A stretch of DNA of 63,502 bases, counting the filler, from Atractiella rhizophila (Eukaryota), in NCBI GenBank assembly GCA_021432655.1. It is 3 parts of 3 records of this genome, joined end to end, with 100 filler letters (N's around TTAATTAATTAA, not from the genome) between each part and the next. Parts side by side here need not be neighbours in the genome. Positions count along the whole stretch, not along the records: positions 1 to 24,964 come from MU271782.1; 2 more parts are not named here. One strand, 5' to 3'. The translations under genes were made by a program, and so were the position numbers. This document shows, piece by piece, positions 1 to 63,502 of the stretch (position 1 is the first letter of the stretch; each line of letters begins with the position of its first letter). The notes under the pieces are model-generated. The model searched no databases. It was not told the origin of the DNA and worked only from the letters and a program-made list of their open reading frames with translations.

Positions 1-1100
1 TAGAAGATGCTTGGCCGCTTCCCAGTGCTTCTTTCCTGGGTTAGAGAGGTATTTTCCGAGGACAGAGACTGCGTGAGCGATATCCGGACGAGTGGAGATG
101 GCCAAGTACATCATAGAGCCAACAACGTTGCTGTAAGGGATTGTGCGCATTTCTTCTTGTTCTTCCTTTGTCTGAGTGCAGTCCTGCTTGCTGAGACCGT
201 GTCCAACGTTGAGAGGAGTGAGGACAGGGTTGCAGTTGTCCATCTGTTGGCGATCTAGGAGGTCCTTGACATACTGTTCTTGATCCAACCACATCATTCT
301 TCGCTTTCTATCCCTCCTAATACGAACCCCAAGTAGGAATTCCGTTGGTCCAAGGTCTCTGAGCTTGAATCGCTTCCCTAACTCCCTCTTGAAGTTCTCC
401 ACAGCACCCTTGGATGTGCTAGCGATCATAATATCATCCACAAAGACTGGGACAAGTACTTTGATGTCCCCCTTTGAGTAAATCCACAGACTAGAGTCGC
501 TCTTGATCTTCTTAAATCCTATATCAATGAGTTCCTTATCGAGTTTCTTCTGCCATTGACGCCCTCCTTGCCTTGTGCCATAGATGGCCTTGATTAGCTT
601 CAGAACGTACTCTGGAGGACCCTGTGGATGACCTTCTGGTTGTTGTGCATAGACCTCTGCATCCATATCACCGTTAAGGAATGCCGTAGAGATATCCACT
701 GACTCCAACTCCATGTCCAGGACACAAGCGAGCGAAAGAATCGTCCTAAGTGTCGCCCATTTGACCGTAGATGCGAAAGTATCAAAGTGGTTGAATCCAT
801 GGCGTTGAGAGAACCCCTTGATGACAAATCTGGCCTTGAAGCGTTCAATAGAACCATCCGACTTCTTCTTAACTGCAAACACCCATCGAGAACCAACGAT
901 TTTTGCTCCTTTAGGCGGTTTGACCAGAATCCAACTCTTGTTGTCCAAGTGAGATTGAATCTCCTTCACTGTCGCTTCATGCCATTCCTTCGCATTAGGG
1001 CTTGCCATCGCTCTTGAATATGACTGAGGGACCTCTACTCCTGTTGCTGCACTCATGGCATGCTCTGTGACAAGCATATAGCCGTATTCCATCGCCCTGG
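1..1100 (-). CDS. Copia reverse transcriptase (RVT_2), open to the window edge
   Basis: Hand translation is stop-free: EVPQSYSRAMASPNAKEW, GSRWVFAVK, ERFKARFVIKGFSQ, VDISTAFLNG, LIKAIYGTRQGGRQW, PVFVDDIM (catalytic DD), TRPDIAHAVS, HWEAAKHLL. It is absent from the ORF track because it has no stop in the window. It is joined to the integrase frame only via a frameshift near 1097-1105. Confidence 0.93.
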
Positions 1101-2543
1101 CTCAGTGAGGATGTCACATTCCTTTACCAACATCCCAAGCTCGTCTGTTGACCCTTCGTCGTTGTTTTGAGGCGCTTCTGGGGTCCTAAATCTGTCCACA
1201 GGTCGTCCTCTACTCGTAGAATAAATTCTTGAAGGCCTGGTGACAGGGGGAGGTATCGAAGCTGCTGGAGGAGGTTGATCTGGTGTTGTTGGACAGATCT
1301 GGAGGGGATCTGGAGACTCTGAGAATCTAGGCATGTGAACTCCTGTCCAAGGATCTCTCTGCATGGTGTACTGACGAGGTGGGGGTGTATTAGGCCGTTC
1401 AGGTACGAGCTGTAGGGGGTCTGGAGACTGTTCTCTTTTTTCATCTTGTTCTTCTTCAACCTCAAGGGGATGAAATCTGTTTGGAGACTGTATTCCAAGC
1501 GGTCTGAGTTGTTCCTGAGGTGTAGGAGGTGCTCCTGGCTGTTGAATCCATCCTTCTTCTTCTTCATCGTCGTCATCTAGTGAAATCCTAGCTGGAGGAG
1601 CGGCTGGAGCATTATTCTGTCCTTCTCCCACCTGATCCTGACACTCCTTCCACTCATCAAGTGGTCCCTGTGGCTCTTCCAACGTAATCTTCTCCTTCCT
1701 CACCTTGCAGAGCATCTCTCTCTCATCAAATCTGGCAACATCTCGAGTGTAGACCTTCTTTCCAACAGGATCCCAGAACTCCCACCCTTTTGCTGCAAGG
1801 GAATAACCTATAAATGCACATTTTCGTGTATGAGATCCTAAGCTGTGTGCCCTTTCATCCTTCTGAACTTGAACGTAGGCAGTGCATCCAATGATTTTGA
1901 ATCTTGAGATGGTTGGAGTAAGTCCAGTGAGTTTCGCGTGGCAAATAGCATGGTTGATCGAAGCTGAGGAAGATCTGTTGCGAATGTGGACGACCGCTGA
2001 AGCAATAGATGGCCAGAGAAAGAGTGGAAGTCCCGATTCTTCAAACATGGCGACCATAGTCTCCTGAATCGTCCTATTGGCTCGCTCTGCTCTGCCGTTC
2101 TGATGAGGAGAGTTCCTGATAGTTTGTTCACGCTGGATACCACAGGCCTTGAGGTATTGATCGAATTCTTTGGAGGAATAAGCGCCTTCCTTGTCCTCTC
2201 TAAACTTCTTGATCTTCTTCCCAGCGACATTCTCTACCCAATTCTTGAAGGTCTTGAAGAGTTCTGGGACCTCTGATTTCTTCTTGAGGAACACAATTGT
2301 GCAATGATTTGTTGCTTCTTCGATGAAGGTGACCCAATATCGATATCCTTTTCTGGATGTGACTGGAAGAGGTCCATGTAGATCTGAGCTGATTCTACCC
2401 AATATCTCCTTCTCCTTAGTCTCTGCTGACTTATTGAAGACCCTGTGCAGGCTTGCTTGAGGCATAGTGACATCATTTGCTGCAGCAAGACTGTTCAGCC
2501 CAGCAAATTCTAACCCATTAAGAGCCATTTCCATCCTAAACAT
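1053..2543 (-). CDS. Copia integrase (rve DDE core + SH3-like region + disordered linker)
   Basis: SSDLHGPLPVTS, FREDKEGAY, PHQNGRAERANRTI (DDE triad); KCAFIGYS..KGWEFWDP. Confidence 0.93.
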   Translation of the reverse strand: MFRMEMALNGLEFAGLNSLAAANDVTMPQASLHRVFNKSAETKEKEILGRISSDLHGPLPVTSRKGYRYWVTFIEEATNHCTIVFLKKKSEVPELFKTFKNWVENVAGKKIKKFREDKEGAYSSKEFDQYLKACGIQREQTIRNSPHQNGRAERANRTIQETMVAMFEESGLPLFLWPSIASAVVHIRNRSSSASINHAICHAKLTGLTPTISRFKIIGCTAYVQVQKDERAHSLGSHTRKCAFIGYSLAAKGWEFWDPVGKKVYTRDVARFDEREMLCKVRKEKITLEEPQGPLDEWKECQDQVGEGQNNAPAAPPARISLDDDDEEEEGWIQQPGAPPTPQEQLRPLGIQSPNRFHPLEVEEEQDEKREQSPDPLQLVPERPNTPPPRQYTMQRDPWTGVHMPRFSESPDPLQICPTTPDQPPPAASIPPPVTRPSRIYSTSRGRPVDRFRTPEAPQNNDEGSTDELGMLVKECDILTEPGRWNTAICLSQSMP

Positions 2544-3141
2544 CCTCCTAGACCCTGTGGTTGAGTCCTAAGATCCCCTGATGTGATGGAGAAAGGGTGA
2601 TAGGTGCTGATGTAAAGATGATGTGATGGTGGCAAATTTCGAAATTTTGACTCTTCTGATCAAGGTGATCTGTTGTAGGATAGTAGAATAGCCTATTGTG
2701 AATCCAATGGCGATAAAATTGTTCAGATCAGACCAGATCTGACTTCAAAAAGTCGAAAAATATGTTTTGGGGGTATGAAGGAGGTGATGGAGTGGCTATC
2801 TCGAAATTTTCGCTTATTGTGACCAAGATGGTTCCTAGTAAAGTTGTAGCGCAGTGTTTCGCGATCAAAATAAGCCCTATAACGTCCAAATTCGTCAAAG
2901 TTTGAGTCCAGGGTGGCAAAGTGCATTTTGAGGCAGATGATGGGTGGTAAGGTGATAGATTTCGATTTTTCTTGATTCCTGAGTAGGCAGAAACCTTCTA
3001 AGGTGGTAAAGGGACGTTTGAGGATCACAGATCTGTTCTAATCATCGAAATTGAGCGAAATTTGAGTGTGGGAGGGTGAAAATTGTGGTCTGGAGGAGGG
3101 GGAAGCTGATAGGTGTGATCAAATGTAATTCTAGCCACCAG

Positions 3142-3153
3142 CTCTCGCTACCA
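3142..3153 (-). promoter_or_regulatory. Primer binding site for initiator tRNA-Met
   Basis: TGGTAGCGAGAG immediately follows the LTR end (..CCTTACA) on the minus strand and resembles the yeast Ty1 PBS (TGGTAGCG..). Confidence 0.85.
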
Positions 3154-3288
3154 TGTAAGGATCTAAGGCTAGGAGTAGTTGGTGGTCAATAATGAGCACC
3201 AACACTCCTAGGCAGAACTAAACTACATAGTGATGACTCATATGAGTCATACGAGGCAGATGACCAAAACATCACACTACAAATAACA
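3154..3288 (-). repeat. 5' LTR of copia family A (135 bp)
   Basis: TG...CA termini. Boundaries are confirmed by the homologous solo LTR at 6358-6483, which has a TSD. Confidence 0.9.
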
Positions 3289-3338
3289 ACTGGGAAGCTG
3301 CCAAACACCTCCTGCGCTATCTCAAGGGCACTCAAGAC

Positions 3339-3860
3339 ATGTGCATCAAGTATTCTGCCTCAGACTTCGATATCTCTCAGCCATTTAAGGCATATTGTGA
3401 TGCAGACTTTGCAGGATGCAAGGATACTGGCAGGTCTACTGGAGGATACCTCTTAACTATTGGAGGAGGAGCAGTCAGCCGGAGCAGCAAGTTGCAGTCT
3501 CTTGTGGCACTATCAACCACGGAGGCAGAGTATATCTCAGGGGTATCAGCAGGACAAGAGGTGCTTTGGCTTAGGAATCTTCTCCAAGAGATTGGCTTCG
3601 CTCCAACGGGATCAACAACGCTTTACACGGACAGTAACAGCGCCTTGCAACTCAGCAAGAATCCGGAGCACCACGGGCACATGAAGCACTTGGATCTTCG
3701 CTTCTACTGGCTCAGGGACACAGTAGAGTCTGGACTCATCGCCCCAGTCTTCTGTCCTGGCGAGTCTATGCCTGCAGACCTCCTCACCAAGGCTTTACCA
3801 GTTGCTGGAGTCTCCAAATTCCGTGAAATGATGGGTCTGCGCCCCTACCCAAGTGTATGA
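3339..3860 (+). CDS. Copia RNase HI domain (partial pol)
   Basis: YCDADFAG..DTGRSTGGY, VALSTTEAEY, TDSNSA, KHLDLRFYWLRD, MPADLLTKAL. Confidence 0.95.
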   Translation: MCIKYSASDFDISQPFKAYCDADFAGCKDTGRSTGGYLLTIGGGAVSRSSKLQSLVALSTTEAEYISGVSAGQEVLWLRNLLQEIGFAPTGSTTLYTDSNSALQLSKNPEHHGHMKHLDLRFYWLRDTVESGLIAPVFCPGESMPADLLTKALPVAGVSKFREMMGLRPYPSV

Positions 3861-4074
3861 GGCAGTTATGGGGCGCAATAAAACTCTGTCCTCCCTCTGG
3901 GGGTTATAAGACGCCGCTCTAAGCGGTACGAGGATCTCTCTAGTGGATTTAGACAATCAATTAACATGTTTTCTTTGTGTCATACCGTTCGACGCCGTTT
4001 ATATTCGGTGGGAGCTTTCTTGGACGATTATTGGATTTGGTGGGAGCTTCAAGAGGCGGCTGCCCAGGTGGGAG

Positions 4075-4406
4075 TGTTGGATTAGGTGTTTTCTTTCACG
4101 GTGTTATGTTTGTGTGGTCAGCCACCTCTGTTTTGTTTGCTTCACTTCGGAGTTTTAGCCCCCTAGGGGGCAGTTTAGGCGGTCATCATCTTTGACCACC
4201 AATCTCTGTCCCCTAGATATGTGTTTCCCTATCAATATCATCATCTTTGGCCACCAATCTCTGTCCCCTAGGTATGTGTTTCCCTATCAATATCATCATC
4301 TTTGACCACCAATCTCTGTCCCCTAGGTATGTGTTTCCCTATCAATATCATCATCTTTGACCACCAACACTTGTCCTCTAGCTCCATCCAGCCTCAGATT
4401 CCTTCA
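4075..4406 (+). repeat. 3' LTR of copia family B (332 bp)
   Basis: TGTTGG...CCTTCA after the PPT. Both ends align with the inverted solo LTR at 5300-5509. Contains the palindrome GCCCCCTAGGGGGC (4158-4171). Confidence 0.85.
4183..4367 (+). repeat. 55-bp tandem repeat, about 3.4 units, inside LTR B
   Basis: Unit tcatcatctttgaccaccaatctctgtcccctaggtatgtgtttccctatcaata starts at 4183, 4238, 4293 and 4348. Confidence 0.95.
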
Positions 4407-5299
4407 ATCAGGACAGTGTCGCTTGAAGGATCCAGCAGAGGTGGTTGAAAGTGAGTTGCTTGGGGTGTGTTGCCACTGACAGCCTACCAGAGGGGGCAAG
4501 CTGTCCGAGGGACGGTGAGGAGATGCTGAAATCCGGAGTCGAGGGATTTGGAGGAGACCTAAATGAGTGACTATTATGCTTTCCGAGTGTTGGCATTGTA
4601 TGGAAGTCAGGAGTACTGATTGAAGGTGAGTGTGGCTGAAGACAGCAGCACTGTTGTATCAGAGAGAGCATTGTCAAAAAGGAGTGTTGAAGTGTGTTGG
4701 GTACGAAATTGCTTCCAGCTCAAAGTTACACAACCACTTACTCCCCCTTTTATCTCTTTTCTATTTCTACTCCAATACACTCACTGTTATATTTCTGATT
4801 TCTCAGCATTTTGAGCTCTTCAGTTATCTAAACCGTTTAATATTTTATATATCATTTAATAACTTCAACCTCTCTACTCCCCAGTTATAATGCCCTTCAT
4901 AACTCCTGACTTTAGCATTGAATGGTAGCATGAATTAGGTTTCCTTCCATGAACTGACTAATGTCCCCTCCTCATACGACAGCCCAATCGCTCAGTTTAT
5001 GATCCTGTTCCTAATACGAAGCGTTCTGAGCTCCTCCTCAAGTCTACAGTCCTCTCTCATGATCCTAAACCGAATCCTCCTCCTCCTTCCTCCCAAGCGG
5101 CCATTCTTGTGCCAAAGACATGGTCAGAACTAAAAGGAATCAAGAAAAAAACAGCTCTCCTTTTAATCCTACTCGAGATCATGGCAGGAGACGCCATCCC
5201 CCAGGCTTTCGTAAAGAAGACAAAGAAGGTTGGGGAGTTCCATGACTATATTGCCTTACAGTCAGCTTCAAAAGGATCCTTATACAAGGTACTAGGAAC

Positions 5300-5509
5300 T
5301 GAGAGGAATAGACGCTGGATGGAGCTAGTTGGTGGTCAAAGATGATAGGATTGATGAGGAAACACATACCTAGGGGACAGGAGTTGGTGGTCAAAGATGA
5401 TGACCACCAAGACTGCCCCCTACGGAGAAAAACTACGAAGTGAGTAAACACAGCAAAGGTGGCTGACCACACTAAGACAACACCATGAAATTTAACATCT
5501 AATCCAACA
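5300..5509 (-). mobile_element. Solo LTR, family B-related, inverted
   Basis: TG...CA, flanked by 5-bp TSD GGAAC (5295-5299 and 5510-5514). Diverged reverse complement of 4075-4406. Confidence 0.88.
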
Positions 5510-6357
5510 GGAACGAGGAACCTCCATCATTGCCAATGCCATCATACGAGGAACTGATGGGCTGTGACGACGCTCACTTGAAAGATTTCATTGTCAAGGT
5601 GCATCTATCATCTCTGTGTCAATGCTTTTCAAAGATTCCAAGGAGAAAGTCTTTTGCCAAAGAGTGGAACCAAGGAGCAACGCTTAAATCGACTTGTCAC
5701 CTTCTTAGAGCTCCAGCTGTCACTAAACAGTGAGGGGAGAGAACATGTTTGTCCTCCCTCTGCACATCCTATATAGTAACACTCAAACTGTTGTCACCAA
5801 ACAAGCGTACTTGCATTGACTGGGATGCCCATAGCTTAGCTGGATGGAGCTTGCAGAATGGGAGGAAGAGGGCTCAGCTGCTGTTTTCCCTGACTCATTG
5901 AATCAACTGAGCAACACTCATTTTATAAATCAAGGTCTGTCTTTTATATTCTTCAGTTCAGACTAGTAAGTTAACAAATCATTTACTCAAGGTGAGGGGC
6001 TGGCAACTCATCATGGGCGGTCCAAATCTGTTGTCCTCAGATCCAGCTAACACTCTTGCCCCAATCCTTTCCGCCAGTCTCCCCAGTTCAAGGGTAATAT
6101 CTCCTCCAATATTGTTACAATGTCCGACTACAAATGAAGAATCTCTTCCCCATCACATGGTCATTCCAGTGACAAGTTTGGTCTAGAATCAGCCTTCTCG
6201 CCCTATATCATACACTGCCACATCCACTTCTCCCTCCTTCCCTCCTTCTCCTCCCAGATTCCGCTTGAACGAACCGGGACCTCTCTGAATGCCTCCTGGT
6301 GGCACTCTACGGAATCAATTAGCTCATGGCGGAGTGGAGCCGTGGAGAAGTGGTATC

Positions 6358-6483
6358 TGTGAGGATCTAAGGCTAGGAGTAGTTGGTGGTCAATAATGAG
6401 CACCAACACTCCTAGGCAAAACTAAACTATGTAGTGATGAGTCATAAGAGGCAGATGACCAAAACAACACGCTACAACTAACA
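6358..6483 (-). mobile_element. Solo LTR, family A (126 bp)
   Basis: Close match to 3154-3288, with TSD GTATC (6353-6357 and 6484-6488). Confidence 0.93.
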
Positions 6484-6701
6484 GTATCTGGCAGCACAGG
6501 AGCGTAGAGAGTATAATTCCAGCCGTGGCATCTTCGAAAAGCGAAAGTGAGTGCAGCCTGAGTCTGCATACTCCCCCTCGGACAAACAGTTCTACAACTA
6601 TTATACTTAAGTACCAGGAAGTATGAACCCTTTGGACGATGAGACCTGTACATCTGTAGGAGAGCTGAATTGGCGGAATTGTAGTGTGAAGGAGAAATTG
6701 G

Positions 6702-6986
6702 GTGAGAAATGGCTGGATGAAATCATTGAGCAGTGTCATCAGGATTTTTGGGTACTTGGGATTCATCTGTCTGAGGAGCAGATGGAAGGAAAAGTGGATT
6801 GAGATTAAAGAGCTGGTAAACAACTACTTAGGCCTTGGAAGCAGCTTCACAGCAGCGGAGAGAGATTTCTTCATTGATCAGCAATGTAGATTTCTCATCG
6901 GTGGATCAGATGTACAATGTTATGAGCTTTACATTGGGGAGCATGTGATGAAGGTGGAGAGGGAAGAAAGGCAAAGAAGGTTGTAG
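6702..6986 (+). pseudogene. Degenerate hAT transposase C-terminal dimerisation domain relic
   Basis: KWIEIKELVNNYLGLGSSFTAAERDFF resembles the hAT motif (P.L..LA..YL.IP.SS...ER.FS). The surrounding frames are closed. Confidence 0.5.
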
Positions 6987-7872
6987 AAGGCAGGAAATTA
7001 AAGGGTCTGATAGGTGGGTGTTCTAGAAATCTGAGACCTAATATGACATAGGATAGATTAAGCATTATTTGTTGTAATTCATTCATGTTGATTAAGACAC
7101 AATCAAATGTCTAAAGTATCAAATTATCGAAACATCCACCGTTGTATGCTGTTTTGTTTCCCTTTAGACATTATCCTCATCCCTTGTCCACCCTCCTCCC
7201 AGCACCTCCAACGTGATGCAACGGTGTATATATTGTTACAAATTGCCTCATATCTCATGAGGCACACATTGGAAAGCAAATGGCATTGCTTTGTTGTTTA
7301 ACTTGCTTCCTTATTATGAGTTTTTGCTGTTCAGAGCCAAACAAGATATAAGATATAGATATGTAGGATCAACCCTCTGACATTTGTTGATCAAAATCAA
7401 GTGGTAAGGCTGCACACCAACCATAATGCCATTCCGACCTTGCTGTGTGCCATTGAAGAAAGACTATTCCTTGCAGCTTCATTGCATTCTTTTTTTGATA
7501 TGGTGACTAACAATCTCATTCTGGTGAAAGGAGGCGACAAATTAGTGTAGCAGACTGAGACACAGAGTTGATATTGGTGAGGGCTGACTCTTTACAGTAT
7601 AATCACTACTGCTTCCGATCACAGGGTCCGTATTTTCAAGTTGTAGGGGACTCAGCTCAATCACATGACTTATAACTGCCCGAAGGTAGGTACAACTTCT
7701 CTTCCGAGTTCAACTTGAGTCAAGGTGGAGCTGCAGATGTTAGAGTTTAGAATTATTGGACCCAACGGCCTGTCCGGAGCAGCGTCGGAGATAAAGCCGA
7801 CTTTTATTTGCTTCCACTCAAGAGACGCTGCGGATGCTGTGCAGGCGTCTCTTTGAAGAAATAAGTACATTT

Positions 7873-7982
7873 TGTTAGTTGTAGTGTGTTGTGTTGGTCA
7901 TCTCTTATGACTCTTATGAGTCATCATTATGTCTGTAGTTTAGTTCTGTTGGTGCTCATTATTGACCCCCAACTACTCCTAG
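7873..7982 (+). mobile_element. Truncated family A LTR, opposite orientation
   Basis: tgttagttgtagtgtg..gtgctcattattgacccccaactactcctag is the reverse complement of LTR A lacking its last ~15 nt. Confidence 0.8.
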
Positions 7983-8540
7983 GTATGTCTCTCTAGACTT
8001 CTCTAATGTCTGACTTAGGACACTGACACTTGACATTAGTAGCTGTAGGTAAAAGCGGCTCTGGAAATTGTTGATGCCACTGTGAATACACAGTATTGGG
8101 GCAAGGTGCTGTAATGTTGCCAAGCCTCCCCTTGTTTCTCACAATAATCTTTCCAATGCACATGAGATCTGTGGCCTTCGGTATGAGATACCATTTTGCT
8201 GAAATTGTAGAGGCATAGTATTCACATTGTGAGCTTTCACTGGGTATTATTCATTGAACAGAGTCCACACTTGTTCCTGTGCCATTCCTTGCAGGTTTGT
8301 ATGTAAAAAGCTTCTCCTTACCAGAAAAAAGATATCCATCCAAATCAGACTTATTATAAAGCTGTCAGCACAAGGTGACCAGGTACCTTAACTGGAGCAA
8401 ACTGGCTCTGGCAACCTTATTAATGGACATGTCTGAATACTCTCAACTGAGGTGGGGATAGAACAACATGACCTTCATTAACACATCTTCTCCTCCAAGA
8501 GAAAGTAATTACATAAAACTGTTCGCAGTTTTGAATTAGG

Positions 8541-10470
8541 TCATGTGATGACTTGTGATATCGATCGTATGCCGTCGAAAACAGAGGTGCCGTTGATGGG
8601 GATATATTGTCTTGTGATCAACTTGATGGCTTCCTGAGCTGCCAGTCCACCCAACAAAGCCGCTATTTGAGGAAGCTCACAATGTTCGCTCCGGCAGCTA
8701 AAACGTGATCAGTCTCGAACACAACAGTCAGCAATCCTACATTTCTGATATGAACTCATCGGTGGAGGTCTGCTCCAAGTGCAACAACTTGATAGAAAGA
8801 GCCTTTAGCTCTGCCTTATCCTCCTCGACGACGGAGCTGGGGTATCTTCCTCTGGCAACATTGAAATGATTGACGACTCGAAAGGCAGCGTATAAGCCAG
8901 AAAGGTCATCGGAAGCTTAATTCGTTTGAGAAAAGGAACCGGAGAGGCATAAAGGACTTACTGATCGACTTGAGACTTTGCTCTTCATGAGTCAGACTGT
9001 CCGTTCGAAGGACAAAAAGAAACCGTGAGTGCTTTACGAAGGTCCGGGAGGACGTCAACGTCGACAGAAGCGTCCACTCCAGTGGACCTGGAAACGCGCT
9101 CAAAGTGCTTGCGAAAGCTTTGAAATTCAATCTCGGATTGATCCCTATAAACCTTCTGAAGATCGACAAAGACTTTTGTTTCGGCCTTCATATCTGGAAC
9201 GGAGCCATGCAATGGCAACCTCCCACCACCACCGTCGTCTGCAACGGGAGAACGAACAAAATCGCGCAGGGCACGAAGCATGGTCCAGAATAGCGTCGAC
9301 TGTCTCACTTTCAGCGTTGCGCTTAAAGGGCACACACTGTGGCGTACCTGTTTTGTCAGATTCTCACACTTTTCGTCCTGGAACAATTGTTCAATGTTGC
9401 TTGGTACCTTGTTGAGTTGTTAGTAGTTTGGTGATCATCAGGCAGATCTTGCCTGAGTGGGGGTGCAAGCTTTGAAGATAGCCTTTACAGCTTCATCAAA
9501 GTTCTCTTCGTCGTTGCCACGCTTCTGCTTCAGGATTGATGCTTTGAGCTCGTTTCGTTCCTTGAAATCCTTTGGTAGTTCGCCATTGTGCTGTTTTTTC
9601 TTTGAGCGTCAGACGTATAAAAAAATGTCAAACGCACGGAGCTTTTCCATCGTTCCAGTTCATTTACAAGGATGGCAACATATGGGATATGGGCATGCTC
9701 CATGCTGTCCATAGACTGGGAACTATAGGCTTTGCAGAAGTCAATGAGAGAGGGAAATGGTGAATCCAATCGGAGGTCCTCATAACTATCGGGATGCGTC
9801 TCAATGACTATGTGGAGTACTTGAGCATAAATTTGGGGAATGAAGAGATCTCACAGCATAACTCTCGAGCCTGGACGCGCAAAGCGGAATAAAACCCATG
9901 CGATTGAAGGACGACTAAAGGAACATCCAGATTCCAGCAAATATCCGCCAATTTCAAGGCAAACTTATGGTCGTCATCGACCAGAATAACCAGGCTAAAG
10001 GAACTGAGGAAGGATTCATCTGTCACCGTTGATAGCTCCTGCACAGTGAGAGATTGGCGGGTCACGCTCAGACAGCGTTATTCGCGGCTCACCTGACAAA
10101 CTGCCTTGCTTCTAACACTCGGATTTAACTCAGATATAAGTCGCGCACTTCCTCAGCGCGAGGTCTGCCTAAGCTTTCTTTCGACAAGAAAAAATTGGAT
10201 CCAATGTCGGATTCTTGGACGATGTTGGGATCAATCACCGTGAAGCTTCCCACACCTGTTCATGGATGTCACAGATAGTAAGAAGGAAGATATTAAATGC
10301 ATAGAATGGTGGTCACCTGGGAGTACTAAGTTTTTCAATGTGGATGCAGCGGCGGCTGTCGCGTTGATAACAAGAATATCAGCGTTTTCGAGAGCTGATT
10401 GACCACTCGCCGCCCATAATCGAAGCTGGCGATCATATTTCTGTCCATGAAGATCAGGTCTTGACGACAT
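8541..10470 (-). pseudogene. ULA1: NEDD8-activating enzyme E1 regulatory subunit, copy 1 (frameshifted as assembled; probably an artefactual duplicate)
   Basis: Same gene as 15966-17891 but with exonic indels near 10147 (1-nt loss) and 9045-9048 (1-nt gain). Confidence 0.7.
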
Positions 10471-10837
10471 CGTGGACAATATGACTTGTAATGAAGGCAA
10501 ACGCATGATTACGTAAACAGTCATTCACGCTGAGCCAGGGTTCAAGCACCCTGGCCATGAGCATTAATCATGTTAAAATATTCATGGAGAAAGGGTTTTC
10601 GTTTCGCAAAGGTTGCTCAAGAAGGTATAATCACTCTGCCTACTACATACAGTAACGCTAATGGATATTGCGACATGTTTTAACAGTGAGAAGACAAGAA
10701 CAAAAAACGAAGCTGGCGGTTGCAGGGCAGTATGCTACGAGAAACAAGTATTAGTGTACCACGGTCAATGGTTTGTTGAGGGATAAAGAATCACCGTATT
10801 AAGACGATTTCATATTTATGGTCAACATCATCCCCAC

Positions 10838-11511
10838 TTATCTTGACCGTCTTTGTAATGAACCAACGTGTAGTCCACCTGCACCGTTCTGTGAGCAAGA
10901 GTTCTTCAAGTATTGTGACCTGACCTCATTCAATTCAGCGTATAAATCTGTGAGAGAGTCCAGGCTTGTTAAGCGGAACGCATCATCTTTTTGATAGTCT
11001 TCCGATTGATTTTCGAGGTACTCTATCGCTGTGTGAAAAGCCGAGAATGTTTTGCCTAAGTAACGGATCAATTGTGGTGGTAAGTTGGGAAGTGGGTCGC
11101 AAGCGAGAGCCCCAGAAAGTAGCGTCTTGGACATGGAGGGTTTCCATTCTACCGACTTCATGTGATACTCCTTGGCGAGTAGAACAGTGAGAAGACGGGT
11201 GATATCCGATTGTTCAGTTTCGGAAAGACATGACCAAGCAACCTTAAAAAGTGCGATCCAGACTTCATGAGAAGTCGCCTCATCTGCGTGGAGCAATCGA
11301 CGAGCTGATGTAATGACCTCCCCCATGCGGTACGAAGCCAGGGTTTCCAGGAATTCGGAGTTGGATCCCTCAGTGCGGCAAAACAATTGGCCGTCGTCGT
11401 CGATAGCTCCCAGTAACAAGTCGGTCGCTTGCCTCAACCAATTCGTGTCCGCCAACGGTTCCCAATTCTGCACGCCAACAATGTACTGCAATCTGGGGAA
11501 CAGGGATCGGG
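10838..11511 (-). other. TRA1: Duplicate of the TRA1 3' end, cut by the gap
   Basis: Matches 18262-18936. Confidence 0.85.
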
Positions 11512-11536
11512 NNNNNNNNNNNNNNNNNNNNNNNNN
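11512..11536. other. Assembly gap (25 N)
   Basis: Run of N between the two 7.4-kb copies. Confidence 1.
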
Positions 11537-14500
11537 CCACCTCTGTTTTGTTTGCTTCACTTCGGAGTTTTAGCCCCCTAGGGGGCAGTTTAGGCGGTCA
11601 TCATCTTTGACCACCAATCTCTGTCCCCTAGATATGTGTTTCCCTATCAATATCATCATCTTTGGCCACCAATCTCTGTCCCCTAGGTATGTGTTTCCCT
11701 ATCAATATCATCATCTTTGACCACCAATCTCTGTCCCCTAGGTATGTGTTTCCCTATCAATATCATCATCTTTGACCACCAACACTTGTCCTCTAGCTCC
11801 ATCCAGCCTCAGATTCCTTCAATCAGGACAGTGTCGCTTGAAGGATCCAGCAGAGGTGGTTGAAAGTGAGTTGCTTGGGGTGTGTTGCCACTGACAGCCT
11901 ACCAGAGGGGGCAAGCTGTCCGAGGGACGGTGAGGAGATGCTGAAATCCGGAGTCGAGGGATTTGGAGGAGACCTAAATGAGTGACTATTATGCTTTCCG
12001 AGTGTTGGCATTGTATGGAAGTCAGGAGTACTGATTGAAGGTGAGTGTGGCTGAAGACAGCAGCACTGTTGTATCAGAGAGAGCATTGTCAAAAAGGAGT
12101 GTTGAAGTGTGTTGGGTACGAAATTGCTTCCAGCTCAAAGTTACACAACCACTTACTCCCCCTTTTATCTCTTTTCTATTTCTACTCCAATACACTCACT
12201 GTTATATTTCTGATTTCTCAGCATTTTGAGCTCTTCAGTTATCTAAACCGTTTAATATTTTATATATCATTTAATAACTTCAACCTCTCTACTCCCCAGT
12301 TATAATGCCCTTCATAACTCCTGACTTTAGCATTGAATGGTAGCATGAATTAGGTTTCCTTCCATGAACTGACTAATGTCCCCTCCTCATACGACAGCCC
12401 AATCGCTCAGTTTATGATCCTGTTCCTAATACGAAGCGTTCTGAGCTCCTCCTCAAGTCTACAGTCCTCTCTCATGATCCTAAACCGAATCCTCCTCCTC
12501 CTTCCTCCCAAGCGGCCATTCTTGTGCCAAAGACATGGTCAGAACTAAAAGGAATCAAGAAAAAAACAGCTCTCCTTTTAATCCTACTCGAGATCATGGC
12601 AGGAGACGCCATCCCCCAGGCTTTCGTAAAGAAGACAAAGAAGGTTGGGGAGTTCCATGACTATATTGCCTTACAGTCAGCTTCAAAAGGATCCTTATAC
12701 AAGGTACTAGGAACTGAGAGGAATAGACGCTGGATGGAGCTAGTTGGTGGTCAAAGATGATAGGATTGATGAGGAAACACATACCTAGGGGACAGGAGTT
12801 GGTGGTCAAAGATGATGACCACCAAGACTGCCCCCTACGGAGAAAAACTACGAAGTGAGTAAACACAGCAAAGGTGGCTGACCACACTAAGACAACACCA
12901 TGAAATTTAACATCTAATCCAACAGGAACGAGGAACCTCCATCATTGCCAATGCCATCATACGAGGAACTGATGGGCTGTGACGACGCTCACTTGAAAGA
13001 TTTCATTGTCAAGGTGCATCTATCATCTCTGTGTCAATGCTTTTCAAAGATTCCAAGGAGAAAGTCTTTTGCCAAAGAGTGGAACCAAGGAGCAACGCTT
13101 AAATCGACTTGTCACCTTCTTAGAGCTCCAGCTGTCACTAAACAGTGAGGGGAGAGAACATGTTTGTCCTCCCTCTGCACATCCTATATAGTAACACTCA
13201 AACTGTTGTCACCAAACAAGCGTACTTGCATTGACTGGGATGCCCATAGCTTAGCTGGATGGAGCTTGCAGAATGGGAGGAAGAGGGCTCAGCTGCTGTT
13301 TTCCCTGACTCATTGAATCAACTGAACAACACTCATTTTATAATCAAGGTCTGTCTTTTATATTCTTCAGTTCAGACTAGTAAGTTAACAAATCATTTAC
13401 TCGAGATGAGGGGCTGGTGACTCATCATGGGCCGGTCCAAATCTGTCGTCCTCAGATCCAGCTAACACTCTTGCCCCAATCCTTTCCGCCAGTCTCCCCA
13501 GTTCAAGGGTAATATCTCCTCCAATATTGTCACAATGTCCGACTACAAATGAAGAATCTCTTCCCCATCACATGGTCATTCCAGTGACAAGTTTGGTCTA
13601 GAATCAGCCTTCTCGCCCTATATCATACACTGCCACATCCACTTCTCCCTCCTTCCCTCCTTCTCCTCCCAGATTCCGCTTGAACGAACCGGGACCTCTC
13701 TGAATGCCTCCTGGTGGCACTCTACGGAATCAATTAGCTCATGGCGGAGTGGAGCCGTGGAGAAGTGGTATCTGTGAGGATCTAAGGCTAGGAGTAGTTG
13801 GTGGTCAATAATGAGCACCAACACTCCTAGGCAAAACTAAACTATGTAGTGATGAGTCATAAGAGGCAGATGACCAAAACAACACGCTACAACTAACAGT
13901 ATCTGGCAGCACAGGAGCGTAGAGAGTATAATTCCAGCCGTGGCATCTTCGAAAAGCGAAAGTGAGTGCAGCCTGAGTCTGCATACTCCCCCTCGGACAA
14001 ACAGTTCTACAACTATTATACTTAAGTACCAGGAAGTATGAACCCTTTGGACGATGAGACCTGTACATCTGTAGGAGAGCTGAATTGGCGGAATTGTAGT
14101 GTGAAGGAGAAATTGGGTGAGAAATGGCTGGATGAAATCATTGAGCAGTGTCATCAGGATTTTTGGGTACTTGGGATTCATCTGTCTGAGGAGCAGATGG
14201 AAGGAAAAGTGGATTGAGATTAAAGAGCAGGTAAACAACTACTTAGGCCTTGGAAGCAGCTTCACAGCAGCGGAGAGAGATTTCTTCATTGATCAGCAAT
14301 GTAGATTTCTCATTGGCGAATCAGATGTACATTGTTATGAGGTTACATTGGGGAGCATGTGATGAAGGTGGAGAGGGAAGAAAGGCAAAGAAGGTTGTAG
14401 AAGGCAGAAAATTAAAGGGTCTGATAGGTGGGTGTTCTAGAAATCTGAGACCTAATATGACATAGGATAGATTAAGCATTATTTGTTGTAATTCATTCAT

Positions 14501-17500
14501 GTTGATTAAGACACAATCAAATGTCTAAAGTATCAAATTATCGAAACATCCACCGTTGTATGCTGTTTTGTTTCCCTTTAGACGTTATCCTCATCCCTTT
14601 GTCCACCCTCTTCCCAGCACCTCCAACATGATGCAACGGTGTATATATTGTTACAAATTGCCTCATATCTCATGAGGCACACATTGGAAAGCAAATAGCA
14701 TTGCTTTGTTGTTTAACTTGCTTCCTTATTATGAGTTTTTGCTGTTCAGAGCCAAACAAGATATAAGATATAGATATGTAGGATCAACCCTCTAACATTT
14801 GTTGATCAAAATCAAGTGGTAAGGCTGCACACCAACCATAATGCCATTCCGACCTTGCTGTGTGCCATTGAAGAAAGACTATTCCTTGCAGCTTCATTGC
14901 ATTCTTTTTTTGATATGGTGACTAACAATCTCATTCTGGTGAAAGGAGGCGACAAATTAGTGTAGCAGACTGAGACACAGAGTTGATATTGGTGAGGGCT
15001 GACTCTTTACAGTATAATCACTACTGCTTCCGATCACAGGGTCCGCATTTTCAAGTTGTAGGGGACTCAGCTCAATCACATGACTTATAACTGCCCGAAG
15101 GTAGGTACAACTTCTCTTCCGAGTTCAGCATGAGTCAAGGTGGAGCTGCAGATGTTAGAGTTTAGGATTATTGGACCCAACGGCCCGTCCGGAGCGGGCG
15201 TCAGAGATAAAGCTGACTTCAATTATTTGCTTCCGCTCAAGAGACGCTGCGGTTGCTGTGCAGGTGTCTCTTTGAAGAAATAAGTACATTTTGTTAGTTG
15301 TAGTGTGTTGTGTTGGTCATCTCTTATGACTCTTATGAGTCATCACTATGTCTGTAGTTTAGTTCTGCTTAGGAGTGTTGGTGCTCATTATTGACCTCCA
15401 ACTACTCCTAGGTTTGTCTCTCTAGACTTCTCTAATGTCTGACTTAGGACACTGACACTTGACATTAGTAGCTGTAGGTAAAAGCGGCTCTGGAAATTGT
15501 CGGTACCACTGTGAATACACAGTATTGGGGCAAGGTGCTGTAATGTTGCCAAGCCTCCCCTTGTTTCTCGCAATCTTTCCAATGCACATGAGATCTGTGG
15601 CCTTCGGTATGAGATACCATTCTGCTGAAATTATAGAGGCATAGTGTTCACATTGTGAGCTTTCACTGGGCATCATTCATCGAACAGAGTCCACACTGTT
15701 CCTGTGCCATTCCTCGCAGGTTTGTATGTAAAAAGCTTCTCCTTACCAGAAAAAAGATATCCATCCAGATCAGACTTATTATAAAGCTGTCAGCACAGGG
15801 TGACCAGGTACCTTAACTAGAGCAAACTAGCTCTAGCAACCTTATTAATAGACATGTCTGAATACTCTCAACTGAGGTGGGGATAGAACAACATGACCTT
15901 CATTAACACATCTTCTCCTCCAAGAGAAAGTAATTACATAAAACTGTTCGCAGTTTTGAATTAGGTCATGTGATGACTTGTGATATCGATCGTATGCCGT
16001 CGAAAACAGAGGTGCCGTTGATGGGGATATATTGTCTTGTGATCAACTTGATGGCTTCCTGAGCTGCCAGTCCACCCAACAAAGCCGCTATTTGAGGAAG
16101 CTCACAATGTTCGCTCCGGCAGCTAAAACGTGATCAGTCTCGAACACAACAGTCAGCAATCCTACATTTCTGATATGAACTCATCGGTGGAGGTCTGCTC
16201 CAAGTGCAACAACTTGATAGAAAGAGCCTTTAGCTCTGCCTTATCCTCCTCGACGACGGAGCTGGGGTATCTTCCTCTGGCAACATTGAAATCATTGACG
16301 ACTCGAAAGGCAGCGTATAAACCAGAAAGGTCATCGGAAGCTTAATTCGTTTGAGAAAAAGAACCGGAGAGGCATAAAGGACTTACTGATCGACTTGAGA
16401 CTTTGCTCTTCATGAGTCAGACTGTCCGTTCGAAGGACAAAAAGAAACCGTGAGTGCTTTACGAAGGTCCGGAGGACGTCAACGTCGACAGAAGCGTCCA
16501 CTCCAGTGGACCTGGAAACGCGCTCAAAGTGCTTGCGAAAGCTTTGAAATTCAATCTCGGATTGATCCCTATAAACCTTCTGAAGATCGACAAAGACTTT
16601 CGTTTCGGCCTTCATATCTGGAACGGAGCCATGCAATGGCAACCTCCCACCACCACCGTCGTCTGCAACGGGAGAACGAACAAAATCGCGCAGGGCACGA
16701 AGCATGGTCCAGAATAGCGTCGACTGTCTCACTTTCAGCGTTGCGCTTAAAGGGCACACTGTGGCGTACCTGTTTTGTCAGATTCTCACACTTTTCGTCC
16801 TGGAACAATTGTTCAATGTTGCTTGGTACCTTGTTGAGTTGTTAGTAGTTTGGTGATCATCAGGCAGATCTTGCCTGAGTGGGGGTGCAAGCTTTGAAGA
16901 TAGCCTTTACAGCTTCATCAAAGTTCTCTTCGTCGTTGCCACGCTTCTGCTTCAGGATTGATGCTTTGAGCTCGTTTCGTTCCTTGAAATCCTTTGGTAG
17001 TTCGCCATTGTGCTGTTTTTCTTTGAGCGTCAGACGTATAAAAAAATGTCAAACGCACGGAGCTTCTCCATCGTTCCAGTTCATTTACAAGGATGGCAAC
17101 ATATGGGATATGGGCATGCTCCATGCTGTCCATAGACTGGGAACCATAGGCTTTGCAGAAGTCAATGAGAGAGGGAAATGGTGAATCCAATCGGAGGTCC
17201 TCATAACTATCGGGATGCGTCTCAATGACTATGTGGAGTACTTGAGCATAAATTTGGGGAATGAAGAGATCTCACAGCATAACTCTCGAGCCTGGACGCG
17301 CAAAGCGGAATAAAACCCATGCGATTGAAGGACGACTAAAGGAACATCCAGATTCCAGCAAATATCCGCCAATTTCAAGGCAAACTTATGGTCGTCATCG
17401 ACCAGAATAACCAGGCTAAAGGAACTGAGGAAGGATTCATCTGTCACCGTTGATAGCTCCTGCACAGTGAGAGATTGGCGGGTCACGCTCAGACAGCGTT

Positions 17501-18936
17501 ATTCGCGGCTCACCTGACAAACTGCCTTGCTTCTAACACTCGGATTCAACTCAGATATAAGTCGCGCAACTTCCTCAGCGCGAGGTCTGCCTAAGCTTTC
17601 TTTCGACAAGAAAAAATTGGATCCAATGTCGGATTCATGGACGATGTTGGGATCAATCACCGTGAAGCTTCCCACACCTGTTCATGGATGTCACAGATAG
17701 TAAGAAGGAAGTTATTAATGCATAGAATGGTGGTCACCTGGGAGTACTAAGTTTTTCAATGTGGATGCAGCGGCGGCTGTCGCGTTGATAACAAGAATAT
17801 CAGCGTTTTCGAGAGCTGATTGACCACTCGCCGCCCATAATCGAAGCTGGCGATCATATTTCTGTCCATGAAGATCAGGTCTTGACGACATCGTGGACAA
17901 TATGACTTGTAATGAACGCAAACGCATGATTACGTAAACAGTCATTCACGCTGAGCCAGGGTTCAAGCACCCTGGCCATGAGCAATAATCATGTTAAAAT
18001 ATTCATGGAGAAAGGGTTTTCGTTTCGCAAAGGTTGCTCAAGAAGGTATAATCACTCTGCCTACTACATACAGTAACGCTAATGGATATTGCGACATGTT
18101 TTAACAGTGAGAAGACAAGAACAAAAAAACGAAGCTGGCGGTTGCAGGGCAGTATGCTACGAGAAACAAGTATTAGTGTACCACGGTCAATGGTGTTTGT
18201 TGAGGGATAAAGAATCACCGTATTAAGACGATTTCATATTTATGGTCAACATCATCCCCCCTTATCTTGACCGTCTTTGTAATGACCCCAACGTGTAGTC
18301 CACCTGCACCGTTCGGTGAGCAAGAGTTCTTCAAGTATTGTGACCTGACCTCATTCAATTCAGCGTATAAATCTGTGAGAGAGTCCAGGCTTGTTAAGCG
18401 GAACGCATCATCTTTTTGATAGTCTTCCGATTGATTTTCGAGGTACTCTATCGCTGTGTGAAAAGCCGAGAATGTTTTGCCTAAGTAACGGATCAATTGT
18501 GGTGGTAAGTTGGGAAGTGGGTCGCAAGCGAGAGCCCCAGAAAGTAGCGTCTTGGACATGGAGGGTTTCCATTCTACCGACTTCATGTGATACTCCTTGG
18601 CGAGTAGAACAGTGAGAAGACGGGTGATATCCGATTGTTCAGTTTCGGAAAGACATGACCAAGCAACCTTAAAAAGTGCGATCCAGACTTCATGAGAAGT
18701 CGCCTCATCTGCGTGGAGCAATCGACGAGCTGATGTAATGACCTCCCCCATGCGGTACGAAGCCAGGGTTTCCAGGAATTCGGAGTTGGATCCCGCAGTG
18801 CGGCAAAACAATTGGCCGTCGTCGTCGATAGCTCCCAGTAACAAGTCGGTCGCTTGCCTCAACCAATTCGTGTCCGCCAACGGTTCCCAATTCTGCACGC
18901 CAACAATGTACTGCAATCTGGGGAACAGGGATCGGG
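11537..18936 (+). repeat. 7.4-kb direct repeat, copy 2. Includes partial LTR B 11537-11821, solo LTR B 12715-12924, solo LTR A 13773-13898, hAT relic ~14117-14400 and truncated LTR A 15292-15411
   Basis: Direct comparison with 4122-11511. The same TSDs (GGAAC, GTATC) are present. Confidence 0.97.
15966..17891 (-). CDS. ULA1: NEDD8-activating enzyme E1 regulatory subunit (Ula1/NAE1/APP-BP1), multi-exon, apparently intact
   Basis: [100 protein letters not shown]. Confidence 0.95.
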
Positions 18937-21900
18937 AAACGCTTCGGTCGAAGACTTCAATGAAGCTGTTACGAATGCTGTGTTCGCGGAAGCGGCATCC
19001 AACGAGAAAGGCTGGTTCCAACCTCACCGTCAGCTCAGTCCTGTAGAACTGTGGGGACTGATAAATTTCAAGAATGAGTGTCAAGTAATCCTGGATGAGA
19101 GACTTGTCCTCTCGTTTTTCGAGAACGCACATTCGAGCGATGACTCCGGCTTTCTCCTTTAATGTGGGATACTGAACAGTCGTGTTAAAAATCCAATTGC
19201 GCACTAGCTGGAGGAGATAATGGCAAAGCTCTGAGCTTGGGCTCCGTTCAGTCAATTGTACGATGACAGTAAAAATATGTTTGCGATGTTCACCCAACAT
19301 GTTTACCCTGGAGCTGAGCAAATCTATTGCGGAGATCAAGACCTTGAGGTGAAGGTGGCCATGTAGGTGTGGTGCTTGTGGCGGCCTGATGTGATCTCGC
19401 ACCAACCGCATTAGCGCGTTTGTGGCCAGAAGGGGAAGGAATTGTTCCACCTCGTCCGGGAAAGACCGACACCAAGCCTGGAGGAGAACCATTGTCGCGG
19501 GAAGATTGTCTGGACTTTTCAAACCATCTAGAATTGTTGTTTGTGCCCAATTTAGAAAGATTTGAACATCCTGGCGTCGTGCTTCCTCATTTTTGGGTAA
19601 GACCGCAAAGAGCCGATCAACGACTACTTTCTGGGCAGCATGGAGACTGAAGTCCGGAGTCTGCAGGATTTTCTCAACCATCTTCTGGTGGGTAGAGAGG
19701 GTTGACAGGACCCACGAGTCCGACTTGCACGAAATAACAACATTGAGAACATCTGCAGAAGCGCTCAGAATGGGCAAAGTTTGGTGATTAGGAGCTGGGT
19801 AGGTGTGATAAATCTTTTGAAAGATGTTAAGCTTGATTGTGATGTCGCACCATAAACTCTCCCCCATGAGTTCTTTAAGCAGGCGTAGAGCACGAGGAAC
19901 CATCTGTTTCCGGGACAACTGATCTGGCGCAGAGGCGGCGAATCTAATCAAGGTATTGACGATCTGCTCTTTCAGGTTCGTAGGGACTGAGTACAGATAA
20001 GCTGCATTCCCGGCGACTGTCTGAATATCCTGTGTGACCGAGTTTTCGCGCAGAAAATCTACCCGTTTCTTCTCCCACTGTAGGATGACTTCTACCAGAT
20101 CAAGAGCTAGGGACCTATTTTCGAAATTCGTCGTCGACGGCATGAGAAACAGCTTGCTGATGGCCAAAGCGACGTGAGTCACCAATAGATCGCGGTAAGG
20201 GAATAGCATGTCATGGAAGCGTTTGATAACTTCGAGGATATTCAACGCTTGAGATATATTGCCAATCTCCTCGACCAACTTCCTGCGAACGACTCTTACC
20301 CAATAGGGGTGAGGTGACGTGCCTTCAACATTTCCCAGACGCCGCGGTAAAGCTGGGAAGAGGTTGTCTTGAGCCTTTTGCACTAGCGCCCTGTTTTCAG
20401 GTTGATACGGCAGCAAGAGCGCTTGCAGTATCTGATTGACAATTTTACTAGGTGACTCAAATGCGTTGAGGAATCGGGTGATGAGGACATGGGACACTTG
20501 TTTCACAGTAACATCGTGAACCTTGATGTTGACCCAACCGAACTTGATCGTGTCCTTCCTCATCTCGCCCATATATCGATGATAGTGCTCAATGAGTAGG
20601 GTCGTGCTATGCAAAAGCTCGATGCGTAGACCTTCATCTGGCAAATCGGTTTCACCATTCCGATCCACCAAGAAAGGCTTCCACACTTTACTGTGAAAGC
20701 TGTGGATTAGCGAGACGTCGACCAGATTTTCAACACCTTGTCCTCGTGCGCATGAAACCAATAAGATAGGATTCACCAGATAGCGAAGTATGGCGCATTT
20801 GTGGGAATCGGGAACGTTGTCATTCCAGAAAAGTCTGTCAAGAAAGCGGTCTAAGACTTTCCTCTTCATCGTGACATCTGAAGACCGTGCAACCTGATCC
20901 GTCAAAAAGCGGACCAGGTATGAGAAATCGTAGGGGAGATGCATGGTAAAAACTCGGGCCAAGTGAAAGAGGACATCAATGTGATGGGGGTCTGTATGGA
21001 TGCGAAGGAGATCTGAGTCGTAGACGTTGCCTGACTGAAAATACTTCATGAAAAGACTGATAGCTACAATGTCTTCTCTAAGTTGCTGCGACTGCGCGAC
21101 TCCTGTAGCGGCTAGTCGTTCCTGTCTGAAAGGAGAGACCCAACGGTTGACAACGCATTGATATGCATCAGGTGAGTTGACAAAGAAACGAACATCTGCC
21201 TCCACCAAAACCTCCAACATCCAATACGCGTGTAGAACAACGTCATCTATTCCGTTGATGAGGCGAGGCAACAGATTGGGCAGATTGTCCACGACGTGTT
21301 GGCGGAGTTCCCCCGAGCATTTGCATTGCAATACATTGCGAAAAGTCAAAGCGTGCCTCTCTTTATCCATGCGTTCAACGAAAAAGTTGGTTGCTTCCAT
21401 AGGATATCGGTTAAGGTATTTGGCCAACGGCTCTGTCAAGGGGCTGGCAGTGGTTTTTTTCAGGACTTTCTCCACTTCGATGGTCAAATGAAGCAAATCC
21501 AACATAAAACAACCAGCTCCAGGATGAGGAAGTAAATGAAAGACGTTAATGATGCCGGCCATAACCTTCACGCTACTGTTCTCGTTGCTGGGATTCAGTG
21601 CAGATTCCAGTACGGTGTTCACATCAGCGAGCTGACGATAATGGTCCAGCAATTTCTGCCCAATCTCTACCTTGAAATAGTTGTTCAAAAGCTCTAACAG
21701 CCGGGCGAGACCATGTAAACTGTTAACGTCGAGCCGTTTGTAATCGGATAAGTTGGTGAGAACGGGGCGTAAGGCGTTTTGTAGAAGATCTTTGGGCAGT
21801 TTTCCAGATTGAAGCAATAGCTCTTTCAAACTAGCATAACAAACGTCGACTACAGCGGATGATCGAGAATATAGGAGCTTGAAGTAGGCACTGAGAATTC

Positions 21901-24900
21901 TCATCCTCGTCGCGACTTGCTTGGCTGCAAAAAAATCTGGTATGGACATGACGGCAGTTAGGAGTTTCACACAGACGATTCGGAGTTGGGTCAGCGAAGC
22001 GGCTGTCTTTTGAAACGGCGACGACTTCCCGATGAGAGCGCTGTCATCAGCATCCGCAATACCCAACGCTTCTGTAACCACTCTGTGTAGCTCATCCGTG
22101 GGTTCAATGAGCGGGGGACGTAAATTTATGGCGTAGGTGATAGCATCGATGTGTCCAATCTGCATCGGGAAAGCGAGTGCTCTGAGAGGCTTCTTGTAAA
22201 TCGGGTGAAGAAGTCTTTCCTTTACAGGTAGCAGGAGTTCTGTGACGGTACCCCCTGTCCCTTCGGCAAGGATCTCAAAGGCTTTCTGTGTCGTGGCCCT
22301 GACAGCAGCGATCTGACTGGATAACTCGACAATGAGTAGGCTGGCAAGAAAATTCTGCTTTTTGGTGTCTACGTCGCTGCTGGATCTGGGGAGATTGCAC
22401 ATAGAGATAATCTTGAGCAGGACATCCGCTACATCGTCGACGTTTCTTGGTGGATCGGCCGGCATATCCTTTAGAGCGAAGACCAAGGCACGAACAAAAA
22501 CCAGTTCGTGGTCAATGTACCAATCCTTGCCAAGGCTAAGTTTGTTTACAAGAACGGAAATCCCAGCCGCGCCAGCCGTTTTTCGAGACCACGCTTGATT
22601 GTAGCAGAGTGAACTGAGACCTTGGGCGAATTGATGCAAAATTGCTGTAGTCCAGTCAGCAGGTCGCTTTCCGTCCGCTCCGCCGCCTTTTACAAGAACC
22701 TCTTCAACCAGACGTTGGAGATGAGCACATCCGCGCTTCAAATTGTCAGCTTCAGCACAAGCCAAGCCTTCAATCACTGCCTCCACGATGCTCATCGACA
22801 GTGCATGAAACCCATGCATAAGAGCACCGGTTGTGGACCATTTTGGAGTGTCCGCCAGCTGGAGTTCAATCTCGAATATATGCATCGAGAGATTGATGAT
22901 GTAGTCGGACGCCTCGTGCTCCGTCTCTGGAATAAGCGACGCCTCAAAGAGACCTTTAACGACTTTCCCGAATACCGTAAGCGGTTGAGACATTTGCATG
23001 TGATCCTTATAGAAACGGTCACAAATGTTACAAGGCTTTGTGGAACACTCACCTTATTCAGGAACAGAACTGCAATCCTTTTGAGAAACTGTAAAGCATG
23101 CAGACGGAAATAAGGGTCCGGCTTAGAGATGACATCGGTGGCAAGTTCAACCAGTGCCGTAATCTGCAAGGTCCGTTCTTTTCCTTCGAATTTAACAGGT
23201 AGTGTTGCTTCTTCATCAGGTTCTTTGTATTCGAGCGCCGGTGGGCCAAGGATCTTTCTATTTCTGCCTCCTATCTTGCCTAGAATCCGAAATGTCGTGA
23301 TGGAGTGGTTGGGGTAGGCAGTAGGATTTGGTTTCAGGAGTTTCCAGAGAGAAGACATAATATCATGCATAACTGGAGCGATAAGCGGACCGAGGAACTC
23401 TTGCGTCAAATTGTCAACGCAGAGGTCGAGGGTGCGCAAGCCCTGCGTGATGAGTTCCGGAGGACCCTTGAGCGAATGAACCAGAGGTTTCATCAGCCAA
23501 GAAAGATAAGGCAAAAGGACGTTCAGTCGAACTGGTACGGTGAGGGCAAGTTCAGCAAATAGGTCACTTTTCGGCTTCTCCGAAGTCAGCAGTAGGTTGT
23601 TAAGAGTCTCTAGAAGCGTTTGCAGCATGGGCAAAACCTCTCGATAGAGGCTTTCGAACTTGCCCCCACCAATACTTCGAAAAAGTGAGCGTAAAAGCAT
23701 GTAATATGGTGTCGAATCTGAAGAGCGACTTGCACATTTGAGAGATGTCATGATGATTTCGTTGAGGTAAGGCTGCAGGACTGCTTCGTTCATTTCGGGG
23801 AAGACCGTGACCGACATGAAAGACATTTTGTAAAATTTGATGAGGAGATCAACCTCATCTCTAGGTCTCGACGCCAACCCTTCAAGATTCTTTAAGAGAT
23901 GGCGATAGATGATACCTAGTAGAATCGGAGAGACCTGAAGGTTTGACAGTAGATGTTGTGGAATCGAAACGAGCTCTGGATGGACAATCATCTGGGAGAC
24001 CAAGAAATCCATTTGACTTTCAAGAACCTCCTGCATTACCAGTTTCTCGCAAGTGAAGAGGATGACGGATGAAGCTTCAATCAGCTCCCTCATTTTCCTG
24101 CCTTGATCTTCTCGTGGATCCAAGACGGGTAGAAACCGGACAATAGCTTCAAAAAATCTTCCCACTAGCCGACCGTCCGGTGTAGGTAGGGAAAGACTTT
24201 TCTGCGTCATGGCAACTGTCTTGTAACCCAACACGACATTCTTGAAGAGAAAGCGATAATCGTAAAGTACTGACGGGAGACAATTTAGAAAAGGTAGCAC
24301 AGGATGTGGTTGATGCTTACATTTCTGCAAATCGGTTACGGTGTCAACCATCACAGACATACCTCCAACTGGTTTAGCCCTCTCAATATCGATGTCATCC
24401 AATTCGCGTCCCTGTAACTGTGACTTTTCACGGGGTTTTGGATCGTCATGGGAGGTCGAAACTTCAACCATATCGACATCTTCCTCCTGGACTGGCTTAT
24501 CTACATCCATCTCTTCCTGTGGGAACGCTCTCATCTCTCCGACAACGTCCTTGAGGTTCAGCGGATCACCTGTTTCATTTGAGTGAACGAAATCTGGAAC
24601 TGCCACATCTTGATTGAGGTCGCCACTATTGTTTCCCTCTTTCGACCTCCCCTTCCCCCAGGAATTCATCTGATCTTTGACCAAGGACATCCCAACCAGC
24701 TTCTCCACAAAACTCTCTGAAATCCTATCCAACATTTGAGCTACTTCAATTTGCTTTTCTTTGAGTCGTTCTAGGTCAGCGACTTCTGTCGATGGAGGAG
24801 CTTGGTCCTGCTTGGGAGGGATAAGGTGACTTTGAATGGAGTCCATAATATTCATGAGAAGCTTGCAACACATGGTTTGAATTGTAGGCTGAAGCGTGGG

Positions 24901-24964
24901 GTCGTGCAATGTTATTGTATAGAGGTGACAGACCTTTCTGAGCTGTTCCAGAGAAAGTTTGCTG
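18262..24964 (-). CDS. TRA1: Tra1/TRRAP (SAGA/NuA4 PIKK-family scaffold), HEAT-solenoid portion only. 5' end lost at the linker; ends at the HEAT/FAT boundary
   Basis: LLRSLFRSIGGGKFESLYRE, LTVPVRLNVLLPYLSWLMKPLV, QGLRTLDLCVDNLT, KPLRALAFPMQIGHIDAITY, KLPKDLLQNALRPVL, YFKVEIGQKLLDH, YRTELTVRLEPAFLVG, QNWEPLADTNWL. Introns near 24272-24322, 23007-23053 and 18304-18349. The last exon is VDYTLGSLQRRSR-TAA. Confidence 0.93.
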
Positions 24965-25064
24965 NNNNNNNNNNNNNNNNNNNNNNNNNNNNNNNNNNNN
25001 NNNNNNNNTTAATTAATTAANNNNNNNNNNNNNNNNNNNNNNNNNNNNNNNNNNNNNNNNNNNN
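24965..25064. other. Artificial 100-nt scaffold linker (44N + TTAATTAATTAA + 44N)
   Basis: The 12-mer has stops in all six frames. An identical construct lies at 49908-50007. Confidence 0.97.
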
Positions 25065-27666
25065 GGCTCATCAAGATGGAGCAAACCGTCGCTGATCCCG
25101 AAGCGCGTGGAGTCGTCAACAAGGCTATCAAGACTCTGCAAGGTGTAGGAAAGGTTTCCGGTGATGGATCCGACCTCCCTCCCCCGAAGGTAACGAAGGC
25201 GGAGGACTCGCTTCCCAAAGTCAATGCTGCTCTCAAGAAGCACGCCGCTTCCGCAGCCACGGATGCCAATGCTAGTCTGATCAGGTACATCGCTCAAATC
25301 GTCGCTAACCTTGTCAACGCAAGGAACCTCGAGCTCGTGGAGTGGAACAGCGCTTTGACCGCTTATGTTAACCTGATGGCTCCCGAAGCTGCCTCCCATG
25401 CAACAGTTAAGGAGGTTTTGGAGAAGTCTGCTGGAGCAGATGACGAAATTTTAGCTTTTGATGACGAAGAGGAGGGTGAAGACCTTTGCAACTGCACTTT
25501 CTCTCTGGCCTAGTGCGTCTCTCCTTGCTTCTTTTAGTTTCGAGTCTGATAGTTGCTGGGCGAACAGTGGTGCCAAAATTTTGTTGAACACCGCGACGAT
25601 GAGATTGAAGAGAGGACACCGATACGGTCTCGTTGGCCGAAACGGTTCCGGGAAATCCACTTTGATGAGGTCCATCCAACAAGGACAAGTCAATGGTTTC
25701 CCCAGCCCTGACGAAGTCAGGACTTTTTACGTTGAACATGACATTGGTATGCTTTTGCTGCATCTATAGTGAGATCACGTGTTGATTTTGTTCCAGATGG
25801 ATCTGAGGAAGATACTACTATTCTTCAATTCATCCTTTCCGATAAACGTCTTGGCGCGAGCGAAGAAGAGGCGAAGGCTTCTCTTGCCTCTGTCGGCTTC
25901 ACCGCTGAGCGCCAAGAGCAATCGATTGGCAGTCTTTCTGGAGGTTGGAAGATGAAGTTGGCTTTGGCTCGTGCTATGCTGTTCAAGGCCGACATCCTCT
26001 TGCTCGATGAACCTACCAACCACTTGGACGTCCTCAACGTCAAGTGGCTCGAAGACTACCTCCGATCTCTTACTACTTGCACTTCCATTATCGTCTCTCA
26101 CGACTCGTCCTTCCTTAACAACGTTGTTTCCGACATCCTCTACCTTAACAGGTTCAAGCTCAAGCGATACCCCGGAAATCTCGATCAATTCGTCAAATAT
26201 GTCCCGGAGGCGAAGGCTTTCTATGAGCTCAACCCTCAAGAGGACTACAACTTCAGGATCCCCAACCCACCTCTTCTCGATGGTGTCAAGACCAAGGAGA
26301 AGTCGATTATGAAGATGAGGAACGTTGGATTCCAGTACCCCGTTTCCAAGGTTCAACAGCTTTACGATATCACCCTTCAAGTTTCTCTCTCCTCCCGTGT
26401 CGCCGTTCTTGGTCCCAATGGTGCCGGAAAGTCTACTCTCGTCAAGCTCCTTGTTGGAGAATTGGAGCCCAACAAGGGTGGTGAGGTTTGGAAGCACCCT
26501 GCTCTCGTCGTCGGCTATGTGTCCCAGCATGCCTGTGAGTTTTGTCACCTTACCCAGTTTTTAACCGTCTGATGTTGGCGTAGTCCACCACATCGACTCT
26601 TGCCTTGATAAGACCCCTCTAGAATACCTCCTTCAACGCTTCGCCACTGGTGAGGACGGTGAAGAGCTCACCAAGACCACTCGAGTCATCACCAAGGAGG
26701 ACGAGGAGAAGATGAAAGCTGGTGCTCTTATCACCATCGAGGGACAGAAGAGAACGATTGATGAGATCATTTCTCGACGCAAGCTCAAGCAATCCTACGA
26801 GTACGAAGTGTCTTTCAAGGGACTGTCCTCATCCGAGAACATTTACCTGCCGCGTGATGATCTTATCAAGCGAGGATTTGAGAAGGCTGTCGCTGCTCTC
26901 GATACCAGGGAGGCTCAGAAACTTGGTCTCACTCGCCCTCTTGTCCGAAAGGAGGTCGAGAAGCACTATGCCGATTTCGGTTTGGAGGCTGAATTCGTTT
27001 CGCATAACACCATGAGGGGTCTCTCTGGTGGTCAGAAGGTGAAGGTCGTCCTTGGTGCCGCTACTTGGCGACGGTATGTTTTGTTTCATTTCACCGCTTT
27101 CAATATACTCATTGTATTCGCATCGTCTTAGACCTCACGTTGTCATCCTCGACGAGCCCACCAATTATCTCGATCGCGAGTCGTTGGCCGCTCTCATTGA
27201 TGGACTGAAGAACTTCGAGGGAGGAGTCCTCATTATCACTCACTCCAAGGAGTTCTCAGAGTCGCTCTGTAACGAAGTATGGGCTATGAAGGACGGTTAC
27301 CTTACTCCTTCTGGTCACAACTGGTTCGTTTATCCCTTCCACAAATATTTTCTGAACTAACATAAATGCGACAGGGTTGAGGGTCAAGGTTCCGGACCTA
27401 GGATCGACCAGAAGGATGGTCCTCAAGAGGATACTTTCGATGCCATGGGTAACAAGGTCGAGAACAAGGCATCGAAGAAGTTGACTTCAAAGGAGGAGAG
27501 GAAGAAGAAGAAGGACAGGATGGCCCGCCGCAAGCGTGGAGAGGAAGTCTTCACAGACGAGGAGATTAAGCTACCAGATTTGCCCTTTCCATTCTTTTCG
27601 CTTTTTTGTTTGTGTTTAGGACTGCTTTTTGTAATCACTTCTGGGCATCTACTGGTACTCCAATAG
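25065..27666 (+). CDS. YEF3: Fungal translation elongation factor 3 (ABC-F ATPase), 5'-truncated, multi-exon; the true stop is probably 27567-27569
   Basis: [72 protein letters not shown], chromodomain insert [37 protein letters not shown], Lys/Arg-rich tail. Confidence 0.96.
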
Positions 27667-27889
27667 ACTACGCTTTCTCCAAACTTGCGAATCTGGCAAA
27701 CAGTACGTAACAATCGAAAGCGGAAAGCATCCACCTAAATGTATAAAAGACAAAGGCCCTTTGAGGCACGTGTAAACAGCGGTCGGGAGTTTGTATATTG
27801 CGTTTCCCCCCTCAGGGCACAAGTAGGTCAAGGCGAATGCTTCCATCGCGAATCGCCAGCTTTTGCAGCCATCAATCGCTTGCCACGAC

Positions 27890-30254
27890 ATGCTCCGGTC
27901 ACATACTTCCCATTCCAATTCTTCTGATCCATCGTCATCATCTGCTCTCTCAAATTTCGCTTTTTCGCCAGACTTCTCGTCCATCGATTCCAGCTCCCTC
28001 CCTCATTCGTTGTCATCCAACGGTTAGCCTTTCTCTTCAATTTTTCATGGTGGAGTGGATCACCCACTCATCGTGAGACGAGAAGGAGCTGTACTGATGA
28101 GGTCGTGTTGGAAGCAGATCAGCGAAGAACAGTCCAAAATCTGAACCATCAAATCGACTCGTTGAACGACGATGCAATCAACGATCCTGCCAATCTCGAG
28201 CTCTCTGACATTCCAAATCGCATCCAAGACTCTTTGAAATCAGTGTCGATATACGTGCATCAATGCAGAAGACTGGGAGCCAGAGTGACGCTCGCTATCG
28301 GGGGCAGCACTGGTGAGATTCTTCCTTCTTCAGTTTTGAACTAGCCTCTGATTTCAGCCGATGGTCAGGGACACACCGCGGGCAGGTTCACACCTAAAGC
28401 TGAGCCTTCGGGTTCAGATCACCTTGCAAGCTTGAAGAGGTTCGTTCAGCCTTTCATTTAGAGCTTCCCACTGCGGAAAATGTGGACGTAACGGCTGATC
28501 TGGATGTGATGTGATAGGATCGCGATCTTTTGCTTGAACCTGATCAGGAGATGCGGTGGAGAGACAGCGGTCCAGTTGATCTTGAACCGTGAGGAGATGA
28601 AGGGGCTGATCAATCGAATGAACGAGGAGCTTATCGCTTGGACTGTCGACAATGGAATGTCTGCCCTTTTCGATTCCTCGACTCTTGCGAAGGAGGACGC
28701 ATCAGATGAAGCGGACGACGATAAGAGTGTGATCGGGCAAATCTTGAGCGAACAAACGAATGTCTTGTCGATGTTGAGCAAGATAGCGAACCAGGTCGAA
28801 GGTGGAGAACGAGAAAGGATGAAGGAGGAACTGGATAGGGAGAGACAGTTCAACGATACGAAGCAGCGCCTGGACGTCATTATTTCGCTCCTTCAACAGC
28901 ATCAGAACACGAACGCTTCGGGATCGACGACTGGTGGAACGGGTTCTCAGAGGGGAAGTCAAGATTTCTACCATATCCAGAGAGCGCTCGATATGATCAG
29001 ACTTGATCATCCTTCCACCGCCTCCTTACCCCCAATACCGATCGGCACTCCTTCTTCTCATCTAGCAGACGTGTCCCCCCCTCTCTCCCTCCCCAGTCGA
29101 GCAAACGTTTCATCCACTTCGCTTAACACCTACTCTTCCTTCGACACTGCGTCAACGGTCATCCCAACTGGAAGCCCCCTCGATTACATGGAATATGGAC
29201 GCTCGAACTCACTCCCTTCCATCCCTACAGGTCTTCGAACTACGACCACTGCAGCTGCAGTGGCAGCTGGAGCACTCCCAATTCCCATCCCATCGCCGTT
29301 ACAAAACTCCACGCTTCCCCGCGCTCCGGACAGCCCATTCCGATCGTCGTATCCAAGCCCCTCGCTCCCATCCCCAACTCGTAGCCGCTCCCTGGCTATC
29401 CGTTACCTCGATCCTGCTACCGGCTTACTTACCGATCTTAACCTGTTCCCCTCTAACTGGCTCTGGAAGTCCCCAGTCCCCGTCGAACACGCCTATACCC
29501 CGTCCGAACAGCCCGTCCAGAAGGATGCTGTCCTTGTCGCGGTTTGTCTTTGGACTCCAAACACGACAGCGCTCGAAAGGGCTCAAAGTTCAGAACAACG
29601 CTTTGTTCCCAGGAGCGAGATGAACTTTCTGTTCCCGAACGTGGGCGGAGAGGTGAAGGTGTTGGCGTTGTTTGAGATTAGGGGAAGGGTTTGGGTTGCG
29701 GGTTTGCATAGGGGAACTCCAGGGCTGATTCCACTCGAGTGTCTCGACGTCGATAGGGACGTCAATTGGTCCTCAAGGAACCTCCCAATTGTCATTGCGC
29801 CAATCCATGAACTAGCGACTTCGATCGTCGCCTTCATCCGCCACTCCAACGTTGGACGATTCAATATCATAGACGGACTTCTCTATAGAGCTTTCATTCG
29901 ATACTTAGAACAAGGGACGTGGCGCTATGTATGATTTTCTTGGCTCTACTCCACCGTTTAGCTGACGACGGTGCTGGATAGCATTTGACGGGCAAACTCT
30001 CGAAGCTCCGCAAAGGTTCTTCTGGACCAGTGACCATCGTGCAGGATGGAGCAGAGAAAACGGTCGCTTTGAAACTACCTACGGTCACGTTCAGGGATGG
30101 AAGTGACCATGAGCTTGCTTTCGATAATGAATTCGCCAGAGACACCTTCTTCGATGAAGTCGTGAAACTCAGTCCCAACCTCGATATCAGTCACGGTGGG
30201 AATGGAACACCCGGAAACATTTCGCCAGTCGTCAGCAGGGCCGGGGTCTTTTGA
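27890..30254 (+). CDS. Orphan protein 1: helical N-terminal domain (MLKL-NTD/HeLo-like?), Ser/Pro-rich linker, SH3-like + PH-like C-terminal module
   Basis: ATG at 27890 and four GT-AG introns join the exons in frame by hand, including ORF 28534-29934 and last exon ~29982-30254. SH3-like VKVLALFE..VWVAGLHRGTPGLIPLECL. Paralogous to 32834-35777. Confidence 0.75.
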
Positions 30255-30679
30255 GGATGGAGGAAATATGGACATGACGAATGAGCGAATTTTCCTTAGA
30301 TTGCAAATGACGGTCACGCAAGTTCGATCGAGATAGGATGCTCTTGCTGCCACCAATGCGACTTTGGGACGTAAATTTCGCTCGATTTCATCATCAACAA
30401 ACGACTACATAGACTCAGTTACTTTCTTGATCTCTTCTTCGTCTTCATTTCTGGATACACACCATACATTAACATCTCTTTTAAGTCTTGAAAGTGCTCG
30501 TGCTCGGAAATCTTTCATGGTCTGGTTCTGGTTAGTCTCGTATGGTAATCTGGCTTGATGTGTCTGGAATCTCTTCTGCTACTCCTCTTCATTGGAATTT
30601 AGCTTCTCTGTTTGGTGGACTGGGACGGAACACGGGCAGTGGTGGGTGACGAGTTTATCTTTCAGTTTATGGATAAGTT

Positions 30680-31050
30680 TTGCCTTCAGGCGTCTTGGTT
30701 GACTATTCCGAAATTAGTTCCAAAAGATTCAAATTTCACTTGATTGCTAACCTCAAACGCATTATTCTTCCTTCCCACCACTCAACACCTAATATCTCTT
30801 TTTACAAATCTCACGTTCATCCTTCAGTCAACAACCCTTAGTCTGCAGCTTGGTGTTTGGGAATCCGACTCTCATGTTTCTTATCACAATACCGCTGATG
30901 ATATGCTCAAGATGTCGAATCTACCTCACTCTGTGCTTCAGCTATGATCTTCATCATATCGGCTTTCCCACATTCCTGCCTCTCGAGAAATGGAGTAAAC
31001 ATGGCCTGGTCTACGTCTGCAAAAGGAAATGATGATTTATTAGCCTTCAG
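30680..31050 (+). pseudogene. Possible decayed non-LTR retrotransposon (zf-RVT-like) 3' fragment
   Basis: WLTIPKLVPKDSNFT*LLTSNALFFLPTTQHL...GVWESDSHV weakly recalls the zf-RVT pattern (W..pk..F.W...Lpt...C..C..E...H), but the cysteines are missing. Confidence 0.25.
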
Positions 31051-33225
31051 AGAGGTTAGTTATTCGTTGGGAACATACATCGCCAGCATCAGACTGCGGT
31101 GGATATCCGAAGAGAGATCGTTAGGATTCGTCACAACCTTTTGGTGGACTTGAAGAGGAGAATTTCGATAGAGTAGAGAATCAGATTGAAGCGGAAGCAG
31201 AAAACTTGAGAAGACTGTGGAGTCAAGAGAGGCAAATCCCAGCCAAATCGTGAAGACGTTCGTAGCTAAGACTAATAAATTGAAACAACACCAAAGAAGC
31301 TCGTCGAAGGCGGGTCACAGAGACAAGTGAGACAGAACTCAGACATAGGTATAAACAATTGAAGGCTACACGTGCGCACGAAGTTCTTCCCTCCTTCCTT
31401 GTTTTATCGATTGATTGACTGACTGAATACGAACTGGGAGTCGCGATACAGAGATGGCTTTTTTCATTTTTTGTTACGTATTTTTATCGAGGGAGGGAAG
31501 CTTGAGGTATAGCGTCAAGGAGCCTTTCGATGTCTTCCTTAATTTGATAACACCTATAACCTTATCAGCCATCTTGCGATTTCGGCACATCTAAAGAAAC
31601 CTTTACGTTATTTCCTCCTGAAAGGCGATTTGGAACACAGTCCTATCATGGTAAATGAGAAGTTTATAAAGATCTCCCACGGGCTTGACTATTCGATTGA
31701 GCATGACCTCGACTCCGAAGTCGCGATAGATTTCCATTCCCGAGATGTTGGCGACAATCATCTACTTAAAACATCAAAAAGGTGACAAACTGAAGACGAG
31801 ACGAACATGGCGCCACGTCCCCTGCTCTTTGAAACGAATCCAATTGCCGTATGCGACTCCAGACACGACGTTGTGAGTCCCTCGATCTCCGCGCCGCAGG
31901 AACCCGATAAAGCTTGAGGCGGTCTCATGAAGCGTACAAGCGGCATTGTCGACAGGAGGTATAGTTCGCGCATTTTGATCGATGAGGCATTTGAATTCTT
32001 CCTTCCCACCACTCAACACCTAATATCTCTTTTTACAAATCTCACGTTCATCCTTCAGTCAACAACCCTTAGTCTGCAGCTTGGTGTTTGGGAATCCGAC
32101 TCTCATGTTTCTTATCACAATACCGCTGATGATATGCTCAAGATGTCGAATCTACCTCACTCTGTGCTTCAGCTATGATCTTCATCATATCGGCTTTCCC
32201 ACATTCCTGCCTCTCGAGAAATGGAGTAAACATGGCCTGGTCTACGTCTGCAAAAGGAAATGATGATTTATTAGCCTTCAGAGAGGTTAGTTATTCGTTG
32301 GGAACATACATCGCCAGCATCAGACTGCGGTGGATATCCGAAGAGAGATCGTTAGGATTCGTCACAACCTTTTGGTGGACTTGAAGAGGAGAATTTCGAT
32401 AGAGTAGAGAATCAGATTGAAGCGGAAGCAGAAAACTTGAGAAGACTGTGGAGTCAAGAGAGGCAAATCCCAGCCAAATCGTGAAGACGTTCGTAGCTAA
32501 GACTAATAAATTGAAACAACACCAAAGAAGCTCGTCGAAGGCGGGTCACAGAGACAAGTGAGACAGAACTCAGACATAGGTATAAACAATTGAAGGCTAC
32601 ACGTGCGCACGAAGTTCTTCCCTCCTTCCTTGTTTTATCGATTGATTGACTGACTGAATACGAACTGGGAGTCGCGATACAGAGATGGCTTTTTTCATTT
32701 TTTGTTACGTATTTTTATCGAGGGAGGGAAGCTTGAGGTATAGCGTCAAGGAGCCTTTCGATGTCTTCCTTAATTTGATAACACCTATAACCTTATCAGC
32801 CATCTTGCGATTTCGGCACATCTAAAGAAACCTTTACGTTATTTCCTCCTGAAAGGCGATTTGGAACACAGTCCTATCATGGTAAATGAGAAGTTTATAA
32901 AGATCTCCCACGGGCTTGACTATTCGATTGAGCATGACCTCGACTCCGAAGTCGCGATAGATTTCCATTCCCGAGATGTTGGCGACAATCATCTACTTAA
33001 AACATCAAAAAGGTGACAAACTGAAGACGAGACGAACATGGCGCCACGTCCCCTGCTCTTTGAAACGAATCCAATTGCCGTATGCGACTCCAGACACGAC
33101 GTTGTGAGTCCCTCGATCTCCGCGCCGCAGGAACCCGATAAAGCTCGAGGCGGTCTCATGAAGCGTACAAGCGGCATTGTCGACAGGAGGCATAGTTCGC
33201 GCATTTTGATCGATGAGGCATTTGA
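30764..33225 (+). repeat. 1231-bp head-to-tail tandem duplication (30764-31994 and 31995-33225)
   Basis: Near-identical copies. I see only two differences, both C>T in copy 1 (aagcttgagg vs aagctcgagg; ggaggtatag vs ggaggcatag). Confidence 0.97.
31603..31994 (-). pseudogene. Duplicated 3' fragment (last two exons, partial) of orphan protein 2
   Basis: KCLIDQNARTIPPVDNAACTLHETASSFIGF..EQGTWRH plus the last exon, created by the 1231-bp duplication. Confidence 0.8.
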
Positions 33226-35777
33226 GCGGAATGAGCCCATTTCCGATATTGCTGGCACCATAGATCCACACCACACCCTTCACGTTCCAAATCGACGAGA
33301 CTACCACAGGCGTCGCGACGGGCACCCTCAAGAACGTGATCCTCGAAGGACGGATATGTCCAGCCTGGACAGCGTCATCGAGTGCAGAATCAGAGGACAT
33401 CCAATCCGCCTTCGCGCAGATCAGCGTCGTTCCTTCCGTTATCCGCGAACCGGAGAGAGATTGGCACTCGGCCAGTTGTTCTGGGATATCCCAGCACCAA
33501 TTTGGAGTGAAAATAGTGGAGACGCTTGAAGCAGGCACTCTTCGGCCCTGGAGGGTAGAATTGGTAGAATTTGCCGAATGGCCTATAGGCGGACGAGAAG
33601 GTCCTGCATGAGTATTCTTCGGATGGGTTGTATCCAAAGGTAGAGTGGGCTGTTTTATGCCTTGAAGTAGTGCAGATGATGGTGGAAGAGGAGAACGATA
33701 GTTTGATGGTTGGCCTGATTCTAATCCTCTTTGTATTTGTAGACCGGTGTGCATGTTGGGACGAGTAGTATTTGGGGGTGGGGGATTAAGGTCCATCCTG
33801 AGCAGCTGCTCTTCGAGACTTTCGTGTTGTCGATAAGAATCCGGCACGGGTCTGTGCGGTAGCAGAGAGCTTGTACTTGCGGTCGATGTTGGATGTTGGG
33901 GATCCATCAATCCCCTACCTCGCCCAAAGGTCTCATGTCCAGGATATTTCAATTGTCCTGGACCGGGTCTGGCGATAGGACGCGGGCCAACATTACTGCT
34001 GGGCAAAGGATCGACACTAGTGGCAAAGCTGAACTTCCTAATGTGGCCCATGCCTGGAACATTGCCACCATCAGATCCACTCGAGTGTGAAGTGAAGTCC
34101 AGAAGAGGAGAACGATAGTTTGATGGTTGGCCTGATTCTAATCCTCTTTGTATTTGTAGACCGGTGTGCATGTTGGGACGAGTAGTATTTGGGGGTGGGG
34201 GATTAAGGTCCATCCTGAGCAGCTGCTCTTCGAGACTTTCGTGTTGTCGATAAGAATCCGGCACGGGTCTGTGCGGTAGCAGAGAGCTTGTACTTGCGGT
34301 CGATGTTGGATGTTGGGGATCCATCAATCCCCTACCTCGCCCAAAGGTCTCATGTCCAGGATATTTCAATTGTCCTGGACCGGGTCTGGCGATAGGACGC
34401 GGGCCAACATTACTGCTGGGCAAAGGATCGACACTAGTCGCAAAGCTGAACTTCCTAATGTGGCCCACGCCTGGAACATTGCCACCATCAGATCCACTCG
34501 AGTGTGAAGTGAAGTCCTGATCTTCCTCCGTTGTCCTCGACTCAGGATCTTGCCAATGTGGGGTCGATATGTGAGAGCGAAGGTCGGAGGGGTCAAATAA
34601 TTCATGCGGAAAGTCTCGAACGTTGTCCAACATTCGAATTGCACGCGAAAAACGGTTCTTTGTTCGATTGAGCTCTTCTGTCGGAGGGAAGGTTCTGTAC
34701 TGTTCGTAGACGGCCTGCACCAAGACCTTCGTCGACGTGAGCTTAACGTTCAGCTCAATGAACTCTGGATCCATGCAACCGTGCTCGTTCAGCTTCCACC
34801 TAAAGGCACCTCGGTTACCTTATGAGAAAGTGGTAGAAAGATTCATACTGGCGGTCTACGATACTCCCTGTAAAACACTATAAATAAAAGCACGGGGAAG
34901 AAGCGAGCAGAGACGAACGGATATGGATGAAAAGGCCTTCAGTCTCCGATGCCAAAGAAATGATATTCGCGACCTCTACGTCGTCGTGGAACGAATTGTC
35001 GGCGTCCTTCCTTTGACACTCCGCTTGCATTAGATGCAGGTTTTGCTGCCAAAAGACATGCAGAATTAGCGTTGGTCATGAACGGGGATAGAGAGCGCGC
35101 ACCCGAACTATGGGCGGAATGTTGGAGCCTGCCCAAAGAAGCAGAGCATCGTTCTCTCTCCTCAAGCGTTCCTTAATCGATGGTTGATCGAGCACAATAT
35201 CAACCACCTCTCTTTGCAAGAGATTGGCTAAGATACGTGACACAGTTGCTGTGATACTTCACAAAGGGAAGATAATCAAGAAGCTCTCAACGTCCGTCCT
35301 ATCGCGAGTTAGCAAAGAGAGGACGTACTTTTTCAACCGATCCAACTGTGTACGGTCCTTCAATGCGCGATTGGCCCAACTGACAACTTTGTCTAACCTC
35401 TCACCCAAACACGCAATAACATTGGCGTTGAAAACGAGCCCTCCACCTTGCGCAGCGGCGATGATATCATGCGTCTCTTGTACTGTAGCCTGTAGGATTT
35501 CATCGAATTCTTGTTGCTCTGCCGCCGACAATCGTCGGTTTAGCTGTGGGTGACCGAAAGCAGCAGCATCATCGTCGCATCCGTCCGCATAACCATCACC
35601 GTCCAAGTCATCGATTTGGTCGTCAAAATGAGGTGAAGTGCGCAGAGCGTTGTAGTAGGCCATTGGAGAGTAGAAAGGAAAAGGAAGAAGTGTCAGTGCG
35701 AACAAGCAAACGAAGGGGACGGGTCGAACGAGCTAGTCGAACGAGAAGAAGAGGAACGTGGGACTCACCATAGACAT
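32834..35777 (-). CDS. Orphan protein 2, paralogue of 27890-30254: helical N-terminal blocks, duplicated 139-aa disordered linker, SH3-like + PH-like module
   Basis: ATGTCTATG|GTGAGT micro first exon. Exons near 34925-35045 and 34848-34868 splice in frame into ORF 33005-34774. Last exon is MIVANISG..FQIAFQEEIT-TAA. Splicing between about 35050 and 35330 is unresolved. Confidence 0.7.
33685..34517 (-). repeat. 417-bp in-frame internal tandem duplication (2 x 139 aa)
   Basis: 33685-34100 matches 34102-34517. The peptide DFTSHSSGSDGGNVPG..SNYRSPL occurs twice almost unchanged. Confidence 0.97.
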
Positions 35778-36531
35778 GGCAGCGTTATCGGAACTTGGGA
35801 CAAGGTGTTGATGGCTCTATTTGAACACTCGAGAGAATTGCTTGACCCTTTTATTCAGTCAAACTTTTACAAGTTTCGACAGCACCATGAGATGAAGAAC
35901 ACAGAAAGAGATCCACACGCACGATGGGCAAAGTTCCCTGATCTGTCCACTGTCCTCGCCCGGACGTTTCTAAAACAAAATCTCACAAATATTTAGCAAA
36001 AATCGAGCGAATAGGCGCTCCGAAGCTTTATCTCTTTCGCGATGTGCTTTCCCAAGGACCGCGTGAGGACGCGTGTCCCTTTCTCGGCTGTTTTCGAGCA
36101 GGCTTTCGAGCAATCGGAAAGAAGCAATAATCAGGATGATTCGGAGCTGATGTTGAAAGGGATGCCGGTCATGTGCGGGCTGATGGAGTACTTTGACACT
36201 TTTGATCCATCGGGGAGTCTCTGTCGCCCAATCTCAGATGGAGGAAGTGGTCACGCTCCCTTAATTTGGGCTTAACCTTGTACTTGTTTCGTTTCTCGTC
36301 AGTTCTCTGGGTAATGCAGCAGAGAAGGGTGTAACCTCGTTTATGACTATTAGCACGATTGACGGGAGTAACTTGAGCGATAGAGTACAGCAGATAAATA
36401 AACTTTGCACAAAAAAAGAAGTTGCAATTTTCACTGATGAAACCCACTCCACAATCCTTGTTGATACAACAATCCTCTTGCGAGACAAAAGCTAAAGCAG
36501 AAATGAAGGTGGTAACTTATGAAATAAAGGC

Positions 36532-39257
36532 TCACCGGAGACTAGACCTCCTCCCTCGACTACTACTAGTGCTCCTGCTCTTTTCGGCCCTCGGCGTTCT
36601 CTCTCCCTCTATCACACCGGAACTCTTCAATCCCACCAATCTCAGAGCCTTTTCAGCTCCTCGACTCAATGACCTTTCCGCCATACTAACAACATTTCCC
36701 ATCGCTTCCCTACCCAGCCTGCCCTGTCGCGAAGAAGATCTTTCCCTCCGAACCTTGGGAGAGCTCGAGGATCTGTCTCTTCCAACTTGTGGCGAACGAC
36801 TCCTTGAAGCGCTCCGGCTGCGACGGTTACGGAAGGTATCGACGGGAGAAGGAGAGATGTCCTGGTCCAGGTCAGAATCCATCTCATCGTCTGAAAACTC
36901 GACGTTCGTATTCTTCTCAATGTAATCTTTCCTGCTCTTTCTTTGTTTCTCCATCGCACCACGCATCCATTCGCTTCCCGAGACCCGAACGATATCCCAC
37001 CTCCTCGATGGATCTGTGTCTAAGAGACCTCTCAGCATCTCCTCAGCCAACCTCTTCTCCCTATCCTCCTCCGAAGAAACGCCAAAGAACGATATCATCT
37101 TCTTCCCCGGTCCCGTGCCCGCCTGAAGCGAAGAAGGGAGTTCCCAGTCACCTTTGAGGATTTTCATCTTCAACCGGGGCTCGAACGGGTCCTCGAAAGG
37201 CAATCGACCCTCAATGAGAGCATAAAGGACGCATCCGAGCGCCCACATGTCGACGGAGAAGTCGATGAGAGGAATCCGGCTGCGAACTTGTTCGGGTGGA
37301 GAGTAAGCGAGGGATCCTGGAAGGGCGTCATCTCCTATCGTGCGCTCCGACCGCGATTTCACACCAGTACTATCAGTAGCGCCGACTCCGTGACCCCCTC
37401 CCCAATCCCTCCTTCTCGTCCAACTCCCACCATAGCTAACGACTTCCGCTAAGCCAAAATCTGCAATCCGAAAGCGGCCGTTCTCGTCCATCAAGATATT
37501 CTCAAGTTTTATATCCTTATGGACCACCTTTTCCTCCAGATGGAGATATCGCAGCCCATCCACCACTTGTGCAAAGATGTGCTTGACGTGGCGCAAATCT
37601 AAACCGTGTCCATTCGCCTGTCCTCGCTCCCACGTTCCTCCCTCTTTCCTCCGGTCAGGTAACGGTTGAACAGGCATGGTGGATGAATGGGAGAGCGCTA
37701 GACCTGTGGATCGAGAGGCTAGAGAGCGGCCTCGTCGTCCCAACTCGTTGATGTAATGGAGGAGATTGCCACCCTTGCAGAGAGGCATGAAGATATAAGT
37801 CGCTTCGGGACTAGAGTGAAGATGGAGGAGGGGAACAATATGAGGATGGTCAAGTTTAGACCAGATTTTGATTTCGCGTTCGAGGAATCGGCGAATCTTC
37901 TCAGCATGCTCGTGCTCTCTCTTCGGAGTCGCATCCGTGCTTGCAATACCATGCAGGGAGGAAGAGAGATTGACGACCAAAGGTTTTCCCTCTGGTATAG
38001 CACTAGGAAGCAAGCCGGGACTGGAGCAACTTCGATCTCTTCCATACCCTCCTGACCCAACAGAAAGACCTCTGAAAACTTTCTGCAGCCTCCTATCTAT
38101 GATTACCGGTGTAGGAGGGTCAACTTTCACTCCGACGGATTCAAGACCACCACTCCCTCCAAGCCCATCTAGCCCCATACCGTCCTCATGCCTAACAATC
38201 TTCACGGCAACGACTTCATCGTCCTTTTTTCCCTCCTTGACGATGCTGAACCCTCCCCAGCCTATGGTTTTGCCAAGCACGTAACCATCCACCTTCTCTC
38301 CCTCTCCATCGGCCGATTGTGTCGAGTACGTCGACTCTGCCATCCCAGCAAGGAACTGTACAGCGGGGTGTCCACGGGATCTGGCCGTAACTAGATGAGG
38401 AGATGCTAGTCGACGACGACGTAATACTCATTGTTGATGCAGTCGGCGAAAGAACGTGATACGGCTTTCGGGCACCACTCCGACTTGTTGAGTGAGATGG
38501 GTTGACCAATCGTTGGGAATTTGAGAAGCCTCCTTGATGAAGGATCCCCGACGGTGGAGCGGAGTGAATATGTGGAGAAGGATATGAGAGCGGCGACGGG
38601 GATCGATGCCTTGTCGGGAGACATAGGTAGCGGGGCGGCTGCAGAAGACCAAGGGGGGAACATCCGAATCCCCCGTTATTGGAGACTCGTACAATGCATC
38701 GTCACCTTTAGTACTCGGCGAGCTGGCCGACGTTGGGACGGCGAGATGAAGACTACCCGGACGGTGCGGGCGAGTGGGCGATTGAAAGCGAGCCGGGGAC
38801 TAGGAGGCATTAGATTAGTACGTCTCAAATGTTGCTAGGAGCTAGCGTAATAAGACCGGACGAACTGGTGTCCCGGTTGTTCAAGCAATTAACAGGTCGT
38901 GGATGAATCACTAGAATCACTCCTCGCCTCCCAGTTCAAACCAGCAGCGGACGTGCGACTTACCTGAGACCTTTCGTCCCTCTCCTCCTCTCTGATATTC
39001 CTAAAGACGTCATTCCTAAAGGTATCCCTTTCTTTGATTGCGCTCCCAAACGTCCCTGGAAGAGATGTGGAGGCGCCAAAGCTCCCCGTACTCGCCTTCG
39101 TTCGTATACTACTACTTCTGCGTGGCCGCAGTGAGAGACCGCGCGGATCGTAGAGTAAGGAGACTTCTTCTCCACCTGGAGAGGCAGAACGGTCGGATGG
39201 CGACGCTTCGAAACTACTTTTGCTGGATGGGGATAAGAAGGCAGAGGAGGAAGCCAT
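36532..39257 (-). CDS. Ser/Thr protein kinase, CAMK group (Nnk1/Prr1-like?), with an RS-rich tail; the N-terminal region is frameshifted as assembled
   Basis: IGWGGFSIVK, VAVKIV, REIKIW, HKDIKLENIL, ADFGLA, GSLAYSPPE, DMWALGCVLY, LPFED. First exon MASSSAF..ERSQ|GTAAGT starts at 39257. Confidence 0.88.
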
Positions 39258-39707
39258 TCCTGTGAAGCTGTGGCAATGGATCTCAATTGAGCAAAAACTC
39301 CAATGACCTAAGGAAGACACGTACCTCGATATCCCCACCCAAAATGTTATGGACGCCTTATATCGTTGTTTCAACGGAAATTTGAGCCTTTCCCTTTGTT
39401 ACGAGGTGTCGACAAAGTGATCGAGAATGTTGGTCGTCTGACTCGTTCCCCGTGAGAGACAGTGAACTGCTACTTTTCGCCTACATAGCTTCACCTATGA
39501 GTCCTTGCCATTCTAGTTAACAAGAAACTCACGGATGACACAGTTACTCAGCGACACGGCCCACTCACACCACGTTCGCTCCTGCCACTTCGACGTTTGG
39601 AAATGTTGACGAGTTCCCTAGTCCTGCCTTTAGTTTGCATTAAAACGCGACCATTTGCGCGTGACACGTCATAGTACGCACCTTAGCCAAGAGCAAGTGT
39701 TGAGAAA

Positions 39708-40200
39708 TTATTGTAAATTGGACAGATATTTGGATGGATAAGCTTGATTGGAGCAGTTCACCATTAAGGAATATTGAAGTACTGCATCTGTGGTGCCATC
39801 ACTTCGTGCGTGAGTTTTGATTTCAAGATCGTTCTGCAGTCGATCTTGTGCTATGCGTCCTTGAGTTAGCTCTGCTTCGAGTTTTGCAGTGTTATCCCAC
39901 ATCACAATGTGCTATCATTAGATGTCCAACTATTCGTAAAGTGTCATGCAAACGGACGGAATGCTGTCCATTCTTTCGATCAAGTTTTTGCCCAAATCTA
40001 ACATGCCTGATGACATCCTTGTCAGGTGTACTTGCAGCCCCTGAAATCGTCTGAAATAAGAAAATCTCGTGCCCAACTTGTTTCCTTTGAAATATGACAT
40101 GTTTGCCAAAGCGGTTGGAATGAAAGATGCAGGGTACTACTGTATGCCTCGACTCTTCTGCCTGCAGCGATGTTCGGAATCTGGAATCATTACACAACAC
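39708..40200 (-). CDS. Possible small spliced gene or gene relic with a short coiled coil
   Basis: ORFs 39892-40200 and 39708-39905 can be joined in frame by a GTCCGT..CTAAT..TAG intron. AKLEAELTQGRIAQDRLQNDLE is heptad-like. No family recognised. Confidence 0.25.
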
Positions 40201-41272
40201 GAATAAGAGACGCTATTTGTCCTGAAGACATCTCGCTTAAGAGTCGGAAGACGAAAGGTCGGCCGCTCTTCGAAATGTCAGCCTTGGCCTTGCCTGTGTT
40301 GAAAATACTCTACTAGGAGACGCGACATGAGGAGCTTTTATTCGCGTTGTGACTTGAAGAACGCAAGAGCAAGACACATGCGCATTGGGGTGATAAATCC
40401 GTTGCGATAACAAACTGCGATCGACTAGGAATGCTGCTTACCTGCGCCGTCCACCTAACGTTTCGTTGAGGCAGAAGCTCCCTTCACATTACTGCAGTTG
40501 TTCAATGCATACTTGCTTCAAGTTACTACATTGCTCGCCATGTCTCCGCCTGCCAGTGCCTTCTACGGACGGGACGTTAGATGGCAGTAGTGCTCTTCAG
40601 CTTCACCTGCGGTCTCCTCCACCTCATTGCCATTTCACCTCTGCCGACAGTAAACCTTGCAAGTTCGACTCATTTTTGCCGCCGAGACTTAAGGAGGGCA
40701 CACTGGCAACTCCCATCCCGAATTCAATTTATACACGGAGGAAGCTGGTCCACATCATGCGGACGCCGTCGCAATGCAAACCCTGGGCTGTTGGTTTGCA
40801 ATTTCGCAAACATTACCTCAAAATCCTATTGGTCAGCCTTTGCAGGTCAGCCCATTGGTGATCTGCACGGTCGCCACCCTGACCTATTGATATTCCATTG
40901 AAGTTATTTGGAGACTGACTACGCAGACAAGACGCAAAGGAGACGTTCATGAACAATCATGGTAATAACTTTAGATTCAGATTGATTCAGCTTTAGAGTG
41001 GACTTAGCAAACTCACCTGCTGCTTGACGCTTTACCCGAGGCCAGCTTACCAGCTGCTGGGTCCGTTTTCATCAGCCTGCACCACAGTCACCACACAACC
41101 TTTGGGATTGGCAAACCGGATGGAGGTGAGCCGGCGATCGAAAAAAAAAGGACCTAAGCCTCGTTTAACCTTGAGCTTAACTTTCCATGGTGTGGGAATA
41201 TTTCATCATTTCTTCTTGCTCAAAATGCCTTCTCTGCCTCTGCCTTAAACCGCCATCGCCATCCTGACCGTC

Positions 41273-42329
41273 ATGCAGCCTCATAACGAAGAATATGGAG
41301 ATTTGCCTCTCCAGAAAGACCTTACAGGGGCTGCTTTCTCTGAAGATTTGCTGGATCAGATTTTGGGGGCCTCATTAAACAGTGCAACGGGATTTGGTGA
41401 CGACAACCTGTCTGAAAATCTTCTCTCGAATCCATGGGATTTATCCGCCTTTTCTGGCATGATGGGTATGTCTCTTACCCCCTTCTGCCTCAGAAGACAT
41501 CGACACTGAACCCTTTTCCAAAGCCGACGCGTCACTTTTCCCTGACCCCTCCAAATCCAGCACTCCTTTGACCGGAAGCCCCAACAATAACTTGACCCCT
41601 TCCCCCCTTTTAACAGGGTCCCAACTCCATCCATCCATCATCTCACCTCATAATCAAGACGCATTTTTGATGTACCAAGCTCAACTGCTTTCTCGAACGT
41701 CAGGGCTACCTCCATCAACGGCCGCCATGGTTGGGGTGGGACCTACTATCTCTTCAGATATGCTTCACTTCATCTCTTTTCCTCAAGGATCGAGAAATGC
41801 CGATGGCGGTAAATCTCCATCCGAAGACTCGTCGTCAGATTACGCCGAAATGGAAGCACATACCAAACCGGCTCAAGTAAACATCTTCCTTTTCTTCCAG
41901 ACACTCTCCTGACGATTGCATGTTGGGACCAGAAAAATCGTCGAGCCTCTGCTCCGGCGGGCATGTTAGAAAAGATGAAGAAGGTACCTCTAAAGTACAC
42001 GGAGACGCGGGAAGAGCGACTGGAGAAGAATCGAATCTCGGCGTCGAAGTCGAGACAAAAGAAGAAAGCTTGGGTCGAAGGTCTCAATCGAAGTTCGTGC
42101 ACTGTCTCTCGTACCCATGAGGAGTAGTTGATAAATGTTCGGTGGAACAGAGGTCCAAGAGCTAAACGCTCAAAACGAGGGCCTCAGGCTCCTCATCGAA
42201 AATTTGAAGCAGGAGAAAACTCAGATTCAAACGGAGGCGATGGCGAGACGCGCAAGGAGAGCGACTTGTTCCAACTGCGATTTATCGACTTCTGGCACGA
42301 CTCCAGCCTCTTCTTCAGGTTCCGCATAA
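41273..42329 (+). CDS. bZIP transcription factor (ATF/CREB-like), multi-exon
   Basis: Basic region REERLEKNRISASKSRQKKKAWVEGL and zipper VQELNAQNEGLRLLIENLKQEKTQI. Confidence 0.9.
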
Positions 42330-43319
42330 AGTCAGCCTAACTTAAGGTCTTTATCGAGCTTCATTTATGTCGGCAGGCATATACAAGTGCCTTGGCTTCG
42401 TTTCGGTTTCTGCATTCCTCTGACTTACACAGAACTTCACGGTAGTCCCCTCATGCAGTCCCCCTCAACAAGACATTCAGATCGTTCAGAGTTGATGGAC
42501 TCTTCTTCGTCCATAAAAGTTGGTATTCATCTTCTCGATGTGAAGTACCTTTTCTTTCGTGTCTACAATGAGTAGTATTCTGGTTTAGCGTTATCTTGAG
42601 CAGCCTGCTCTTTCGAGTTATGTACTATACTCTCCCAGCTCAGTCGTGTCTCCAAATCAAACACGTCCTTAGACTCTTGATTCAAGGAGAGCAGAGCATG
42701 AGACGGACCACCGAGGGCGAGCAAGAACATGCGTCTAACGCGCCGATCAGCTCGAAGAAGTCGATTTCAGACTTCCGGGCTTGTAAGGTTACGGCAATCT
42801 CAATCCCAAAATGAGAACCGCTCCCTTTCGCGACGCTTGAAGGCTTCACGCTTGACGTCGGTTGAGCGGAATCGCTTCGACTTGTGTCATTCTTGCGATG
42901 TCGCAGCAGCAGCACGGCGCCCGGCCTTCTTTGCAGTGCCTGGCGCGACTGACCTTCACTTGGGGCGAGAAGAAGGAATGATTTTGAGCTCAGACCCCCG
43001 CTGTCAACTAACTTGCGAGACTCACTCTGTTCCTACTAGTTGTATTCTACTAATCAAATTTTCTACTTGTTAACCCTCTGTAGACTAATGCAGTTAAGCC
43101 TAAGAAAGGTGCGAAATGTGTGAAAGTGTGAAGTGTGAAATGTGTTGAGAGTGCCACCGGGAATATTTCATATCGGCGAAGCCTTGATTAGGGAATCAGC
43201 GACGCAAACTCCCGAACCCCACCAGAACCAACCCAATCAAACGATTGGCCCTGCAGTCTTCGTTCTTATCGTGATAACACTTTAACTACTATACTCGGAC
43301 ACTCCCTCGAAGCAACAAC

Positions 43320-44759
43320 ATGGCTGCACAACCTCAGCCTCAATTTCGACCTCAGTCCACCCATCAAGAACCAGCATCCAGCACCACTTTCAGCACCCCA
43401 ACGACATCGCGAGACAATGTTGAGGAATCCTTAGTCATTTTTGCACCTACTATCTCTTCGCACCCTGTGGGTACATCACATCCTCGTACAGATATTTCTG
43501 GGTCTGCGAAGCAGTCTCCACCCGACCTCCAAGTTGGAGATGAAGATGGTACACCCACGCCTTCCGCGGGAGGCTCTACGCCCTCCGATTGGTCAGTCGT
43601 CCTCCCCGGTCCCTCTAATCCTCAAGCTCGAGGAAGAAACGCGCAATTGATGCTTGAGACCTCGCTTCCTCGGCACGATGGCACTGGGACCTTCAACGCT
43701 CAAGCGGAAGACCGAGAGCGTGACGAACCTCCGTCTCTCTATGCCAGCGCAATATCCATCTCTCCCTCCCTCACAGCCTCTTCAGTAGATTCAGGCTCCA
43801 ATCTGATCTCGAGCGCGCAACTGGAGAGTATAGAATCCGAGACTGGCGATGGATCTGAGAGCTGGGCGGGAGAGAGTGCGAGCTTGGACAGTGCGAGTGC
43901 GAGCGACCTCCCACCGTTGTTGTACCAGCAACGGAGACCGCGAGGCAGTCGTCACTCCTTCTCTTCAGCCCCAATAGGGACCAAGCAGAGCAGTCCGGAA
44001 GCTGGTGCTGGAGCGGCGCTTGGAGAAAGTTGGGCGATGGAAGAGTCGGGACTTGAGAGCGTGCATTCGCAGTCGGATGCATCGAGTCCGAGTCGACGGA
44101 TAGAGGTATCGGTGAGAGGAAAAGCAAAGAAGAAGAGTCGACGGCCATTGTATCGGAGAGCTTCGATCACCTCCTCCTCTCAAGCTCACAGTCATGCGCA
44201 TGCGTACTCGAGGGGACGCGCACACTCCCATCCACGCTCGCGACTCTCGAGCGTCAGCTCGAACCTGCCTCTGATCGAACGAGTCGTCAACCTCATTTTT
44301 TCGCTCGAGCGCGAAACTCTAGAGTTGATCGAACAGGAAATTCAGAGACCGTACTCCTCCTACGCATTCAAAAGACCGTATCCCTCCCCTTCTCCGCTCT
44401 CGTTTTCCTCCGAAGGAGAGAAACATGGTTTCATGCGCGTGGCGAAAGAGAGTCGGATCGAGTTGGGAAACAACGAAGCCTGGAGGAGGGAAGAGTATGG
44501 ATCCGATACCGAAGTGGAGTCGCTCCTTGGTTCGTTGACGAAGAAGAAGGACGGATCGAGGACGCCTAGAGTGATGGTTACACCTGTGATTGAGCGGATT
44601 GAGAGTGCGAAAGTGGAAGAAAAGCTGGAGGAACCGGAGAATGGTGGGCTGAGGAAGAACCGGTCGACTCAGTTTGGAGTGGGCGATATGGTCTCGAGAG
44701 TGGTGGGGAGGTGGAGTGAAGGATGGAATGAAGCCGATTTTGGAGCTAGCCGGAGCTAG
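43320..44759 (+). CDS. Hypothetical Ser-rich, largely disordered protein (479 aa, single exon)
   Basis: Long ORF with a small helical island LPLIERVVNLIFSLERETLELI. No family recognised. Confidence 0.75.
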   Translation: MAAQPQPQFRPQSTHQEPASSTTFSTPTTSRDNVEESLVIFAPTISSHPVGTSHPRTDISGSAKQSPPDLQVGDEDGTPTPSAGGSTPSDWSVVLPGPSNPQARGRNAQLMLETSLPRHDGTGTFNAQAEDRERDEPPSLYASAISISPSLTASSVDSGSNLISSAQLESIESETGDGSESWAGESASLDSASASDLPPLLYQQRRPRGSRHSFSSAPIGTKQSSPEAGAGAALGESWAMEESGLESVHSQSDASSPSRRIEVSVRGKAKKKSRRPLYRRASITSSSQAHSHAHAYSRGRAHSHPRSRLSSVSSNLPLIERVVNLIFSLERETLELIEQEIQRPYSSYAFKRPYPSPSPLSFSSEGEKHGFMRVAKESRIELGNNEAWRREEYGSDTEVESLLGSLTKKKDGSRTPRVMVTPVIERIESAKVEEKLEEPENGGLRKNRSTQFGVGDMVSRVVGRWSEGWNEADFGASRS

Positions 44760-45013
44760 ATGGTTTATGGGTTGTGCTGGTGAGTTTTGTTCATGCTCCT
44801 TTCCTCCTTTTAGTGAGAAGTTGCTGACGGGAAGTAGTTGTAGTTCATGGGACATTTCCGTTTGGCATTGAGAAATATCTGCTGTTTCCTTATGATGTAT
44901 GCATTACTTACTCCTCTTGGTCCCTGTCATCTGCGTTCATGTTCGACACAAACAATACCTTAGCTGTTTTCAGGAATGTGCAAATATATGTAACACTTCG
45001 CCCCTCCATTTTC

Positions 45014-45708
45014 TCAATCATCTTGATCCGAAGAGCCCTTTGACCTCTCTACCCAATCCAGCCAACTACCCTCGTAGTTTCTCACGCTGACGGTCCAAAA
45101 ATGTCAGCACTTGATGGGAGTTTATATGGAAAGAAAAGGCTCACTTCTTCCATCCCTTGGCCTTCATTTCCTGCAAGGCGGTCTCGCTCCTTTTTCCACT
45201 TCTGCAGTTCACGATGATGCAGGCGTCCTTTCCAGGCTTGCGGAATCCAAACTTCTGCACAAACTGTCCTTCGTCCATTAACAAAGAGTCGGGAAAGCTG
45301 GACAGCGGTAGATTGACAGCGGAGGGGATGGCTCCTGCCGCCACTTCGTCCTGTTCTCGAACGTCTAAACCAACATCACGGTCAATGCGGCTTGCTCTGT
45401 AACGATGCGAGGAGAGGAGGGGGTGACGAACCGATGAGTAAGATGTCCTGTTGCGCCATCAGCTTCCAAAATGCGGTTTGAAGGAAGGAAGGAAAAGAGA
45501 AACGCACATCGTTTGGCTGGTCAGTGATGGGTTTGAGCTCGTCGAATGTGATGGGCCTGTTGAGCCTGAAAGAATCAGGTACCTGGCGTGCCAGAGCGCT
45601 TGAAAGCTGAAAAGCTCGAAGTTGCATGGAAGGGAGAGGCGCGAAACGCGGGGAGGGGAGGGAGACCCGGGAGGAAAGGAGCACTGGACGTAGGGCAGAG
45701 CGGAACAT
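45014..45708 (-). CDS. Single-domain rhodanese/thiosulfate sulfurtransferase (Rdl1/Rdl2-like), probably mitochondrial
   Basis: DVREQDEVAAGAIPSAVNLPL, active-site loop CRSGKRS, VRNYEGSWLDW. Arg/Ser-rich presequence MFRSALRPVLLSSR. Confidence 0.92.
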
Positions 45709-46579
45709 GATGCGCGTTTATTGTCTGAGTTATGCAGCGTTATGCCTGGTTATGCAGGTGAACTTCGTCGAAGACAATCATTGCAGGAGCGGAAGAAGGT
45801 GCCAAATCAGGAAATTCCCGTTTACTTAGAGTTCGCGCCTTTTTTTGGTGCAAACTTTCTCTTGTTCTCTCACCGATCTCCATCATTCAACACTTCGGAT
45901 TCTCCACCACAAGAGAGCGGCCTTTTCTTTCATAAAGCCCCCATACGTTGCAAGCTCTGCGAACCGCCGCGCCTACCCCGAGAATCTTTTTTCCAACTGC
46001 CAAAGGGACAACGTGACGGACAGCAACAGGGGAGTGGCCTTGGTTTGGCCGAACGCGAAGCAAGTATAAAGTGAGATAGCTTGGAAAGGTTGGTGGGCCT
46101 CTTCTAAAACTTTTTGAACTGCAGAGAAGTATAGGTATGTGGTTTCATCATGGCACTTCGTCTGGTCGCTGCGCGGTGTGTATGAAGACTGTTTATATTC
46201 AGAAGCTGTTGAAAACAACAGGCCAAGTTGTCCATCGGTGACCTTTGAACCATTTAGGAAACTTGATGAGCTCTATTGAATCAGTGCTGAACGCGGTACT
46301 ATGAGTCGCGGAACTTCTGTTATTGAGCAGAAACACAAGAAGTGATGTAATTTGTGAGAGTGTGCATCATTGCTTTTATAAACGCAAACGATGCTACACT
46401 CACGATGTGTGAGTGAAGCTGAGCTGGACGCTGCTTCAACGAATGAGCCAGCTGATGGCGTTTTGGATGGTATCTAGTTGCCACTTTAGCTTCTTTCCAT
46501 CCTGCTTCAATGTAGAGAATGCAGGCAATAAAAGGCTCACAATGTTTCATAGTGTCCCACTCTCCCTAATTACGCGACA

Positions 46580-49123
46580 ATGTCCTCAAACTCAAATGCT
46601 CGAAGCGCATCCCCTTCTCCTTCGCCGTCCAACGTGCCTTCAACTGCACCATTAGTCTCTTCTCCCGAACCAGGCACTTCACATTTAGCCTCTCCTCCTT
46701 CAGCACCACAACAAATCCGCTCCGACACTCTTCCGCCTCCAGCACCTTCGCGCTTTCGTTCTTCATCCACCCTCAATCCAGCCACGGCTCGCGGACGCAG
46801 CACACGCTCTTCTTCCATTCTGACCAACCCGAACGCACCCGTACCCGTCGTCTATCCTTCTTCGAGCAATAACTTGCCTCCCATTCAGAGGAAGTCGTCC
46901 ATTCGAGTGAAGCGGTCGACGTCGGCTGCGCCACGGGTCGGGATCGCGGGGAATGCTTTTAAAAGTGGAACTGGGGGAAGTCCAGCAGGTGGAGCCTCTG
47001 CCGTCGGGACGCAGAAGAGCAAGGGGTCGTTCAGGACTGGGAACCTTGAAGTGATTGAAGACGAGTCGCCGAAGTTGGAACCGAATGCTCTGGCTTCGGC
47101 AGACAGGAGGAGGAGCGAAAGTGCCCCGCATCCGCCCATCAATACACTTGCTCCTCCTACTTCTGGCGGTGAATTCACAGGGAGACGGAGGGGAGGTTCG
47201 ATCGCTCAACGCTTGAGGGATGATTTCGACTATTCCTCGTCAGCTGTCCTCCCCTCTTCTTCCAGTAAGTCCCGACCAGCAATTCCGTTCGATAAGGAGG
47301 AACTACTTGGCAGGACGAGGAGCGGAAGTCGAGCTACTGAGGACGGAGTCGATCCTTTGGAAAGGGAGTCGAGTGTGAGGATCAGATTTAGGGAGAAGGA
47401 CGCAGAGGAGAGGCTGAGGAGCGGAAGCATTGGAGTGAGGAGCAGTAGACTTGGGTCTATTTCTGGAAGGAGGAGAGCTATCTCTGCACCGCTTGGACCA
47501 GAGCAAAGGGGTGGAGGTAGTAAGATCAAACAGGGGTTGTTTCCGAACCTCGATCATATGGAAATCGAGGATGAGAATGATGAACATCACCTTGGTATGC
47601 CCACTTTCTGCCAACGTTTCGTTCAATGACACCGAACTTTGATACCTGATAGATCACGAAGTCGATCTCCTCGAAGTTGTTGACCCAACTGTCGGTGCAG
47701 TCGCACATATGACAAATATCCAAAACTCCATCTTCGCGCCTCCCATCCCCTTCCTCCGTCGTCCACCAGTCGTGGAGCTTGACCTCCCATCCCCCACCGC
47801 TTCCGAAGAGGACTTACGGTTAGAAGAGGGAAGGACGGGCCTAACAGAAGAAGACGAAGAGATCGACTTGTTGGATCGACACGTGGAGAAGGAGATGACG
47901 AGGAAGGATCAGGTCAGGAAGATCCTCAAAGGCGTATGGGCCTTCATGAAGACTCCTCTCGGCATCTTCTTCACCATTTATGGCATCTTAGTCGTCTTCT
48001 GGGGTGCTGGTCTTGTCCTCATACTTATCGGAGCGTTCGATCTCGGCGCGTACCAGAAAAAGCTTTGGTTTGCCTTTTAAATTCCGACCGTGGTATTTCG
48101 CTGACTTGAACCTGAAGGGTTGAGATTGCCTCCCAAATCTTGAATGGATTGTTTACCATTACAGGTGTTGGGTTGATACCCTGGCGACTAATTGATACCT
48201 ATCGTTCGTCCTCATCCTTATGTACTCCGTTAGAGAGCTGGTCAACAGAGAGGTAGATATTTGGATCATCTCCAGATACGCTCGCAAAACCCGCCATCGA
48301 CGAAAACGGAAACACCTCCCAAAACTTCATGACATCAACGACATACCAATGGCTGCAGGCTACACTGATTGCGACAATCCTCAAGAAGGCGCCAAACACA
48401 ATCAGGACAAAGCAGGCACCGATCATAGTTCGGAGGAGGAGAAGAATGTTAAGCATGATCCAGCGGAAGAACTCGAACGCGCCAGAGAAGAGTTGCGTCA
48501 GAAAGAAGCGGCTGTTGGACCGGAAGGGGAGGCCGAAGCAGCGGGACATCCATTTGAGCACGAAGATACCGTGTTGAGCGAAGAGGAGGAGATTAAACTT
48601 CGACATGCTCAGGGCAGTAAAGCTCCGGGTTAGATGTGATGCACCGCTGACGAAATGAGGGTAGGTAAAATTCATGAAGTCACAGACTTGGTATATCCCT
48701 CACGAGTCGGCAACCCATTTCGCATTTCCTATCTCTTGGGCTTTAGCAATTTGCCTTCTCAACGATGGCAACTCGTTCTTTCAGTGTCTCCTTTGCGTTG
48801 CAATGTGGGGTTGGAAGTGAGGCTATCCTTACCAATCTCTTCCTTCCATGTCTGACCACTTCCTTAGTCGATACACCCGCCCACCATGGACAACTGGATG
48901 CTTGATACCTCTATCGTTTCTCTGCGGCATCATTGCAGGAGTGTTGATTTGGAAAGGAGGAGAGAGGACGAAGAAGACGAAGGAAGTGAAGGCTGCCGTG
49001 ACGGAGATTTTGGAAAAGGATCGGGCGGAAAGAAAGAAAAGGCTTGGATTTAAGATTCCCAAACCTCATCTACCTTCGCATCTCCCTTTCTCCCATCACG
49101 AAGCTAAAACGGATGCACCGTAA
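46580..49123 (+). CDS. Integral membrane protein, DUF2985-like, with a long disordered N-terminus, multi-exon
   Basis: WAFMKTPLGIFFTIYGILVVFWGA, WVEIASQILNGLFTITGVGLIPWRLIDTY, LNDGNSFFQCLLC, RPPWTTGCLIPLSFLCGI..GGERTKK. Confidence 0.8.
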
Positions 49124-49787
49124 TGGACTTGTGTTGGAGTATTCGTGTTATTGTTATTTTTTGACTCCACCAGAAATATGAGTAACTCTACCCAGTCATG
49201 GACATGCCTCAAGTATCCCGGATACTCTTTTCCGTGCGCAGCGATCTAACCGTTCGACCAAGTTGCTAGCACCAGAAAACCCAAATATGTATTGGTTTCT
49301 TCATGAAATGCGCCACGATAGTTGCGGCTCTTCAACTTGAAAGGGTCCCAATTCTAAAATTTAAACCCAACGGTCCCCGGTAACCTCCCCAAAATGGGCC
49401 CTCCCAAGCTGCGTTTCCTCTTTCAACGCGAGTTCTCCTTGCCCTTCTGTCAGTGAAACGTAAGAGTTGTATGGACTTACAACGGCGCCTCGCCTGCAGA
49501 CGATGTCGGAAACGGCACCTGCGTTGCCAGCAATCCTCGAGAAATCTGAAGTGCGAAGCTTGTATTGCGGCGGGCGTGCAGTGGGATATCTCCCTGTTCT
49601 CATTTATCATCTAACAGTAGATTGGAGCAGCTGCGAACCAGATTCTCACCGCTCTGACCTCCCCAATCAAGGGTCTAAACTCTGCCTTTGTTTACTATTC
49701 ATAACTAACTTGAGGAAATAGCGTAAATCTTTCTAGACTCAAAGCCGAATACTCAAGCTCTTCCGATCTCCTTAGAGATATTCGGTT

Positions 49788-49907
49788 TCAACGAAAGGTC
49801 CCCAAAGCCTTTCTCGCTCCTATCAAGAAACGTGCCGCACTCTCAGGGGATGTTTTCACCATTCTACAAAATGCCCTTTCCATATCCTTCAACGCAGGAC
49901 CTTCCTC
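49788..49907 (-). CDS. 3' end of an unidentified gene cut by the linker
   Basis: Open frame EEGPALKDMERAFCRMVKTSPESAARFLIGARKALGTFR-TGA from the gap edge. Confidence 0.3.
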   Translation of the reverse strand, partial: EEGPALKDMERAFCRMVKTSPESAARFLIGARKALGTFR

Positions 49908-50007
49908 NNNNNNNNNNNNNNNNNNNNNNNNNNNNNNNNNNNNNNNNNNNNTTAATTAATTAANNNNNNNNNNNNNNNNNNNNNNNNNNNNNNNNNNNNN
50001 NNNNNNN
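49908..50007. other. Artificial 100-nt scaffold linker (44N + TTAATTAATTAA + 44N)
   Basis: Same construct as 24965-25064. Confidence 0.97.
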
Positions 50008-51259
50008 TCTTTTATTGACATTACCTCTTGAACTCTCCTAACCACTCTCTCGATGGGATCTCCGTCTGTGCCCACCAGAGACGGGTTTGCTACCTTCCAT
50101 CTATGACAAGGTCCAATACTGTGACTGAGTTAGGTACGATCAATCATTCATATCGCGGCCTCACGTAAAGATGTTTTTCCTCTAAACACCCGTGATCTGC
50201 ATGAGCAAAGTCACTCCGAATCAAGAAGTACTTGCCAACGTTTTCAGAGTGAAGAGAGCTGGCATGAAGAAGGAGCCATCTTCCAAGTACATCTTTCCTT
50301 GTCTGTCAAATGCTCGACGATCTACAGATGTCCACGCTATACGCAAAGGGAAGTCTTTAGTGGATGGAATAGAACTAAAGTTGATACCATTCCCTCACCT
50401 GAATCTGGATCAGGAAGTGGAAGATTATCGTAAAGTTTATTAATCACGTCGTTCCCTATTACTTGGTGAGCAAGCTATTGATTCTATTGGACGGTGCAAG
50501 AACCTGGTGCATCGTGGTCTCTAAGCTCGTGCATAGATGCTTTAAGGTCGTCTGCCGTGGGAGCTGATGGCCACCTCTTCCGATCTAAACAAGAATCAGA
50601 GTGGATGTCTCTTACCTAAGGCGTTCTTACCAATGATGTAACCGCTGTAACACCATATGGCGAGCGTGCCTCCTGGCTTGAGGATGCGCGCCATTTCATC
50701 GTACCAACGCGGTGGAAACCAATGAGCAGCAACCTGAAGTGCACAATGAATCATGCCACATCGCTGGAGACGATCTTACAGAGGCCGCGACAAGGTCGAC
50801 ACTCGCGTCTTTAATGAAGGGTACGGCATCAGCGTGTCCCTGGCGAAAACTCAGGTTTGCTGGTGGACCTGTCGATCTTGCAGTTTCTAGCATGGTCTCG
50901 CTAGGATCCACTCCAATCACTTCCCTAAAGCTTCCTGAGAGGTCTATGGCCGCTTGACCCTACCACGACAAATTATGGCATATTGTCTTTGGTTTTGGCG
51001 AAGCGTACAGGTCCACATCCTAGTCATTACATCGACAACCACTCAAGCTTGAACGTTTGACGCACCTATATCGATGGCTACATTGTATTGTCCTCCTGAT
51101 CGATTGTGAAATTCGAAAATATGATCATACAGTGCTTGAGGTGGCTGCGAAACATCATTGTTCCATTTTTAGTTCTCGGGGCAGGAAAATGCAAACCTTT
51201 GGACGATACTCTGCATAATCGCTGGTGGAATAAGCCTTGGAAGCAAAGGTGTCCGCCAT
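50008..51259 (-). CDS. Class I SAM-dependent small-molecule methyltransferase (Tmt1/Crg1-like), multi-exon, 3' end lost in the gap
   Basis: TFASKAYSTSDYAEYRP, AIDI-GCGP-GQA (motif I split by introns), VIGVDPSETML, SVDLV, AAHWF, RILKPGGTLAIWCY. Confidence 0.88.
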
Positions 51260-51458
51260 CCTGAAGAGCAATATTGTTATGGTGGTGGATTGCAATCTTC
51301 CCTCCCTGCGATTAATCTAGCCCGAATCTTTATCGGGCCGAATATTCCCCCCCCCTCATTACCCCACATCACAACATCCTTGGCTCATCGATTCCCCAGG
51401 TTCAGAAAGTTCCTGTTGACCATCCTCTGCCTCTTGCACCAACGTCTACATCACCGAC

Positions 51459-52617
51459 ATGAGTTTCACATCTCAAAGACTGAGTGGAAAGGTTGCGATC
51501 GTAACTGGAGGGGCTAGCGAGTTGGGATTTGGAGGTTCCATAGCTCAGAGATTTGCGAACGAGGGATGCAAGAAAGTAATCATCACTGATGTGTGCCTTC
51601 GTCTTCTCCCCATGTGAACTTATGTGCTCATACATGGTTAGATCAACGAAGCAGGAGCTGATGCAGTAACGAAACTCAATCCGGAAGTGATAGTTTTCAG
51701 GAAGGCAGATTGTACTAAAAAGGAGGAATGGAAGGAGCTCTTTTCTTGGATTGTTGAACAATTTGGAGGAGCTGATATACTCGTGAGTTCCGGTCGTCCT
51801 TGTAGAAGCACTTCTCCCATTGGAACGTGGTTTGTAGGTGAACAACGCTGGTTGGTCATATAAAAATAAACCCACCCTGGAAGTAACAGAAGATGAGTTT
51901 GAGAGAGTGATAAATGTCAATGTGCGTTTGAACTGTCCATATATTTCAAAACTCATAAGGTGAGCAGGTAAAGAGCATTTATTTGGGATGCAACGCCTTT
52001 ATTGCCCATCGTTTGGAGCAAAAGAAGCCAGGATGCATAATCAATATCTCCAGGTCTACATCCCAACCTCTTCTCTTAAGCGCACATACCAGCCTTAGTA
52101 TTCTGACCAAAGCTTTCTCAGCGTCTCTGGAGTCCGTCCACGTCCCGGCCTCGTGTGGTATGCTGCATCCAAAGCCAACGTCACCGTCGCAACCAAAGGG
52201 CTGGCAGCAGAATTTGGGCCGCACGGTATTCGGTAAGATCCTTTTCCTGCTTCACTGAACGAACCGCTGATGCTTGACGAAGTGTGAACTGCGTCTCGCC
52301 TCTCCTGACAGCTACCCGTAGGACCTTCCCCCCTTCCTTCCGGTATCTAGCCGTTCTCATCCTTCCACCGATGTAGCACTATTCGAGAACTTCGTCGGTG
52401 TCCCCCCAACACCTGAAAATCAGGCGGCTTTCCTCAGCAATGTACCTCTAGGAAGACTTGGGAAAACAACCGATATTTCAGGTTAGTACCTGGATACCTC
52501 CTTTTTAGATGTAGGTTCTGAAGATGCTCATCAGCTGCTTGCGCTTATCTCGCGTCTGACGACGCTGAATTCGTAACGGGGACTGATCTTGTGGTGGATG
52601 GAGGCCGAGCGGTTTGA
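51459..52617 (+). CDS. Classical short-chain dehydrogenase/reductase (FabG-like), multi-exon
   Basis: LSGKVAIVTGGAS..GFG, VNNAG, RPRPGLVWYAASK (YxxxK), PLGRLG, FVTGTDLVVDGGRAV. Confidence 0.93.
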
Positions 52618-53526
52618 GGAGATCTACGATAAGCCAGCCCTATCTCGCCAATTTCGATGGCTCAAATTCCTACTGTGCCTGTCTTCTACGCATTTTCCCT
52701 CGCTCAACTTGAACAATAAATGAAAATATACAATGTCTGTATATCTTCAAGGATAGTGATAGGGACAGAGGAGTGGGACTGATTCCGCTAAGGTTTCTGA
52801 GTTTGAGTTGCCTGATGGGGACTCTATTCGGTCTAGGTAATTTCCAAAAATTCCATTTCTCTGTTGTCGGATGATATACGAAGCAGACTCCGTCTTTCCA
52901 ACGGGCAGTGAGTCTCTCCCAGCAGCAGAATTGTGCACTCACTTGGTTTGCCTTACCATGGCTCAATTTACCTTACGATCATCTTGAATCAGAGCTGGCT
53001 TTATCTGCACCCATGGTTCATCACACGCAGTGTTAACGTATTGACGAACGAGAACCGCAGAACTTCGCGTCGGTTACAACATTGGTGGCTCCTTCTGGAA
53101 TCCTTAGTGACTGAATCCTAATATCGTCGATTTCTCAGCCTAGGGAAGAAGCTTCAAATTCGGCATTGTGCATTCCTGTGGCTGCCTAATCAGATGGGCC
53201 TAACGACGAACTTTATGCTGTTGTCCGACAGTCAGTGCTCTACCGCACTTTGGTATGAGAGATGCAGATGGCGATTCCCAATGGGTCAAGCACGACGGGG
53301 TCTCGGACGGAATGGAGGTGCGTCACAGACGAGCTTGTCATCATTTCCTGACACCCAAAGCATCTTGCTTCTTTAACCCCTTTCAAAGGGTTCAATTAGT
53401 AAGTATCTCCGAGAGGAAAGATCAGGAGAAGAAGGGCTAGCGTGTGTAAAGCACGAGCGGAGTAAGGCAACTCAAGGCTAAAGTGCTAGAGGTACTACAC
53501 CTTCCAACAACTTCAGCATTATCAAA

Positions 53527-54747
53527 ATGATTATTTCTTCTGACTCTTCTGCTCCTCTCGTTGCCATCACTGGCATCACAGGCCACCAAGGCTCCTCAGT
53601 CGCTAACGCTCTCATCCAATCTCCTAAGCCATATCGGCTGCGCGGGTTTTCAAGAGATATTACAAAACAAGCGAGCGTGGAATGGAAGGAGAAAGGCGTG
53701 CAGATGGTGGCGGTCAACTTGATCGTAGGTAACGAAGCAGCCGTGCGACAAGCGCTGGATGGGGCTGAGATTGTTTTCGTTTGTTGATATATTTCGTACT
53801 CGCTTCCGAAGGAGGAATGACAGGAGGAACAGCTCATGACAAACTTTTGGGAGCACTGGTCTTCTGAAAGGGTCGGGGTCTCCCTCCTCTTCTCTCCTCC
53901 TCAGCCGCAATTCTGATTGCCTCTTTTACTGGAATAAGGAAGTCCAAGAAGGCAAAATGGTCGTCAGCGTGGCTTACAGCCTGCCAACTCTGAAGTTCTT
54001 TGTCTGGTCCGGTCTTCCAAACTACAACAAGATTTCCAATGGCAAATAAACCCACGTCTTACACTTTGACGGGAAGGAAGAAGTTTCTGTTTTTCTCGCG
54101 GAGAAGTCTGCAGCTACTGGGATCCCCTACGCAGTAGTGCAGCCAGGAATGTACGCTGTCGTCCTTGTTGCACCGCTGCAATGGTTAATGGGAATGAGGG
54201 AACAGCTACATACAAAGCTTCGTTGAAATGGTCAAGCCACGAGACGGCAAATTATCCTTTCCCACTGCCCCAGACACACGAATCCCGTTCTACGACATTC
54301 GAGAGTTTGGTCTCTTCGTGCAAGCTGCAATCGAGCAGCCGGAGAAAACTGGAACAATAACTAACGTATTCGCAGACGCACGATCACTCAAGGACGCTGC
54401 CAAAGACCTTGCAGAAGGCAAGTCTCTCCTTTACTCGCCATCATCTGTGCTCATAATCTTTTTGATGACAGTGACCGAAAGACCTTTTGAATATGTTCAA
54501 GTACCTGTCCGTGAAGGCGAACTCGCAAAGCGCTTCCCGGAACATGGCATGCTTGAAATGGAAGAGAACCTTGCGGTTTGGGACGAATTTGGCTGTATGT
54601 CATTGATTTTCCCTTCTCCCACTTTTTCTAATTCTCTAATCCGTAGACTTCGGCACAAAATACCCAGAGCGTAATGACGCTATGAAAGATACCAGGCTAA
54701 CGACTTGGAAAGAATGGGTGACAGAAAACAAAGATCAATTCGCTTGA
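53527..54747 (+). pseudogene. NmrA-like/HSCARG atypical SDR with an in-frame TAA at 54047-54049
   Basis: VAITGITGHQGSSVA, RGFSRD, MTNFWE, FVWSGL..ISNGK*THVLHFDGK, where the family normally reads GKYT.V.HFD.K. Confidence 0.75.
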
Positions 54748-55239
54748 TAATAAAGAGGTGATAATGAATTAAAAGATTTTCACTCACATTTTATGGAGCC
54801 AAAATCGACCACAATAAATGCTTAAGTGCGATTGTTCGACAAGTTACCAGAGGAATTCCCTTCGTCCCAATTTGAAAGCTTGAATGTCTACGATGGTCTA
54901 CGTTGGGACATCTGGTCTAGCACGGTTGGGAACGTGGATGGCGTCAAACATCATTAACATAGGCAGCAATACACTATTGTAATGCGTTGACGCTGGTAAC
55001 TGCAGTCTAAGGATCATTTTTACATTCAATATGTGAGCAAGTACAAGTTGCGCCACAAATACAAACATGCTTTACAGTATTCGATCGGACTTCGCCAACC
55101 ACGCCTTGGAAACGTGGAGCAGGATCAACCGAAAACTGGACAATCTCCAATTCCAATGAAGGGGTGATCAATCGAGAATTGTTGATTCTTCCTCTTCCAC
55201 CACGATCGTCTACTGCAACTTAGGGCTGAGACGTACAAG

Positions 55240-56714
55240 ATGGGAAAAGTCAGGATTCAGGGTATTCCTTCGTCCATGCAAGCTGCCGTGGTGCGTGAGG
55301 TGGGTCTTCAACAGTCTCTTTCTATTTTGAGGAGTCGGTTGTTGATTTGACCCATGAGTAGCTGAGACGACCGTACAGTATAACTCAGGTAATATTCGTC
55401 GCAAAAAAACACGGTCCATCATGTTGAGGTGTGCCGCAGATCCCGACTCCTACATATCTGAACGACCATGAAATACTCATCAAGGTCGCTGTGTGCGTTC
55501 TGCCTCTTACCTTACAGGGAAGCAGTTTGATTGATAAGAGGGACTACGGCAGAGCTTCATTCTGTCACACGGATCTCATGATCCTTGGTGCCTAACATTT
55601 CACCGAGGATGCGTACCATTGTCTAACGCGTTGTACAGATGGAGAGATGCTCCCTGAGGCCAGCAAGTTACCAGGCTCTCACGAACCGACAGGGACTGTG
55701 GTCGCGATTGGAGAAGGGGTCGATGCGTCGATTTTCAAACCAGGAACGCGAATTGCAGCCACGGGAAACCTGGGTCCTTGTGGTATCTGCAGGGATTGCA
55801 AGGGACCATCATCCATGGCTCACTATTGCAGGTTCCCTGACGGGTTCCTTGGGATATCCAAACCTGGTGCCTTTGCGGAATACTGCGTAGTCGACGATAG
55901 GTATTCGATAGTCCTCCCTGACAACCTCAGGTGCCTCTCTCTCTCTTGCGTTGTGGTGACGGCGGTTTGTTGATGCTATGTTTTGGCATAGCTTCGTTTC
56001 CGCCGCTCCTCTCACTTGTGCAGGATTGACAGCCTGGCGGGGCCTGAAGCTTTCAGGAGCGAAGGAGGAAGGGGACAGTGTGTGCATCGTCGGGAGCGGA
56101 GGCGGATTAGGGAATCTGGCCATCCAATTCTGTAAAGCGAAGGGGTTCAAGACTATAGGATTGGAGGCGAGAGATGTGGGCATCGAAGCGTCAAAGAAGT
56201 CGGGTGTGGACATGGTTGTTGATGTGAGGAAGGGGAGGGAACACGTGTTGCAACAGGTTTACGGTGCGACGAGAGGCACCTTGGCTACTACTACCATTGT
56301 GCTTTCGGATCATGAAGAAGCCACCGGTTTAGGCTGTAGGTTCCGCCATACCATGCTTTTCTGCCTTCATAGATTACGACCTTGACATGTTCTACTCTGA
56401 AAGGTGCGGTGACACAAGAGCATGGCACGCTGGTCCAGCTCGCACAACCAGAAACAGTCGAGATACCCTTCCGAGAGCTCATCTTCAGGGACATCCGAAT
56501 CGTCGGTTCTCTGCTCGGCAGCGCTGAGGACTGGAAAGACTTGATCGCGTTCGTGGAGAAACACAAGATCAAGGGGGAGACGAAGACTTTCTCTGGCCTG
56601 CAAAGCTTGGAGGAGATTGAAGTGGCGGCTAGGGAGGGAAGGTATCCGGGAAAGATGGTCGTTGTTTTGGATGAGGAGGCAGTCAAAGCCGATATGGCCA
56701 GGGGAGCGTTTTGA
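55240..56714 (+). CDS. Zinc-dependent alcohol dehydrogenase (MDR family), multi-exon
   Basis: SFCHTDL, PGSHEPTGTVV, structural Zn CGICRDC..HYC, GAFAEY, AAPLTCAGLT, GSGGGLG, GSLLGS. Confidence 0.93.
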
Positions 56715-57540
56715 GATGTTTGTGGAATGTGATAGTATCTGTATCCAATTACAGCGGCAGTATTCCTGGATATATTGTGGGCTTCGTAGCCGCAGAGCTG
56801 AGAGATGGGTGGGTATGGTGATAGCCATGCTCTACGCGACTAGTAACGAGGTAGGCAATCAAGCATTGACCGTAAATAACAAACCTCTTGTCATATTGAT
56901 AACTTCGGCGCTTCGGGCAGTTTCGCATTGTCTTTACCCATTTCAAATCGCGCCGCAACATCGGAGCTGAGCTGAGAGCGAGACAACGACAAACGGCAAG
57001 CCCATCGATCGCGTTCAGTCTCGCAGCTCAGTGCAGCAGCAGCCAAGTCAGTGCCTGCTCCAGGATATACTCCACAGCCACGGGATACTTTTTCAGCTCG
57101 AGTTTTGGAGCAAGACCATTACCATCCGCTGAGGAACAGCAGGCTGTGTTTAGATATCGCAGCTTTACTTCACAAAAGTGGTACACAGACTCTGACTCTG
57201 TGAGTGCTTTCGATTGCGTGAAAGAAATAGGGGACACGTTGCTTGCTCCAAGTCGTGCGAAGCAATCGCACAAGTCAGCGTTGATTTGAGCCACCGTTTC
57301 CGCCGGCTGCGTATATCCAGAGTATATCTTCCGCTCGAGCTTCCTCTTTCTCCTCTTTCGTACACGCACGCGCAGAGCATTCACGCGGATACTGACAGGA
57401 CTTTGACAGCGTCGAATAACCAAACTGCTATTCTTTAATACCGCTTCCATCCAACAACGGGTAACCGCGATCATCTGCCTTCCCTCGCTCAAGCCACCGA
57501 AGCCCTTCTCCTACCTCATCCAACCTACGTCTAGGAGACG

Positions 57541-60500
57541 ATGTTCCGTTCCACCTCCATCCGTCGGAGCGCCACACCCACTGGGCACTCTCGTTCCGGG
57601 AGCAACGCAGGAGGTACAGGAACCGGCGCGACTTCGTCATCTGGGGTGGGAGTGACGATCGATCATCCCGGGCTGGTCAACATGGGCAACACCTGTTTCC
57701 TCAACTCCGTCCTCCAATCTTTGTCGACCTCTCAACCCCTCATCAAAGCCCTACAACACCCTCCTCCTTCTTCACCTTTCCTTAATGGCGTCAGTCCTCC
57801 GGACGGAGAGGAGGTCCAGTTGGGCATTGGGAGGGAGTTTAGGAGGGTCATGGCCTTGTTGGCGGACATGGAACCGCCGAATGTGGCCGTAGAAGAGAAA
57901 GAGAAGGAGAAGGTGCATGACAAAGATAAAGACAAAGAGAACGAGTTAGAACAGAAACACGATCCCGACCCGACTCCGCTGGCTCGCGTCGCTCCATTGA
58001 CTGTACCAGATACTCCACAATCCATCGCTCAGTCGCTAAAGATCACAACGGACCCTATTCCCGAAGAGTCTCCAAGCATTCAATTCACCAATTCAGATGC
58101 GATCGAAGGCGTCAAATCCCGAATCCTCTCTCCTGCCCCTTCCAGCGCTCTCATACAATCCCCAGATGGGCCGTTCAGTCCAGAAGGGAAAGAGGAGAGT
58201 GGGAGGTGGATCACGTTTGAGAGCATCGATGAACCTTTGCCACCTGTCGAGACGAAGGTGAAGCGGTTGTCGGAGGAGTTTAAGGAGCTGGAGAAGGCGA
58301 AGGAAGAGCAGAAATTGAAGGAGAAGGAGAAGGAAGATAAGAAGAAGGCCCTACTCGATGCGCTCGATCCTTATTCCGCACCTCCTTCCGCCTCCTCCCA
58401 CCTGTCACCTCCTCCATCCACCTCCCAGTTACCGTCCAGACAGCCGTCGCCGAGACCAGACAAGGAAAAGAAGAATGTGTTCACACCGAAAGCTCTATTG
58501 AAACAGATCGCTAGGGTCAGGGAAGAGTTTGGAGATTATGAACAGCAGGATGCGCACGAGCTCTTGATGGTCTTACTTGGAGGGATGGAGACCGAAGAGG
58601 GTGACGTGAGTGTTTCATTTGGGAGATTTGGTTGGATTCTCGTGAATGGAAGCATGAAGAAAACCCCAGCCTTCACTTCGTCCGTGGAATTGTGCTACCG
58701 CGGTAACTGATCTATTTCTTCCTTTAGCTCATTCGTAAAATCTTGCCTTCCCCCGCTCGTCCTCCCAAACAACGTCGAGCACCAAATGTCCGTCGAGGTA
58801 CCTTAAAACCGAACGGAGCAAAAGTCGGCAACCTGTCCGATTCTTCGTGTTCGACTTGCTCTTCGTCCAGCGAACCGGATACGGACGACGAAGGAGAGAG
58901 CAGCACGGCGGCTACCTCGCTCGATACCTTGGTTCAGCAGAAACAGTATGCCCCTTTTGTGAATGGGGTGTTTGGTGGAAAGTTGAATAGCTTCATCATT
59001 TGCGATGAGTGCAAACATGTCGGTTCTTCCAGTTGTGCACGATGTGAAACTGAAGACGGGACAGATTTCGATGACTCAAGAAGACTTCTTTGGTATCTCT
59101 CTGCCCCTCAAATCCGACGAGAGCAAACTTCGAAAGGTCCGTCTTCCTCTTATCGCCAGTCTGCTTGGCTGATATTGTCCATTGTCTTCGCAGAGAGACA
59201 AGCTCCGTCGCTCTTTGCAGGGCAACTTCTTCAACTCTAAAGCCAAGATCGAAGCCGCAAAGAAGAACGAGAACATTGCTGTCGTGCGTCCAGCCGTGAA
59301 GAGGCAACAATCCATCTCTTTATCCGACGCCTCTGCTTCCCCCTCCACTTCCGAAGCCGAGTCAGATCAGTCTCCCGTAGACTCCAAGCTCTCCCGTCGG
59401 CGCTCTCTCGACCCTGCCCACCTACGGAGCGGGAAGAAGCAGGAGAAAACGGGAGAGAAGACCCCTCGGGACCTTTCTCCTTCCCGCTTGGGAGGTTTGG
59501 GGAGGAGCATCTCTGTGCGCAGTAAGGGAGAGAAAGAGAGAGAGAAGCCACCGGCTGTTAAAGTGAGCAGGGAGCAACAGGCATACATCAAGACCCTTTT
59601 GACCGAGGTTCCCGCACCTTCTCCTATTGCTGGACTTCGTTGGTCGACCCCACACGGTGCAGTTGGAGGATCGAATCCTACGGTTTTGGTTGATCCTGGA
59701 GTGCAAAAGGTGGATCAGTCGAACACAGGATTGTACGAATGTTTGAGGATGTTCACCCAGGTGGAAGACTTGGACGAGGCGAACCTATTCGCTTGCGAGA
59801 ATTGTTGGAAAATGACCCATCGGAAGAAACACAAAGATCAGAAGAAGAGGAGGGAGGCGATAGAACAGGCTGCAAAGGCAAGATCCGCAGAACCCTCTCC
59901 AGCACTATCTGTTGGCGGCTCCCTTATGAACGCTCTTAGCCGAAGTACGGAATCTCTGCCCCTCCATGCCCCTAAAAGGTCCGGGACTATCACAAGCCAA
60001 TCGAGTCATAGGAGGGCGAGTGAGAAAGAGGAAACCTCCTCGATCAAGGAACTGGTTGCAAGCGGGATGCGGATGGCTGCCGTCTCGAGCCCTTCCTTAG
60101 CTTCTTCAATTGGGAAGGAAGGGACGACGGACGAGAGCGATGCGGCTTCCCTGCATGATATCTCGGACCCTCCTCACTCCGCCAAGTCTACTACGACCTC
60201 AATCAATGTCGAGTACGTTGATGATACAACAATGCCCTCATCTTCCAGAACGGATACAGTTGCCTCCGTCAGCGACGACGAATCGATTTTGAAAGTGGGA
60301 GATCCAGAATCCATTTCATCATCGCCCGGTAACATCAACGACCCACTTCCTTCACCTGCCCATTCAGCAACCTCTCTCGCTTCCTCCATTTCTTTTGCCA
60401 CAGACACCGCTCCCCCCAGACCGCTTTCCAAGCCTAAAGGTCCGAAGTACATCCTCCGGAAAGCAAAGAAACGATACCTCATCGACCCTCATCAACTCCC

Positions 60501-60948
60501 ACCTGTGCTGATTTTGCACTTCAAGCGGTTTTCCCAGTCCTCACGGACTCTATTTTCCGGGAACTTCTCCACGCTGAAGAAGAGGGACGACGAAGTGAGT
60601 TTCCCAGAAATCCTCGACCTCGCCCCATTCCTAGCGCCTTGGGGTCGACCTCCAAAGTATAAGGAGGAGTCGCGCGGTCTTCATCTCCACCTTCCTCACC
60701 TAAGCGATTCATCCTCTTCGCTCCCCAATGTTCGAAGTAAATATCAGCTTACTGGAGTGGTCGTACATCTCGGCTCTACCCTTGGTGGAGGACACTACGT
60801 TTCGTATAACCTCACGTCACGCGTGAAGAGCAAGAGCGGAAAACCGGAAAGGAGATGGGTTTATTGTTCGGACGAGAAGATCACACCTACGACCATCTCG
60901 GAGGTTCTGAAGGGGAAGGCCTACTTGTTGTTCTATGAGAAGATATAA
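57541..60948 (+). CDS. Ubiquitin-specific protease (peptidase C19, USP16/45-like) with large disordered inserts
   Basis: Cys box GLVNMGNTCFLNSVLQSL, QQDAHELL, VFGGKL..ICDECKH, FACENCWK, LILHFKRF, His box GVVVHLG..GGHYVSY, SDE, AYLLFYE. Confidence 0.95.
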
Positions 60949-61150
60949 ACCATGAAGCTCTTTGGATACCCTGGGGGTGAACGTTATCTTAGAATGTACC
61001 CAAAGCACTTGCTTATACATACATACCATTGTTGTTCCACGTAATCTGGTTGTCGTTGATACAGATACATCACTTGCACTAACTACTGAATCAACGAATG
61101 GACATCTCCACACCACTGCTGCATCATGAAAAGCAATGACTTTCTTCGTT

Positions 61151-63144
61151 TCAAAACTTCCTCCCAATCTCCAGCTGCTCATCCGCCTCCTCCTCTTCCA
61201 AAACTTCCCTCTTCATACCTTTAAACCTCTCAAAAGGTCTAACCACACTGTCGAGGGCTGAAAATGGTGCATTGCGTACTACGACTGGCGATATAGCAGA
61301 CGTCAAACCCGTGTTTGCTCGTTGAGGATCTCTATTAGTAGGATTTTGACCTTGGGGAGGAAGGGTGAAGGAGCGTAGACCCTTTGATTTGACAAAAGAG
61401 TCGGTCCTTTGGGGCTTTATAGAGTCGATGTAGTATTTGTCGCGAATAGGGAATTGGAGGAGGTTCATCTATGTTCCACAAACCATCAACTTGAAGAAGG
61501 GTTCATGGAGAGATAGGCTGGACCTTTGGTGTGACCACGAGGCAAGTTTGACAAGGAATCTCAACCCAATCTCTTTTCTGGAAGGTTAAAGGCTCAGAGG
61601 CAATCATAACCTATTCCACTCACAATCAACAACGATGGACGGACAGAACCCTGCGGAAACATACGATTGTCTCCCTTTTATCGTCCTTCCTCATTCTAAA
61701 CTCCTTCTCTTGGAACTCCTCAAACTTTGTCCCGGTAGAGAAAAACTACTCAAAGGAACCCAATAAGTAATTGTTTGCTAAAGGTCATATTAAGACCGAA
61801 AGGAGCAAAGGCGTACGAGCGAAGCAGCGTCCTGTTCTTTCGAGCTGATGTACCTAGTCACCACCACGCTCTCACCATCCGTAACGCAGAAGTTTAAGAG
61901 GTTGGGATCTCGGTGTCCATTCTTGACAGGGACGGATTCACAGAGCTCGTTAATCTGCGCAATGGTCACCAGCATTTTTTCCCTGAGCAATTGATGGGGA
62001 AAGGTAGGAGAATCGAGTGGCGCAGCCTGTCGATTCCCTTTTGGTCAGCATGTTGGGCAGCACGAGGAAGGGGCGAAAAGTGAACCTTTTTGAGGTTTTC
62101 GAGGAAGAGAGCGAAACACCATTCGCTGTCTGTGTTGCCGTTGACAAAGGAAAAGGTTTCATCTGACAGCTTGGCTTGGAGAGAGCGTTTTATGGCTGGG
62201 AAGTTGGATACGCCACCTGTAATTTGGGGAGCTGATTAATGGGTGTCGTTTCTCAGATGATAGGAGGTACGCGCCGTTGTGCATCCACAAAAGGGATTGG
62301 TAAGTCTAATGAGTCGTGTAAGAGAGGGAAGATGGGCTGAGACGAGAACTGAGATACCCATGGATGGCCTGCCATTTCTTTAGTTCTCTGAAAGGAGAAA
62401 GAAGTGAAACTAACAATTCTCTTCGCTAAGAACACCACTCGTGCTGGCCCTAACGTGCGCACTTCATTCGCAGACTTCTTAGCTAATTAAGTTCCATAAC
62501 GCCGAAGAACTGCGTACAAGACGAGGCGCGATTTGAGCTTTGAACAAAGTTGCTGCAGATTCTTATTTGCTGTGCGTCATCCATACACCAGTTAGTCCTT
62601 CAACATTACAGTGCCCGAGAGTAATAAAGGACATACACCATGCTGGTGTGATGGCCTTGAATATACCTATTTGCTCATCCTTTCAGTTCAAACCTCTGCA
62701 GCGGAATTGGAAGGGATTAACATGGCTTTGTGTCTCGCTCAAGCTCCAGCGATTCGCCCACAGATTCAGGATCATACCAACCGACACCGAAACCGTCAGC
62801 ATTGATGGGCGGACCCTCTAACACAACAGATTTACGTCAATTTTTGCACACCGTGAGTGGTGAAGAGGAATACGCACCGAGACGTAGACGGGAGTCATAA
62901 GCCTGGTTGATGATTGAAACTTTCCCAACCAATTAATGAGCACACTTTCACCGAGATGAGGTAGCATACTGGGCAGGCTTGGTGATCAGCTGAGAATATC
63001 ATCAGTTTTTACACTGAAAACATGGGTTGAACGAGAGGCAGACGTGAGAAAGGAGGATGGGATCTGTTCCTTTGAACACGAGAAATCTGGTTCGCAGTCC
63101 GCCTTCTCAGACGACAGGATTTTATGTGGGACGCACCGACACAT
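61151..63144 (-). CDS. DUG3: Class II (Ntn) glutamine amidotransferase Dug3, glutathione degradation; many micro-exons
   Basis: MCRFLVFKG.DPILLSHLITKPAHSIINQAYDSRLRL, NADGFGVG, AHVRASTSG, WMHNGG, GNTDSEWCFALFL, LLNFCVTDGESVVVTRYISS, MIASEPLTF. Confidence 0.93.
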
Positions 63145-63502
63145 CTTAATTTGTACAGATGGTTGTGACTGAGTACTGAGGAAGGAGCTATGTAGGAGTT
63201 ATGGCAGCAGTGATGATGCAAAGGCTGTTACAAAAGCAAGCGTCGGATATTTATCAACTGGAATGCTGCGGGCAGGAAGGAACGGATGACATGGACTATA
63301 CATGATTTGCAAATTTTTAACACTCAGATACTCGTACTCAGGGGTAACCTCACGGATTTTGTTTGCCGCTGACTTATATTTTCGAAGTAGCTCGAGTCAA
63401 GCGATTATTGTTCAACATGATCGGCATGACCCGTTACATGAATTGGTCTTTGTTTTGCTTCGCCCCATTCTTTCCAAGTCGTTAGCTTGGTATCTTTTAG
63501 AG

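What the first reader, a model, noticed from the sequence alone, without database searches (positions are those of the whole stretch)
17892..19100. TRA1 ends at the HEAT/FAT boundary: candidate split (fissioned or trans-spliced) Tra1/TRRAP
Seen: after about 2200 uninterrupted codons the gene reads ..LDSLTDLYAELNE, a 46-nt intron (18304-18349), then VDYTLGSLQRRSR-TAA (18262). The ULA1 ATG follows 370 bp later on the same strand, then transposons. I see no FAT, PI3K-like or FATC sequence anywhere downstream in the window. The same TRA1-ULA1 junction is present in both assembled copies and is not at a gap. Established: Tra1/TRRAP is a single ~3700-3900 aa chain. The last peptide corresponds to yeast EEDMFYGLWRRR at the start of the FAT region, and the ~1100 aa C-terminal FAT-pseudokinase-FATC head is essential in yeast. 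Inference: the intact ORF suggests selection, so the head may be a separate gene (two-chain Tra1), may be joined by trans-splicing (a possible donor CG|GTCAAG lies just before the stop), or this is a HEAT-only paralogue.
Basis: partly seen in the sequence, partly recalled or inferred. Interest (0 to 1): 0.8.

Follow-up and report, generated by a model that had tools for sequence, protein, structure and literature searches.

The report
Tra1 gene without its kinase head
A root-dwelling fungus makes a shortened message for the giant co-activator scaffold Tra1 that stops just before the part that normally anchors it in its complexes, so that part is either made from another gene or has been lost.

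Summary
On the minus strand, 2185 open TRA1 codons run from a scaffold end (24964) to TAA at 18262-18264. The complete ULA1 gene starts 370 nt further on. Nothing like FAT, PI3K or FATC lies anywhere in the window.

The gene is real and in use. Spliced contigs of public runs remove the 46-nt intron and a further 62-nt intron in the 3'UTR. One contig ends at 18069 in 22 untemplated T, which reads as a poly(A) tail. Of 27 listed differences to those contigs, 19 are synonymous.

The "two copies" are an unmerged 7.4-kb contig overlap around a 25-N gap, probably two alleles.

An identical protein is filed as a hypothetical protein of Atractiella rhizophila with the same end. The break maps about 15 residues before the Spt20-binding region of the FAT domain.

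No contig supports trans-splicing at the GTCAAG site. A recent unexpressed duplicate is excluded.

I could not find the head. No whole genome was held. No Atractiella protein appeared among the 120 listed hits of 400 to a Tra1 head. All 75 environmental fungal loci with upstream sequence have HEAT joined to FAT.

Odds: two-gene Tra1 about 0.4, head lost about 0.2, diverged full-length paralogue about 0.12.

The parts
24321..24964 (-). TRA1 coding exon, cut at its 5' side by the scaffold end at 24964. It matches Mixia Tra1 from residue 457.
   Evidence: tblastn; N/linker map; joint 24269/24321 in spliced contigs
24270..24320 (-). TRA1 intron, 51 nt, GT..AG
   Evidence: joint seen in X3 and X4; splice ends
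23053..24269 (-). TRA1 coding exon (Tra1_central and start of Tra1_ring)
   Evidence: Pfam
23006..23052 (-). TRA1 intron, 47 nt, GT..AG
   Evidence: joint seen in X3, ('cut +1')
18350..23005 (-). TRA1 long coding exon (Tra1_ring to ..LYAELNE)
   Evidence: Pfam Tra1_ring E = 0; 41.7% identity to Mixia over 1658 columns
18304..18349 (-).
   Evidence: joint seen in X3, X4 and X6
18262..18303 (-). Last coding piece, VDYTLGSLQRRSR plus TAA (18262-18264). It is a degenerate remnant of the conserved E-D-x-F-Y-G-L-W-R-R-R motif.
   Evidence: same end in public model P0321
18266..18273 (-). CG|GTCAAG, a donor-like site at the place where several relatives have an intron. It is not used in any contig laid.
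   Evidence: P0057, P0058 and P0187 stop or read into an intron right after W-R/H-R-R; no joint or loose end here
18069..18261 (-). TRA1 3'UTR. It contains a spliced 62-nt intron (18157-18218) and ends at 18069, where one contig carries 22 untemplated T (poly(A) on the minus strand).
   Evidence: tables 5 and 7 (62-nt joint in X3 and in 2 contigs of X4; loose end in X3); genome sequence beyond 18069 is not A-rich
15966..17891 (-). ULA1 (NEDD8-activating enzyme E1 regulatory subunit-like). Complete 512-codon CDS with 8 introns, one of them GC..AG at 16830-16874.
Evidence: joints; model.
11512..11536 (.). 25-N scaffold gap that separates the two overlapping contig ends
4122..11511 (.). Second assembled version (copy A) of 11537-18936, 98.7% alike. 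It holds the last 674 nt of TRA1 (10838-11511), the junction and ULA1.
   Evidence: public model P0199 (150 aa) equals the spliced copy-A reading
24965..25064 (.). Artificial six-frame-stop linker between scaffolds
   Evidence: longest contig of P0199/P0321 is given as 24964 nt

Best explanation
Shown: this fungus carries a genuinely 3'-truncated TRA1 gene. The identical protein is filed as Atractiella rhizophila. The mRNA is spliced and stops at TAA 18262-18264, two codons past a donor-like GTCAAG that sits where relatives have an intron. It carries a 3'UTR with its own 62-nt intron and appears to be polyadenylated at 18069, 178 nt before the ULA1 start codon. The product holds the Finger/Ring HEAT solenoid and roughly the first 110 residues of the FAT region. 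It ends about 15 residues before the FAT segment that binds Spt20 in SAGA. The gene is under purifying selection.

Inferred: a rearrangement with a breakpoint in or next to that ancestral intron cut the gene. The frame then ran into the old intron to a stop, and a new 3' end was adopted. The FAT-FRB-pseudokinase-FATC head is made from a separate gene elsewhere in the genome. It joins the HEAT chain without a covalent link, through the large ring-head interface, to give a two-chain Tra1.
For: Truncated mRNA:
-, run X3: a 6972-letter contig (depth 114.8) covers 24964 down to 18348 with the three coding introns removed.
- Its first 193 letters fit 22 T + 18069-18156 + 18219-18301.
- X4 (2 contigs) shows the same 62-nt joint. 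X4 and X6 show the 46-nt joint and read past the stop.

Both assembled versions carry the junction.

Selection:
- 2185 codons without a stop.
- 19 synonymous against 8 non-synonymous among the 27 listed differences in the CDS, with an expected synonymous share of 0.31 (p = 3e-5).
- Identity to Mixia, Rhodotorula and P0058 tracks the identity among those three in every 100-residue window. The ratio is 0.64-1.05, and 0.79-0.87 in the last 260 residues next to the break. The part that abuts the head is therefore still constrained.

Orthology: the sequence falls inside the Pucciniomycotina set (8 rows, SH-aLRT 99) with an end branch of 0.9. That is comparable to the rust stem (0.85) plus its end branches (0.26-0.28) (quick tree).

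Position of the break: residue 299 of the query aligns to residue 2672 of Komagataella Tra1 (5oej_B). The Spt20-contacting region is 2700-2753 there (PMC6868236, passages).

Intron at the break in relatives: P0058 reads through one just after GLWHRR. P0057 and P0187 stop there.

No second Tra1-like HEAT protein of this species appears:
- None among the 56 hits of 2822-5000 aa.
- None among the 7 hits of 886-2821 aa.
- The 90% cluster of this region holds only the two models of this scaffold.

Precedent for a giant basidiomycete protein encoded by two genes: dynein heavy chain (PMC4540427, search listing only).
Against: The head gene was not found.
- No whole genome is held.
- This species' NCBI proteins are in the protein collection. 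Even so, no Atractiella protein is among the 120 listed of 400 hits to Mixia residues 2600-3724 in proteins under 2048 aa.
- 34 of those 120 lack a Tra1_ring domain. None of the 34 starts at Mixia 2606-2620.
- I looked up 20 of the 34. None of the 20 clusters holds a member named Atractiella.
- An intact 1100-aa head should have scored within that list. It would have to be broken by scaffold ends, unannotated, or fused into a protein over 2047 aa, a range not searched with the head.

All 75 of 80 environmental fungal loci that have upstream sequence show HEAT directly joined to FAT. No precedent for the split exists among them.

In yeasts the head, the FATC domain and TTT-assisted folding are needed for Tra1 to enter SAGA and NuA4 (PMC6868236 passages; PMC5982823 listing). 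A split would have to preserve all of this in trans.

The poly(A) end rests on one contig of one run.
Confidence: 0.4

Rival explanations
1. The head has been lost. The species has only a HEAT-only Tra1, which works without FAT, pseudokinase and FATC, or has taken on another role such as an activator-binding platform.
For: It fits every database result.
- No Atractiella protein is among the 120 listed head hits.
- None is in the 20 clusters looked up.
- No second Tra1 was found.

The last 12 residues have lost the conserved aromatic and W positions (EVDYTLGSLQRR). In copy A they are frameshifted to VDYTLVHYKDGQDKWG. The residual FAT motif therefore seems unconstrained.
Against: The product lacks the Spt20-contacting region, which begins about 15 residues after the break, and every part shown to be needed for incorporation in yeasts. 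Despite this, its HEAT region keeps the conservation profile of full-length orthologues, including next to the break. The absence rests on a list cut at 120 of 400 hits and on a fragmented assembly. The copy-A frameshift was not seen in the three runs that cover the place, so it may be an assembly error.
Confidence: 0.2
2. This is a HEAT-only paralogue. A normal full-length TRA1 exists elsewhere, and this copy is a retained, expressed partial duplicate with a function of its own.
For: Tra1 paralogues exist in other organisms: S. pombe Tra1/Tra2 and Arabidopsis TRA1A/B (PMC6868236 and PMC8194025 passages). A partial duplication ending in an intron would give exactly this structure. The end branch of 0.9 is longer than that of Mixia (0.49).
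Against: No other Tra1-like protein named Atractiella appeared among the 56, 7 and 120 listed hits. The 90% cluster of this region has only the two models of this scaffold. No contig 90% or more alike runs on from TRA1 into unlike sequence in four runs. The branch length and conservation profile are those of an orthologue.
Confidence: 0.12
3. The gene is joined at the RNA level. A minor trans-spliced or very long-range cis-spliced isoform uses the GTCAAG donor to reach FAT exons, and the polyadenylated short form is a by-product.
For: A donor-like GTCAAG sits at the conserved intron position. Contigs drop rare variants (tool note).
Against: No joint or loose end lies at 18271 in any of the four runs. 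Contigs of three runs read through it. The 12 introns seen here are 43-62 nt. No FAT exon lies in the 18 kb downstream, which also holds a complete same-strand gene. I know of no mRNA trans-splicing in this group of fungi; that is my own recollection and I did not search for it.
Confidence: 0.07
4. It is an assembly artefact or a dying pseudogene.
For: The assembly is fragmented, has unmerged overlaps, and cuts this very gene at its 5' end.
Against: Two assembled versions and spliced contigs from three further studies all carry the same sequence past the stop. There are 2185 open codons and an excess of synonymous differences.
Confidence: 0.04

Closest known systems
Canonical Tra1/TRRAP (for example S. 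cerevisiae Tra1, 3744 aa; Mixia osmundae P0001, 3724 aa)
   Same: The Tra1_central and Tra1_ring HEAT regions are present and colinear. Identity to Mixia is 42% over 1658 columns. The sequence sits in a tree among Pucciniomycotina orthologues.
   Different: The reading frame and the mRNA end at Mixia residue 2605. The rest of FAT, the FRB, the PI3K-like domain and the FATC (about 1120 residues) are absent from the gene and from the window. Tra1 orthologues are described as always keeping the full PIKK architecture (PMC6868236, discussion passage).
S. pombe Tra1/Tra2 and Arabidopsis TRA1A/TRA1B paralogue pairs
   Same: More than one Tra1-type gene product can exist in one organism.
   Different: Those paralogues are described as Tra1 proteins with the PIKK architecture. 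Here one chain lacks the head, and no second Tra1 was detected.
Dynein heavy chain encoded by two genes (dhc1/dhc2) in Agaricomycetes
   Same: It is a giant, conserved basidiomycete protein whose N- and C-terminal parts are made from separate genes (PMC4540427, title and start of abstract only). This is the model for the two-chain reading.
   Different: It belongs to a different protein family. Both dynein genes are known there, whereas here only the N-terminal gene has been seen.
Public gene model KAH8915225.1 (P0321, 1561 aa, 'hypothetical protein', Atractiella rhizophila)
   Same: It is letter-for-letter the same protein end..AELNEVDYTLGSLQRRSR, on a contig of 24964 nt.
   Different: The model starts at an internal Met of the long exon, is unnamed, and does not note that it is a Tra1 lacking its head. 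The copy-A remnant is modelled as a separate 150-aa protein (P0199).

Membership tests
Tra1/TRRAP | Tra1-specific HEAT regions (Pfam Tra1_central PF20175, Tra1_ring PF20206) | tested here: met
   Tra1_ring E = 0 (1421.9 bits, profile positions 134-1682 of 1682) and Tra1_central E = 1.7e-122.
Tra1/TRRAP | Groups with Tra1 orthologues of related fungi | tested here: met
   inside the Pucciniomycotina set of 8 of 17 rows, SH-aLRT 99. This is a quick tree, not the finished careful search.
Tra1/TRRAP | FAT domain (PF02259) following the HEAT region in the same chain | tested here: not met
   no match beyond Mixia residue 2599-2605. Pfam FAT starts at Mixia 2680. The mRNA ends 193 nt after the stop.
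Tra1/TRRAP | PI3K-like pseudokinase domain and FATC at the C-terminus | tested here: not met
   nothing in the window at E up to 10; no PI3_PI4_kinase hit in the 17 ORFs scanned.
Tra1/TRRAP | Subunit of SAGA and NuA4, docked through the Spt20-contacting region at the start of FAT | not testable with these tools
   That region (Komagataella 2700-2753) lies about 15 residues beyond the break, so it is absent from this chain.
Gene fission (two-gene protein) | The N-terminal part has its own stop codon, 3'UTR and poly(A) site | tested here: met
   contigs read through the stop, the 3'UTR intron is spliced, and one contig ends in 22 untemplated T at 18069.
Gene fission (two-gene protein) | The C-terminal part exists as a separate expressed gene with its own start | tested here: inconclusive
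   No genome is held. No Atractiella protein is among the 120 listed of 400 head hits, nor in the 20 clusters looked up.
Pseudogene | Frame disruptions, no expression, neutral substitution pattern | tested here: not met
   0 stops in 2185 codons. Spliced contigs in four runs. 19 of 27 differences are synonymous against an expected 0.31.
Trans-spliced mRNA | RNA that leaves the locus at the donor and continues in sequence from elsewhere | tested here: not met
   table 7: six loose ends are listed and none is at 18266-18273. This is contig data only, so rare forms could be missed.

The most novel reading that the evidence does not exclude
Atractiella rhizophila has no Tra1 head at all. Its SAGA and NuA4 complexes would then work with, or without, a HEAT-only Tra1 that lacks the Spt20-docking region, the pseudokinase and the FATC. 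If so, the PIKK architecture that is conserved in all described Tra1 orthologues is dispensable in a free-living fungus.
Probability: 0.2. Interest if true: 0.85.

Novelty: new variant of a known kind. Interest (0 to 1): 0.63.

Why it matters
Tra1/TRRAP is the shared activator-binding scaffold of SAGA and NuA4/TIP60. It is described as keeping the full PIKK layout in all orthologues, although its kinase is dead. One proposed reason is that the head is needed for chaperone-assisted folding and for incorporation (PMC6868236 passages).

A natural, expressed, selected Tra1 that ends 15 residues before the SAGA-docking region bears on this. If the head is a second gene, it shows the two halves can fold and assemble separately, and it gives a natural design for splitting this 430-kDa protein. 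If the head is gone, its assumed necessity is wrong for at least one lineage.

Four literature searches turned up no split or head-less Tra1 or PIKK. I saw listings only, apart from the three papers in which I read passages.

Tried and rejected
Genome and earlier findings:
- Whole-genome search was not possible.
- Earlier findings of the scan gave nothing.

Search for the head in the protein collection:
- One search listed 120 of 400 hits.
- I examined the 34 that lack a ring domain. Eight still include the WRRR motif. The other 26 start at internal positions, Mixia 2621-3033, and look like ORF or contig fragments.
- 0 of 20 clusters looked up hold an Atractiella member; one holds Rhodotorula mucilaginosa.

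Metagenome scan with 318 residues of the Mixia FAT start gave 80 loci:
- 75 have HEAT abutting FAT.
- 4 are cut inside FAT by the contig end.
- L001 has another protein-like sequence fused just upstream, but still carries ..DDYFYGLWRRR. I take it for a chimeric AT-rich contig.
- None is more than 46% alike to the window's HEAT end, so the species is not among them.

Representative library: 150 of 657 hits were listed. The only close hit is the 150-aa copy-A model. The next best are 51% and 45% identical, so no close relative is available to date the event.

I looked for a remnant of FATC or FAT coding in the 3'UTR and the intergenic stretch. There was none by eye in three frames, nor by tblastn at E up to 10.

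An in-situ deletion that kept the old 3' end is therefore not supported, but it is not excluded either.

Stretches of the read-laying output without cover in X4, X6 and X7 were not interpreted. All four runs are contigs, so depth, starts and ends other than the poly-T loose end were not used.

No supplementary files were read.
Full report
**What is there.** The gene lies on the minus strand. One search shows ..LDSLTDLYAELNE, a 46-nt GT..AG intron (18304-18349), then VDYTLGSLQRRSR and TAA at 18262-18264.
- Joining the exons gives 2185 codons without a stop.
- Pfam finds Tra1_central and Tra1_ring (ring E = 0).
- tblastn with full-length Mixia osmundae Tra1 (P0001, 3724 aa) matches its residues 457-2599 at 24960-18335, at 42% identity over 1658 columns, and a second time at 11509-10910.
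- Mixia residues 2591-3724 find nothing credible in the window at E up to 10.
- ULA1 starts at 17891, 370 nt after the stop. Built from the splice joints, it is a complete 512-codon gene with eight introns.

**The window is not one piece of DNA.** One search finds N44-TTAATTAATTAA-N44 linkers at 24965-25064 and 49908-50007, and a 25-N gap at 11512-11536.
- TRA1 is cut at its 5' end by the end of a 24964-nt scaffold. That length is also the one given for the contig of the matching public proteins.
They sit exactly on either side of the 25-N gap. I read them as two contig ends that overlap and were not merged, most likely alleles, because they differ mainly by substitutions with a few short indels.
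- Either way, the TRA1-ULA1 junction was assembled twice.

**The truncated gene is expressed.** I laid the contigs of four public runs on 15500-24964. All four behave as RNA: 13 joints are listed, and 11 of them remove 43-62 nt with GT..AG ends (seen as CT..AC on the plus strand). Of the other two, one is the GC..AG intron of ULA1 and one is a one-base-shifted copy of a ULA1 joint.
- In X3, one 6972-letter contig (depth 114.8, against 122.9-146.6 for the ULA1 contigs) covers 24964 to 18348 with the three coding introns removed. It runs 260 letters beyond the scaffold end.
- Its first 193 letters fit 22 T, then 18069-18156, then 18219-18301. The message therefore reads through the stop, loses a further 62-nt intron (18157-18218) in the 3'UTR, and ends at 18069.
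- The 22 T are not in the genome, so they read as a poly(A) tail on the minus strand. This end rests on one contig of one run.
- X4 (2 contigs) shows the same 62-nt joint. X4 and X6 show the 46-nt joint and read past the stop.
- No joint or loose end is listed at the GTCAAG site.
- No contig 90% or more alike leaves TRA1 for other sequence.

**The gene is under selection and looks like an orthologue.**
- Of the 27 differences listed in the CDS between the window and these contigs, 19 are synonymous and 8 are not. says 43 more differences over the whole stretch are not shown.
- Given the mix of transitions and transversions, 31% synonymous is expected without constraint (p = 3e-5).
- In 100-residue windows, identity to Mixia, Rhodotorula and P0058 follows the identity among those three. 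The ratio is 0.64-1.05, and 0.79-0.87 in the last 260 residues.
- In a quick tree of 17 rows, the sequence sits inside the Pucciniomycotina set (8 rows, support 99). It is outside the rust pair and has an end branch of 0.9.

**The extreme tail deviates.** It reads EVDYTLGSLQRR where the five relatives aligned read E-x-D-x-x-[YW]-G-[LQ]-W-[RH]-R-[RK]. In copy A, a 1-nt deletion plus a G>T change gives VDYTLVHYKDGQDKWG. That is exactly the public 150-aa model P0199. The variant was not seen in the three runs that cover the place.

**Which organism.** An exact look-up of P0199 returned two NCBI entries of Atractiella rhizophila.
- KAH8915222.1 is the copy-A remnant.
- KAH8915225.1 (P0321, 1561 aa) ends in the same ..VDYTLGSLQRRSR.
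- The truncated end is therefore already in the public annotation, unnamed and uncommented.
- This also explains why searches did not show the gene itself: its 90% cluster is represented by the 150-aa entry.

**Where the break falls.**
- In Mixia, the WRRR motif is residues 2602-2605. Tra1_ring ends at 2536 and Pfam FAT starts at 2680.
- Against solved structures, residue 299 of the last 300 residues of the long exon aligns to residue 2672 of Komagataella Tra1. The chain therefore ends near 2684.
- The region that contacts Spt20 in SAGA is 2700-2753 there (PMC6868236, passages).
- The cryo-EM paper places TPR T1-T7 at yeast residues 2572-2830 (PMC5576489, passages). So about 110 residues of the FAT region are retained, and the docking region is the first thing missing.
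- Several ORF-type database proteins of relatives stop or run into an intron right after W-R/H-R-R: P0057, P0058 and P0187. An ancestral intron at the break is therefore likely. The present stop, two codons later, looks like read-through into its remains.

**The missing head.** I could not search the genome.
- With Mixia residues 2600-3724 against proteins under 2048 aa, 400 hits passed E 1e-50 and 120 were listed. None is named Atractiella.
- Of the 34 listed hits without a ring domain, none starts just after WRRR. 0 of the 20 clusters I looked up contain an Atractiella member.
- An intact, annotated, stand-alone head should have been in that list.
- A metagenome scan gave 80 fungal loci. In all 75 with upstream sequence, HEAT abuts FAT.
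- No second Tra1-like HEAT protein of the species appeared.

**Reading.** Shown: a real, spliced, apparently polyadenylated, selected TRA1 that lacks the head in cis. Inferred: a rearrangement in or beside an intron produced it.

How the cell copes is open.
- I put a separate head gene (two-chain Tra1) at about 0.4. The HEAT region next to the break is still constrained like that of full-length orthologues, and the assembly is fragmented enough to hide or break a 3.5-kb gene.
- Loss of the head is at about 0.2. It fits the empty searches but conflicts with what is known of Tra1 incorporation.
- A diverged full-length paralogue is at about 0.12.
- RNA-level joining is at about 0.07.
- An artefact or a pseudogene is at about 0.04.
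- The remaining 0.17 or so is unassigned: arrangements I have not thought of, and uncertainty in these estimates.

**Literature.** Four literature searches gave no report of a split or head-less Tra1 or PIKK. The nearest precedent is the two-gene dynein heavy chain of Agaricomycetes (PMC4540427, listing only).

Noticed in passing
window 24965-25064 and 49908-50007: N44-TTAATTAATTAA-N44 six-frame-stop linkers. The window is a chain of three separate scaffolds (1-24964, 25065-49907, 50008-end), so neighbourhood across these points means nothing.
   Followed up: yes
window 4122-11511 versus 11537-18936, gap 11512-11536: A 7.4-kb false tandem duplication: two contig ends 98.7% alike placed on either side of a 25-N gap. 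This suggests heterozygosity of about 1.3% and unmerged alleles in this assembly. X3 also shows a second contig with a variant in ULA1 (16622, depth 54.9 of 179.4).
   Followed up: partly
window 18157-18218: A spliced 62-nt intron lies inside the TRA1 3'UTR, starting 43 nt after the stop codon. It is seen in two runs.
   Followed up: partly
window 16830-16874: One ULA1 intron has GC..AG ends. The other 11 introns seen here are GT..AG and 43-62 nt long.
   Followed up: partly
window 1-2567: Copia-type retroelement ORFs on the minus strand (RVT_2 E = 7.6e-58; integrase core and SH3-like domain), running off the scaffold start.
   Followed up: no
window 25742-27131: ABC_tran domains followed by a weak chromo-domain hit on the plus strand, next to the scaffold start. 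This looks like a translation elongation factor 3-type gene (name from memory, not tested).
   Followed up: no
window 30764-33225 and 33685-34517: There are two near-perfect tandem duplications: 1231 nt x2 at 99.8% and 417 nt x2 at 99%. The second lies inside a 604-codon ORF (33005-34819, minus strand) that has no Pfam hit. They may be real repeats or assembly artefacts.
   Followed up: no
window 11598-11782 (and 4183-4367): A 55-nt tandem repeat with 3.4 copies, present in both assembled versions.
   Followed up: no
window 36532-38427 and 57535-60948: A protein kinase ORF (Pkinase E = 1.9e-40, minus strand) and a ubiquitin carboxyl-terminal hydrolase split over two ORFs (UCH, plus strand).
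   Followed up: no
L001 (metagenome contig, 4011 nt): An AT-rich contig in which a Tra1 FAT region is preceded in frame by an unrelated protein-like sequence (..GIPDSLRGVVW..) 24 residues before the WRRR motif. Probably a chimeric assembly.
   Followed up: partly
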